Of a DNA stretch of 64,000 nucleotides, positions 1 through 64,000 are shown piece after piece; the first letter of the stretch is position 1, and each line of letters starts with the position of its first letter. The DNA is from Takakia lepidozioides (taxonomy: Eukaryota; Plantae; Bryophyta), in assembly GCA_030704615.1 (NCBI GenBank), contig CM060734.1, forward strand, positions 16,802,001 through 16,866,000, given 5' to 3'. Both the position numbers and the translations under genes were made by a program. Under the pieces are notes generated by a model that was given only the letters and a program-made list of their open reading frames with translations, was not told the DNA's origin and did not search any database.

Positions 1-42
1 CTTTCGGACTCATCCTCCGATGACACATGTGCAATACCGCCC

Positions 43-3000
43 GTGGATCAGCCATGTCCACATGTAGAAGCAGATGTGGTGGAGATCACCAGTGTCATTA
101 AACTGAAAGCCATGGGTGGGATGGCAGGATTCAAGAGTGAGTTGAGGGGGATAGACTGGAGCACTTTCAATATTCAGAGGGTGGCATTCTTGCCGGAATC
201 TTTCGATGGTAATACTGTTTTCGAGCTGCCTCCTCCTGGTCGCGTGGGGGGCATTTCCAGTCTCCTGGAAGGAATGGACAAAAAGCACGATGGGCACCCT
301 TGGTGCTGCACAAAAACCTCCAATATTCACAACAACTACAACCTCATATTCAGGCGAACAGTCTGTAATGGGCACCTGAAATGCGAGAACATGAAATGCA
401 GACACTTCGCATTGTCAGGTGTGCAAAACCAAAGCGAATGGGATGGTGTCAGTGAGAATCCATTCAAGCCTGGGGTGACACCACCATACAGTAACACTTT
501 TGTGTGCAAGTTCTGTAGGGTACCACCTTGCTGCCTTGCTTTGTGTGGCGCCAGAATGTATTATGTGGTGCATCGATTCAAAACCCTGACTAGAGCCTGT
601 GTCCATTTCGGTTTTCATAACCACCCTGTGTCCAAGGGGGATTATAGGGAGAGCATTGACACAGTCTCGCGTCTGATAAGGCAAGAGTTGGATACCAATC
701 CAACTGGAACCACATCTCGCAATTGCCATGGGGGCGAGCAAGTCCTTTCTGGAAAGCCATATTCTGTGTGCATCAAATTCGGTTGGAGGAATACTGGAGG
801 GATCGGCTTTGGACACTGTTATGGACCATTTCTCAACTTTGACTTCTCCAAACATTAGGAATCAGGTGAACGCTTTAAGAATGGGCTCTGGGAGCCGAGG
901 TTATATGGACAATATTATGGATTTGAAGAAAATGAGCATGTATGACTACATCCAAGACAGCGTTTTTCCGGGACAAGGAGCCAGGAAAGTGTTCTTGTTC
1001 AAAATGTCCACAAAAGGTGAGGGCAGCGGGGTCAGCCTGGTTAAACGTATGCAGAAGGGTGGCGATCTTGGCAACTGCTTCCTTATGTTCGATCATGTCA
1101 AGAGGGTTAAAGACTGGACCACAATGGCATGTCATGTTTACGACCCTGTGTACCAGCGGGTCATGACAATTGCAGTGTGTGACATGCAGTCAGAGGACAC
1201 AGATTCACAACAGCTCATGTGGGAAGCTCTCATTCGAGTTATGGCCTCCAATGGTCTCCCATCTCCCAATTTCGTTGGTTTCATGGCCGATAGTGCTCAA
1301 GCTAACTTCAACGCTGTCCGCATTGTGTTCGGGACGGGAGACCCAAAAGTGCCAATGCCTGGAAGAGAACGTACATGTCTTTTCCATTGGACACAATCCC
1401 TGGACAAACACACAAAGACATACATCAAGCCAGATATGCAGACTATGCATCGCCAACTGTGCAACCAATACAAAGACGCCAAAACTATAGGGGGAGCGAA
1501 TACATTGTTCCAGACAATTCGTGCCTGGTGGTACTCATCTGGAGCGGCATCGGAGGACAGCATGAGGGCACTGCAAGACTGGTTCGCATTTTGGCACTTC
1601 CGTTACCGACAGTGGGGAGCGGCCATGACAACGGTGAGTGGTTTGTATTCACCTTCGTTTGGGTGCTTCGGATATATCTTTCAGGGTCCAATCCTAATAT
1701 CGGCTTTCTGTTTTTTTGCCTTGCAGCATATGTCCATTGAGGAGATGGCGGACATGCTTTCTTGCAATCTTGCAGAGACAGTGCACAATGCCTGGTTGCA
1801 GCAATCCGGCAAAAAAGGGAGAGATTTGTATGCGGCGACGGCCGATGACCTCATTCGTGCTCTGCAACAGCAAACCAGATATAGGTCATTCTTGAGGGGT
1901 GGCCTTGGTGGCAAAGGTCCGGACAAGAGCGAGTTGATGTTGCGGGCAGCTGGAAGATCAGGGGATCCCAGCAAAATAGCGCGGGCAGTGAGCATATGTG
2001 CAGATGGCACCCCTCTCGTGGGAAGAGTTCCCCATCTGGAAGGCGAAGAGAGATTCGGGTCTTGCAAACGGAAATTGGACACCCCTCCGGGATCGGATGC
2101 AGATTCCCATAGGGCGGACAGGGTGAACTTCTCGACGCCACGTGTTCCCTTGGATCAGAGATGGAATTGCGGAACATCCACAGGTGAAGGCTACTCTGCC
2201 CCAGACCGGACCCCTGCATCAAGCATTGTCACTGCAATGGTTGAAGACCAGAACGTGGTGCCGCATATAATCGAGTCCATGGGCTTGGACGAGGTTTGGC
2301 ATATAGAACGCACAAGTGCTGGATCTCGTGTGAAATGCGCGGCGATCAGGGCCACCAATCATGAAAAATGTACATCATTAATCTGCAGAGGGAAAGAACG
2401 CACTGCAGCTCCTACATTCACGGGTTTGTTTCTCCCTTACGGACAAGGCGAGGCAAAGAACCACCAACTCTGGTTCTGCGCTGACGATTGTGGGAGATGT
2501 GTGCATGGTACAGTGAGGCCTTCCGTGGTAAGGAAGCCTACTCCACCAATCGTGTGGCCTGTGAAGATGGGCACAGGTCTCACTCACCGAGAGATCGCAA
2601 TGCTGGAAGAGGCGGGTTTCTCCCTAGCCAGACATTCCATTGCACGTGAAGGTGCTTCAAGTGGAAGCGGTTCACGGGTACCTCCGCCTGACGCTCACTT
2701 GTGGCCAACCAGACGGAATGGGAAGCTGGTTCGACGATTCCCTCCATCCGCAGAACACTACGGCAAAATTGAGTCCTTTGAATGCTTCACGCTCGTGTTG
2801 CGGGAACAATGGAAGTGCCTGATCCAGGGTATGGTCGGGTCTTCACCATGATCTCATCCGCATCTACGCTGCAGGACAGGACGTACGAAATCACTGTTTC
2901 CAATTTTCCCAATTGTACATGTCCTGATTTTGTTGGTATGCTTTCAAGTAGTTTGGGAAAGAGAGGGAAGTTCATACCGTGCAAACACCTTTACTTCGTC

Positions 3001-3108
3001 TTCTTGAGAAAGATGGTTTGTGATCCAAAGCGCGACTTCTTCATTCACCAAGCCACTATGAGTTTCAACGAAGTCAACACACTTCTACAGCGGGATACAA
3101 GCCCATAA
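43..3108 (+). pseudogene. Mutator-like (MULE) DDE transposase with N-terminal GCM/WRKY-like Zn domain and C-terminal SWIM finger; frameshifted
   Basis: Three overlapping ORFs (43-858, 728-2851, 2782-3108) joined by frameshifts near 720 and 2780. MULE core FLMFDHVKR..GFMADSAQA..CLFHW..CNLAETVH; SWIM CTCPDF..PCKHLY; probable in-frame intron 1634-1726 (GTGAGT..TTGCAG). Confidence 0.8.
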
Positions 3109-3357
3109 AAATCTGTGTTTTCCTTGACTACAACTTGTAACGGAACGACTGTTCAAGTCCAGTGACTCTCAATGTATGTCGTCTAACATCTTTGCTATGC
3201 GTGGGTCAATTCGGGAATCTGGATGCGTGAGGTTCGGGGAATATTCTAGTAAAAAAAGTACCAGGTAAAATATTTCCACGTAAACAGCCACGTCGCCGAC
3301 ACGGTGGCGGTGGCAAAAAGGTGGACGCGTTGCCGAAGCAAGCGTAACTTATGGTGT

Positions 3358-3530
3358 CACTAAAAAAACCAGCGACCGCCATAATATGGCGGTCGCTTTA
3401 TTTTAAAAATATTAAAAAAACAAAAACCAGCGACCGCCATAATCTGGCGGTCGCTTAATTTTAAAAATATATAAAAAAAAAACCAGTGACCGCCATAATA
3501 TGGCGGTCGATTTATTTTTAAAATACAAAA
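3358..3530. repeat. Array of GCGACCGCCA-N-TGGCGGTCGC palindromes with A/T-rich spacers, beginning CACTA
   Basis: Three palindromic units directly visible; CACTAAAAAAACC at 3358. Confidence 0.85.
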
Positions 3531-4019
3531 ATATAAACGACCAAAAGAGAAGGGAGAGGGAGAATGAGAGAGAGGAAGTAGCGGGGAAGGGGAAGGAGAT
3601 GGTCGTGGAGAAGGGGAAGGAAAAGAAAAAGAAGAAGAAGAAGTCCTATGGAGAGGAAGGGGTGAGTGTGCATGCGGGGGAGGGCAGTGGGATAACAAAG
3701 GAGCAGGGGAAGGAGGCTACAAAGAAGGGAGAGGGTGGGAAGAAGAACATGGCCTTGGCGATAGTGGGTACCTCAATCCCATCCATCGGATGCTCGTACA
3801 CCCTCTTGTACACCTCCAATTTTGCTCGTACACCACTAATTTTGAGTTTATGATACTAACTCGACTTCCGTTTGCCACCATTTGTTTTTCCCTCATCGCA
3901 TCCAAGCCGGGTTTGGTGTGTTTGATGCCTACTTCGGTGCTACAGATGTTCGTATAATTTTTAGGAGTTTATTTGATATGTTTTTAATTTTAAAACAATT
4001 TGCAATGAATGATACACTA

Positions 4020-5830
4020 TTTGTAAGAACTCATTTTGGCCACCAAATTCAAAATTAGAGAACCTTGTAGCCATTTCAATGACATGGCCTTCTTCCTTTT
4101 CAGTAGCTAAACACTTTTGGTGAAAGGACTATGTTCAAATTTTGAGGTTGTCTCTTCCCATCCAAAGCACTACTTCCCATTTCGGATATGGCCGCGCCTC
4201 CCGATCATCAAAGCACATATGATATTTACCCACGAACAAAGGATAAAGCCAATTGAGTGGCATCTTGAGCTCCAGACGTGATTGTATCCATTGAACAATT
4301 TTATTGGGTCAGGAGTTTCCAATTCCATACCCTAGGTCCAACCTTCTCCTAAAACATTTGACCAAGAAGACGACTGCAACCATCTCGTCAACCTTTGCAC
4401 CACATTATTGTAGAAAAATATGTAAGCCACAGCAGGCAGATCAACTGTACTTCTCTCCTGAATCCTATGATAAGTGTTATGAATCATGGTTTGCAACAAG
4501 TGTGGAACTGCAATATCTTTCATCAATTGCACTGTAATGGTCTACCACCTTTGCAATTCCTCTTGTTTTGGTGGTGTCATCTCCTCCAGCTCATGTGTCC
4601 CTATTTGATGCACCCGGTTCGCTCTCAATCTTCTTGCTTCCAAGTTGCATTCGAACTCTCTGCAAGCATTTGCTCCTTCAACTGGATTAATCTCTCAGCC
4701 ATATCCAATAGGCTCTCATCTGCCTGAGATTTCAAACTCACTATCATCATCTGATACTCTCCTTCTCTCTCTTCTTTATATTTCTGGAACATGTCCCCCA
4801 TCTGCAGTATGTCTCTGATTTCTCTCACAGGCCTTAAGTCTTCCTCTCAGGTGCACAACCTCTTCACTCATTTCACCTCTACCCTCACCATCTAACTAGG
4901 CCTTATTACGCTGCTCCACCTCTTGATTGACAACTTGCAATTGCTTCTTGGCTTCCAACAATTCTTCCTGACACTTCTCTCGTTATGGTTCCAATTTTTG
5001 CAATTTTGCTACTTGCTTCTTCAAGTCCTCAACCTCCATCGATAATTTCTTTTGCTCCTCCTTGCATTGTACTATCTCCTCGCTGCTTCTATCAATTCTG
5101 CCTCTTTCTTCTTCATGATCAAATATGCCTGATGTAAGTAGTACACTGCGGAGTGATCTCCCTGTTGTGCTGCCTCTGCTAATTCATGTACGTAGACGGG
5201 GGTTGTCTCCCATTGAGATTAGATTTTGTGATGGTGACCCCGATATCTTCTATCCGTTGGCATCTCCTGGTCAAGTAACTGCTCATTCTCCTTTGTGAGA
5301 GCTCCTTCATGTACACTCTTAGAACATTTCCCTTTCTCAGTAACAGAGTTTGTCAGTGCGGCTTCTACTTCTTTTTCTGCCAATGGTTTCTGGATAGTCA
5401 TCTCGACTGATTTGACATTAGTATTCCCTCCACCACCAAAAATCTCCTTCTCTCCCAATGTTGTGATCCATAATTGCTTCTGTATAACCGCTGTTAGATA
5501 ACTGCTACACTGCAAAGGTACAATTTTGGGCGATCGTTTCCTCAAACCCAACTCCTCATGCATTCGGGCGGCAACAAAATTTGCCCACTTATACTTAATT
5601 CCCTGCATGGTTCCAATTGTAGCTTCCAACAGTTTAAGAGATAGATAAGAACCTTGCTGCTTCAGCGCCAACCGCTTGTTCATAAACCGCATCCACAACC
5701 TCATGTCAGGACTTATGGCATCTGCCACCTTCCAGCCATGCTCCTTCGTTCTTGACTTCTCTCCTCTTACAAAGTATTGCCCTGGATTCACCATCGTACA
5801 TTTCTCCATCTCTACTTCCAATGACGATAT
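4020..5830 (-). pseudogene. Degenerate TE-associated ORF with coiled-coil region, function unknown
   Basis: Successive minus-strand ORF pieces (5219-5872, 4625-4828, 4332-4532), E/K-rich heptad-like stretch, several stops; lies between two parts of the palindrome array. Confidence 0.4.
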
Positions 5831-5834
5831 AGGA

Positions 5835-6600
5835 ATGACGGTCGCTCTATTTAAGAAATTAAAAATATACAAGCAACCGCCAGTAATGGCGGTCGCTCTA
5901 TTTAAAAAAATAAAAAATAAAAGCGACCGAATAGCGGTCGCTCTATTTTAAAAAAATAAAAGTAAAAGCGACCGCTAATAATGGCGGTCGCTCTATTTAC
6001 AAAAATAAAATAAATAAATGACCGCCATTATTGGCGGTCGCTCTATTTAAAAATAAATAAATAAAAAGCAACTGCCACTAATGGCGGATGCTCTATTTAA
6101 AAATTAAACAATAAAAGCGACCGCCAGTAATGGCGGTCGCTCTATTTAAAAATATATAAAAGACAAGGGACAGCCAGTAATGGCAAATGACAGTAAAAAC
6201 GACCGCCATTACTGGTAGTCGCTGCATTTTAAAAAAACAAAAATATACAAGCGACCTCCATTACTGGCGGTTGCTCTATCTAGAAAAATAAAAAATAATA
6301 TCGACCGCCATTACTCGCGGTCGCTCTATTAAAAAATAAATAAAAACAAAAGCGACCGTCATTAATGGCGCTCGCTGCATTTACAAAAGAATTATATATA
6401 AGCGACCGCCAGTAATGGCGGTCGCTGCATTTATAAAAATAATAAAATAAAAGCGACCGCTAGTAATGGTGGTCGCTCCATTTAGAAACATAACAAATAA
6501 AAGCGACCGCGAGTAATGGCCATTTCAATAATAATATGATTACAAGGGACCGCCGATTCTTTTAATATAATAAAATATTTGGTTGCGACCGCCAATATCC
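5835..6600. repeat. Subterminal array of GCGACCGCCA..TGGCGGTCGC palindromes with A-rich spacers
   Basis: More than a dozen units of about 45 bp visible by eye. Confidence 0.9.
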
Positions 6601-7432
6601 ATTTTCAACCAAAAAAAACAATTCGATGCGGCCGCCATGACACCTATAACCGACAACCGACAATTTTCTGCAGAGTTGTACGCATTTGCACAATTGTTTC
6701 TCATTACAAAAGCAAAGCACCAGACACAAACATGAGCAAGTGACGATGTCTTCGCCGACATTTTGGGTGGTATACACATGGGCAACATCTTTTATTTCCC
6801 AAGACATACACAACACCAATACAAGTACTCATAGTGACAAGGAACACACAAGTATTGGTTCACTATAGAAATGTAAACATGTCCACAAAAATGTGCTCCT
6901 GGATGCCTAAAGTTGTTTGCTTCAATTCCTTCTGCTGCTTCGACGACGGGACGAAGAAGATCTTAATCTTGATACTCCGATGGGCTGATAATCCGAGTCT
7001 CCCTGGACTGCAGCACCATTGCCATTATCAGTGCTGGAATCGTCCTCCCTATCCGACCTCCCATGTTCAGGCCTTTGAACCTGTAAGGGACCTCGAACCA
7101 CATTTAGTTCTCTCTGAGGTCGATTCCCACTCCGGTCTTGAATACCATCCATGGTATCTGGCCTGTTTGTGGGCCGATCACCTACGAAAGGCTGGATTGT
7201 TCTCTGTCATTTATGGAGTTGGGACGCATTCAAAGGTGGTCTCGAAGGAGATCTCGGAGACGGCTGTGCCTGAGATGGACCGGCATTAGATGGTCCGACA
7301 TGTGAGGAACCACGGCTCTGTTGCGCAACACATCGGTTAAGGTGGAATTGTAGTGGCAGGTTGTCATCATCCGAGGCTTCAACTTCCGCCCAGTCCAATG
7401 CAGCAGAATGATACGTGCGTGTTGAAAATAGA

Positions 7433-9620
7433 TCAACCCTGTTGCTCCTTAATGCCCGCTGTGTTGATAGGGAGCTGGGCCGATTTCGGATTGTGGTGGA
7501 GCTGGTCGTATCGGTGAGGCATGTTCCCGTCCCATCGACTGTACAATGGGTTCGGCACCATCGTTTGTATGAACAGGATTGTGTACGTTGCTCGGTCATG
7601 GTAGTTCATCACCCATGAGCTCCATTTGGCCATTGTTAGTGGCTTCAGCGTGTACGGGGGAGGGGGGCGAGAGTCAACCCCGACTTCATTTTGAAGACCA
7701 TGTTCTGGGAAGGACACAATTGCAGCTTCACCCTCATCTGCGATATGTACTTCGTCAAGAAGGTTATCAAAGGTCGGGTGGATATAGGCATCGTCATCTG
7801 TGAACGTAAACGGGTCATACTCATTGTTGGGAGCATCATCAGACCCATCTCCACTATCGGAGGCAGATGAGTCCCTCGGAGACGCAATATCGTCACTCAT
7901 CGAATTTACCTCAGAAGCAGAGTCTTCGGAATGCAAGTTCCTCTTGTACCATGCTGCAGCATCATCCGCTGCCCTTTCACGTAACAGTCGACAATTGGTA
8001 TACACATACCAATTTGTCAACCCTCGCGGGATTCAACTTGTTGCGAATCTTGTTGTGAACAAATGAGTAACTGCTCCAATTGCGTTTGCAAGATGATGCA
8101 GAGCACATTTGGGCAAAAATACGTTTCGCAATGGGAGCCAATGTTCTTGCTCCAGCTCCAATCAAATATCCCACCATTCATGTGGCAACTTGTTGAGCTC
8201 TTTCGGATCCGGCATGTCCTCGAAAGGGTCGCGGCGATCTGAAAAGCATTGATAGCTCTCTCTCTGCCATGTTCAAAGGAGCTAGTCGCATGAGCACTCG
8301 TACGAGGGAAATCATCGTTGCGAATGGTGTTGCAAACCTTTCGACTTTTGCCCAATGAATTGGCTTTTCTTGAGTCCCACAACGTCCGTGTGTACGCCTC
8401 CCATTGAGGATCGATGACAGTGTGCTCGAGACTGCTCTTCACCGTCACCAACCGATCCACCATCAAGAAGTTATTGGCAAAACGAGTTTCGTCTGGATTT
8501 CGGAGGCTGTATTTTGGTTCTTGCCTCCTATATATTGCCAAAGGGATGTGGTGTGTGCGGATGAACGACACGACGGTCTTCGCTCGCCGCACAAGTTGTT
8601 TCACCCACTGGTTTTTTTCCCTAATCTTCCAAAAGGAGGTCAAGGATATGAGCTGCACAACCTTGGTAGTACATATGGGGATATCGTGCCAATAACATGT
8701 CTGCAGTGTTTCTCATGTTAGCGGCATTGTCCGTGCATATTTGCACCACTTCCGACCTGTTCGATGAAGTCCGTCAATAGCCCACATTGATAACGTCCAT
8801 ATTTTTTCTTGCCACTAGTGTCCACCGATCCCAAGAACTGTTCCCCAACTGGACATACGAGCATGACATTGAACAATGGTCTGTTTGTAACAGAACTCTA
8901 TCCATCGGCATATATAGTGCTTCTATATTTTCTCAGAGACTCGCCCGTCCCATCATTGACCTTTTGGGTAAGCTCTGTCATGGCGTCTTCTAGCAATCAT
9001 GTGAGGAGATTGTGATAAGAAGGAGGCATGTACGTGGATTTGAATTCCGAGGTTGCTCTAACGGCAGAAACAAATGCCGGAAGCCTTGCCACATGAAATG
9101 GTATGTTGGCCTCGAAGAAAAACTGCGCCCATTTTTTATCCAACTGCCTTTTCGCAGACAAGTTAAGGCCTTCCTACATGGATTGCTGTCGTAATCCTCT
9201 ACTCCATTGAAGTGTAGGGGTACAAAGAGGTGTTGAAGCAGGTGTTGCTCCGACACAACCCACTTGTCCAATGACACCTGAAGCCTCACAAGAGTCCCCT
9301 TGGGTACTCATCGGGGCATCCTGACGGGAAGATGAAGTGTTCTGCTCAGAGTCGTGTCCAAATCCAAAGACATTGGAATATTGCCTCCGCATTGGGCAAA
9401 ATGGCTTTTTACCCACATAGATGCTTTAGGGCATAAACCCACCCTATTGTTCTTCACACCTCTATAGCCGAGGTGAGCGAGTAGCCGATCCTTACGATAA
9501 GAAAGCTGCAGTCCACATAGGTTGCACCCAACAGTTTCAGTGGCACTGACACTGTTCAGGATTATCGTATACCAAGGGCTCCATTCATCCCTAATCTTTA
9601 CCCAATATCCACTCCCATGG
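7433..9620 (-). pseudogene. hAT-superfamily transposase (BED finger, DUF659 region, C-terminal dimerisation domain), decayed
   Basis: CNLCG..RLLAHLG..C (BED); VVQICTDNAANM and GCAAHILDLLLED (DUF659 region); PDETRFANNFLM; SASSCKRNWSSYSFVHNKIRNKL..DKLV (hAT dimerisation); multiple frameshifts. Confidence 0.88.
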
Positions 9621-9959
9621 GCCCTAGTGATGTAAGCAACAAAAAACAGTACCCTATATATGAACCTGTGAATGCAGAGTGCAATGCCACAACCCAACAC
9701 TTCTACACCTGTCACCAATCCAAATGGGTCGATGCACGTTGTAGTGTTGAGCTTATACACAATCTGCTGAAGTGGCTTTGGTGGAAGCCACAACGACAAA
9801 AGGTGCGTACCCTCCTCTTGGGCTACACTCTCGTTCAATGGAAAAGAACATCCAAAGCAACCTCAAGTGTTTGCACCCAAAAAAGTGAGGAGATTGGTGA
9901 CCCTCCTCCCTTATATATACTCCAAGAAGGATTAAAGTGAAATGAAAGTGAAATGACAA

Positions 9960-10406
9960 AATGACCGACCAATAGCGCCCACCCGAAAAAGGCGGTACAA
10001 CCATATTTGTTATAATTTTAAAATTAAGCGACCGTTCATACTGCGGTCGCTATTTTTATTTTTTATAAGACACAAGCGACCGCCAATATTACGACGGTCG
10101 CTTTTATTTCTTTTGATTTTGAGAAATATTGCTGTCACTTTTATTTTGTATATTTTTAAATTTAAGCGACCGCCCGTATGGCGGTCGCTATTATTTTTTA
10201 TTTCCAAATATAATGCGACCGCCGGTATTGCGGTAGCTTATATTTATTATGACGCTTATTTTTATTTTTTTTAAATGACACAAATATGGCGGTCGTTTCA
10301 TTTCTTTATATATTAAAAAATAAAGCGGCCGCCAAGATGGTGGTCGCTTTTATTCTTAATATTTTGAAAATACAGCGACCGCTAGTACGGCGGTCGCTTT
10401 GTAGTC
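9960..10406. repeat. Opposite subterminal palindrome array with T-rich spacers, inverted relative to 5835-6600
   Basis: Same GCGACCG..CGGTCGC core with complementary spacer bias; ends ..GGCGGTCGCTTTGTAGTC. Confidence 0.85.
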
Positions 10407-10852
10407 TCTCACCACTTATTCCGAAGTTGAGCACAACCTCATGAGTGCTGAATAGTATCATGCGGACTTCATTAGGGGCCATGATCCGGGGAGGGATTGT
10501 CTAAATACTTGGCAGATTTATTTTCTTTCATTCTTCTTCTTTCTGTTCTGTCTCTTCCGTGTTTTGTAGGTCTGTCCCTCATTTGCATGTTTGGTTTCAA
10601 AGGGGGTGTGATTCATAAGTACATTCGTCCACCCTTAACCCAATCCCTCGCTGGATAATCTGGCTTACAGTGAAAATCAACAAACCCAAATCAACAAATA
10701 TCAACAAACCCAAACCCAACAAATCTCAGTCCAAACCAGGTTGTGGTTAGATGTACCAATATCAGTTCCGTCAATCAACAGACTGACACTCTTATGAGTA
10801 CATTCTTTGAGCTACACCTTGCAAGGCCTGGACATACTCAGCCTTGACCTCT

Positions 10853-11530
10853 TCATTTTTGAATTTTTCTATGCGCCACTTTCAAATTAAAGTGTGCACA
10901 AAGTGAAAAGCTGATCCACACCATGTTGTCCTTCCCTCCCCGGCCCGTTTTGGTGTGATTTTGAATGCAAGCATTTGCTGTCTTCAAGTGGGTCTGCACT
11001 TTGGAGTACTGTTCTGTACTCCAGTAGGAGGTGAGGTTCTTCCAATGCTCATCAGACACGTCCATGGGTTTCCCCCCACCTGATAGCCATTCCTTGTGCA
11101 AGTCATGCCGTCGAGACTTCATAATTGTGCCTACTATGTTTCGCAAAGCAGTATCATCCAAGTCACGTGGAACATATAATTCAAATAGCTTGGCCAGGAT
11201 TTGTTTGAGCTCTTCAATAATCTCATCAGGCTGATGATTGATGGCTATAGAAGGATCACAGATATGATGAACGTGACCTTTGAGGGCCGCATGCCAAACA
11301 TTCCTCGTCTGACCAACTGGACGTCCTGCCTTGTTGACAACAACTATAGTTGCAAGAAGACCTTCTGCCTCTCTTTCTTCCTTCACTTTATATGTCGCGG
11401 CCTTCACAGCATAATTTGCTCGTCTTAAGGCATTGGTTCCGTCAGCCTTTGCTTGAGCCACATCCCCTGCAGGTTGAACCGCTGGCACCTGTGCGGGAAC
11501 GTTGAAGGGTTGATTCGGCCAACTACCCAT
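10853..11530 (-). pseudogene. CACTA (En/Spm) TnpA-like / Transposase_24 fragment
   Basis: GRPVG..KPMDVSDEHWKNLTSYWSTEQY..HTKTGRGG pattern typical of the Ptta/En/Spm second ORF. Confidence 0.7.
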
Positions 11531-12289
11531 CGGTTGCCATGGTGGTTGGGAACCACTCGAGGATCCATAGTGGTCATATGGGACCTGTGCATACGGCGGA
11601 GGATATTCAGGTGGCCTGCCACCTCCATAAGTAGGAGGAGGTGGGCGATATGAAGGAGGAGCATAAGGGCCATACTAGCCAGCTGCATAATTGTGTTGGG
11701 GGGGTGCGTACTATCCCTCCACATTGCCAGTGGGTGGATGCTGGTTGGGAGCCGGGTACTGAGGCATGGCGCGATATTGAGAGCCTGCTACTAGTGGCTG
11801 AGTATGGAAAACCTGGGGGGACTGAGGGCTGACTCCTGTGGCACTTTTCTGCTTCTGTTTTTGCTTGCCCTGGGTTTCCATACATGAAACACAATGCCAA
11901 GTAAATCCAACTACAAGGACCACACCATATCATGACATAAAGGTGTCATAAAGTATAAACAGTTGGCACAATTTGTATAGGTCTGATTACCCAAAAATCA
12001 GACAGATCTTGGCTAGAAAATTGGCCAAATTGGATTGGCTTTAATGATGTGCACCCAAGACTTTTCCGACCCTTTTTTTGTATGGGTTTTGCCTGAAATC
12101 CATACCAAACATGCAGTAGGGAGGGGCATACCTAAAAGCTGTGAGAAAAGATGGAATGTGCTCAACATATGAGACCTACTGCTTACATAGTTGTAAATAG
12201 TGCTATGGAATATGGGGGCCACATGGACATGGGTAATGGTGCAGCTCCTCCACTCGGAAAATGGACAGACCTAAATGCACAAGAATCGA

Positions 12290-12690
12290 TGGCACCATAC
12301 CAGCCCTTATGTTTCCACATAGTGCCAATGTGTTGATTGACAAAACTGATATTGGTACCTCTCACCACTTCCCTGGTTTGGACTGAGAACTGTTGGTGTT
12401 TTCCCGACACCAACAGATCTGTGGCACTCTTTAATTCAGAAGTGGCGCATAGGAAAATTCAAAAATGAAGAGGTCAAGGCCTGACTATGTCCAGGCCTTG
12501 CAAGGTGTAGCTCGAAGCTGCGTGGATCAGATTTTCACTGTAAGCCAGCTTATCCAGTGAGGGACTGGGTTTAGGGTGGGTGATGCCACCATACCAGCCC
12601 TTAACATTCCACAGAGTGCCAGTGTGTTGATTGACAGAACTGAGTTTGGTACCTCTAACCACTTCCTGGTTTGGATTGAGATCTGTTGGG
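12290..12690. repeat. Two diverged direct copies of a roughly 110-bp sequence
   Basis: CACCATACCAGCCCTTA..GTGTTGATTGACA..TGGTACCTCT..CTGTTGG at about 12293 and 12587. Confidence 0.7.
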
Positions 12691-14499
12691 GCGGAGCGGC
12701 GCTCCGCCCTCCCACCATGATCTTGTCTATGGCTTAGCAAGGTTTTAGTTATGACTATCTTCTAGGGTTCCGCCAAACTCCTAATCTCCGCGTCTTCCTA
12801 AGCTCTCCAGACTAGCGGTTCCGCTTACTTACTAGTGTCTCTATATTTAACCATGGCCGCCGTCATGGCCTCTGCTACCTCTCAATGTGCTCCCACGGGG
12901 CGGTCTCACCGCCTTACCCCTTGCTTTAGCAATGCTTCTTACTGCTGGATCATAGCGCTTCTTTTGAGCTCCCCCTTGGTGGATTCCGACAGCAAACAGT
13001 CACCATATGACTCGTGAGGTTTTGAGCTTTAAGTTGTCTCCCTGCGATGAAGATCCCTTACGCGAGTGGGTGCTCTTCCACCCCCCCTCTCTGTATCAGA
13101 AAAGGATCTACATTACGACGAGCGCTACTGCAACGGCTCATCATCTTTTATGGCTTATCTTGATGAAAGGTGCTTTTCAGAGCAAGCTTGGGATGTCCTT
13201 GGAACCCCCGTTTTACTACGACAGCACTGCGGACCCCCCTTTTTTCACCATTGTCACTTGCGAGCTTCTGCCACATCCTCTCCAACGAAGGCTTACAGTA
13301 TACACTATCTCCCACAATCAGCTACCTCACCTCAGTTCTGCGCTTCTTCCCAATAGGTTTTTGTGGCTTTTTACTCTAGTTATGTCCCCCTGGGGGATGT
13401 TAAGAAGGCCCCCCGACCTTGATCTGAAGAAGCTTGACACGACATTTTTGGCGATTTTCAAACCGAAGTGCCTTCATCAAATTCAACAGATCACACCGGC
13501 CAGATCACATGTTGCGCAGACAACCAAGCAATGTGCTTGGAGATCCTCCTCTTATATCTCCTTTTCGCTGCAAAGACGAGACATGCATATCACCCTCCCG
13601 CACCTCTAGCACACTATCAAAGGTGCACACTCTCCATGTGGTCCCTGCAAGCTTCGACGACCTCTGGCAATTGGCATTGCTGCCCCCAACCGATGGTGTG
13701 ATGACAAGGTGTCGCCCTTAGTTGTTGCATGGGCACCCTCCTGGAGCCTTGAAGGGCAAACGCGGGCTTGGGAGTTAGGACCGCCCCCGACCACTCAATG
13801 TTCTTTGCTCACCGACCGCATACACAAAACACCAACATGCCTTTTCTAGGGAGTTCTCGCAAGATCTTGGACAACTTGCTTGTCGGAACAAGAAATGGCT
13901 GCTGCCCCCCTCAAATCTCCGTTTGCTCTCTCCTCCCGCCAATCCAGCAAATCAGGTGCTGCTCCCTTCCCCTTTCTCGTATACACACGGGTAATAAGTA
14001 CTACGTACACAGAGAAAGCTTCGACGTGAGCAATGGTCGCTGCCAAGATAATGTTTTTCAAACATGTGAAGGATATTGTAGTGATGACAAACCAACAAGA
14101 GACAGCAGCGAAATGGATGCATCCCGGTTCATTACTGATAGTAGCAGAGGGTCCATGATTATGGAGTCTGGAAGATCTGCAGATCTCCAATGCCAACCTT
14201 TGAAGAAATCCTTGCTGATTAGGCCTCTCATCTCAAATACCACAGCGCAACCTGCTGCAATCATGGAGAAGCTGCAGCTCGCATACTCCCCCAGGCTTCC
14301 TTGGTACAGTAAGGCACACACAATCAGTACCTGCAATGATTCTTCTGGTCACCCACTTGCTCCTTCAACCCCGACGGCCATGCAAGCAACACCCCCCATG
14401 CCAAGGTCTGATCAGACTTCGATATCAAAACCCATGGAACCACTTGCACATCAGCCTACAACTCAACAATCTTCCCCACAAACCCTACCAGCTTTGTCA

Positions 14500-16155
14500 C
14501 TCCAATACATGACACCCAACCACAACACGTTTGTGTGCATCTGCAATGCGTGTGCAAGCCTGACAACTCTAGAAGAGGGCAAAGAGGTCCATGACGACAG
14601 TGTCAGAGCTGGAATCGTACCAAATGTCATTCTGAACAATACCCTTGGGGACATGTATGCCAAATGTGAGTGCAGCGAGGATGCACAAGTAGTTCTCAAC
14701 ACTATAGCTGAACGAGACAAGGTGCGATGGAGCGCATTGCTTGCAGAGTATGCACAGCAAGGACATGGTATAGAGGCCTTGGACACCAATGATCAGATGA
14801 TGAGGGGAGGGGTGAAGCCCAACCACGACGTATGTGTGCATTTACAATGCTTGTGCAAGCCTGGCAGCCCTGGGAAAGCGCAAAGAAGTGCATGTTGACA
14901 TCTTCAAAGCAGGAGTTGTACCAAATGCTATTCTGAACACTGCCATGGCAGCTCTGGAAGAGGGCAAAGAGGTCCATGGAGACATCGTCCGAGCTGGAAT
15001 TGTACAAATTGTCACTCTGAACAATACCCTAGCGGACATGTATGCAAAATGTGGGTGCATAGAGGATGCAAAAGGAGGCCGGTTCGACACTATGGCTGAA
15101 CGAGATGTATTGGGGTCATGGAATGTGATGCTTGCAGGGTTTACACAACGGGGACGTAGTATGGTGGCTTTGGAGACCTATGATCAAATGATGGGGAAGG
15201 GGTGAAACTCGATCACAACACGTTTATGTGCATTTGCAATTCTTGTGCAAGCCTGGCAGCTCTGGAAGAGGGCAACGAGGTCCATGTCAACATTGTCAGA
15301 GCTGGAATTGTACCAAATGTCATTCTGAACAATACCCTTGGGGACATGTATGCCAATAGTGGGTGCAGCGAGGATGCAAAGGTAGTTTTCAACACTAGGG
15401 CTGAACGAGACAAGGTGTCGTGGAACGCGTTGCTTGCAGGGTATGCACAACAAGGATGTGGTATGGAGGCCTTGGACACCAATGATCAGATGATGGGGGG
15501 AGGGGGGAAGCCCCACGACGTATGTGTGCATTTGCAATGCTTGTGCAAGCCTGGCAGCCCTGGGAAAGCGTAAAGAGGTGCCTGTTGACATCTTCAAAGC
15601 AGGAGTTGTACCAAATGCCATTCTGAACACTGCCCTGGCAGCTCTGGAAGAGGGCAAAGAGGTCCATGGAGACATCGTCAGAGCTGGAATTGTACCAACT
15701 GTCATTCTGAACAATACCCTGGTGGACATGTATGCAAAATGTGGGTGCATAAAGGATGCAAATGGAGGATTCGACACTATGGCTGAACGAGATGTACGAG
15801 GATCGTGGAATGCGATGCTTGCAAGGTTTACATGGCAGGGACGTGGTATGGAGGCTTTGGAGACCTATGATCAAATGATGGGGGAAGGGGTGAAACTCGA
15901 TCACAACACGTCTATGTGCATTTGCAATTCCTGTGCAAGCCTGGCAGCTCTGGAAGAGGGCAACGAGGTCCACGGCAACATTATCAGAGCTGTACCAAAT
16001 GCCATTATGAACATTACCCTTGTGGATATGTATGCCAAATGTGGGTGCTTCGAGGATGCAAAGGGAGTTTTCAACACTAGGCTGAACAAGACATGGTGTC
16101 GGGGAACGCGATGCTTGCAGGCTATGCACAGCAGGGACGTGGTATGGAGGCTTTG
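14500..16155 (+). pseudogene. PLS-class pentatricopeptide repeat (PPR) gene fragment, tandemly duplicated and frameshifted
   Basis: Repeated motifs TFVCICNACASLAALEEGKEVH, NVILNNTLVDMYAKCGCIEDA and RDKVSWNALLAGYAQQG; roughly 690-bp internal duplication; several frameshifts; no E/DYW domain seen. Confidence 0.92.
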
Positions 16156-16229
16156 GTGCCTCCCAACCCCATCAGGCATGATCTCACCCTTCTCAATTGT
16201 AAATCTGTTTTCACTAGACCAGCCTGTAG

Positions 16230-18820
16230 TTTGGGCACCTTGCAAGCATGCAATCAAGTAACCCTCTTGGGCATGACAAAGCATATTGCAGCCTCATTCT
16301 TTACCATTTGTAATTACCCCAAGACATGCATCATGCAAGGCCCCTTGGGTAGGTAAGAACAGCCTGCCATACTACAGATTCAAGACATGTATACACAAGC
16401 ATCTTGATGGACCAGCCTACAGTTTTTCAGTTTCCAAACATGCAACCAAGTAACCCTCTTGGGCATGACAAGACAGATTGCAGCCTCATTCTATACCATT
16501 CATAATTGCCCCAAGACATGCATCATGCAAGGCATCTTGGGAATGGAAGAACGGCCTACCATATTACAGATTCAAGACATGGACACGCAAACATCTTGAG
16601 TGTCCGGGACCAAGCCCTCTTGGCCAAAAAATAATCCATACATTGCAGGTAACTGGCCTGATGGCAATACAAGGCTAATAATCTTTGACAAAGGTCCAGT
16701 AGAGCTTACCAACACTGTTTTCCAGGAGGCTTATGCTAGGGTTTGCAAATAAACCTCACTATGCTCCATTCCACACCAGATTCAGGTCTGAAAGAGGCTT
16801 GTCAGTGCCTTATCAGGCTGCCATCTTAAAAATCAGGGCCTCCTCTTCCTTAGAACCTGACAGCCACTGAGCCCTTACCCATAAAACTCACCTCCTCTTT
16901 AAGGCCAAAACAGTACCTAGCTTAATAATCCACAGGCACCGCTGTCAAAGATTACAAGACAAGGTAAGGTCTAGATGTTGGGCTTCAAGAAATAGGCCTG
17001 CCAGGCCGAAATGCTCCATCAAAGGCGGCAAAACATAAGTCAAAAGTAAGCATCAACATGCCAAACCAGGAGCAAGCGGGCCAAAATCGGGGCTACAGGC
17101 AGCAGCCAGGTCAAGACGCCATACACTATAGGCTCCCTTTGCCCACATCCATATCTGCAGGCTCAAGAGAATTCAAAGCAAGTAGGGATCCTCACCTGGT
17201 CCCATCACAAGCCCCCACAAAAACCAACAGGTTAGTGAGGATTGTGGAACCCCAGGTGAATCAGAGACCCCTACAATTGTCATCGATGTCAACTAAGAAC
17301 CTCTAAAGCGAGAGAGAAAGACATAAAACAAAAGGAACCCTAATCACCAAAAACACCTTGAGCGATTGAGGAAGAGAACTGTGCGCCATCACCACCAGCA
17401 AGCCACCTCCAGCAAAGCAAAGGAGAAGTGAAGCATACAAGCACACTTGCTAGGTTTAAGAAGGGAGAGAGAGATACTTCCCCACACAAGCGCCGCTGCA
17501 AAAATTAAAAGCCAGAGGAGGGAAAGAGACGATGAATTCACAGCATTGTCTCCCGCCTGTAAGAAAAAACAAAGCGCCGCCATTGCGCATCCCCAGGAGA
17601 TTGCCCAGCACGGGTACGATGCAGCAAACAGGGTAGTAGCAAAACGCAGACGCCATAACGCTCTTCCCGTGAGCTCGTGCTTCTGACGGCGGGAGAGACA
17701 TCCTAGGGCTCTTGCCCGATTTTTCATCCGTGCAGGATGAATAATCAACACCACATCCTTTTAAACCCGACGGATTTTATCCGTAGCTAGGTTAAACGGT
17801 AGGTTTAGGGTAGGGGTTAGGGTTTCACACCTTAACTAACCATAATTAGGGGTAATCAATATCAATCCAGGGCCATCAAAAGCTGTACACTTCATCCGGT
17901 TCAGATGAAAAAAATTATTGAGTTCATCTATTGGAAAAAGTCCAGTAGTAGGATGAAAAAACAGGAAATAACATCCAAGGCATCGGTTTTACATCCTTAC
18001 AGGTAATTCCACATCCCAAAAATGCCTCATCTGGTATGGATGAAAAAGCAATAAAAGAGGAATGAAAAAATTAATATCCTGGCATTTTTCATCCGGTATG
18101 GATGGAAAAATAGGATGCGAGTGGCAACCCCCACAGAGGTAATTTCTCATTCTATGGTGACTCATCCGGTACGGATGAAAGTCAATAAAAGAGGAATGAA
18201 AAATCAGAGACTCATCTTAGAGGTAATTCAGTGTCCACCCTGGTAGTTTCATCCGGTATGGATGAAAAATCATTATAGGACGGGTGAAAAAACTGCCAGA
18301 GTCCATCCGGTATGGATGAAAACACATGAAATTAACACTGATAAAACCGGCCAATTCCAAGGATGGAGGGAGACAGAGGGAGAGAGGGGGCAACAAAGAA
18401 AAAACAAAAAGGTGGGGGGGGGGAGTGACTGGGCAGCTGCTGCGTCACTCACCCCCCCCCCCCCCCAACCTTTTTCTTTTCTTTTTTGTTTCCTGATCTC
18501 TCCCTCTCACTCCCTCTCTCTGTCCTCTGTCCCTCTCCCTCCCTCTCTCTCTCTCCTCTCTTTTGTGCTGCTCACAAAAAAAAACAAAGACCACAGAGGG
18601 AAAGAAGGGGTAGAAAAAGTTAGGAAGAGAGAGGGAAGATATTCATGTCATGTCAAAACATGGACAAGACCCTACTAGGGTCATTGTCAATTAAAAACAT
18701 AAACAGCCCAAAACAGGGCACCATCTAACATTTCCATTCTTGTCATAGCTTCCCATGAATTGACATCACCCAATCATTCTTGATAAAACAGGGTGGGAGG
18801 GCGGGGTTTGTTCATGTACA
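16230..18820. repeat. Unclassified repeat unit of about 2.4 kb, copy 1 (telo-box, CATCCGGTATGGATG array, CT-rich tract)
   Basis: Colinear homology with 25068-27335 (e.g. GATCCTCACCTGGTCCCATCACAAGCCCCCACAAAA; GGTGGGAGGGCGGGGTTTGTTC). Confidence 0.8.
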
Positions 18821-18825
18821 GGTCA

Positions 18826-19505
18826 TGTCGCGCACCTCACTTCGGTAAGCTCCCCCCTCAAGTCATAGTTACTCGCTTGATGCGCGCGCCTAACTCCCAA
18901 CCTGGCCGCCAGGCCAACTTGGAGCTTCGGCTGCTCACCGGGACATAACGGTCCCCCCTTGATCTCCAAAAGAACCCTCCAACGATTTAAAACCAGCGGA
19001 ATTCCCTTTGGTAGTTGGCAGTCCGGAACAGCTCCCCACTCTTTGGTCGCTTTCCGGCTCGCTCGCTTACTCACTAGCTTTTAGTCACCAACGGGCTTGC
19101 ACCATTCTCGGGGTTACTACTCCCTATATATACTTCTGTAGCTGTCCGCGGGGGTTTCACAAACAACCAAGCCATTTTATGGCGAACCACCACGAACACC
19201 CTCGACTCCCAGTGATGAGTCGCGGTGAGTCTTGGCCCACCCACCACTGCCCCTATGGACCGTGATGAGTCCCAAGACTCCCCACGACTTCCACCACGAG
19301 GTCTCCGCCCCAGGGTGAGTCCTATGCCACCCCCACCGCAACCCGGTGTGCGGGGCTCCACCTAGTGAGCGCCTCCCCCTCCTTGTGTGCCTTGGGCTCT
19401 CAAGGGTGCTTCAGCCCCCCATACCTATCGCTGCCACTGCCCCCACCATAGGGGCAGCCCCTCTTGTGTCCCGACCCCCTGCCCTCAAGGCAAAGGGCCG
19501 CGACA
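18826..19505 (-). repeat. 3' LTR of chromovirus copy 1 (680 bp)
   Basis: TG..CA termini; near-identical to 24338-25062 apart from a 45-bp deletion between GCCACCCCCAC direct repeats. Confidence 0.95.
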
Positions 19506-20411
19506 CACACCCCTACCAACAGGGAGTCGATGTCCTCATCGGCTTGTCCATTTTGTGGAAACGAACATCCAAGTTGTGGCATCCCACATCAAGGAGTTTG
19601 TTTCCGTACCATGGCGTCCCATGGCAAAGAACCAAACCCCACACTTGACTCTACTCTCCACTAGCTAGCTCGGCCAACTTCCTCCAAGTCCCGGCCAAGG
19701 GTGGAGCCTCTCAAGCTCCTCCCACTGCACTCTTCTTGGCCTACTTCAAGGCCAAGGAACGATCCTCCCCGAGGATCGAATCGCCTTACAACAACAACAT
19801 TGCTTGCGACCGCTCATGATGCCGCTTTTGGCATCACCTCGAGTAAGGGTTCACCTCGAACCCTCTTTGACTAGGAAGGTAACCTTGAACCAACCGCGCG
19901 CCCCAATCACTACAATTGGGTCCGCTTTGGAATGCTGGCCTGAGGTACGGGAACACGCCGAAGCCGCACTACGACTTCATCCCGAGGCTACACGATTATA
20001 GTACGTGAATGGAAGCGCGTAGCTTCCGCATTTAGCCTGCACTACAAAGCAACCCCCTCGGTAGCGCAGTTATAGTATGCGCACGCGCCAAGTGCGCACT
20101 AGCACGTGAACTCCTAAAGAAGGCGCAAGTTTCCTTGCCCCTTGGATGGGAGTCACCCGATTTCGGCACTGCGCAAACACACGATTAACCCAATTTACCT
20201 CTCCCACTTTTGTAAGCTAGCATGCATTCTACACAGTAGCCAACACACCATGCATCGCCATTCCAAACAAAATAGGACGCACAACATTTGGAACCCATTT
20301 CCTTTATAACAAATATTTATACAATACAAGTTTTTGCAATCGGATTCATAAGCTAGCTAAGCCGGGCTAAGCATGCATTTCCTCCCCCACGCTCCAAGGT
20401 TGATGTCCCCA

Positions 20412-21760
20412 TCAATGCTTCTTCCGCTTTTGAGGTCGCCCTTCGAAAACTGCAACCGCCTCGGATGCGTTTCCCATTTCTGAGGCACGCACCCAAGATG
20501 CCTCCATATGATGATAGCCCTTCCATTTGACGAGATACTCCGTTACTCGGTTCTTGAACCTCCTTGACTTAAGTACTGCCTCCACCTCGTACTCAGGTTC
20601 ATTTTCATGATCCAACAACACAGGTGGCGGACGCAACATTTGATGCCGATTCGGACGCGCTTCATCTTTGAAGTAAGGCTTCAAAAGGGAGACGTGGAAT
20701 ACTGGATGCACCTTGTTGTTTGCCGACAGCTCCAATTCATACACATCCTCATTCATAACCTTCCGGATGCGAAAGGGTCCCGCATACGGAGGTACGAACT
20801 TTGGACTCACTTCCGGAGGTAGTCGGAAATTCTTGATGTTTAACCAGACCTCCGTGCCTGCCTCAAACTTCACTTTCCTCCGCTTCCGATTCGCCTGCCT
20901 TTCATACCGTTTCCTAGTTTTGGCAATGTTGTACTTTGCGAGCTTCAACAAACGTTCGCGTTCTTCCAGTACCGCCGCTACTGCCGGTTCCTCAACGTCC
21001 TGGGCGGCCCAACTTGTCGGCACTAGAGGTGCTTTTCCATAGACCAATACGAAAGGGGAAACTCCCGTTGTGGAGTGTTCTGTGTTATTATAACATAACT
21101 CTGCCGCGTCTAAGTGTTCCACCCAGTCTGTTTGGTCTGCCGACACGTAATTCCGCAAGATCTGCTTCACTACGGAATTCACTCTTTCCGTTTGGCCGTC
21201 GGTCGTAGGTCGGAAGGCGGTGCTCATCTTCAGCCTCGTCCCCATCTTCTTCCAAAGTGCTCTCCAAAATTTACTCGTAAACTTTGGATCGCGGTCCGAG
21301 ACAATATCCTTCGGGACTCCATGATGCTTTAAGACGTGGGCGAAGTAAAGTCGCCCTGTTTCTTGCGCCGTTGCCGTCTCCTTGGTGGGGATGAAATGAC
21401 CCATTTTACTGAACCTATCCACCACCACCATGATTGCATCGAATCCTTTTGACAGCGGCATAGCAGTCATGAAATCCATCGAGACGCTTTCCCAAGTCCC
21501 CTCTGGAATCGGCAAGGGTTGTAACAGCCCCACTTGCTTTTTGTACTCGTTTCGGTTTTGTTGGCATGTGGTGCATGTCTTGACATACTCCTCTGCCTCC
21601 TCCCTCAGTTTGGGCCAGAAATACTCTTTCTTCAAGAGTTCCGTCGTGGCCCGCAAGCGGGCTATCATGGCATTCTCTAAAGAGGCTATCTCTGATCCCT
21701 CCCTTCGGCACGTAGAGACGCTTTTGCTTATACCGGAGCAGTCCATTTTGCAAGTGGAAC
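20412..21760 (-). pseudogene. pol: Integrase with GPY/F motif and C-terminal chromodomain
   Basis: SMDF..VVVDRFSK..SDRD..TDGQTERVN; AGPFRI; YEVEAVLKSR..EYLVKWKGY..SW; small deletion in the HHCC finger. Confidence 0.93.
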
Positions 21761-22450
21761 TACGATTTAACCCCCATCCTCAAGTCCTGCATCACGGACT
21801 TCGCCAGCTCATCCTTCCGGCAAGCCTTCCGGATCTTCCTTTGGAGCGTCGTCTCGCCCCTGTACACCAACATGAGCTGCTGCTTTCTACTTAAGGCATC
21901 GGCCACCACATTGTCCCGTCCCGGTTTGTACTGGATATCCACGTCGAACACCGCCAAAGTATCTTGCCACCTAAGTTGTTTTGGGGACAACTTGGGCTGC
22001 GTGGCAAAATACTTCACCGTGACATTGTCCGTGAACACCTTCACTGGGTTGGAACCAACATAGTGGCGCCAAAGCTCAAGACATTGCACCACCACCAACT
22101 TTACCTTGTCCTGCACACGGTCTTCTCCTCATCTCCTTCCGCCACTCGAATTTGATGATAGCCGGAGCGCAGATCGATCCGGTTGAAATACTTCGCTCTT
22201 GCCAACCGATCGAAAAGGTCGTCGATCCTTGGCAAAGGGTACCGGTTTTTGATAGTCACCTTATTCAAAGCCCTGTAATCGACACACATCCGCAGCGTCC
22301 CATCCTTCTTGTTTGCGAATAGCACCTGGGCTCCGTAAGGTGACTTACTCGGCCGGATGTACCCCTTTGACATTAGATCTTTGAGCTGAGTCTTCAGCTC
22401 GACCAACTCTCTGTGGCTCAACCGGTAGGGCGCCTTGGCAGGCGGTTCCG
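21760..22450 (-). pseudogene. pol: Truncated RT fused to the C-terminal part of RNase H
   Basis: [27 protein letters not shown] joins directly to WRHY..FTDN..NVVADALSR; YxDD region missing. Confidence 0.88.
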
Positions 22451-24282
22451 ATCCCTATCACCTCAATCTTGTGGTCAACTCCTCTTTGCGGTGGCAAGCC
22501 GCTTGGTAAATCCTCCGGCATCACATCTTGGTATTTCTCCAAAATCCCCTTGATCCAATCTGGGCTCGGCTCCCCATCGCCTTCTCCCTTCACTTCTCTA
22601 ATATAGAGCAAAAAATGGGGCTCGTGTGCCTCCTCCACGGCCCACTCCCTTGCTGACAGGAGGTTTATTCGCCCTCCCACGGGTTTGGGCGTTTCCGACA
22701 CTCGTAAGACCTCGCCACCATTCCCACATGGCAGCGTGACTACTCTCTTGCGGCCATCTATGACCGCTCCGGATTTGCTCAAAAATGTCATCCCCAAAAT
22801 GAGATCCACTCCATCGATCTCGCAGATGGTGAAGTTCTCACGTCCCTCCCAACTCCCCAGTTGAAGAGGAACATCAAACGCCAACCTTGTCGCCAATTGC
22901 GGTTCTCCTTTGGCAGAACGCACCTCAATAGAGGCCCCCACGTCACTTGTCGGGAGTCCCAGCTTTTGTGCCGTTGCCAGTGTCATGAATGAGTGCGACG
23001 CTCCTGTGTCCACCAACAACGACACATTAGTTCCGGATATTATCCCATCCACGAACAATAACTGACTCCCTTTAGGTAAGGCGCCAGTTTCCTGATACAA
23101 CTCACAAGAAAATTTGTCTACCTTGCAAGTCCTGGCGACCACCGCTTCCACCAAGCGACTGATGGTATCTTCCGACAGCTCTGTGGTCGCCCGAGTCATG
23201 TTCAATTGCCAGGGCTTCGTGCACTTCTTGGCCATGTGCCCGGGCTCCCCGCAATTGAAACACACTCCATCAAAGGTCGCCTTCTGTCCGCCATAAGCCG
23301 CTCCACCCGCTTTTCCTTTCGAAGCACTGGGTGCCGCCTTGACTTGTGAAGGCCCTCCCTTCGATTTCCACATGCCATTGTCGCCGCGTGGCCTATCCCA
23401 CTTCTTTTCCGGTTGGAAGGAGTCACCTTCCCGCCGGGTCTTCTTGTGGTTCAGCTCGGTACGGCCTTGTCTTTCACCCTTAGGGACATCCGAGAAACAT
23501 TCAGCCCTCTCAATTGCCTCGTTCAAAGTCTTAGGTGGCTTCTCCTCCAACTTCCGCCTGGCCCATGGGGCCAGTCCCGCCACAAAGTTGAAGACCATTT
23601 CTGGTTATGCCATGTCCGCGACTTCGAGCAACAGCACATTGAAAGCCTAGACATATCCCCGAATGTCATCTGTTTGCTTCAAATTCCTCATCTTGTCCCG
23701 GGTGAGCCAGGACGCGTTGAGGGGCACAAACTGCCTCTTCATCAATTCCTTGAACCCACTCCAGTTCAAGGTTTCCGGGCTTGGACCTCGGTCGTGAAGG
23801 CGTTTTTGCCACCATTGTTGAGCATAGCCCCTCAAATAGGTGGGAGCCACTTCCACCCGGTCCTCGTCACTCAACTTGGCCGCCCGGAAGTACTGCTCCA
23901 GCTCCAAGAGCCAGGTGTTGAGTGCCTTCCGATTTTGGACGCCCTCGAAGGTGCCGGGTTCCTTCGGCTTCACCTTAAACTTTGCCTTAGTGGAAGTGGT
24001 ATTAGCCGCCTTCAATACGTCTTTCAACGTCCCGCCAAATTGCGCCAACAACCCTTCCCAAAAGGCTGCCGGCATAGGAGGCATCTGTTGGTCGGTCGGA
24101 GCTCTCAAGGATTCCTCTGGCTCCGACTCCTCAGATTCCTCCCGCTCTTGAGTGGCCTCGTTTTCGGAAACATGCATCGCTTCCTCAAACGGCCGCATCG
24201 GTGACACGTCGCCCCCATCGGGCTCACCAGGATCATCATCTTTTGGGCCGTTCCGCTTTCGCTTTGGCTTGCCCAACCCCAT
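22450..24282 (-). pseudogene. gag: Gag (capsid, CCHC knuckle) and aspartic protease
   Basis: WLLELEQYF..YLRGYAQQWW; CFNCGEPGHMAKKC; LLVDTGASHSF; internal stop at 23647. Confidence 0.93.
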
Positions 24283-24337
24283 GATGAGGCCAATCCCAAG
24301 GACGATCGCGTACTAAACTCTAAGCTCTGATACCAAG

Positions 24338-25062
24338 TGTCGCGCACCTCACTTTGGTAAGCTCCCCCCTCAAGTCATAGTTACTCGCTTGATGCGCGCG
24401 CCTAACTCCCAACCTGGCCGCCGGGCCAACTTGGAGCTTCGTCTGCTCACCGGGACATAACGGTCCCCCCTTGATCTCCCAAAGAACCCTCCAACGATTT
24501 AGAACCAGCGGAATTCCCTTTGGTAGTTGGCAGTCCGGAATAGCTCCCCACTCTTTGGTCGCTTTCCGGCTCGCTCGCTTACTCACTAGCTTTTGGTCAC
24601 CAACGGGCTTGCACCGTTCTCGGGGTTACTACTCCCTATATATACTTCTGTAGCTGTCCGCGGGGGTTTCACAAACAACCATGCCATTTTATGGCGAACC
24701 ACCACGAACACCCTCGACTCCCGGTGATGAGTCGCGGTGAGTCTTGGCCCACCCACCACGGCCCCTATGGACCATGATGAGTCCCAAGACTCCCCACGAC
24801 TCCCACCACGAGGTCTCCGCCCCAGGGTGAGTCCTATGCCACCCCCACTAAGTCCCGCTAAGCTACCACCACCCCTTGTGGAGCCACCCCCACCGCAACC
24901 CGGTGTGCGGGGCTCCGCCTAGTGAGCGCCTCCGCCTCCTTGAGTGCCTTGGGCTCTCAAGGGTGCTTCAGCCCCCCATACCTATCGCTGCCACTGCCCC
25001 CACCACAGGGGCAGCCCCTCTTGTGTCCCGACCCCCTGCCCTCAAGGCAAAGGGCCGCGACA
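24338..25062 (-). repeat. 5' LTR of chromovirus copy 1 (725 bp)
   Basis: Adjacent to the iMet PBS; TG..CA termini. Confidence 0.95.
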
Positions 25063-25067
25063 GCTCA

Positions 25068-27335
25068 TGATAACAAGACAAGCATATAAGCAAGCATCTT
25101 GTGTTTTGAAAAAACATATTGTTGCAGTCTGTCACACCCTTTCTTGGCATCACAATTACAACAAGACATGCATAGAGCAAAACATCTTGGGTATGTGAAA
25201 CCAGCCTGCAATATTACAGATTCAAGACATGCCCTTCAAGCAAACATCTTGGGTATGACAAAATAATTAGCAGCAGCCTACCTTATCATGCATCAAGCAA
25301 GGCATAAGGACCAGTCTGCAATTTTTCAGAATCAAAACATGCCTCCAAGCAATCCTACTTGGGCATGATGAAATAGATTCCATACCATTTGTACTCACCC
25401 CGAGACATGTAATCATACAAGGTGTCAAGGGAATGTGAATTCAGCCTGTCAAATTGCAACTTCAAGACTTGTACACACAAGCAACTTGAACAACCGAGAT
25501 CCAGCCTCTTTGGCACATAAAAAACTCAGATTGCAGGTCATAGGCCTGATGTCATGACAAGGCCAAAACTATAGGTAGGATTCCATTAAAGCTTACCATC
25601 CTCATCCTTCAAGAGGTCCATGCTAAAGCTTGCGAAGAACACCTCACTATGATCCATCACACACCAGAAACAGGCCCAAAAAGGAGCAGGTCGGTGCCTT
25701 ATCAGGCTGCCACCATAACATTCAAGGCCACCACGTCCTTGGAGTCCCAAACCCGCCAAGGAAGCCCCCATAAAACCAGATCCTCTATGGCCCAAAGAAA
25801 TTACAACCTAGCTCATTAATCCACAGGCCCTGCTGTCAAGGATCAAAAGATATGGTATGGTCTATATGCAGGCCTCAGGAGACAGGCCAGACAGGTCGAG
25901 CCGCCCCATTGACGGCAGAACAACAAAAGCCAAAACATAAGCTGTAGCATGCCAAACCAAGAGCAGTCGGGTTGAATTCGGGGCTGCAGGCAGCAGCCAC
26001 TTCAAGGCGCGATAACTTACAGGTCTCCTCAGCCCATATCCCCAATTGCATGCTCAAGAAATTTCAAAGCAAGTGAGGATCCTCACCTGGTCCCATCACA
26101 AGCCCCCACAAAATCAACGGATTAGTGAGGATTGTGGAACCCTAGGTGAATCACAGATCCTCACACTTGTCATCGATGTCAACTAAGAATCTCAAAAGCA
26201 AGAGAAGAAGATAAGAACACAAAGATCCCTAAACTCCAAAGGCACCTTAAGCGATTGGGGAAGAGGGTTATGCACCATCACCACCCGCGGCAAGTCGCCT
26301 CCACAAAGCACATGAGCAATGAAGCAAAGCAGGCAAACTCGCAAGGCAATAGAAGGGAGGGAGAGAGACTTCCCAGCACAAATGCCATTGCTAAAATTAA
26401 AAGCCAGAGGAGGGAAGATGCCACTGCATTCACAACAGTGTTTCCCGCTGCTAGAGAGACAAGACGCCGCCTTCGCGCATCCCCAGGCGCTCGCCCAGCA
26501 CGGGTACAACACCACAAACGGGGCGGCCACCAAAGCACGTCCGCCATAACACTCTCCCTGCGAGCTCAGAAGCACATCTCGTGCTTCTGACAGTGGGAGA
26601 AACAGCATAGGGTTTTTTTGCCCGATTTTTCATCCGTGAAGGATGAAAAACAGTAAAAAAAACATCCTTCTACCTTGACGGATTTCATCCGTAGCAGAGT
26701 TAAAAATAGGTTTTAGGGTAGGGGTTAGGGTTTCACCCCGTAATTAATCATAATTAGGGGTAGTTAAGATCAATTCCAGGCCATAATCATCTGTACTCGT
26801 CAACCATAAACAGATCACTTGTCAGGATGAAAAGTAGGGAATATCATCCGTAGCAGCAGTTTACCTCCACCTAGGTAATTCATCATTCCTCACCAGACCA
26901 CCCGTATGGATAAAAAAGAGTCAATGAAAGAGGAATGAAAATCCTTGGTGACTCATCCGGTATGGATGAAAGTCAATAAAAGATGAATGAAAAAAACCAA
27001 AAAATCATCCTAACGGTGATTCAGTGTCCATCCTGGTGGCTCATCCGATATGGATGAAAAACCGATAGAGGATGGATGAAACTCTGTCAAAACTTCATCC
27101 GGTATGGGTGAAAAAACAAGAAATCAACACTGATAACAACCTGCCGGTTCCCAGGAGAGAGGGAGACAGAGGGAGAGAGGGGTCAACAATGAAAAAAAAT
27201 GGGTGGGGGGGGGAGCGACTGAGCAGCAGCTAGATAGGGCACTATCTCACATTTCCAGTCTTGTCAAATCATCCCAAAAGACACCACCCAATCATCCAAG
27301 ACAAAACATGGTGGGAGGGCGGGGTTTGTTCTTGT
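25068..27335. repeat. Unclassified repeat unit of about 2.4 kb, copy 2
   Basis: Colinear diverged homolog of 16230-18820; a partial third unit appears at about 27440-27500. Confidence 0.8.
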
Positions 27336-27699
27336 GTGGGACAAGATAAGATATTGTTGTCCTTGTGCAGGCTGCAAGGCCTCTTGGTTCAGCCTGTACA
27401 TATACCAGCAGCTTACCATTTCAGCCATTAATTATAGTAGGTCATGCATCAGCCAAGGCATAAGGACCAGCCTGCAGTTTGTCAGAATCTCAGTATGCCA
27501 CCAAACAATCTAACTTGAGCAAGATAGATTTTGTGATGGTGACCCCGACATCTTCGGCAATGTTGCTAGGCTGGTCAACAGTTCTTTTGGTCATCCTAGG
27601 AGAACCAATGTAGTATGGGACGAGCGAAGCGATGGGCATGAGAGCTTTTGTGGTCATACGTCGGTATACTGTGAGGGGATGCACATATTTGTGATGACA

Positions 27700-28608
27700 T
27701 GTGCTAGTAGGACTATTAGGGTTGGCAGCAAACTATTTGCATCATACGAGTTCTCTCGGGATGATTGGGACCTCCGATTACAGTGTGAGTGGGATGTGTA
27801 TGATAGAAACTGACAACAACAATGAGCACGGAATTAACCAGAAGGATCTCTTAATGCATCATGTGGGCGCTGATGCATCCCATGGAGAGGGAACTCGGCC
27901 AATCGATGATCCTGAAATGGCCCCCTCAAATGTCATGGAGAGGGAGGCGAGAACTCCCTTGTACGAAGGGGCGAAAGTGAGTCGACTTTCAACAATCTTA
28001 CTTTTGCTCAATCTTCAAATTTGATTTGGCATAAGTAATGTTGGGATGTCTGTATAATGCAAACTATTGCATATATCCTTGCTCCACACTTGAAACCCAA
28101 GGTGCCACGGTCGCGGAAAGAGGGGCGCGAAGTCTTGGACTCTATGGGGATGGGCTATAAGATTTTTCATGCATGTCCATGTGATAAAACCCTATACTAC
28201 GGAGAGCATTCGCGTCTCACCAAGTGCCCAAAATGCAAGAAAGACCGATATCGGGATGATGTCAAAAGGAAAAAAGTACCACGCAAGGTTTAAGCGTCAT
28301 TCCCCCTCGCATGGAAATTACTTTCTTTAATCTTCTATATTTCATCCTAGAAAATGATTACTTTCCGATCATCCCGCGATTGAGGGCACAGTACCGAAGC
28401 CCCGAATTGGCCAGACTCATGAGATGGCACGCCTCGCATCGGAGCCCCCCGGGAAAGGTGTGTGGGCCACAAGATTCATAAGCATGGAGGCATATTGAAG
28501 AGATATGGCCTTTTCTCTTGGAGGACCCACGACATGTCCACCTTGGCTTCTCCTCGGATGGGGTCAACCCATTCTCTGTCCAGTCATGTAGTCATTCCAC
28601 TTGGCCGA
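27700..28608 (+). pseudogene. CACTA Tnp2 transposase, N-terminal fragment (Transposase_21)
   Basis: TPLYEG; YKIFHACPCDKTLY..CPKCKKDRY..VPRK; intron 28288-28350; YFPIIPRL..MRWH..LGFSSDGVNPF..STWP. Confidence 0.9.
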
Positions 28609-28624
28609 ATGACCATGGAAACAT

Positions 28625-28792
28625 GACGGAGCTGTGTTTGCTTTCTTATAGTGTCAAGTCTGATCATGAGAGATGTCGAACAGGGCAAAGCTATGTTTGT
28701 TTTGTTTTAGTGCCGAGTCTGATCATGAGAGATGTCGAACAGGGCGAAGCTATGTTTGTTTTGTTTTAGTGTCGAGTCTGATCATGAGAGAC
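28625..28792. repeat. Roughly 58-bp tandem repeat, about 3 copies
   Basis: AGTCTGATCATGAGAGATGTCGAACAGGGC..GCTATGTTTGTTTTGTTTTAGTG repeated. Confidence 0.85.
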
Positions 28793-28826
28793 GATGAGCG
28801 GAGCTGGTGGGATAGGGGGCAGACAG

Positions 28827-28920
28827 GGACTCAAACCCTAGAATTGGGGCATGAAGATGTGGTGCACAATGTGGCCATCGACTACTATGGAAAGTGGCTG
28901 GCCACCTTCACGATGGACAA
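28827..28920 (+). pseudogene. SEC13: SEC13 N-terminal WD40 fragment
   Basis: TQTLELGHEDVVHNVAIDYYGKWLAT matches the Sec13 N-terminus (GHxDxxHDxxxDYYGKRLAT). Confidence 0.75.
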
Positions 28921-29629
28921 CCGCAATCGCAAGGTGTGGCTTTTTCTCAATGTACGATGTAAAGAAGTTTGTCCATCCTGCAAATGTGGGCTCTTGGCGA
29001 CTGTTAGTACCATGATTTGGTATTCTTCCTGCTGTTTACAAGGTTCTTCGGAGAGTCAGTTTGGTCTTAGCAGGTCGTGTTTCAATCTCTGCTCGCTCAG
29101 CTGCACTATGGTGGTTCTCATGGACCAATTCGACATTACCAGACTACAGACACAAGCAGCACACACAAGAGGTCCGTTTGGGTTCATGGTCAGTCAAATC
29201 CTCCATGGGTCATGACACAAGGTCGAGGACAATGTGGTGAGGGCACCTTCTTCTTCGACCTATTTCAACCTGTTTTGCCCTCTCATCATACTTGGCCCTG
29301 AATTCGCAGCACAAAGCAGAGCTGGCATGAGTTTTTAAAGATCCTTCACGATGGTGCGACAACTTTCTTAATGTACAATATGAAGAAGTTTGTCCATCTT
29401 GCATTTGTCTCTTCTAGGCTAGGCTCGCAGTTCCTCAAGAGTGGCAACCCTTAGTTCATTCTGGAACACTTGGTTCAGCTTCTAGGTGAAGGGTTTCTCT
29501 TCTTTTAATCTTCAGTTTTCTGGATGGTTCCACATGAAGATATGCTCTTCTTGTCATATATTTTAGCGATAGGTGTTTCCCAGCCATGGCTCGGAGCTTG
29601 CTATTAGTCAGTGAGCCATGGTATGTGGG

Positions 29630-29957
29630 CAGAAGTTTGTTTGCCGCAGCCTTGTGGCCATAGACCCCGCAGCCAGTTTGGACAGAAACATAGAGAGAGG
29701 ATGTACTCCCGTTCCCTGTGAAAGTTGGCATTCCATCGCTGGACCGCCATTAATCCCCTGGGACTAACCCTCCCTGACTCTTTTTTGGGGTTCACACTCA
29801 CCCGGGTTTAGCTTATCACTGCAACTCAGCTACAGGTATAAACTTATTTTCCCGCAATTGCCATTAAGGCACTCACATATGCACTTTTCTGCTTGCAAAC
29901 TCGACAGCCCGGTTGTAGGGTTATTGATTTTAATTTTATAGCTCTAGAGAGAGAGAT
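29630..29957 (-). mobile_element. Short LINE-derived/SINE-like elements with GAGTACA+(TC)n end
   Basis: 29859-29956 repeats 32318-32417; 29692-29810 is homologous to 58965-59080; 29635-29690 matches the LINE 3' end at 32430-32485. Confidence 0.65.
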
Positions 29958-30244
29958 ACTTTTGTCATGTCAAGACAAGGACAAGACCACTAGGGTCTTT
30001 GTCAAAAAAGAAAGTGACATATCAGCCACTTTGCAGTGGCACTATCCATCAAAACCTAATGAAAGCAACCAGAATTATATTCAGACACCAGCAGGTGTAC
30101 GTTAGCATTTCTCAGAAACCATAGAGTAAAGTAACAACAAGATTCAACATTTGTAAGGGTGTAGGTCAACACGAGACCTTAAGAATCCAGTGGAATATCA
30201 AGACTTCGTGTAAGCCCTTGCATATATTTTATCAAGGTATGGGT

Positions 30245-31570
30245 GGGATGGTGGGTTCTCATCCACTCCCTGCCCTCATACGTTTGAACGTGTATTTACA
30301 AGCAGCATACGGTTTATTAAGGCAGCTTTCTACAACCAAGTGTTGCAGGTATATCCCTCAGCTGGTTTCAGCATAAGGGAATACCTCTTGGGATCCCTGT
30401 ATTCTTAGTCAAACCAGTTGGGTGTCATACTGTTTTTTATACCTCTAAACAATTCAAGCATCATGGATTGATGATTGATGTATTCATACTGTCTAATAAA
30501 TACAGTGGACCATAGCAAAATTGCAACATCATAAATTGTAACATCAGTTGTGTACACACTGATGTGAAACATAATTCTTTTTTAACCATATGACTGTGTT
30601 GATGAAATCATCATAAACACATGAGCTCTACTTCTACAAAAGAATAGAAGGAAGAGAGCTAGGGTACCTCAGATCTGCAGCACCTGAATGCCAGCAATAT
30701 TTTATACTGATGTACAATGCAGTTTGGAAAAAGTTATGCCGAAAGTTCTCAAATAGGGCAAACCAATACTGTTAAGTAGTTCCAGTTTGTCCCTGAGACC
30801 CTTAATAATGCTGTAGATGCAAATAAAAACATATGTCACAGCAAAACAGATATGTACTCCACATTATGAAAAAGATCACCGTCATAGATGGGCTGGTGGG
30901 TTCTCAACCCCCCTTGCCCTTATACATTTGATTTACAAGTAGCATTCAATTTAATGCAGTTTTCTACGACCCTGTGTTGCAGGTATACCTTCTCAGCTGG
31001 TTTCAATATGAGGGATTACCTCTTGGGATCCATGTATTTTTAGTCAAACCACATGGGTATCAGACTGGTTTTGATATCTCTGAACAATTCAAGCATCATG
31101 GATTGATGATTGAAGTAATCAGACTGGCTGAAAAATACAGTGGACCATAGCCAATTAACAACAACAGATTTGTATCATCAGTTGTGTACACACTGATGTC
31201 AACCATAATTCTTTTTAACCATATGACTGTGTTAATGAGGTCACCATAAACACAGAAGCTGCACTTCTATAAAAGAATAGAAGGAGAGGAGTTAGGGTAC
31301 CTCAGATTTGCAGAACCTGAATGCCGGCAAGAGCTTAGACTGGTGTATAATGCAGTTTAGAAAAGAGGTAAGCATCAAGTATTGATGCTTAGTTTTCCAT
31401 GTCTGATATGTACCTTAGGCTGTAGCAGCAGTTAATGGTTTGGAAAGAAGCTATGTAGAAAATTCTCAAACAGGGCCAAACAGTATTGTTAATAAATTCC
31501 AATTTGTCCCAGAGACCCTTAAAACTGCTGCAGATGCAAATAAATACACATGATACAACATACCAGACAT
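30245..31570. repeat. Diverged tandem duplication of about 645 bp, intron-like AT-rich DNA
   Basis: Colinear motifs TGGTGGGTTCTC, TGTTGCAGGTATA, CTCTTGGGATCC, GGGTACCTCAGAT and GATGCAAATAAA each occur twice. Confidence 0.8.
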
Positions 31571-32417
31571 TTACTCCTCATCAGAAAAAAATCACCTTCA
31601 TACTACTTGGGTACATCAAAGAGTACCATAACCACTCATGCTAGTGTCATTCTGCACTGGCATCAGAGTGACTATAAATGGTTGAGGTATCAGGTACTGA
31701 TGCCCCTGTTGTTCATATAGTCAATTTCAAACCAGCCCCTGGCATACTTTACCAGCATTGAAAAACCCATACAGGGGTCTTGGTTATGCAAATATATCCA
31801 GGTGGTTTGGCATCAAAATCTGCATTAGATGCTAAGCCATGAAAGGGGATTTAAAAAAAAAAACAATGGTACCCAAAGAGCTGCAGCACAAATACTTATG
31901 CAGCACTGATATGAATCATATCAGTATTGACATGTATTATACCAGTATCATATCAGTATATGGTATCATATGTAAACCTGGGGGCAGAACACACAAAGGT
32001 GTGGACACTGATGTGTGTGTCCCACACACAGTATAACCTTAATTGTCAAAGCAAAACTTTGGTCTTAAGCATTCCCTGTTTTGGCAGTGATTAACTAAGT
32101 CGTAAGGCCCTATATTGTTCACAAAAGTAGAGAAATCCAGAAGAGAATTGGAAAAACCCTTAGAGTAGGTGGTTTTCCACAGTCATTGATGAAACCACAG
32201 TCGGCTGATAAATTCATTCCCTTGAAAGCTTCATGGTATCCTGCAAAACTTGGAAGTCATCATGCAAAGTGGCTGCCCTCACCTGCGCCCGTCCCAAAAA
32301 CCACCACAAAAAAAGTTGCCGTTAAGGCACTCACATAGGCACTTTTCCGCTTGCAAACTCGACAGCCCGGTTGTAGGGTTATTGATTTTAATTTTATAGC
32401 TCTAGAGAGAGAGAGAG

Positions 32418-34600
32418 TGTACTCATAAGACGTTGTTTGCCGTAGCCTTGTGGCCATTGACCCTGCGCCCAGTTTGAGCGGAAACCAAAGGGACAGAACC
32501 CACCTCCGTCAGGGGCTGACATTGGTAGTAAGACTTACCTTTATAAATAGAATTAATTCGGGTTTTCCAGATATCCTCTAGAAATCCCTTCACACAAGCA
32601 TCAATCTGCTGTGTGTGATTTGCCCAAAAACTAGGCCTCAGAAGAGCCTGGGCTTTTGGCTCAGCCTCGAGACTTTCAAAGTTGGTAAACAGAGGTACAG
32701 GCACAATTCTCTTGATAGATAGGAAGAGAGCTTCTCTCTGGTGAGAGTACCCCGGACAGTGAATCAGTAAATGAATATTGTCTTCGGGTTGCCCACACAA
32801 CGGGCAATTGCACTCTCCCTTTCCTCTCTGCTTCTGTTTACTGTTCAAAGGTAGGATTCCTGCCCTAAGTTTAAATTTCAGTCTGGTGCCGAGAGTGGGT
32901 AGACCCTTGGTCATCCATGATATCCTCCCCCATGTCACAGACTGGAAACAGGTTCAGGGAAGTTTTCTGCCTAACTTCATTTGCATCAGACAATTTGCTG
33001 GTAACAGACATGGCTTTGGACACTACAGTCTCTAAGTCAGATTTATCCAGCAAGGTCAAGACTTGCGGGTCCAGATTCAGATCCTTGAGAATCTCTTCTA
33101 CTCTCTTCTGCCGGGACTTAGCCTGTTTGACAGGGCGGTCCTGTTTCCAAGTCGATTAACTTAGGGTATTTGGTGTTGGACATGTGTTGCAACTGACCCC
33201 ACCATCTGACCTTGAATTCATCTCGTCGGGAGCTTAAGGAAGGGATGCCAAACTCACCCCGAACAGCCAGATTGGCTGTTTTGGAGCATGCTGACATGCA
33301 CTCCTTAAGCACCCCCACTTGAATGGATTCTAGAGACTTAGCCTGGTTGGAGTTATCAACCCATTAGCAGATCCGTACTCCAAGGCAGGTCTAATAACGC
33401 GGCAAAATAAGGTTTTCTTGACCTCAGAGTTAATCCCTCTACAGTGAAAAAATTTAGTGAGACTCAACGCTTTGCCCTTGCCAGTTTGAACAACTTTCTG
33501 GATGTGTGCATCCCAGTTTCAGTTGGAGGAAAACTCAATGCCCAGGTGTGTGTAGGAAGGGAGGATTGGGATCTCTTGGCTACCCCACTTGCACTTAAGA
33601 TCACTTCCTCCCTCTCCTCTGTCGTTGAATGCCACCATTGCACATTTACTGACATTAGCCTCTAGCCCCCAAAGATCAAAGTATCTCTTCGCGTAATCAA
33701 TCAATTCCTGGAGGTTGGAAGGAGTCTCCCATATGCCTGCGAAGTCATCCGCAAACATGAGGGCTGGAATGGTGGCATCACCCACCCTTAACCCAAATCC
33801 CTCACGTTCCACATCCTCGAGGAGTTGATTGATGAAAACATTGAAGAGCAGAGGGGAGAGCGTACATCCTTGAGCTACACCTTGGTCTATGTCAAAGAAG
33901 TTAGACTTCTGTCCATTAACAGTGACATAACTTTTGGTGTGGGCATACAAGTTATGGACAACTCTCCACATTTTTCCCTTGATTCCGCAAGACCAGAGGC
34001 AGAGCCATAGACCATCTCTCCACACTGTGTCATAAGCCTTTTTGACATCCAAGAAAAAAACATAAGTGGGTTTCCCTTCTTTTTTCCTTCCCTGGATAAT
34101 CTGGCTTAGAGTGAAGATATGGTCCACACAGCCCCTGTTTTGCCGAAAGCCAGCTTGGCCTTTGTGAAAACAACCTCTAGATTTCAGATCGACCTCGAGA
34201 CGAGTACTTATAACTCTGCAAAATATCTTGCCAACAGCATTGAGGAGCGTGATGCCACGATAGTTCTCCGGGTCTTCTCTGTTGCCCTTCTTATATAGAT
34301 TGACAATGACCCCCTGTCGCCAGCGAAAGGGGATCATTTCAGTCTTCCAGATAAGGTTAAAGAGGAGAACTAGAGCCTCTATCATGGGATCGCCACCGTG
34401 CTTGATAAGCTCGTTGACTATGCCATCAGGACCACCTGCTTTATATCCATTTAGATGTTCAATTGCTTCCACAGTCTCAGAAGAACTAATGGGAACATTG
34501 TAGGCTTTTGAAATATATAGTTCATCATGGTTGTTTTGAATCATAGAACAATTTTACCAACTGTGTCCTTCCATTCATCAGAGGACCCCTCACTGTTAGA
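32418..34600 (-). mobile_element. 5'-truncated LINE (RTE/RTEX-like): RT plus C-terminal CCHC finger
   Basis: YKKG..NYRGITLL, QAGFR, FLDVKKAYDTV, QGCTLSPLLF, MFADD; CPLC..H..C; flanked on both sides by CTAGAGAGAGAGAGAG (32402-32417, 34602-34617). Confidence 0.9.
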
Positions 34601-34602
34601 CC

Positions 34603-34603
<1 letters not shown>

Positions 34604-34665
<62 letters not shown>
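34604..34665. repeat. (GA)n microsatellite, about 30 units
   Basis: Perfect dinucleotide run. Confidence 0.98.
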
Positions 34666-34672
<7 letters not shown>

Positions 34673-34902
34673 TGGAACAGGGGATAATTAAGGTTGGCAA
34701 GGAAGTTAAAGTGGTTGGACTTCGCACGGTAACAATCTTCCTTGCACAGAAACCCTAAGGAATCACTTTCCTTCCTTCGGCAATGTCAGTACAGGATTTT
34801 CTGTGTGATTCACTTCCTTGCCTGATTTGACTGCAGGGAGCTAATCTAAAAACAACAGTGACTGGTGTTGAGATGTTCAAGAAGCAACTCGATCAGGGTC
34901 AG
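34666..34902 (+). pseudogene. TUFM: Nuclear-encoded organellar (probably mitochondrial) EF-Tu fragment, two exons
   Basis: GRVEQGIIKVGKEVKVVGLRT, intron 34729-34836 (GT..CTGCAG), GANLKTTVTGVEMFKKQLDQGQ, then a GT donor at 34903; rest of the gene not seen. Confidence 0.85.
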
Positions 34903-35514
34903 GTATTTACTTGTCTTCTTTCAGATGTTGGAAGCATGATCTTAATATTCCACATGGATCTCATGTACTCCTCATGTAATGTAGCTTTAATAACCTGGGC
35001 CCATATGCATATTGAATTCCATAAGTTAGCTCGTTGCTCGTTGATAAGTAGGGTTGGGGGTGTTTGCTGGAACAATTCTAGGCTGTCATTGTCAGCTGCT
35101 AGCAAGAAGGCAAAGATGTATGCATGATTTTGTGCAAAGGCATAGATAGCTGAAGGAGCAGGGATAGAGTGTGAGTCCAAATTCATGCAAGAGGGCCGGA
35201 TTCCAAGCTCCACATTACCTATGATTCCCCGTGGAAGGATAGATACAAGAAACCTGCATGGGTAGATGGTCAACCGGAAGCCGCAGAAGCAACGGCACAA
35301 TTCATAAAATCAGGCACTGCTAATGAAGGCACCTTCTTCAACACATTTCACCCTGTTTGCCCCTCTTATCAGAATCGGCCCTAAATTTTCATGTTGAATT
35401 CTGCAAATTAGCTGTTGAGTGAATCTAGTTTGGAATGACTTTGACACGATACTGCCAATGTGATAAGGATATGCATTGAACTCATTGGTAGCGGGATATT
35501 GGGATAACTCTTGG

Positions 35515-35790
35515 CCATGTGCCATCCTCAAAGCTGAAATTGTATTAGTTGTCATTCTGAACACTGCCCTGGTGGACATGTATGCCAAATGTGGGTGCAG
35601 CAAGCCTGATGCGAAGGGAGAGTTCGACAACATGCCTAATTGAGATGTGGTGTTGTGGAGTGCCATGATTGCAGGGTATGTGCAGCATGGGTGTGGGATT
35701 AAGGCTTTGGAAACCTAAGAGCAAATGATGTGGGAAAGGATGAAGCCAGACCAGGTCATGTTCATTTGTGTTTGTAATATGCATATGCGA
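35515..35790 (+). pseudogene. PPR motif fragment
   Basis: VILNTALVDMYAKCGCS..DVVLWSAMIAGYVQHG..MKPDQVMF with stops. Confidence 0.85.
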
Positions 35791-35882
35791 GCCTAGAACT
35801 TGCATGGAGGTGGAACCATCCAAGGCCGGTTACTAGACGCCGTCGACGAGGAGCGGGCCGCCGGAATGTTCCTTCACAAGAT

Positions 35883-36752
35883 TTGCCCATGGAATTGCAG
35901 CCTCTAAGTTCATTCCAACAGTGGCTCAAGACTTTAGTTTATGACGTTGTTTCTCAAGGTGAGGTGGTTTCAGATATGGTGCAAGACCTTGCAAGGGGCC
36001 CCTCTCAATTCGCGACCTCATACATGGCGGTTTGGGATCACGGTCGTCATTTCCGCATTCGTATTCTTGACATGAAGTGCAAAACAACGTTTGATTCTGG
36101 CTTGTGTGCCACATATTGGCAAGACTCCGTGTGGGGCAAGGGAGATACACAACCTGCTGTGAGCAAACTTGAGTACATTGGAGAGCTTGAGAGCATATTC
36201 CAACTTCAGTATACAAGGTACCGGCCTGTTCTCTTCAAGGGAAGGTGGTTCCAACCACATCTTGTGGGGCCCTCCGCAACACTAGTGCGAGATGATTGTG
36301 GTTTCATGCGCGTCAATGCATATAGGCTCAACCCTACTCATCGTCCCTCCGATGAGCCTTTTGCATTTACTTCAGACATGGAGCAAGTTTTCTTCTCCGA
36401 TGACAAAACAAGAGGGGGAAATTGGAAGGTGGTTGTGCATGCTCAGCCAAGAGGAAGACGTATCTATCATGGTCTCAAATCTCTACGGGGTGAGGCAATT
36501 ACGGTGGAGGGACGGACTGGTCATAATGATGTTGATGATGGAGGTTGGGTAGAGGGGGTAGAAGATGATGATGACGCCCCGGAGAATGCATCCCGGACCC
36601 TATATGATGAAGCTCCAGAAGATACGGATGTTGGACAAGGAGATGAAGACATGGCCATTGACAACGAGGTGGAGGATGAGTCGGAGGTGCCTTTTGAGGG
36701 CCGGGCCATTTATGACGATGACTCCAATGACCAAGAAGACTTTGTAGAATAA
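35883..36752 (+). pseudogene. CACTA transposase C-terminal fragment (DUF4216-like) with acidic tail
   Basis: YIGELESIFQLQY..VLFKGRWF..DEPFAF..EQVFFSDD..WKVVV. Confidence 0.85.
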
Positions 36753-37205
36753 AACTATAATCAACCCTAAAGAAAATGATCAATCAGTCTAGAATTCGTT
36801 CGCTGGGGAAAGCACTATACGACTGTAACATAATGATGCCCTGCTACTCTATTTCTCTTCATTCTTCCCACTTAGGACGTTCTACCATTACTTATCTCAA
36901 TCTATAGCAACTAAGACGCTACCAGTTTCAATGATATTTCCTCCATTCTCTATCAATTCTATCCCATTGTATGAGATCAAATACCATTGCTCATCTACTA
37001 CCCTTCTCCAGTAATCTATTTGATACAAGGTCAATAACTCTCGATACCATCCTTTATTCAACAACCATAAATTGATTATCTCTCTGTCACTACATTGCAG
37101 TCTTTTAAAAATATCTAACGACAGACTATTAGGCAGTCCAGTAATTAACTCTACAGGACACGCTATCCATTCTCCTTCACGCATTACTATCAATCACTCT
37201 TTATT

Positions 37206-37727
37206 ACCAATCCTGTTTCCTCAGTTGCTTTGGGGATTTTTCCCTCAACGTTGTTATCTACCATGCAAATGATTTTCACTTCGCTGTTATGCATCTTCCA
37301 TTAATCCAATTGAAGACTCTCTCTATCTTCATTTCCTTAATCTGCTCCCTCATGAACTCTGGGTATCCATCTATCGATATTTCTCTTGGTAGACCAGGAA
37401 CCAATTCTCACACCGAATTCTTATCTTCTCCATTTGTGCACATTTTCACTATCTCACATAATTATCACCAATCCTGTTTCCTCAGTTGCTTTGGGGATTT
37501 TCCCCTCAACGTTGTTCTCTGCCATGCAAATGATTTTCACTTCGCTGTTATGCATCTTCCATTAATCCAATTGAAGACTCTCTCTATCTTCATTTCCTTA
37601 ATCTGCTCCCTCATGAACTCTGGATATCCATCTTTTGATGTTTCTCTTGGTAGACCAGGAACCAATTCTCACACCGAATTCTTATCTTCTCCATTTGTGC
37701 ACATTTTCACTATCTCACATAATTATG
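37206..37727. repeat. Near-perfect 261-bp tandem duplication
   Basis: ACCAATCCTGTTTCCTCAGTTGC starts at 37206 and 37467; ORF 37289-37747 repeats the same peptide. Confidence 0.9.
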
Positions 37728-38078
37728 GTTCTATGGAAAGGTACTAAAAAGTTCTTAAAGTTGTCACTGAGTCAGAAATTCCTATTATTCTACAGACTTG
37801 TAGCTTGATGAGGATGAAGAAGCTCCGGATGATGATGTTCAAGTTTATTAGACACGTAATCAAAGCTACATAATAATTCTCGCACCGAACTGTACCCATC
37901 CCTTCGATTGATTGTACATGTACATGCATATTGTAGCTTATTTCTATGATTTATCAATGGTCTTGCAATCATCTCTCCCTCTCTCTCTAATCCATGGCTT
38001 CAATTGGGTGTCCATGGCATCGAACTCCCGTTAGCTAGACCTTGGATCACTTGTCAACCTCGCCATTGTCATGCCCCA

Positions 38079-41000
38079 CTACCTTTGTCCAAGGCATTGT
38101 GGACACAACCATTCTCCACTAGGAACCTCCTCAAGTGGCGGTGTCAAGCATCCCATATGCCACCCCCTTGAGCATTTGTCACACACCAACATGGTCGCGG
38201 CACCACCAACATGCCCACATAGCATGCAACGCAACCCTGCAGGTACCACTACAAGGTTGGGATCTATCATCCCATCCACATGTGAAAGGTGACATGGCGC
38301 ACAATTGCGCACATGGTCCTTCCATACCATGCCATCTCGACCCTCCAGAATCAACACTCCTGAAGGCAACACCTCCCTGACCCTTAGAATGACACGCCCT
38401 GTTGCACGACATCCAAGGTCATAGGCGCTGTCTGCTACAGATACACATAGTCCCCAAGATGGAAACGCCAAACACCTGGCCGATATCCCCCTCCACGTAT
38501 AGTGGCATATGTGTATCGGTGTTGGGCAATAACAAGGTTCTCAAAAGCCATAGGCATGACTCTCTTGAACAACTCTGCCCATTGGGCACATGCTTGTGTC
38601 CACACATCCGGATCATCAAGGTTGAGGACTACTGTAGTCTCCCTGCAAATAGATGCAGGCAAATCTGGCTCTCGGCCAAAGAGAAGGAAATAAGGCGAGA
38701 ACGAGGCAAGTGATGCTTGCTTGCTAAACCTGTAACCCCTGGCCAACCAAGGTAGCTGAAGGTCCCAATCTCCCAAGTGCCCCTTATGCAAGCCAAACTT
38801 GCGCAAGCCTCGCTTGACTGTTTGCACAACCCTCTCGGCCAAGCCATCAGCCTCGGGATGATCCCGAGAAGTAGTGCGGTGATCTATCAAGGCTTGCTCA
38901 CACAAAGCGTGAAACTCCCCCAAGAACTCTCTCCCCTGGTCCGTGAGTACCTCGGCTGGAGCACCAAATTGGCTAAGCACTCGATCTAAGAATGCATACG
39001 CAGCCCCCTCACTTGCCTTGCCAGGCAATGCCACCAGTTCAATCCATTTGGAGAATTGTTCCACCATCACCAGCACATACTTGTTATGGCGAGTCGTTAG
39101 TGGCAATGGGCCTGCGAAGTCAAGACTCCAACGATAGCCCAAACCCATAATGGGTAAAGGATGCAATTGTGGAGTAGATGCATTGAAAGAAGCCCGCACT
39201 CTATCACACACCATGCACCTTGCCACTAACTGTTGCACATCCGTGTGTGTTCCCCGCCACCAATACTGTCATTGCAACAAACTATGAGTGCGCCGCACCC
39301 CAAAATGTCCCAACTCCTCATGGGCATGGCGTACCAATTGCGCTCGTTGTGTTGGATGAGACACAATCCTCAGTCATCCATCCTCCCATACTCGGAGTAG
39401 GTGAGTCCCCTCCCACTTGAACCTCTTGGCTTGTTGTACGATCCGATCTCTCCCCTTAGCAGTCACACTGGCTGTTGTCTCTCTAGTACGAAGGCAGGCC
39501 AACACTGCTGCATCTTCATGTACATCCTTAGCACCACCAAGCTCCTCACTGATCTCTGGATCGTCATGCACACTATCTCTATGACCAATCGCATGGGATG
39601 GACCAGTTTGAGCTCCCATTGCTAGAATGCATAAAAAGGCAGATGCGTGCCATCCTGGCACCATCTCCTTGTCCGTCTTACCATGCCAACAAGCTCCTGT
39701 ATCATCAAGCTCACTTGTGCATGGATTGCGACTCAATCCATCCGCATCCCGGTTGACTATTCCGGCTCGATGCACCACCTGGAAGTCGTACTCTTGAAGC
39801 ATAAGTGCCCACCGTGCAAGCTTCCCTGTAAGCTTGTCTGACTCCATCAACCACTTCAATGGTTGGTGATGCGTGACAAGGGTGAAGAGATTGCCATAGA
39901 GGTAGCATCTAAAATGTGCCACTGCCCATACTGCAGCTAGACACTCTCCTTCATAGGAACTATACTTCACCTCGGCATCATTGTTTGAGCGGCTAGCATA
40001 TGCCACTACGAACTCTCTTCCCTCATCATCCACCTGTGTGAGCACTGCTCCAATCCCCAGCATACTCCAATCCGTATGTAGCTGAAAAGACCGCCCCCGA
40101 ATAGGCTGCCTCAGAATAGGCGCAGAAGTCAATCGAGCATTGAGTTCCTCAAAGGCTTATTCCTGCTCCTCCTCCCACTGCCACTCTTGACCCACCTTGG
40201 TCAACTTGGTAAGAGCCTTTGCAATGCTGCGAAATCCCTTGACAAACCGTCGATAGTAGTTTGCCAACCTCATGAAAGCACGAACTCTGCTAACATCGAT
40301 GGGGCGTGGAATGCGTGCAATGGCCTCCACCTTCGTCTTTTGAATACCCAATCCTCCAGGGTATATCATGTGGCCTAGATACTCAATCTGGTTGTGGAAG
40401 AACTTGCACTTCCCAGGGTGCAATTTCAACCCATGCGTTCTCAAGCGCTCAAACACCATCTGAAGGTGTCTCTCGTGCTCCTCAATCGTAGCACTAAAGA
40501 TGATGATGTCATCAATGTAGCACCGGACGAAGTCTAGTCCCGCAAGAATCCTATCCATGACCCTCTGAAACTCTGCAGGAGCATTCTTCAACCCAAACGG
40601 TAAGAACCGCCATTGGTACAAGCAATCCTTCCCATGTTGGTCAATCCCCCAGAATGTCGTCTTTTGCTTGTCAGCCTCTTTGATTGACAACTGGTGGTAA
40701 CCGGATCGCAAGTCCAATGTGTTAAACACCTTTGCATGCCCAATGGCATAAAAGATTTCCTCTGGAGTTGGCATGGCATATCTATCGGACTTAGTCTGAC
40801 GGTTCACAGGACGGTAGTCCCCACACATCCTCCTTTCTGTCCAATTGCCATAGATATGCTTCTTAGCTGGCATCACCGTTGCCGAGGCATATTCCCCGCC
40901 TGACAACTCCACCAATCCAGCTTTGAACAACTCCATAGTTCGTGACTGGATCAAAGACCTCTCCATATCACTATACCTGTAGGGCCTTCGAAAAATTGGT

Positions 41001-41090
41001 GTGTCACTTGCCAAATCAATACGAGACTCCTGGCCCTTCAAACTCCCCAAATCCTTCAAACCGAAGGCAAAGCAATTTCTATAAGCCCGG
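38079..41090 (-). pseudogene. pol: Ty3/gypsy pol 3' half: RT, RNase H, integrase and PHD finger
   Basis: [32 protein letters not shown]; LHTDWS..YEGECLA..ADGLSR; WSLDFAGP..TDQG..ADGLAER; CMLC..CDKC..H..C..W.CPQC; purine tract at 37972-37988 (minus) followed by TG. Confidence 0.93.
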
Positions 41091-41436
41091 ATTCCTTGGG
41101 AGCATTATTATAAGTGACAAGCATTGCTCTTACACATTGAGATAATTTGTGTTGATTTGGAGCAATTGTCAAGTGATGAGGAGACAAATGCATGATTGCT
41201 CGGCAATGGAGATATGGTAGTTTGCAATCAAATCCCAAGGACTAGAAGGGGGATTGATCTGGTGGACAATGCCTTGCAAGTTGAGTTGGACCACTCTTGG
41301 TTGCACATTGGGGTGGAAGAGAGCAAGAAGATGCCTCTTATGACCACCTAGAGACCATATTTTTGCTTAAGTAGAAGCATAGAAGTCAAGGACTTGCATT
41401 CTAGCTCTTCATTACAAACCCTAGTAGTGTATGCTC

Positions 41437-41740
41437 AGACTATACCTTTGTTAGTATACCAAACAGGAGCTTGTCCCTTTGACTATACCTCTGTTGAGAT
41501 ATCACCATATGTGAACCCTAATGTGAGACTATACATCTGTTAGTATACCAAACATGAGCTTGTCCATTTTACTATACCTCTGTTGAGATATCACCATATG
41601 TGGACTCTAATCAGCTCAGACTATACCTCTGTTAGTATACCAAACAGAACCCTCATTTTCAGACTATACCTCTGTAAAAGTATCATCAACATAATGGACC
41701 CTAACAACCTCAGACTATACCTATGTTAAGGTATCAACAT
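41437..41740. repeat. Tandem array of roughly 45-bp ACTATACCTCTGTT-type units
   Basis: About 7 units alternating two variants (..AGTATACCAAACA / ..GAGATATCACCATATGTG). Confidence 0.85.
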
Positions 41741-42522
41741 TGAAAGGACTTAGTGAAATTTAAGGGCCTTTGGAGGATTGTTTGGAGGATATTTGAGGGC
41801 AGTGTTTGGAGGATCTTTGGGGTCCTTGGAGGAGTATTGGAGGACCCTTCGAGGAGCTTTGGTGGACAATGTTGAAGAGCTCTTGAAGGATTGATTGAGG
41901 GATATTTGAAGGATACTTACCACGGCCATACAAGCGAGTGGATAGAGACAGGAGGGAGAGTGGCGGGATGAGAGCATTCTGGGGTTAGGAATTGCTTTAG
42001 TTTCTCTTCCCCATAGTCTTTCACAATCTCTGTAGGCCAAAACCTTTCCGTAGGTGGAGGCAAGAGTCAGTCCGGGTTTGGGCTGGGGTGTCATTGCAGG
42101 AGCGACACTGTGGAGTATTTTTGGTGTGGGGGAGTTGCTGTCTTGATTTTCTTGTGTTTGGATCCCCTTCACACCTACATGCTTGACTGTGCGCCATATT
42201 AGCTTTGTGTAGGCGCATGTTTTCATAGGAGGTTGGTCCGGATTTGATCACCGGCCAATCCTAGAGTATGCTGTCGGTGGTGAGGCTGGAGTGATGACCA
42301 GCAAGACCATCAGTGTTTCTTCTATGGTGAGGCTGGGTTGATGACCAGCAGACCATAGGAGTGCTTGCGGTGGATGCAGGTGCAGGTACAGGTTTACGTT
42401 AGAAACCTATTATTCCTGCTTGAACCAGTAGCCGCAACAGGTTCTCTACCCGGTTACCTTGTGGAAAGTGGGGATTAGAGACAGGTTGACAACCGGTTGG
42501 GTTGTGAGTTTTCATCACGGAG

Positions 42523-45028
42523 GTGCCACCAATTGCTGAGGGGAGTGCCGGTATGAGCACCAGCGATACTAGTGGGTACACAAGACGAGGTGTGCGGCTT
42601 AGGCCACCTTCACCTTCAGTGTCTTCTGAGGAAGGTTCAGACTCGGAGTCAGGAGGATTCTCGCCGAGGATGCAAGTCATTTCCGTGCCATTGTTGTGGG
42701 ACACGATGGAGGAGATGTATGGAGCTACCAAGGGGCCACGTAGGTACTCTGGAGCTGTGGGCACCATCGAGCTTGATGACTTCATACAAGAGTTTGACAG
42801 TTGGTGTGATTTGCAGCAAATGCGCAATCCACAACTGTTTACGCCCTTTATGGCGTGGAAGGGGCTATTCCAGCACCTTGAGGAGCCGCCCATGGATGAT
42901 TACCATGTATTTAAGCGGGGACATACGGTGGAGATTGAGAAGTGGCGAGAGTATTGGTCACCTAACTATGTCTCCATCACTAGAGGCACAAGGGCAGCGA
43001 CGACACCAGCAGCTACACAAACATCTCCAACTGCAAGCACTAGTAGTGGGACAAGTGGTACAGGAGCTCGGAAATCCACTCAAGCTCCTGCTGCAGCACC
43101 AGCACCCGTGCCTGCCTTTAACCCAGTTGTGGAGTTCTTTGAGGAGTTGAGGAGAAACTACCAAGGGATAAGGACAGAGAAGTTGCGGAGCTTGCAAGAA
43201 TTCCAACGAAGGTCTACTGAGAGTTTGAGGGAGGCTTACACCCGCATGAGGCGCTTGATAAATGTAACCCAAGGGGTTACAGAAGCTCAGGCAGTCCAGT
43301 TTTGGTATGGGATCCTGGACAAGGAGCTGAGGAGAAGCGTGCGGGATGCAACTCTCCTACAAGTGGACCAACCCACCTTAGCAAATGTTTTTTCTGCTGG
43401 CAGAGATAGAGCTCAATATGGTGGATGAGCAAGTGGTTATGGTGGGGTTTGGCAAGGAGACACAACGAAGTGGGGCTCCTAGCCAACAATAACCACTATC
43501 CCAACGTGTTCAAGGCAACAAGGGGGCTCAGGTGAAGCCGATGGAAGGACAGAGAGGATCTCAAATGCAGAGGTCTCTTCCTTCATTCTCAGGCCAACAA
43601 CAATCGGGTGTGACTTGTTGGGATTGTGGAGGACCCCATGTCAAAAAGGATTGCCCGGAGAGAGACAAAGGGCCGGCACAAGCACAACCTACACAACTAC
43701 AGTGTGGGCATTGTGGAAAGTATGGGCATGAGGAGGCCCATTGTTATGGCTTGCATCCTGAGCTACGGCCAGGCCAATTCGAAGGGAACAATGGTGGCCG
43801 AGGACGAGGCAATGTAGTTCAGAGAGGTAGAGGAGGCAGAGGTCGGGGTGGAGGTCGTAACCAAAACCAAGGAGCACAAGGTCATGACCAAGGCATGGTG
43901 GATAGACTTGCCCAGCTAAAGCAACGTCTTGCTGCCATGGCCACTAGTCATGTTGCGCCAGCTCCAAGGCTTGAGGTTCAAGCCCCACCTGCACAACCTC
44001 CTATGCCTAGGGAAGATCAGATTGGTATGGGCTTCATGTGTGGAGCCGCACTTGCAGGGCCATTGCATGTATTGGACTCTGCTGCTGCTATCACTCGAGC
44101 AGCAACGCGTGCTCCTGAGCCAAGATGAGCGGATGTGGATTTTGATCCACAAAGGGGGGAAACAAGTCGTCAGACAAGGCTTCTACAGTCCTTTACATAG
44201 GCTGAGATAGTGCCACATACGCCATCAATGACACCTGCTCGCCCAAGTGTGTTAGAGGTAGAGCCACGAGTGTCATTGGGGAGAGTTGGTGTGGCTAGGG
44301 AAATGCCAGTGGGTGGTGCTGCAAAGCAAGGTACAGCCAGTACATTGTTGGGGGCGGCTACGGCGGTTTGCCAAGCTCCATTGTTTTCTGCAATGACCAT
44401 TGCAATGCCGGGGATTCGGCCAGCTGCTGTGTTCAGACTAGCAGCTAGATTATGTGAGAGTGGTGATGCATCGACACTATCTGCGGAGATAGCAGATAAG
44501 GTGCAGTCTATGGATGCTTTGGATTCGAGGGTGAAGTCAGCCACAGTTGCGCCATGGCAAGCGGCAGCTGCAAGGTTGCAGGAGTTGCCAACTAGGCCAG
44601 CCATTGAGCGCAGCATGGTGACTCCTAGGGTAGTCCTGGTGGACAATCAGGATGGAGTGTTTCAATTGGGTGGCCCAACCGGGAGGAGGTATAGGCCACT
44701 ACGGGTCTTGTTGGACTCGGGAGCACAACCATTGATGTTGGGGAGAGCAGCAATTGCAGACTTGGGCCTTACAGAGGCGGATTTGGAGCCTTGTCCTTTC
44801 CAAATTCAAACATCTTTGGGTGGTTCAGAGAAGGCGCAAGGGATTACACGCCATGAGCTCTTCATTCGATTGCAGCCAGATCATCCTACGGACGGCTCAG
44901 TCATGAAAGCTAAAGCCATTGTTACGGACGCGATGTCATATGATGTGCTTGTTGGTGGGGCTATGTTGTACCCCATGGGATTTACTTTGGACTTTTGGGA
45001 GGAAACGGCATCCTACAGGCTGGAGTGA
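42523..45028 (+). pseudogene. gag: Gag (two Zn knuckles, RGG tract) and aspartic protease of an LTR retrotransposon
   Basis: FQRRSTESLREAYTRM; CWDCGGPHVKKDC; CGHCGKYGHEEAHC; VLLDSGAQ..YDVLVG; frameshift and stops. Confidence 0.88.
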
Positions 45029-45419
45029 CAGTCAGGAGATGGCCGACGTGCACTGCTCCCAGTGCGGTTTATTGGGAATGTAGCGGTGGATCATAGGAAC
45101 ATGATGCCCACATTGGCTGCATTCTCAGGGGTGGTGGCTTGGGGTGGTGAGCTCTTGGAGGGCAATAGCCATGTAGATGATAGGCCACCATCTGATGAGG
45201 ACAAGCAACTGGTATACAAGGTTGAGTTGCTTCCTCATGTGCCTGTGCATATTCCACTGTGGGGTACGGTTGGGAATTTGCAGCGAGTAGCAGGCGAGAG
45301 TGTGCACCAAGCATGGCAGGAGGCCTATCCATTGGTGAGTGAGGGGAGATCAGTGACATCACCCGGACCTCCTCAGTTAGCTCCTTTGGACACAATGCCC
45401 ATTACCTGGCAACCACCTG

Positions 45420-46345
45420 ACTTAGGGATTTGTTTGCTAGACATGTTTGGAGGCATGAGCACTGGGCTTGCAGGAGTGTTGCAAGTAGGGATTAAAGTAC
45501 GCAAGTACTTGTATATGGAGAAGGATGAAATAGCTCGGCGTATTTCTATGCGCCACATCGCCTTGTTCACACACCGGTATCCTGAGTCGTTGTCTCTCTC
45601 AGCAATTCAAGGGTATCAAAAGGCCTTGCCAGTAGACATTACCTTGCTGGGGGCGGATGATTTGGACCGGCATGGTGCCATTGCCAATGACACTCTCCCG
45701 CAGGTCATGGAAATGGCTTGCATGATGCACGATTGCATTTGTTTTGGGAGATGTTGCGAGTGTTGCATGACTTGCAGACGAGGCAAATGCAACCTCTAGC
45801 CTATATCTTGGAGAATGTTCCTCTTATGGGGGACTCTCGGGCCAGGGTTATGGCCAGTGTGCATCAGGTGTGGTCTTGGATTGGATCGGCGGTGCTATTG
45901 GATGCAGCAGCGGTGGGATCACGAGCGCATCAACCTCGATTGTGGTGGACCAATCTTGCACCACCAGAGCTGCTCAAGAGAGCATACGATTCCATTCAAC
46001 GGCCACCCAATCTCACAGTTGAAGGCATTTTAGACCAAGGGAGGCAACCACAGAGGGTGCAACATGATGACCGTCCACCTCTAGCAGTGGTAAATCGAGT
46101 AGGGCAGCCACGTGCAACCTTGCCTACACTCTTGAGCTTTCCCTCGTCTCATGTTTTTTGAGACAATGGTCCTGGGTTGATTTGGGACAGTGTGCTACAG
46201 CAATTGGTGGAGCCCAATGCAGATGAGCGAGAGCAGGCAATGGGATTTGCCACGGGCACTACAGCTGTGTCAGCTCTGTCAGAGGCATCACGATGCTAGG
46301 TGTTGGGTCAGGCAATGGATCTCAATTGCTTGACATGGGTCATTG
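45420..46345 (+). pseudogene. Retrotransposon-borne C5 cytosine DNA methyltransferase domain (DNMT3-like), decayed
   Basis: Motif I LLDMFGGMSTG, II YMEKD, III DITLL, IV remnant CQ*HS.AG.GNGLHDAR..LF, VI YILENV, VIII RAHQPRLWWTN, IX EREQAMGF, X LGQAMD, all in canonical order directly after the protease. Confidence 0.88.
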
Positions 46346-47211
46346 GCTTGTGCATGGCTGAGCAACAGAGATTGCAAGCATTGGTGGCTACTTCTGCACT
46401 TCCATTGGATATTGCACCATCTCTGCCAACCGGGACGGTGGAGGCAGTGAGTGGAGGCGAGCACAGGATCATGGGGTGCAAACACCCATGGCAGATGTGG
46501 GATGAGATGTGCAAAGAGAGAGTCATTGGTTCTCTCAAGCAGCAGTATAAGAAGTGGGGAGAGCCATACACTGAGTATCAGTTGGAGGCCAAGGTGGCCA
46601 ATGTTTTTGAAGAGGTTGAGAATGTTTCTTCCCCAGAGGATGTTCTCAAGGTGGCTATGGCGGAGCAAGTGGAGGCTATGCCACGGTCAGGGTGGGCGGA
46701 TAAAGCCCAAGAGGTTGTTATTTAGCAACCAAAGGATGCGTCTCCTATTTCCAAGCCTTGGATCCCACTCTCACGCCATATGCCTCATTTGGGATCTTGC
46801 ACCAATCCATTATCCATGTGCTCCCCTTGGTCATTTGAATGCATGTTCCATGACCTCTTGGCCTATGTGTTGCTCTCCTTCATCATAACATGAATCAACA
46901 CCTCTCCACTTCACACACAAATGGATCGCAAGGCCTTCACCTCTTGCTAGTTCAAGAGCTCCCCTTCTCAAACTTGAACTTACAAACTCAAGAGAACATG
47001 CTCCACACATGCACCACTTGCTTGGTCAACTATTGTTAGAGGGCTGTCTGGGACTTAGACAGTGTTATGGGTTCTGTGGGGTACACTTAGATAGTTTTAC
47101 GGGTTCAGGGGGTACCCTTAATTTTTGCGCAGACTTACGGATGTAGACTTAGACCAACAGAGGCCTTAGGGGTGACAGACATAGGTTTTAGGGGTGGTAG
47201 ACAGGCTTACA

Positions 47212-47442
47212 CACTCAGTCACAGTCTTACACAGTCGTACACAGCCTATCATAGTCTATCACAGCCATACACAACCTTACACAGTCTGTCACAGTCAATC
47301 ACAGCCTATCACAGTTAGTCAGAGTCTATCACAGCTCGACACAGCTTCGCACAGTCCGTCACAGCCCGACACAGCTTTATACAGCCAGTTACAGCTCGGC
47401 ACAGTCACAGCCCGACACAGCTTGGCACAGCCCGTCACAGCG
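47212..47442. repeat. 10-bp-period minisatellite (ACAGNNNNNC)n
   Basis: About 23 units with ACAG almost exactly every 10 nt. Confidence 0.9.
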
Positions 47443-48008
47443 TACGTAGGGAACGATTATCATTGGCAGGGAACGACTGTGTGGGAACGACATCTGCAGA
47501 GGGAACATGCTCACTTCTTGAGATGACAGTTAGTTAGTTAGGTGGTTAGAATAGCTTGCGGGTAGATTAGGCAGAGTAGCAACTTCGAGAAGGGACTTAG
47601 GGGGAAGAACGATTGGGAGGACTTCGCGGAGAGCACTTCTGGATCATCAGCGGAGGTGATCAAGGAAAGAACACGGACTGGAGCAAGGATGGAGAGTACA
47701 GTGATGGAGGGGACGCAATCTGCTGATGTTTGATGAATGCAAGCTGTAGAGTTAGACTGTAGAGCAGATTAGGGACACCATGGCTTCGGCCTGATACATG
47801 ACAAATCTTAATCTGACACCTATTCGATACAATCACACGGTGTAGAGAGACTTGAGTGAAGCTGTGGAATGAATGGATGAGTGAATGGAACCTGAAAGAT
47901 TACTGAAGCAATCTGATGCTTAAGTATACACAACAAGGTAATTTGTTAACATGAAATCAAGAAGAAATACAAACAGGAAGCACAACCATGATACACTAGT
48001 TATAGGTC

Positions 48009-48704
48009 ATGACAGATTGTTCTGAGCGGGCTGGGTGCTTAGAGATTTCCAACTCTTCTATCTTGGAGTTCCCACCTCGGATAGCAAAGGGATGGGTGAG
48101 TAAAAGCCGCACGACATTTGGCGACCGTACTGGGAGACTGGGTCAAGAACAACCAGATGTGACAGGCATCTGGTGGGATCATGGTGGTTGGAGAATTAGA
48201 GAATTTGATGTGAATCAAATTCCTTGTGGAACTGAGAAAGAAAGATTGTCCAAGCAATTCTTTCAGAGATTCTTGGAATTGCCAGACGGTTGCAAAGAAA
48301 ACATTATTAAGAGAGTGCATGATGCTGATCCTGAGTGGGGTCTGGAGAAAGGAGTGATAAAGATTTATCAAGTGGCCTGTAGAGGGAGAGCAAGTTGGTT
48401 ACCAACGCTGGTTTATGTGATAGCGTTGCTATCCATCAAACGAGTGGAGTTTGAAGGCTGGGAGGAACGGAAAGTGAATGTTTACACTCATATGCATGAA
48501 GAGTTGGTACTGGTAAAGAATTGGATTCCTAAGGATATCTTGTGGATCAAACTGACACCAAGAACAGCTTTTCAGACGTGCTTGCCATATGGTTATATGG
48601 TAACAGAGACTTCTAGTATAGCCAAGGGTGCATTGAAGCTTGAAAGAAATCTAGGCATATACGAGAGATACTACAGAAGAGAGTTTTGGTTATTGCCTCA
48701 TTGA
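48009..48704 (+). CDS. 231-aa extra ORF upstream of gag in an LTR retrotransposon, unknown function
   Basis: Intact ATG-to-stop ORF; same-length homolog at 60498-61193. Confidence 0.65.
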   Translation: MTDCSERAGCLEISNSSILEFPPRIAKGWVSKSRTTFGDRTGRLGQEQPDVTGIWWDHGGWRIREFDVNQIPCGTEKERLSKQFFQRFLELPDGCKENIIKRVHDADPEWGLEKGVIKIYQVACRGRASWLPTLVYVIALLSIKRVEFEGWEERKVNVYTHMHEELVLVKNWIPKDILWIKLTPRTAFQTCLPYGYMVTETSSIAKGALKLERNLGIYERYYRREFWLLPH

Positions 48705-48950
48705 AGATATGAAAGACATGGGACATGAGTGATGAAAGAGAAGCTAGACTTCACAGATATTTAGCAAAAAGAGAAAGTTATTTGAAAGCTAATTATCCAT
48801 ATCTTTGGGAGAGAGGAATAGACATAGGAGAATCATCTAGACCTCTCACACCATTAAGATCGAAGAGTACATCACCCATACCGGAGGAACCAAAGTTGGA
48901 TGCCACTCCTTCTTATTCTTTACAAGAAAGATTAAGGGATTTGGTACAGG

Positions 48951-51833
48951 GTGAGCCCAAAAGGCATCACCAAAAATTCGTACGAGCCATACCTTGTCCT
49001 GCATGCTGTCTTTTCCTCATCTCCTTCTACTATCCGGATCTGGTGGTAACCCAAGCGTAAATCGATCCGGTTGAAATACTTTGCTCCTGCCAACCGATCG
49101 AAGAGGTCGTCGATCCTTGGCAAAGGGTACCGGGGTTCGATAGTCACCTTATTCAGAACCCTGTATTCGACACACATCCGCAGCGTCCCATCCTTCTTAT
49201 CTGCGAATAGTACCGGGGCTCCGTAAGATGACTTACTCAGCCGGATGTATCCTTTGCCATTAGATGCTTGAGCTGGGCCTTCAGCTCGACCAACTCTCTG
49301 TGGCTCAACCGGTAGGGCGTCTTGGCAGGCGGCTCCAATCTCGGCATCACCTCTATCTTGTGGTAACTCCTCTTCACGGTGGCAAGCCGCTTGATAAATC
49401 CTCCGGCATCACATCCTGGTATTTCTCCAGGATCTCCTTGATCCAATCTGGGCTCAGCTCCCTATCGAATTCTCCTTCCACTTGTCTCACGTAAAGCAAA
49501 AATTGGGGCTCGTGTGGCTCCTCTACGGCCCATTCCTTTGCTGTCAGCAGGTTTATTTGCCCTCCCACTCGGTTGGGTGTTTCCGGCACCCGTAAAACTT
49601 CGCCACCATTCCCACACGGTAGCGTGACTGTTCTCTTGCGGCCATCTATGACCGCTCCGGATTTTCTCAAAAAGGTCATCCCCAAAATGAGATCCACTCC
49701 ATTGATCTCGCAAATGGTGAAGTTCTCACGTCCCTCCCAACTCCCCAGCTGAAGAGGAACATCGAACGTCACCCTTGTCGCCAGTTGCGGTTCTCCTTTG
49801 GCAGAACGCACTTCAATAGAAGCCCCCACATCACTTGTCAGGAGGCCCGGCTTCCGTGCCATTGCCGGTGCCATGAAGGAGTGCAACGTTCCTGTGTCCA
49901 CCAACAACGACACGTTAGTTCCGGAAATTATCCCGCACACGAACATTAGCTGATTTTTTTTCGCAAAGCTCCCGTCTCATGATACGACCCACAAGAGCAG
50001 TTGCCTACCTTGCAAGTCTTGGCGACCACTGCCTCCACCAAGTGGCTGATGTAGTCTTCAAATAGCTCCGTGGTCGCCCGAGTCATGTTCAATTGTCGGG
50101 GTTTCGCGCACTTCTTGGCCATGTGCCCGGGCTCCCCGTAATTAAAGCACACCCCATCAAAGGTCGCTCCGCCATGAGCCGACACACCTGAATTTTTTTT
50201 CGGAGCACCGGGCTCCGTACGGCCCTGTCTTTCGCCCCTAGGGACATCCGAGAAACATTCAACCCTTTCAATTGCCTCGTTCAAAGTCTTTGGTGGCCTC
50301 TCCTCCAACTTCCGTCTGGCCCATGGGGCCAGTCCCGCCACAAAGTTAAAGACCATTTCTGGTTCCGCCATATCCGCGACTTCGAGCAACAACACATTGA
50401 AAGCCTGAACATATCCCCGAATGTCATCCGTTTGCTTCAAGTTCCTCATCTTATCCCGGGCGAGCCAGGACGCGTTGAGGGGCACAAACTATCTTTTCAT
50501 AAGTTCCTTGAACCCACTCCAGCTCAAGGTTTCTGGGTTTGGCCCTTAGTCATGAAGGCGCTTCTGCCACCATTGTTGAGCATAGCCCCTCAAATAGGTG
50601 GGAGCCATTTCCACCCGATCCTCGTCACTCAACTTGGCCGCCCGGAAGTACTGCTCCAGCTCCAAGAGCCAGGTGTTGAGTGCCTTCTGATTTTGGACGC
50701 CCTCGAAGGTGCCGGATTCCTTAGGCTTCACCTTAAATTTCGCCTTAGTGGAAGTGGCATTAGCCGCCCTCATCACATCTTTCAACGTCCCGCCAAACTG
50801 CGCCATCAACCCTTCCCAAATGGCTGCTGGCATAGGAGGTATCTTTGGTCTGGCGGAGCCTCTGGGAAATCCTCGGGCTCCGACTCCCCAAATTTCTCCC
50901 GTTCTTGAGCGGCCTCGCTTTCAGAAGCATAAATCGCCTCTTCCATTTGCTGCTTCGGTGACACGTCGCCCCCACCGGGCTCACCATGATCATCGTCTTT
51001 CGGGCCGTTCCGCTTTCGCTTTGTCTTGCCCAACCCCATGGTGAGGCCGATCTCAAGGACGATCACGTACTGAACTCTAAGCTTTGATACCAAGTGTCGC
51101 GCACCTCACTTTGGTAAGCTCCCCTTCAAGTCATAGTTACTCGCTTTGATGCGCGCGCCTAACTCCCAAACTGGCCGCCGGGCCAACTCGGAGCTTCGGT
51201 GAGCATCACCGGGGCATAACGGTCCCCCTCACACTCCCACTTGACCCTTGACCTGTTGGGCTCAGTGGTAGATGACTCAGTGTTCCCTTTGGTAGATGGC
51301 AGTCCGGAACAGCTCCCCACACCTTGGTCGCTTTCCGGCTTGCACGCTTACTCACTAGTTTTTGGTCACCAACGGGCTTGCACCGTTCTCGGGGTTACTA
51401 CTCCCTATATATACTTCCGTAGGTGTCCGCGGGGGTTCCACAAGTAGCCAAGTCCAAATCTGGTGCACCACCACTTAGACCCTCGATCGTCCATGTGGTG
51501 AGCCGCGGTGAGTCTTGGCCCACCCACCACGGCCCTAATGGACCGTGGTGAGTCCCAAGACTCCCCACGACTCCCACCACAAGGCCTCAGCCTCATGGTG
51601 AGTCCTATGCCATCCTCACTACGACTCCCTATGCTACCACCACCCCTCGTGGAGCCCCCACCACCGCCACCCGGTTTGCGGGGCTCCACCTAGTGAGCAC
51701 CACCGCCTCCTTGAGTGCCTTCGGCACTCAAGGGTGCTTCAGCCCCCTTTCCAATTTGCTGCCGCTGCCCCCACCACAAGGGCAGCCCCTCTTGTGTCCC
51801 GACCCCCCGCCCTCAAGGCAAAGGGCAGCGACA
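48951..51833 (-). mobile_element. Chromovirus family copy 2: 5' LTR, PBS, gag, protease and partial RT; 3'-truncated
   Basis: LTR 51095-51833 (TGTCGCG..GCGACA) homologous to copy 1; PBS TGGTATCAAAGC (51081-51092); RT runs to FLVMPFGLT, then abuts the other element. Confidence 0.92.
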
Positions 51834-52502
51834 TGGGTAGTCTCGTGCTTTGTGTATGTGAGTAATTTGGGGGGGCAAAGACGGTTGTTGTGCTAATGCT
51901 ATTGATACTCCTGCTTATATTTTGTCAACGCACTTGGTCTGATATGTAGATGAGGAGATGTCGTCCCTTGGAGGTGGGAGCTTGCCTGGACATTCGTAAT
52001 GAGCAAAAGACTGAGTAAAATCCGAGTAAACAGAGAGACTTGATGGGAGGTTTGTATAGCAATATGTTCGTGCTGAGATGGGTAGAGCGCGTATCGCCTG
52101 TTGCAGGCGAGTCTTCTAGGATATGCATGCTTGTACCTGTTCTCAGTTGGAGTAGAAACGGTGTGGTTGGAGTCGCCTCGATTATACCAAAATCTGCTTT
52201 TTAAGATCACCTTCTCGTGATATGCTTGAAAGCAGTAGAGGAGGTGTTGACGAGATGGCAGGGAGAGCATATACAGAGCAGGAAGTAACGAGAGAGCTAT
52301 GGCGGCTGACGAGCTCGCTAAGTCCGTGATAGTCATGACTAGAGTGGCGGCAACGCCAGCTTGCAAGGGGAATAAGAAGATAAAAGAGCAAAAATAGGGG
52401 AACCCTAAAATGATACCCGTGGCTAAAACATAGCTAGATCACTAAGGAAAACGGCAGGGGGGAGGCGGAGCTCCGCCTCCCATCGCGGAGGAAAAATTAA
52501 TA

Positions 52503-53716
52503 CCTGAGATGTAAACCAGATGCATCTGCGAGAAGCTGAAAATCATTCTCATTCACTTCGAAACTCGGCCCCTCCTCGGATGAAAAAATTCCTAGTGCAA
52601 AAGTATGCAAACGTATATGCCACTGGGACTATCGATTTGGCATGTGTCCAACTTCAACATGGCAGCCTCCTCAGAAACAGACAGGATATTTGATTTGACA
52701 ACATCTTTTCCCAAACCTTGTTCCATAGAACGGCGCACAATTTGCTGCTAGTTTCACTCTGGAATAACGCATGTCTTGAAAAATATTGAAGGGGATGGCG
52801 GGGATTCCAGTCTCTACAATCCGTTGTTCTTGTCTGGACCGGATGATCCGTCCAATAGCTCGCATCATACCTTGAATGCTGCACACCAATTGCAGTTATC
52901 AGTAAGGTTGTACATATCGATGGACCTAATGGACCCCATGATTGCTGTAACAGATCGATGGTAAGAAGCATGAATCTAAATACCTAGTTGGAGGATACAT
53001 CGACCATCCTGCTTGCTCATTTGCAACATGAAGTTAGCAAGTTTTTGAACAAATAATTTGATATCTGCTTCTTCAGAGAGGTCTTTGATGGTTTTCTCAG
53101 TACCATAACTGAAATGCTTACACCAGGCACTGAAGGCAATACGTGCCCAAGCCTCCGTTGCTTTGCTACGACGCCTACCACATTTGTCGACATTGGCAAC
53201 CTCTGCTTCATCCAACTTACCCCACCTATCAGCACCTCCACGTCCCTTAGTACGCCCCTGGATATTCGTAACAAGATTTCCTCCACGGGAACCAGAAACC
53301 ACAGAAGAATCAACATGTGATTCAAAAACTTTGTTCGCATCCACCAGAGAGCTGAAGTTTTTCGCAGGCTCTACATTGAGAGAAGAAGGTTCCAATAGGC
53401 CGGAAATCTTGTGTGAAGCATAAGCTTGTAACATATCGTTACCATTGGAAGGTTCAGGGTTAGTCGATGTTACAACGTCAAAATTTTGCTGAAGGCCAGG
53501 AGGAACATCACAAAGCCCCGTAAGGTCTGGTGCTTCACTAACGAGAAATTGCGAACAAGCTGCCTCTTGGCTAGAAGCATACTGCAATTCAAAGGAAGGA
53601 ACACTGCTATTATCATAATCTTGCATATTCTGAGAGGGAGAAGAGGTACTTGAGCAAACACGGCCACTGTAACAGTCACAAAAACGTAGGATCCATGGAA
53701 AACATATCTGTTTCAC
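52503..53716 (-). pseudogene. Crypton/DUF3504-like tyrosine-recombinase fragment with introns
   Basis: Reframed by eye: SKATEAWARIAFSAW..LANFMLQMSKQDG.MYPPT, intron, SIQGMMRAIGRII..FNIFQD..SMEQGLGK..LSVSEE..FAYFCTRNFFIRGGAEFR, then a GT donor. Confidence 0.6.
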
Positions 53717-53917
53717 CTACAATACGTTCTCTATCTCCATCCCTGCCAAAGCAAAAATCCAGGGATTGTGCCGCAATTAAAGGAAGCCATGAAAACTTCT
53801 GAAGAGAAACACCGTCTCGTAACTACCTACGATACCTACGATGCTGCCCGGAATGGATTATGAAGCTGCCCGAAATCAAGAAATAATCATTTGAGTAGAT
53901 TGAGCAGATTTTTACGC

Positions 53918-54015
53918 AGCGGAAAGTTCCTGCCCACGGACTTTCCGCCGTTTGCGGGTATGCCCTCGGGCCCACCCTTAAACGGCGGAAAGTCCTTGGG
54001 CAGGAACTTTCCGCT
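53918..54015. repeat. Nested inverted repeat (36-bp arms, each itself palindromic)
   Basis: Arms 53918-53953 and 53980-54015 are reverse complements with one mismatch; each contains GCGGAAAGT..ACTTTCCGC. Confidence 0.9.
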
Positions 54016-54438
54016 ATACTTAAGGATTAACCTCCCATGCTTGCGCAAAGACACATTATGGCACCTCTAACCATAACCTGGTTACAAGCTGCATGTTACT
54101 AGGAGATAGAGGTGGAGGCAAGGCAAGTGGGGCGTGAGTGGGGTGGTGGTCACACTCAAAGGAAGGGACGAGTCGTTGCAGACGAACATGGGCCATGTGC
54201 TGGATGACATGGCAACGGTAAAGAGCGCCGTTCTTACTAGAGTAAAAAGGTGGGAGGAGAATATAACCACCTTCCTCTTCGGCTTCTTCCACCCACTTCT
54301 CTCTTCTCGTCTCTGTCTCCTTCCCTCTCCTCTGCTTCCACTTTTGACGTTAACGAAGAGGGAATTTGTGTGCGTGGGAGGTCTGTCGTGTGTGTTTGAG
54401 TGCCGGTTAGGTTTCAGGGTTTTGTAACAAGGTAAGAG

Positions 54439-54945
54439 CTGGCGGAAGTGAAGCAGAGTGAAGTAGCGCTGGAGCAGCGGACTAACGAGGGCGTTGTGCT
54501 CGCGCTGTACACAGCACTGGGCGCGGGTGATGCCGCGGGCCTGCAAGCCTTAGTTCGCGAAGATCTCGAGTGGTGGTTCCATGGGCCGCCCTCTGACCAG
54601 CATATGATGCACTTGCTTACTGGTGTTACACCATTTAACACCTTTGCATTCAAGCCAGTCCGTATTTGCGGCATTGGCAGCAAGGTATACGTGGAAGGGA
54701 AGGGTGTGGAAGGGAAGGGGCCCTCCGCTCGCGTCGTCTTCTGGGTGCACATATGGACGGTTAAAGACAAGCGCATTACGCAACTGCGTGAGTACTTCAA
54801 TACAGCGATCCTTGTCACAGATCTGACACTCTCAGAGCCAACACCAGATGTGATTCAGTCTCATCCCTGCGCCACCCTGTGGCAGAGCCAGTTGTGGAAA
54901 TCCAAGGAAGGCCGCTCGATGCCCGGTCTCATCCTGGCTGTGTAA
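54439..54945 (+). CDS. Wound-induced protein WI12/WUN1 family (SnoaL/NTF2-like fold); start codon uncertain
   Basis: NEGVVLALYTAL..DLEWWFHGPP..MMHLLTG..FWVHIWTV..ITQLREYFNT..LWQS..SMPGLILAV; uninterrupted; CT-rich leader and TATA-like AATATAA at about 54260. Confidence 0.9.
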   Translation: MAEVKQSEVALEQRTNEGVVLALYTALGAGDAAGLQALVREDLEWWFHGPPSDQHMMHLLTGVTPFNTFAFKPVRICGIGSKVYVEGKGVEGKGPSARVVFWVHIWTVKDKRITQLREYFNTAILVTDLTLSEPTPDVIQSHPCATLWQSQLWKSKEGRSMPGLILAV

Positions 54946-56159
54946 GAGGAAAGCCCTATCTGACCTGCACTTCTGTATGTAATCGCGAGGCTTTGGAACT
55001 CTGGAGGTGCTAACAACCAACAGGTTGTAGACTCTCAATGGCTTTCCCGTTTAGCCACCTTGCAAGGTGACTTTTGGTGCAGTTTTCATGTTGTGGTCGC
55101 CCTTGGCATCGGAGCAGGCTTTCTAGTCTGTAAGGAACTTAGATATTGGCTTGCCGCCTCACGTTTGACGCCCTCAAGAGTTGTGAACCATGCCTTTACA
55201 ACTGTCCGGAACTAGTAAAAGCGTCCAGACCTGGTATTTGGTATTTACGATGGCTATTGCAGTAATATGCGAGTGTAGACCTAACGATCCAGTAGGGAAT
55301 AAAGAATTGAGACATTCTTGTCATTATTTTCAAATTGTTTTTGTGATATTTGGAAGATGGATTCTTTACATTATGTGAACAATTTGTTCTTCCTAATTTG
55401 AGGGAGTGCAGGAATACTGGCAGCACACATCATGACAGCATGGCGAAAATGAACACTTTCACACAGAAGATAATAATGACACAATATCCTCTCCATCAAG
55501 TAGGAAAGAGATTGGTACTGACAAAATTGGTGATTTCACATTGAAGCTTAGTGAAGACCATAAGCAAATTTTTCTGTGGTGGACTTCGTTGATTAGTGCT
55601 TCATCCCTTGGAATTCTGGTATCTAAATTTGCTTGTTGCATATTGGGCTCATGAGAACTGGTATCTGCAGACAGTCTGGCTCATGGATAGATCTCATATT
55701 TCTCATTGGAACAGCAATATTGTCTATGGTTGGCTATATACTTGGATTTACAGGCAGACCTCCATATGTTGTTTGGTTTACTAGAAATGCATGGCAGTGT
55801 CCATATTGCATATCTGATGCACTGCTTTAAGTATCGAGATATATCTTCAGCACAAAATACTGACAGTGAAATACAGTCTAGCATCATAATCCCTCTTTGT
55901 AGCCTTTTGCCAAGTGCGTTGCTCAAGAAGAGCACTCTTTCCAAAAGAAATCAAACTCATCACAGCACATGCGGCGTCCCCCATAATCAGAGCTCAAAGA
56001 TAACCCTGGCCAGTCTTACTACACTGAGCACCTTGACATATGACCTGTGAGTTTCAAAGTTTTTACTGACCTTGGAATGAACAACAGAAGTTGTATGTAA
56101 TAGAGGGGATATGATACAACATGCAATTGTAGCTGGGCATGCAAAACAAACATGTCATT

Positions 56160-56548
56160 AAAGTTATCCGTTAAGTCCATGGGATGCATGGTGAGTTCGG
56201 CCAGTTTGGTCAAAAGACAGGGTGAACAGGGTGGAAGCGGGCCCTACAAGCCAGATAAAGAGGGGGCCAAACTCAAAATAGCAGGAAAAACCAGCCCAAA
56301 CGTGCTTGATCCCGTCTTCCTCCTCCGCGCACTGAGGCACGTGGATGAGCCTGACGCGGGGCCGAGCTCCCATCATGTTGACCTTCCAACTGGCACAAGG
56401 CCAGGCCAAGTTGTTCATCTCTCGTGCCCAGTTTACTGGAGTGGTGCCCATTTTATTGGACTTAACAGATAGGCTCAAACTGCCCGCCAAAGCCGCATGT
56501 GGGGATGGATCAAAGGGTCAAAGAGGGCGGGACTTAACGGATAACTTT
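56160..56548. mobile_element. Possible MITE bounded by 19-bp inverted repeats
   Basis: AAAGTTATCCGTTAAGTCC (56160-56178) and GGACTTAACGGATAACTTT (56530-56548); no clear TSD. Confidence 0.45.
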
Positions 56549-57269
56549 CTTATAACAATGCTTTTGAGAGCCAAAAGCCTAAGAGAAAGTGGAAGATGTT
56601 GAAATGATTTGCACTTCTCCCAAATAATGTTGGCCACAACACATTCATGAGGTCGGTTGTTGCCGCGGGAAGATACTGACCCTCTCCAGGGTCTTGGGGT
56701 TTTAGGGCAACAAGGTGAGACTTGTTGTGCTTGCCCGGACAATGACACCTGGGATGAGAGGACGGAGGGGCGGAGACTTGGCTTCACATCAACTGGCATG
56801 TTGAAAGACCCACACTTGCCCAGAATGGAAGTAAAATTCAATAGCAGCATTATCGCCAAATGGACTTCACTCACTTTGTTGATTCCCACTATCAATGAGA
56901 GTCCCAATTCGCTCCCTACTCAGAGCTTTTGAAATGTTACCTGCCTGATTCAAGTTGAATACTACCACTGCAGAGCCCAAAGTTAGAACTGCACATGGAG
57001 GTCCTGTACTGAGCCACTGCTTCACTAATAGTAATCACCCTGCAGAGAACATGCCTATACTACTTTTTTTCAGATATAAGCTTTCTTTAAGGGAGCTCAA
57101 CATAACTGGAACTACAAGTAAGTCATATGCTCACACTTATGAAAAAGGATCAGGCAACAGAGGTCAATTAACCCACTGCACAGGGGAAAACATGTGTGAT
57201 TGACCACTTGGTTACACGGGATGCCATTCTCTTGGCAAAGGGTGATGGCTGTAATGTCCATGACAGATT

Positions 57270-57893
57270 GTACTCATAAGACGTTGTTTGCCGTAGCCTT
57301 GTGGCCATTGACCCCGCGCCCAGTTTGAGCGGGAACAACAGGGACAGAACCTACCTCTGTCAGGGGCTGACGTTGGTAGTAAGACTTACCTCCATATAAA
57401 GAATTAATCCGGGTTTTCCAGATATCCTCTAGAAATCCCTTCACACAAGCATCAATCTGCTGTGTGTGATTTGCCCAAAAACTAGGCCTCAGGAGGGCCT
57501 GGGCTTTTGACTCAGCCTCGAGACTTTCAAAGTTGGTAAACAGGGGTACAGGCACAATTCCCTTAATAGATTTGAAGAGAGCGTCTCTTTGGTGAGAGAA
57601 CCCCGGACAGTGTATCAGAAAATGAATACTGTCTTCAGATTGCCCACACAATGGGCAATTGCACTCTCCCTTTCCTCTCTGCTTCTGTTTGCTGTTCAAA
57701 GGTAGGCTTCCTGCCCTGAGTTTAAATTTCAGTCTAGTGCCGAGAGTGGGTAGACCCTTGAGGTCATCCAAGATGTCCTCCCCCATGTCACAGACTGGAA
57801 ACAAGTTCAGGGAAGTTTTCTGCCTAACTTCATTTTCATCAGACAATCTCATGGCAACAGACATGGCTGAGGACACTACAGCCTCTAAGTCAG
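57270..57893 (-). mobile_element. 3' fragment of the same RTE/RTEX-like LINE
   Basis: Closely similar to 32420-33040, including the CCHC finger and the GAGTACA end. Confidence 0.9.
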
Positions 57894-58650
<757 letters not shown>

Positions 58651-58769
58651 TGCCCCCGCCCCATTAAACTTTCTTCAGCTTTCCTGCTCCCTCATTCAGT
58701 GCAGCATCAGGACTCCCCAGGATGTCACCGGGATCCATGTAGAAAACTGAAGTCTAATGAGTTGTTTGT

Positions 58770-59082
58770 GTGTCTCTCTCTGTCAACTCCCTCTCTGCCC
58801 AAACTGGGTGCAGGCTCTACGGCCACAAGGGGCTACGGTAAACAACGTCTCATGAGTACATTATCGTTGTGACTCTCTCTCTCCAAACTGGGCGCGGGGT
58901 CTGGCCACAAGGCTACAGCAAACAAAGTCTTACGGGTACATTCTCTCTCTCTCTCTCGCTCGCTCACCCTGGTGGGTGCGAACCCCCTAAAAGGCTCCAG
59001 GAGAGTTAGTTTCAAGGGCCGTAAGGCTGTGGCAAGCCAACGTTCGCCGGGAACAGATGAGTACATTCTCTCTCTCTCTCTC
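58770..59082 (+). mobile_element. Three stacked LINE/SINE 3'-end fragments, each next to (TC)n
   Basis: CCAAACTGGG..GGCCACAAGG..GTACA twice, plus the second-family end GCCAAC..GGGAAC..GAGTACATTCTCTC. Confidence 0.75.
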
Positions 59083-59099
59083 CGGTTACAGCCCTGAAC

Positions 59100-59535
59100 T
59101 GGAGTATATATTTCGATGGCTTATAACGCTCCCATTAGTTCTTCTGAGATTGTGGAAGCAATTCAACATTTAAACGGATATAAAGTTGGTGGACCTGATG
59201 GCATAGTCAACGAGCTTATCAAGCACGGTGACGATCCCATGATAGAGGCCCTAGTTCTCCTCTTTAACCTTATCTGGAAGACTGAAATGATCCCCTTTCG
59301 CTGGCGACAGGGGGTCATTGTCAATCTATACAAGAAGGGTGACAGAGAAGAACCGAGGAACTACCGTGGCATCACGCTCCTCGATGCTGTTGGCAAGACA
59401 ATATAAGTACTCGTCTCGAGGTTGATCTGGAATCTAGAGGTTGTTGCCACGAAGGCCAAGCTGCCTTTCAGCGAAACAGGGGCTGTGTGGATCATATCTT
59501 CACTCTAAGCCAGATTATCCAGGGAAGGAAAAAAG
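59100..59535 (+). pseudogene. LINE RT N-terminal fragment
   Basis: GPDGIVNELIK..YKKGDREEPRNYRGITLL; homologous to 34075-34520. Confidence 0.88.
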
Positions 59536-59944
59536 AATCAGTTTGCTCCATGTTGTCAGGTCCAAAACGGAGCCATCATCCTTAGCAAAATCGTTTTGCT
59601 TTTACCTCAGTGGCTTGACATAGAGGGTGAAGATTGCACTTGAACTCTGTTGATTAGAAAGTCCAAAGAAATGAGACTGTACGTCTCTCAAAAGGGAGTC
59701 TTTGGGTTTACTGTGCCTGCAAACTCTGCTCACCGAATATGCACACTTTGGTGTATCCAGTAGTAGAAAAACTTTGAAATAACTCTTTCACACTCTCCAC
59801 AAGGAACCGTGATTTTGCGAAAAACAACCCAAATGCAACAGAAAAAAGACATTGACTTGTGAGTCTGAACAAGCTCACTTAATTGAGCCCAACTAATGGG
59901 ACCCAATGGCTCCCTTTCTGCTTTCTCCTAGTTCGCTCCCATGA

Positions 59945-62900
59945 GGAACGGTTATCATTGGCAGGGAATGACTGTGTGGGAACGACATCTGCAGAGGGAA
60001 CGTGCATTCTTCTTGGATGACAGTTAGTTAGTTAGGCGGTTAGAACAGCTTGCAGATAGATTAGGCAGAGTAGCAACATGGAGAGGGTCACTTCGGAGGT
60101 CACTTCGGAGGTCACTTCTGGCATCACGGCTTGGATCACGGGAGGAGATCAAGCGGAGAGCGCATCTCTGAGCGGAAAGATGGAGAGCACGGAGTAGGAG
60201 GAGAGACGATCTGTTGATGCTTGATGAATGCAAGCTGTAGAGTTGTACTGTAGAGCAGATTAGAGACACCATGGCTTCGGCCTGATACTTGATAGATATT
60301 AATCTGATACACACTTCATACTCACACTGTGTAGAGAGACCTCAGTGAAGCTGTGGAATGAATGGATGAGTGAATGGAACCTGGTAGATTGCTGAAGCAA
60401 TCTGATACCTAATTACAGATAGTAAGGTAACTTGCTAACATAAATGCGAGAAGGAATACAAATAGGAAACACCCCCATGATACACTAGCTGTAGATCATG
60501 ACTGATTGTTCTGAGCGGGCTGAGTGCTTAGAGATTTCCAACTCTTCTATCTTGGAGTTCCCACCTTGGATAGCGAAGGGATGGGTGAGTAAAAGCCGCT
60601 CGACATTTGACGACCATACTGGGGAACTAAATCAAGAACAACCAGATGTGACAGGCATCTGGTGGGATCATGGTGGATGGAGAATTAAAGAATTTGATGT
60701 GAATCAAATTCCCTGTGGAACTAAGGAAGAAAGATTGTCCAAACAATTCTTTCAGAGGTTCTTGGAATTGCCAGACGGTTGCAAAGAAAACATTCTTAAG
60801 AGAGTGCATGATGCAGATCCGGAGTAGGGTCTGGAGAAAGGAGTGATAAAGATTTATCAAGTGGCATGTAGGGGGAGAGCAAGTTGGTTACCAATGCTGG
60901 TTTATGTGATAGCATTGCTATCCATTAAACGAGTAGAGTTTGAAAGTTGGGAGGAATGGAAAGTGAATGTTTACACTCATATGCATGAAAAACTTGTACT
61001 GGTAAAAAATTGGATTCCTAAGGATATCTTGTGGATTAAACTTACACCAAGAACAGCTTTTCAGACGTGCTTGCCATATGGTTATATGGTAACGAAGACT
61101 TCTAGTATAGCCAAGGGTGCATTAAAGCTTGAAAGGAATCCAGGCATATACGAGAGATACTACAGAAGAGAGTTTTGGTTATTGCCTCATTAAAGATATG
61201 AAAGACATGGGACATGAGTGATGAAAGAGAAGCTAGACTCCACAGATATTCAGCAAAAAAGAGAAAGTTATTTGAAAGTTAATTATCCATATCTCTGGGA
61301 GAGAGGAATAGACATAGGAGAATTATCTGGACCTCTCACACTATTAAGACCAGAGAGTACATCACCCATACCGGAAGAACCAGAGTTGGATGCCACTCCC
61401 TCTTATTCTTTACAAGGAAGATTAAGGGATTCGGTACAGGAAGAAGATCAGCCACGAGGGGAAAGATCTGAGGTACATTCTTGGATTAAAGATTTGACAA
61501 AAATCTTTGATCAGAGTTGGCATGGAACACCAAAAGCAGGAACTCCAGTTTCTGAAGCACAAGACAAGAAGGAGAAGATGATGTGGCAGAGCCAACGGAG
61601 AGTTTAGACTCTCCAACACCACTTCAGTTAGTTATATGAGTGAGGAAGAAGAAATCCAAGAGAAGAACTTGGAAGGTGAAAACAGAGAGAAGAATTTGGA
61701 AAATGAAGAGTATGAAGAAGTAGACCCAACAGTTGAGGTTGAGACTACAACCAGGACATCCCAACCTGTTTGACCTGGATCAAAGTGGAGCACTTGGATC
61801 ACACGCCAACAAAGGTGTCGGCTCAGGGGGATCAGGGGGGCAGCTTGGATCTGGCTCTGGGAGGACAGGGAGTGTGGGAAGTAGTGCAACTGTAGCTGGA
61901 GATACTGTAAGTACAGATAGGCCAGTAGCAGGGAGTGCTCAAGGGCCAACACCTGGTGGGAGTTCCACTACTACAATAGCAGGTCCTCAAGGACCAGCAT
62001 CTGTCTGTGGGCAGGGTGTAGGGCCACAGATGGCGGTACCTCCAACACGGGCAAAACCACCTTTTCTAATATATGCAGGAAAAGGGGATCCTGATGTACA
62101 CATCAGCTAATTTGAGTACATGTGTATTGTGAACAATGAGAATGGCAATGATGCCAAGATGATACTGTTTCCTTGTTCACTTATCAAGAAAGCAAGTGAA
62201 TGGTATGCAAGGTTTCCTAATAATAATTTCCTAACCTGGAATGGCCTTAGTACAGCATTCCGAAACAGGTTCAGGACAAGTAAAACTGAGGATGAAGTGT
62301 ATGGGAGTTTACAACAGTTAAGGCAAAAGAAGCATGAAACTGTTGAGGAGTACATGGAAAAGATGGAGTTAATGATGAAAAAGCTGGCTACTGTACCAGC
62401 ACCAGGGTTACAGAAGACCTGGTTTGTGAGTGGACTAAGACCTGAATTACAAAAGAAAGTGGATATGCTACCCCATAATACAGTGGAAGAGGCATTCGAA
62501 ACAACCAATAGAATTGAGCAAATGAGGAATGCTCAGGAGAGATAAAAGGGATGATGAGGACTCTGAAGAAGTCAGATGAGGAAGAAGAGCAAGAAGAAGG
62601 AAAAGTTGAAGAGGGACAACTATGAGAAAAGACTAGAAGAAATCTTGAAAAAGTATGCCACAGAGGATGCAACACATTGGAGAAAGGGTGTTTGGTGTGC
62701 AAAATGCCAGAATGAAGGCCATACCACAGCTGAATGTCACATGAAGGAGAAACACTGTACTATCTGTAAAATGGATAACCATTCTACTGAGAATTGTTAT
62801 TACAACAGAAGGACAGCTGCAAGATAACCTAGGCAAGTGAGGGTGCATCAAGTGCAGCCCCAGCCAAGAAGAAACAATGATCAGGACCACTATGGTAGGC

Positions 62901-64000
62901 CTGGTGGATATAACAATGGTATGGCAGGGAGAGGTAATCCAAGAGGGAATTACCAAGGCAATCCCAGAGGCAACTATCAGGGTAATCCAAGGAGGAATTA
63001 CCAGCCACGGAATCAAGATTATAGAAATAATCCCAGAATAGACCAAGGGCGAGGACCTAATGGAGAAGAACTATGTTACTATTGTAACCAGGCAGGTCAT
63101 CGCAAAGCAGCCTGTCCATTCTGGATCAGACACTAGAATGAGATGAGAGCTCCTGTGAATGAAGGCCCATTAGTGGCAGCTCACATGGTTAGGCCATGTT
63201 TTGTACCAGAAGTAAGTACAATGATAGTTACCAGAAGTAAAGCTAAACTAATACCTCCAGTGGATGAGGAAGAAGATGTTAATGAAGATGGCAGTGATGT
63301 GCCTGAAGATGATGAGGCATGGAGAGATGAGAAGGAACTGCACAAGGATCCTATGGCAGATTCTTCTGACTCTGAAAGAGAAGATGAAGAAGGTGAAGAT
63401 GAAATGAAGCAAGAGGCTTCACAAGTGTAGGATAATGAAGAGACTTTGGCTGAAGTAATATGCCAGTCCAAAGCTGAGATTACCATTGGACAGCTATTGG
63501 CTGTGGCACCTCATTGTAGGCATAGGCTGTATCAAGCAATCAATTAGATTGCTCATGTGACAGAGAACACAGACCTGAACAGCAAGGTGACAAGTTATAA
63601 TGTGAAGCCTGAAGGGCGAGAAACAGTCATGGACTTCGATGATTCTATGCCAGTAATCCAATTGAGAATTGGAAGCACAGACTTGACTGATGTACTGATA
63701 GATGGAGGCTCAGGAGTGAATATTATGACAGACCAATTAAGGCAGAAGCTTGGACTAAGTAACATGAAACCAGCTCCATTCATAGTAACAATGGCAGATC
63801 AAAGGAGTGTACAGCCATTGGGCTTGATAAGAGGAGTAAAGATATAGATTCAGAAGATGATCTTTAAGATCACAGTGACTGTGTTGAAAATGGATGATGT
63901 CATGGAAGCTTACTCCTTACTACTGGGTCGGCCGTGGCTGAAACAGGCCCGGGTATTCCATGACTGGAATTCCCAGTTACTGACTGTGCATGATAGGAAG
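59945..64000 (+). mobile_element. Tat/Ogre-like LTR retrotransposon (copy B): leader, extra ORF, gag and protease; runs off the window
   Basis: Extra ORF 60498-61193 (one stop); gag YAGKGDPDVH..LRQKKHETVEEY..FVSGLR; knuckles CAKC..H..C, CTIC..H..C, CYYC..H..C; protease VLIDGGSGVNI..LLGRPWL. Confidence 0.85.
62932..63005 (+). repeat. 24-bp coding repeat (GNPRGNYQ x3) in gag
   Basis: Visible in both DNA and translation. Confidence 0.85.

Follow-up and report, generated by a model that had tools for sequence, protein, structure and literature searches.

What would a DNA methyltransferase do inside a retrotransposon of a land plant? The question is raised by a locus on contig CM060734.1 of the bryophyte Takakia lepidozioides (assembly GCA_030704615.1), analysed within a stretch of 64,000 nucleotides, hereafter the window, whose numbering is used throughout. 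A first-pass annotation had recognized an LTR retrotransposon with a DNMT3-like cytosine methyltransferase inside its polyprotein, and had proposed a dead copy of a family resident in this land-plant lineage. Retrotransposon DNMT3s have been described from dinoflagellates and from one charophyte alga, the Klebsormidium case being called an independent acquisition; a commentary states that land plants such as tracheophytes lack them, and their role was posed as an open question (de Mendoza et al., 2018). The charophyte precedent to which the annotation had alluded is documented in the published text as KnitGypsy-Dnmt3 of Klebsormidium nitens (PMC5890265); the searchable literature describes elements of this kind from algae alone.

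The DNMT3-like domain and its family

The plus strand carries Gag, two zinc knuckles, an aspartic protease and the methyltransferase between 42508 and 46725. The Gag capsid region (42508–43392) is open until a frameshift near 43390; it matches PF03732 below the Pfam cut-off (E 1.3e-4, 22.5 bits) and is 66% identical to residues 1–227 of Marchantia Mp4g09160. The zinc knuckles (43616–43744; CX2CX3HX4C starting at 43616 and CX2CX4HX4C at 43703) were read by eye from the translation, Pfam zf-CCHC giving no match in this region. The protease (44621–45025, LLDSGA at 44708) is collinear with its relatives and matches PF13650 below the cut-off (E 0.002, 19.2 bits). The methyltransferase (45434–46345) shows motifs I–X in canonical, non-permuted order: LLDMFGG at 45434, YMEKD at 45512, ENV at 45811, HQPRLWWTN at 45928, EREQAMGF at 46225 and LGQAMD at 46303. 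Re-reading of the translation thus recovered the knuckles, the protease and the methyltransferase motifs where they had first been noticed.

In a tblastn search with the intact relative P0233, the domain matched at 63% (45434–45682) and 61% (45682–46380) with E 1.5e-106, the next-best match inside the window reaching only E 0.25. The PF00145 search that had been suggested gave a divided result: the broken window piece scored 19.9 bits (E 5.6e-4) against a gathering cut-off of 22 bits, whereas two intact relatives passed with 35.6 and 46.1 bits. A PDB profile search ranked DNMT3A first (7e-28), followed by DNMT3B, DRM (4e-14) and HhaI (8e-9), and the predicted model of intact P0233 (pLDDT 85) matched DNMT3A in Foldseek (E 9e-19). 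By both approaches the domain is nearer to DNMT3A/B than to DRM, DNMT1/CMT, DNMT2 or bacterial enzymes, in agreement with the class originally proposed; as far as profile and predicted model can tell, the fold is that of DNMT3, not DNMT2.

The domain is family-wide and retrotransposon-borne, as had been suspected: a related-sequence search returned 990 clusters at E <= 0.001, and in sequencing run X1 of the host 3,933 contigs fall on 1,241 bases, marking the element as multi-copy. By sequence, its close relatives are in mosses and liverworts, and the claim of a land-plant host is supported. The WI12 gene of the window shares 67% identity with a Sphagnum cluster, 60% with Physcomitrium, 56% with Marchantia and Riccia, and 67–70% with further proteins, while a PPR piece could be placed in Streptophyta and no lower. 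Intact PC motifs occur in relatives from Marchantia, Riccia, Calypogeia and Sphagnum; the xCQ motif is kept in 53 of the 61 relatives that span motifs I–VI, and the Marchantia gene models Mp4g09160 and Mp8g17980 have a long ORF1 with the catalytic motif retained. The dN/dS comparison suggested at the outset gave 0.08–0.20 between subfamilies, with dS near saturation (RT rows of L001 were left out for an internal frameshift, and among 10 DNMT pairs involving the window 3 showed saturation), which shows purifying selection; within Sphagnum-type copies the ratio was 0.36–1.0, as in decaying copies. The enzyme family is predicted from its sequences, with good confidence, to be catalytically active. 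With a liverwort and moss family that includes a motif-intact Marchantia ORF1, the question can be taken up in a plant amenable to genetics and provided with methylation mutants; element copies can inflate bryophyte DNMT inventories.

DNMT3 is itself a host gene class of non-flowering streptophytes (PMC6453930), and PpDNMT3a/b and MpDNMT3b (PMC6453930; bioRxiv 2021.02.12.428880) have the same non-permuted DNMT3-type catalytic domain, so that an ordinary Gypsy copy might once have captured a processed host fragment. This origin is exceedingly improbable and was rejected. Host DNMT3 ends in a C-terminal DUF3444 (PMC6453930), for which Pfam scans of window pieces and relatives gave no match, and the element's domain lies instead between protease and RT; identity with host DNMT3 does not hold, because DUF3444 is missing and because many contigs, rather than a low copy number, carry the domain. 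Other family members in liverworts and mosses carry it in the same slot, host contigs preserve an intact motif IV, and the DNMT tree (a quick IQ-TREE run) and the RT tree (FastTree, without outgroup) divide alike, by domain order.

Arrangement and decay of the window copy

Upstream of the DNMT half, a Pfam scan located RT, RNase H, integrase and a PHD finger on the minus strand (41088–38079). The reverse transcriptase (40160–41088, YIDD at 40519) matches PF00078 (E 1e-32); RNase H with its linker (39377–40156, TDWS at 40075) matches PF17917 (E 1e-34), and RT-RNase H is 61% identical to Marchantia MARPO_0091s0058. The integrase (38438–39376) has an H2C2 finger and the region of D 39121, D 38944 and E 38839 (PF00665 E 9e-15; PF17921 E 5e-4), with stops at 39376, 39271 and 38437. 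Its C-terminal region (38079–38417, CMLC at 38228) ends in the PHD finger (PF00628 E 4e-11), whose best PDB matches are CHD4, KMT2D, KDM5B/5A, PHF12 and PHF21A. RT-like sequence 3' of the DNMT on the plus strand was absent from the 64-kb window.

Among 29 related loci RT was reached in 17, always downstream of DNMT on the same strand; the family order is Gag-protease-DNMT3-like-[stop]-RT-RNase H-integrase-PHD, and the Gag-PR-RT-RH-INT order with a DDE integrase was confirmed in L002, L006, L007 and L025. The slot between protease and RT given in the first-pass annotation is thus true of the family, but not of the window, where RT lies upstream and on the other strand. The ordinary LTR layout that it assumed has to be replaced: relatives L025, L003 and L002 show split direct repeats, arranged as A-coding-B-A-B in place of two LTRs in L025 and visible as B-A-B in L003. 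Both ends are present in a single locus, L025, which measures 9,206 bp, begins and ends in TG...CA and is flanked by a target duplication of 4 bp. In the four loci shown, no TGG of a tRNA primer site follows the 5' repeat, and a G-rich tract precedes B. A self-repeat search turned up neither an LTR pair nor a terminal repeat belonging to the element in the window, from which its 3' terminal repeats are absent. Ordinary LTR finders may overlook elements with such split repeats. The opposite-strand RT-INT-PHD half, the split direct repeats and a conserved stop with readthrough-type context had escaped the first-pass annotation.

The window copy is very probably internally inverted, relative to RT-INT, over a 5.7-kb block (41089–46758, plus strand). 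In other copies (run X5 record 19), the upstream non-coding sequence at 46755–47033 (minus strand) directly adjoins 41089, and the joint 41098/46755, on opposite strands, was seen in run X1 and in run X5 record 19. Run X8 contains a 2173-nt contig in which RT-RH and DNMT motif X are both matched, ordered and oriented as in the family, provided that two listed records of equal length and depth represent one contig. Behind 46758, 11 contigs have loose ends; at this right break the DNMT-RT linker has apparently been shortened by some tens of bases. Alternatively, the halves could be separate truncated copies arranged head to head, or the product of a misassembly; the surroundings are a nest of repeats, and no contig among those listed bridges the window's own breakpoints. 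Such an origin is nevertheless rather improbable, for the two halves are complementary, and other copies have the sequences at 41089 and 46755 side by side, exactly as a single inversion predicts. The PR-DNMT part had a lower summed contig depth than Gag and RT-INT; these depths are not copy numbers and were not treated as such.

This copy is dead, as had been stated. At about 45682 a deletion of 25 nt shifts the frame and takes out most of motif IV (25 gaps against another copy; 8 motif IV residues absent and a frame change in the alignment with P0233). At the same point 19 host contigs run on with letters coding the missing motif; the loss is private to the window copy, and other host copies retain the motif. 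Besides the frameshift near 43390, the plus strand has stops at 43490, 44126, 44198, 45026, 45688, 46159 and 46297, the last replaced by other letters in 95% of the depth in host runs. Among the listed transitions peculiar to this copy, 10 of 24 stand in CG context against a background of about 10%, as would be expected if the inserted copy had decayed through ordinary methylation, by whichever enzyme. CG depletion is 0.42–0.51 in the element, 0.83–0.86 in two chromovirus copies, and 0.12 and 0.39 in two other repeats; it was rejected as a sign of self-methylation because other repeats are as depleted.

The stop between methyltransferase and reverse transcriptase

After motif X, ORF1 continues into a C-terminal tail (46346–46722, plus strand) with an amphipathic stretch, an HPW motif and an acidic end; many relatives have tails of 72–143 residues with the same end point. 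The tail closes at an amber stop, TAG CAA CCA (46723–46731, plus strand). The RT-linker motif is present in 19 of 29 related loci, and in all 19 an in-frame stop precedes it by 15–16 codons (TAG in 15, TAA in 4, one of them TAG-TAA), DNMT and RT otherwise sharing one frame; these loci include four near-duplicate pairs and are dominated by one subfamily. CAA follows the stop directly in 18 of 19, against a baseline after any TAG in the same loci of 2.2% for CAA and 0.47% for CARYYA. Four subfamilies carry the stop, and the three compared at synonymous sites are near-saturated. Ten database proteins, including Marchantia Mp4g09160 and one from Calypogeia, terminate at the matching place, and in host runs the base preceding the stop varies while the stop itself is without variation among the rows listed. 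The stops at 45688, 46159 and 46297 are lesions; that at 46723 is, judging from the aligned loci, a conserved feature and no lesion. The polyprotein of the first-pass annotation has to be qualified: the methyltransferase shares the frame of RT, but a conserved stop separates the two, and the continuous frame with intact PC that it envisaged is found in other copies and relatives as to the PC motif, but not, in these 19 loci, as to the passage into RT.

The context after the stop resembles the type I readthrough consensus UAG-CAR-YYA of tobamovirus (PMC3542737). Three of the four subfamilies read CAA-CCA or CAA-CTA, with exact matches in the window, in L006/L017/L018 and in L012; the Sphagnum-type subfamily (14 of 19 loci) reads CAA-CCC and misses the last A of CARYYA. 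The conserved stop is probably read through occasionally. Given its readthrough-type context, Gag-protease-DNMT is likely the abundant product and RT-integrase a rare extension, which yields a specific prediction, namely an enzyme present in Gag-like amounts.

RT-integrase could also arise if ribosomes terminate and reinitiate, or if it is translated from a separate RNA, spliced or subgenomic, with the DNMT still at Gag level and the enzyme active. Sphagnum-type copies, with their incomplete context, have an ATG three codons past the stop, and Marchantia gene models P0005, P0012 and P0014, which are predictions, splice DNMT to RT past the stop region. Neither route would need a conserved frame, yet divergent subfamilies preserve it through the stop, and no early ATG follows it in the window or in L006/L017; both routes are considered unlikely.

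Possible roles, and comparison with known systems

Taken as a whole, a dead, inverted Ty3/Gypsy copy with a leaky stop and a Gag-level DNMT that methylates new cDNA is a reading to which we give somewhat better than even chances. Occasional readthrough would supply RT-RNase H-integrase-PHD as a rare extension, particles would contain as much methyltransferase as Gag, and this enzyme would probably methylate newly made cDNA. The conserved stop implies an enzyme needed in Gag-like amounts and so points to work inside the particle; cDNA, rather than host chromatin or RNA, is a modestly favoured substrate. More tentatively, the PHD may steer integration toward chromatin without H3K4 methylation. 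Equally tentative is a wider proposal, in which an ancient green-lineage Gypsy superfamily would have kept one DNMT3-type enzyme since before land plants and shifted it between two slots (before RT in the streptophyte type, between RNase H and integrase in the chlorophyte type); a leaky amber stop acquired behind it in mosses and liverworts would fill each particle with methyltransferase, and the particles would deliver pre-methylated cDNA by a PHD-bearing integrase. If true, the epigenetic state of such a retrotransposon would be written by the element itself, which is still multi-copy in land plants and has an apparently intact ORF1 in Marchantia.

The enzyme might instead act on chromosomal DNA, at the insertion site or on sister copies, in a self-limiting or chromatin-reshaping manner guided by the PHD of the full-length product. 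The finger resembles the readers of CHD4, KDM5 PHD1, PHF21A, AIRE and UHRF1, which bind H3 unmethylated at K4, as does the ADD domain of animal DNMT3. Host-benefit and insertion-site roles are among the options of de Mendoza et al. (2018). The stop, however, would leave most DNMT molecules Gag-linked and free of PHD, and cleavage by the protease would likely set the domains apart; a chromosomal target is accordingly judged unlikely. A further alternative is a nucleic-acid-binding or RNA-methylating particle protein that is no DNA methyltransferase. Four places past the conserved Thr of the recognition loop, 152 of 212 relatives have Phe or Tyr, at the place of the CpG-reading Arg in DNMT3A; a structural function would go well with Gag-level amounts, and KnitGypsy-Dnmt3 was without DNA activity in yeast, a result called inconclusive by its authors in the main text of PMC5890265. 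This role is quite doubtful nonetheless, with the catalytic Cys, ENV and the SAM-binding motif common to liverwort, moss and algal elements and with a fold modelled as DNMT3-like, unlike DNMT2.

SymbioDIRS-Dnmt3 of Symbiodinium shares the Dnmt3 domain within a retrotransposon and the split direct repeats, and in the main text of PMC5890265 it is the only such enzyme with demonstrated de novo CG methylation, in yeast; SymbioDIRS is a DIRS element with a tyrosine recombinase, whereas the present family encodes a DDE integrase and shows TG...CA ends and a duplicated target site of 4 bp. The Ty3/gypsy lineages of REXdb (chromovirus Tcn1/Chlamyvir, Phygy, Selgy), compared by description only, share the Gypsy domain order, and some clades likewise have no tRNA primer site according to the main text of PMC6317226, where the words 'PHD' and 'methyltransferase' do not occur; chromoviruses have a chromodomain where the present family has a PHD. 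An IMG/VR scan gave 9 pattern matches, of which 0 were confirmed. An in-frame amber stop before the polymerase is shared with tobamovirus type I and gammaretrovirus gag-pol readthrough (PMC3542737); the six bases past the stop fit the tobamovirus motif in three of the four subfamilies, whereas gammaretroviruses use a pseudoknot (type III), and in the present family the stop follows Gag-protease-DNMT.

KnitGypsy-Dnmt3 (de Mendoza et al., 2018; PMC5890265) is the closest counterpart, a likeness that rests on its published description and not on a shared tree, no named Klebsormidium sequence being among the matches of the relative searches. In that description it is a Gypsy element whose Dnmt3-like domain is non-permuted and free of introns, with purifying selection (Ka/Ks below 0.2, a range also found here) and DIRS-like split repeats (A-coding-B-A-B), seen here in relatives. 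Its host is a charophyte alga, whereas the present family inhabits liverworts and mosses; a terminal PHD is present here, and the word is absent from the main text of PMC5890265. KnitGypsy-Dnmt3 is described as having its DNMT in the Pol ORF, whereas here the DNMT ends the Gag-protease ORF; three deeper-branching relatives, P0022, P0055 and P0173, with the same domain order, run from DNMT to RT in one frame without a stop. A Dnmt3-carrying Gypsy element as such has therefore been published already; relative to that published text, the new point is the conserved stop between DNMT and RT.

Anatomy and enzyme class of the window copy

Six-frame translation and motif mapping placed each motif named for Gag, protease and DNMT in the first-pass annotation within a few bases of its reported position on the plus strand, along a coding path spread over three frames. 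Gag occupies 42508-43392; after a frameshift near 43390 follow the zinc knuckles, the protease and DNMT motifs I-III, to a second frame change at 45682, from which the motif IV remnant, the motifs up to X and a tail extend to TAG 46723. The alignment to an intact relative continues across 45682 at 61-63% identity (E 1.5e-106), the window copy lacking eight residues at that point; another copy, in host sequencing run X5, shows 25 gaps against the window copy at this site.

The Pfam score of the broken DNMT piece, 19.9 bits against a required 22, is no more than suggestive. The proposed DNMT3-like class is upheld by phmmer matches to PDB sequences, all of them DNMT3A chains (16/16, best E 1e-5), by a profile of 57 relatives that ranked DNMT3A, DNMT3B and DNMT3C over DRM and bacterial enzymes, with neither DNMT1 nor CMT among its 56 matches, and by the predicted fold of the intact relative P0233 (pLDDT 85.3, pTM 0.83; E 8.6e-19 and TM 0.79 by target against DNMT3A). 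Host DNMT3 carries DUF3444, according to the available text of PMC6453930, whereas this domain was not found in the element pieces or relatives scanned. Across relatives, motif IV reads GWPCQ (92) or GWECQ (54); no description of the GWECQ variant was found in the accessible parts of published work on such elements.

A family with bryophyte relatives and its probably inverted copy

Host contigs of run X1 were abundant over 36500-48000 (51,024) and over a 1,241-base DNMT stretch (3,933), where the window copy departs from the majority at 40 sites (3%). Database searches returned 31 long and 147 short relatives, and the exhaustive search 990 clusters at E <= 0.001. The relatives with organism names (16 of the 31 long, and 10 among the 120 short matches listed) were all liverworts (Marchantia polymorpha, M. 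paleacea, Riccia sorocarpa, Calypogeia fissa) or Sphagnum; in a quick tree, the window DNMT grouped with all named bryophyte rows in a set of 20 rows (95% SH-aLRT). Between subfamilies, DNMT dN/dS was 0.08-0.14 for pairs that include the window copy (7 of the 10 gave finite values), and for the nine pairs with metagenome locus L006 it was 0.13-0.20, compared to 0.04-0.11 for RT and 0.36-1.0 among near-identical decaying copies. The clusters, the bryophyte relatives and the 19 host contigs in which the letters continuing at the deletion encode motif IV bear out a retrotransposon-borne family, not a one-off fragment.

The DNMT had been assigned to a slot between protease and RT, which does not hold in the window, where no RT lies downstream on the plus strand; Pfam placed RT, RNase H, integrase and a PHD finger at 41088-38079 on the minus strand. 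The same Marchantia and Sphagnum proteins match both halves, and of 29 related metagenome loci, the 17 extending to RT all have it after DNMT on the same strand. In one X1 contig and in X5 record 19, 46755 adjoins 41089-41098 with the two lying on opposite strands, as expected if 41089-46758 had flipped in the window copy, and 11 host contigs run beyond 46758 with different letters. A 2173-nt X8 contig spans RT and RNase H, with DNMT motif X approximately 440 nt upstream if a record of equal length and depth is the same contig. The strand split may instead be a misassembly; the opposite inversion junction was absent among the host contigs listed. Both halves are likely to represent one element, inverted over 41089-46758 in the window copy.

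Among the surroundings, a DUF4216 (CACTA-type) ORF lies at 35778-37950; other copies in host contigs link 36736 to 37794, and the sequence of about 1.05 kb between these points, which contains a 261-bp tandem duplication, is thus an insertion in the window. A chromodomain-bearing Gypsy element on the minus strand (18826-25018), whose repeats are separated by 5,512 bp, and a further, incomplete copy of it (48990-51789) show barely depleted CG (0.83-0.86). The 5' part of another LTR element is present twice, at 47450-48950 and 59945-63200 (89% alike); it includes a 232-residue ORF without Pfam match (48006-48704), which in the second copy is followed downstream by a gag. LINE reverse transcriptase pieces occur in both orientations (32400-34553, 57262-57975, 59098-59537). 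Arrays of about 50-bp units, each with a short palindrome between A-runs (3362-3543, 5855-6552, 10178-10388), are probably transposon subterminal repeats, and a 723-residue open frame without Pfam match (680-2851) is, by its motifs, presumably a Mutator-type transposase. Land-plant markers are decayed tandem PPR-coding repeats (14500-16260 and 35541-35760, periods of about 300/390 bp) and an intact-looking, intronless WI12 (wound-induced, SnoaL-like) gene at 54436-54945, closest among named proteins to Sphagnum (67% vs 56-60% for Physcomitrium and liverworts), with a perfect-spaced 48-bp inverted repeat upstream (53918-54015). The host is accordingly likely to be a bryophyte, and perhaps a moss. 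A short stretch at 28670-29215, which we take to resemble the first WD40 repeat of SEC13, had no Pfam support.

The stop between DNMT and RT

The stops had been read as decay; this fails for 46723, which is conserved in relatives. The stop at 46297 differs in 95% of the depth of host contigs. The motif with which the RT linker begins is present in 19 of the 29 loci, and in all 19 an in-frame stop precedes it by 15-16 codons (TAG 15, TAA 4), directly followed by CAA in 18; these loci include four near-duplicate pairs and belong mostly to one Sphagnum-type subfamily, so that the number to go by is four subfamilies. After any TAG in the same loci, CAA follows in 2.2% and CARYYA in 0.47%. Residues flanking the stop vary between subfamilies, three of which were compared and proved nearly saturated at synonymous sites. 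The tobamovirus-type readthrough consensus UAG-CAR-YYA, which sets polymerase at a low fixed ratio (PMC3542737, available text), is matched by the window (TAG CAA CCA), by L006/L017/L018 (CAA CCA, CAA CTA) and by L012 (CAA CCA), whereas the Sphagnum type (CAA CCC) differs at the last base. Few LTR elements use readthrough between gag and pol, according to the available part of PMC3441728. In L006 the frame from Gag to within the integrase is interrupted by the conserved stop and one other alone, and ten database proteins terminate at the matching position. We infer that the main product would be Gag-protease-DNMT, with about 1,400 residues, and RT-RNase H-integrase-PHD a minor extension. Against this stand the missing last A of the Sphagnum type, its ATG three codons downstream of the stop, and three deeper relatives without a stop between DNMT and RT.

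Beyond the anatomy, the conserved catalytic motifs, selection and the stop, all of which are shown, a mechanism can be proposed. Particles would be built from Gag-protease-DNMT plus a minority of full-length product, and the protease would release individual domains; RT would make cDNA from RNA, the abundant DNMT would methylate the naked cDNA, and the PHD-bearing integrase would then insert it. The integrase PHD resembles the fingers of CHD4, KDM5, PHF21A, AIRE and UHRF1, which are readers of H3 unmethylated at K4. Methylation could provide disguise as host DNA, or control over the chromatin of the new copy, options raised in the accessible text of the 2018 paper on the Klebsormidium nitens element KnitGypsy-Dnmt3 (de Mendoza et al., 2018; PMC5890265); there, the sole test of the algal enzyme was negative and termed inconclusive.

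Element ends and relation to the algal family

Retrotransposon-borne Dnmt3 as a kind is already published, as the available text of PMC5890265 indicates; the literature search found the name KnitGypsy in that paper alone, and no bryophyte report of DNMT-carrying retrotransposons in the text accessible to it. The accessible part of PMC6338049 states that land plants, for example tracheophytes, lack such elements.

Among 41 long relatives with both domains, DNMT precedes RT in five; the other 36 read RT-RNase H-DNMT-integrase(-PHD). These Gypsy polyproteins with DNMT between RNase H and integrase (P0078, P0029, P0030, P0047, P0062 and others) include one with an organism name, Scenedesmus sp. 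PABB004, and no description of this arrangement was found in the accessible parts of published work on such elements. The unrooted RT and DNMT trees are each split by architecture (99% and 98%); the shared split fits one old DNMT capture that may later have moved to the other slot.

The 3' repeats of the element were not found within the window. Locus L025 is complete (9,206 bp, ends TGTCATG...CATGACA, 4-bp target duplication), with a 337-bp repeat A at its 5' end and B-A-B at its 3' end (B 115 bp); B-A-B also occurs in L003, and A at both ends of L002. A TGG primer site after repeat A is absent in four loci, and a G-rich tract lies ahead of B in four loci. The 3' ends (L025:14208-14777, L003:5071-5640) are readable as three short TG...CA units (B, A, B) with two bases between them; in these ends, which lack a tRNA primer site, the units resemble built-in circle junctions. 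KnitGypsy-Dnmt3 combines Gypsy domains with DIRS-type repeats in the layout A-coding-B-A-B, as described in the available text of de Mendoza et al. (PMC5890265), and the bryophyte-type elements, as represented by L025, share this layout; so unusual a common arrangement is the best evidence that they belong with the algal family.
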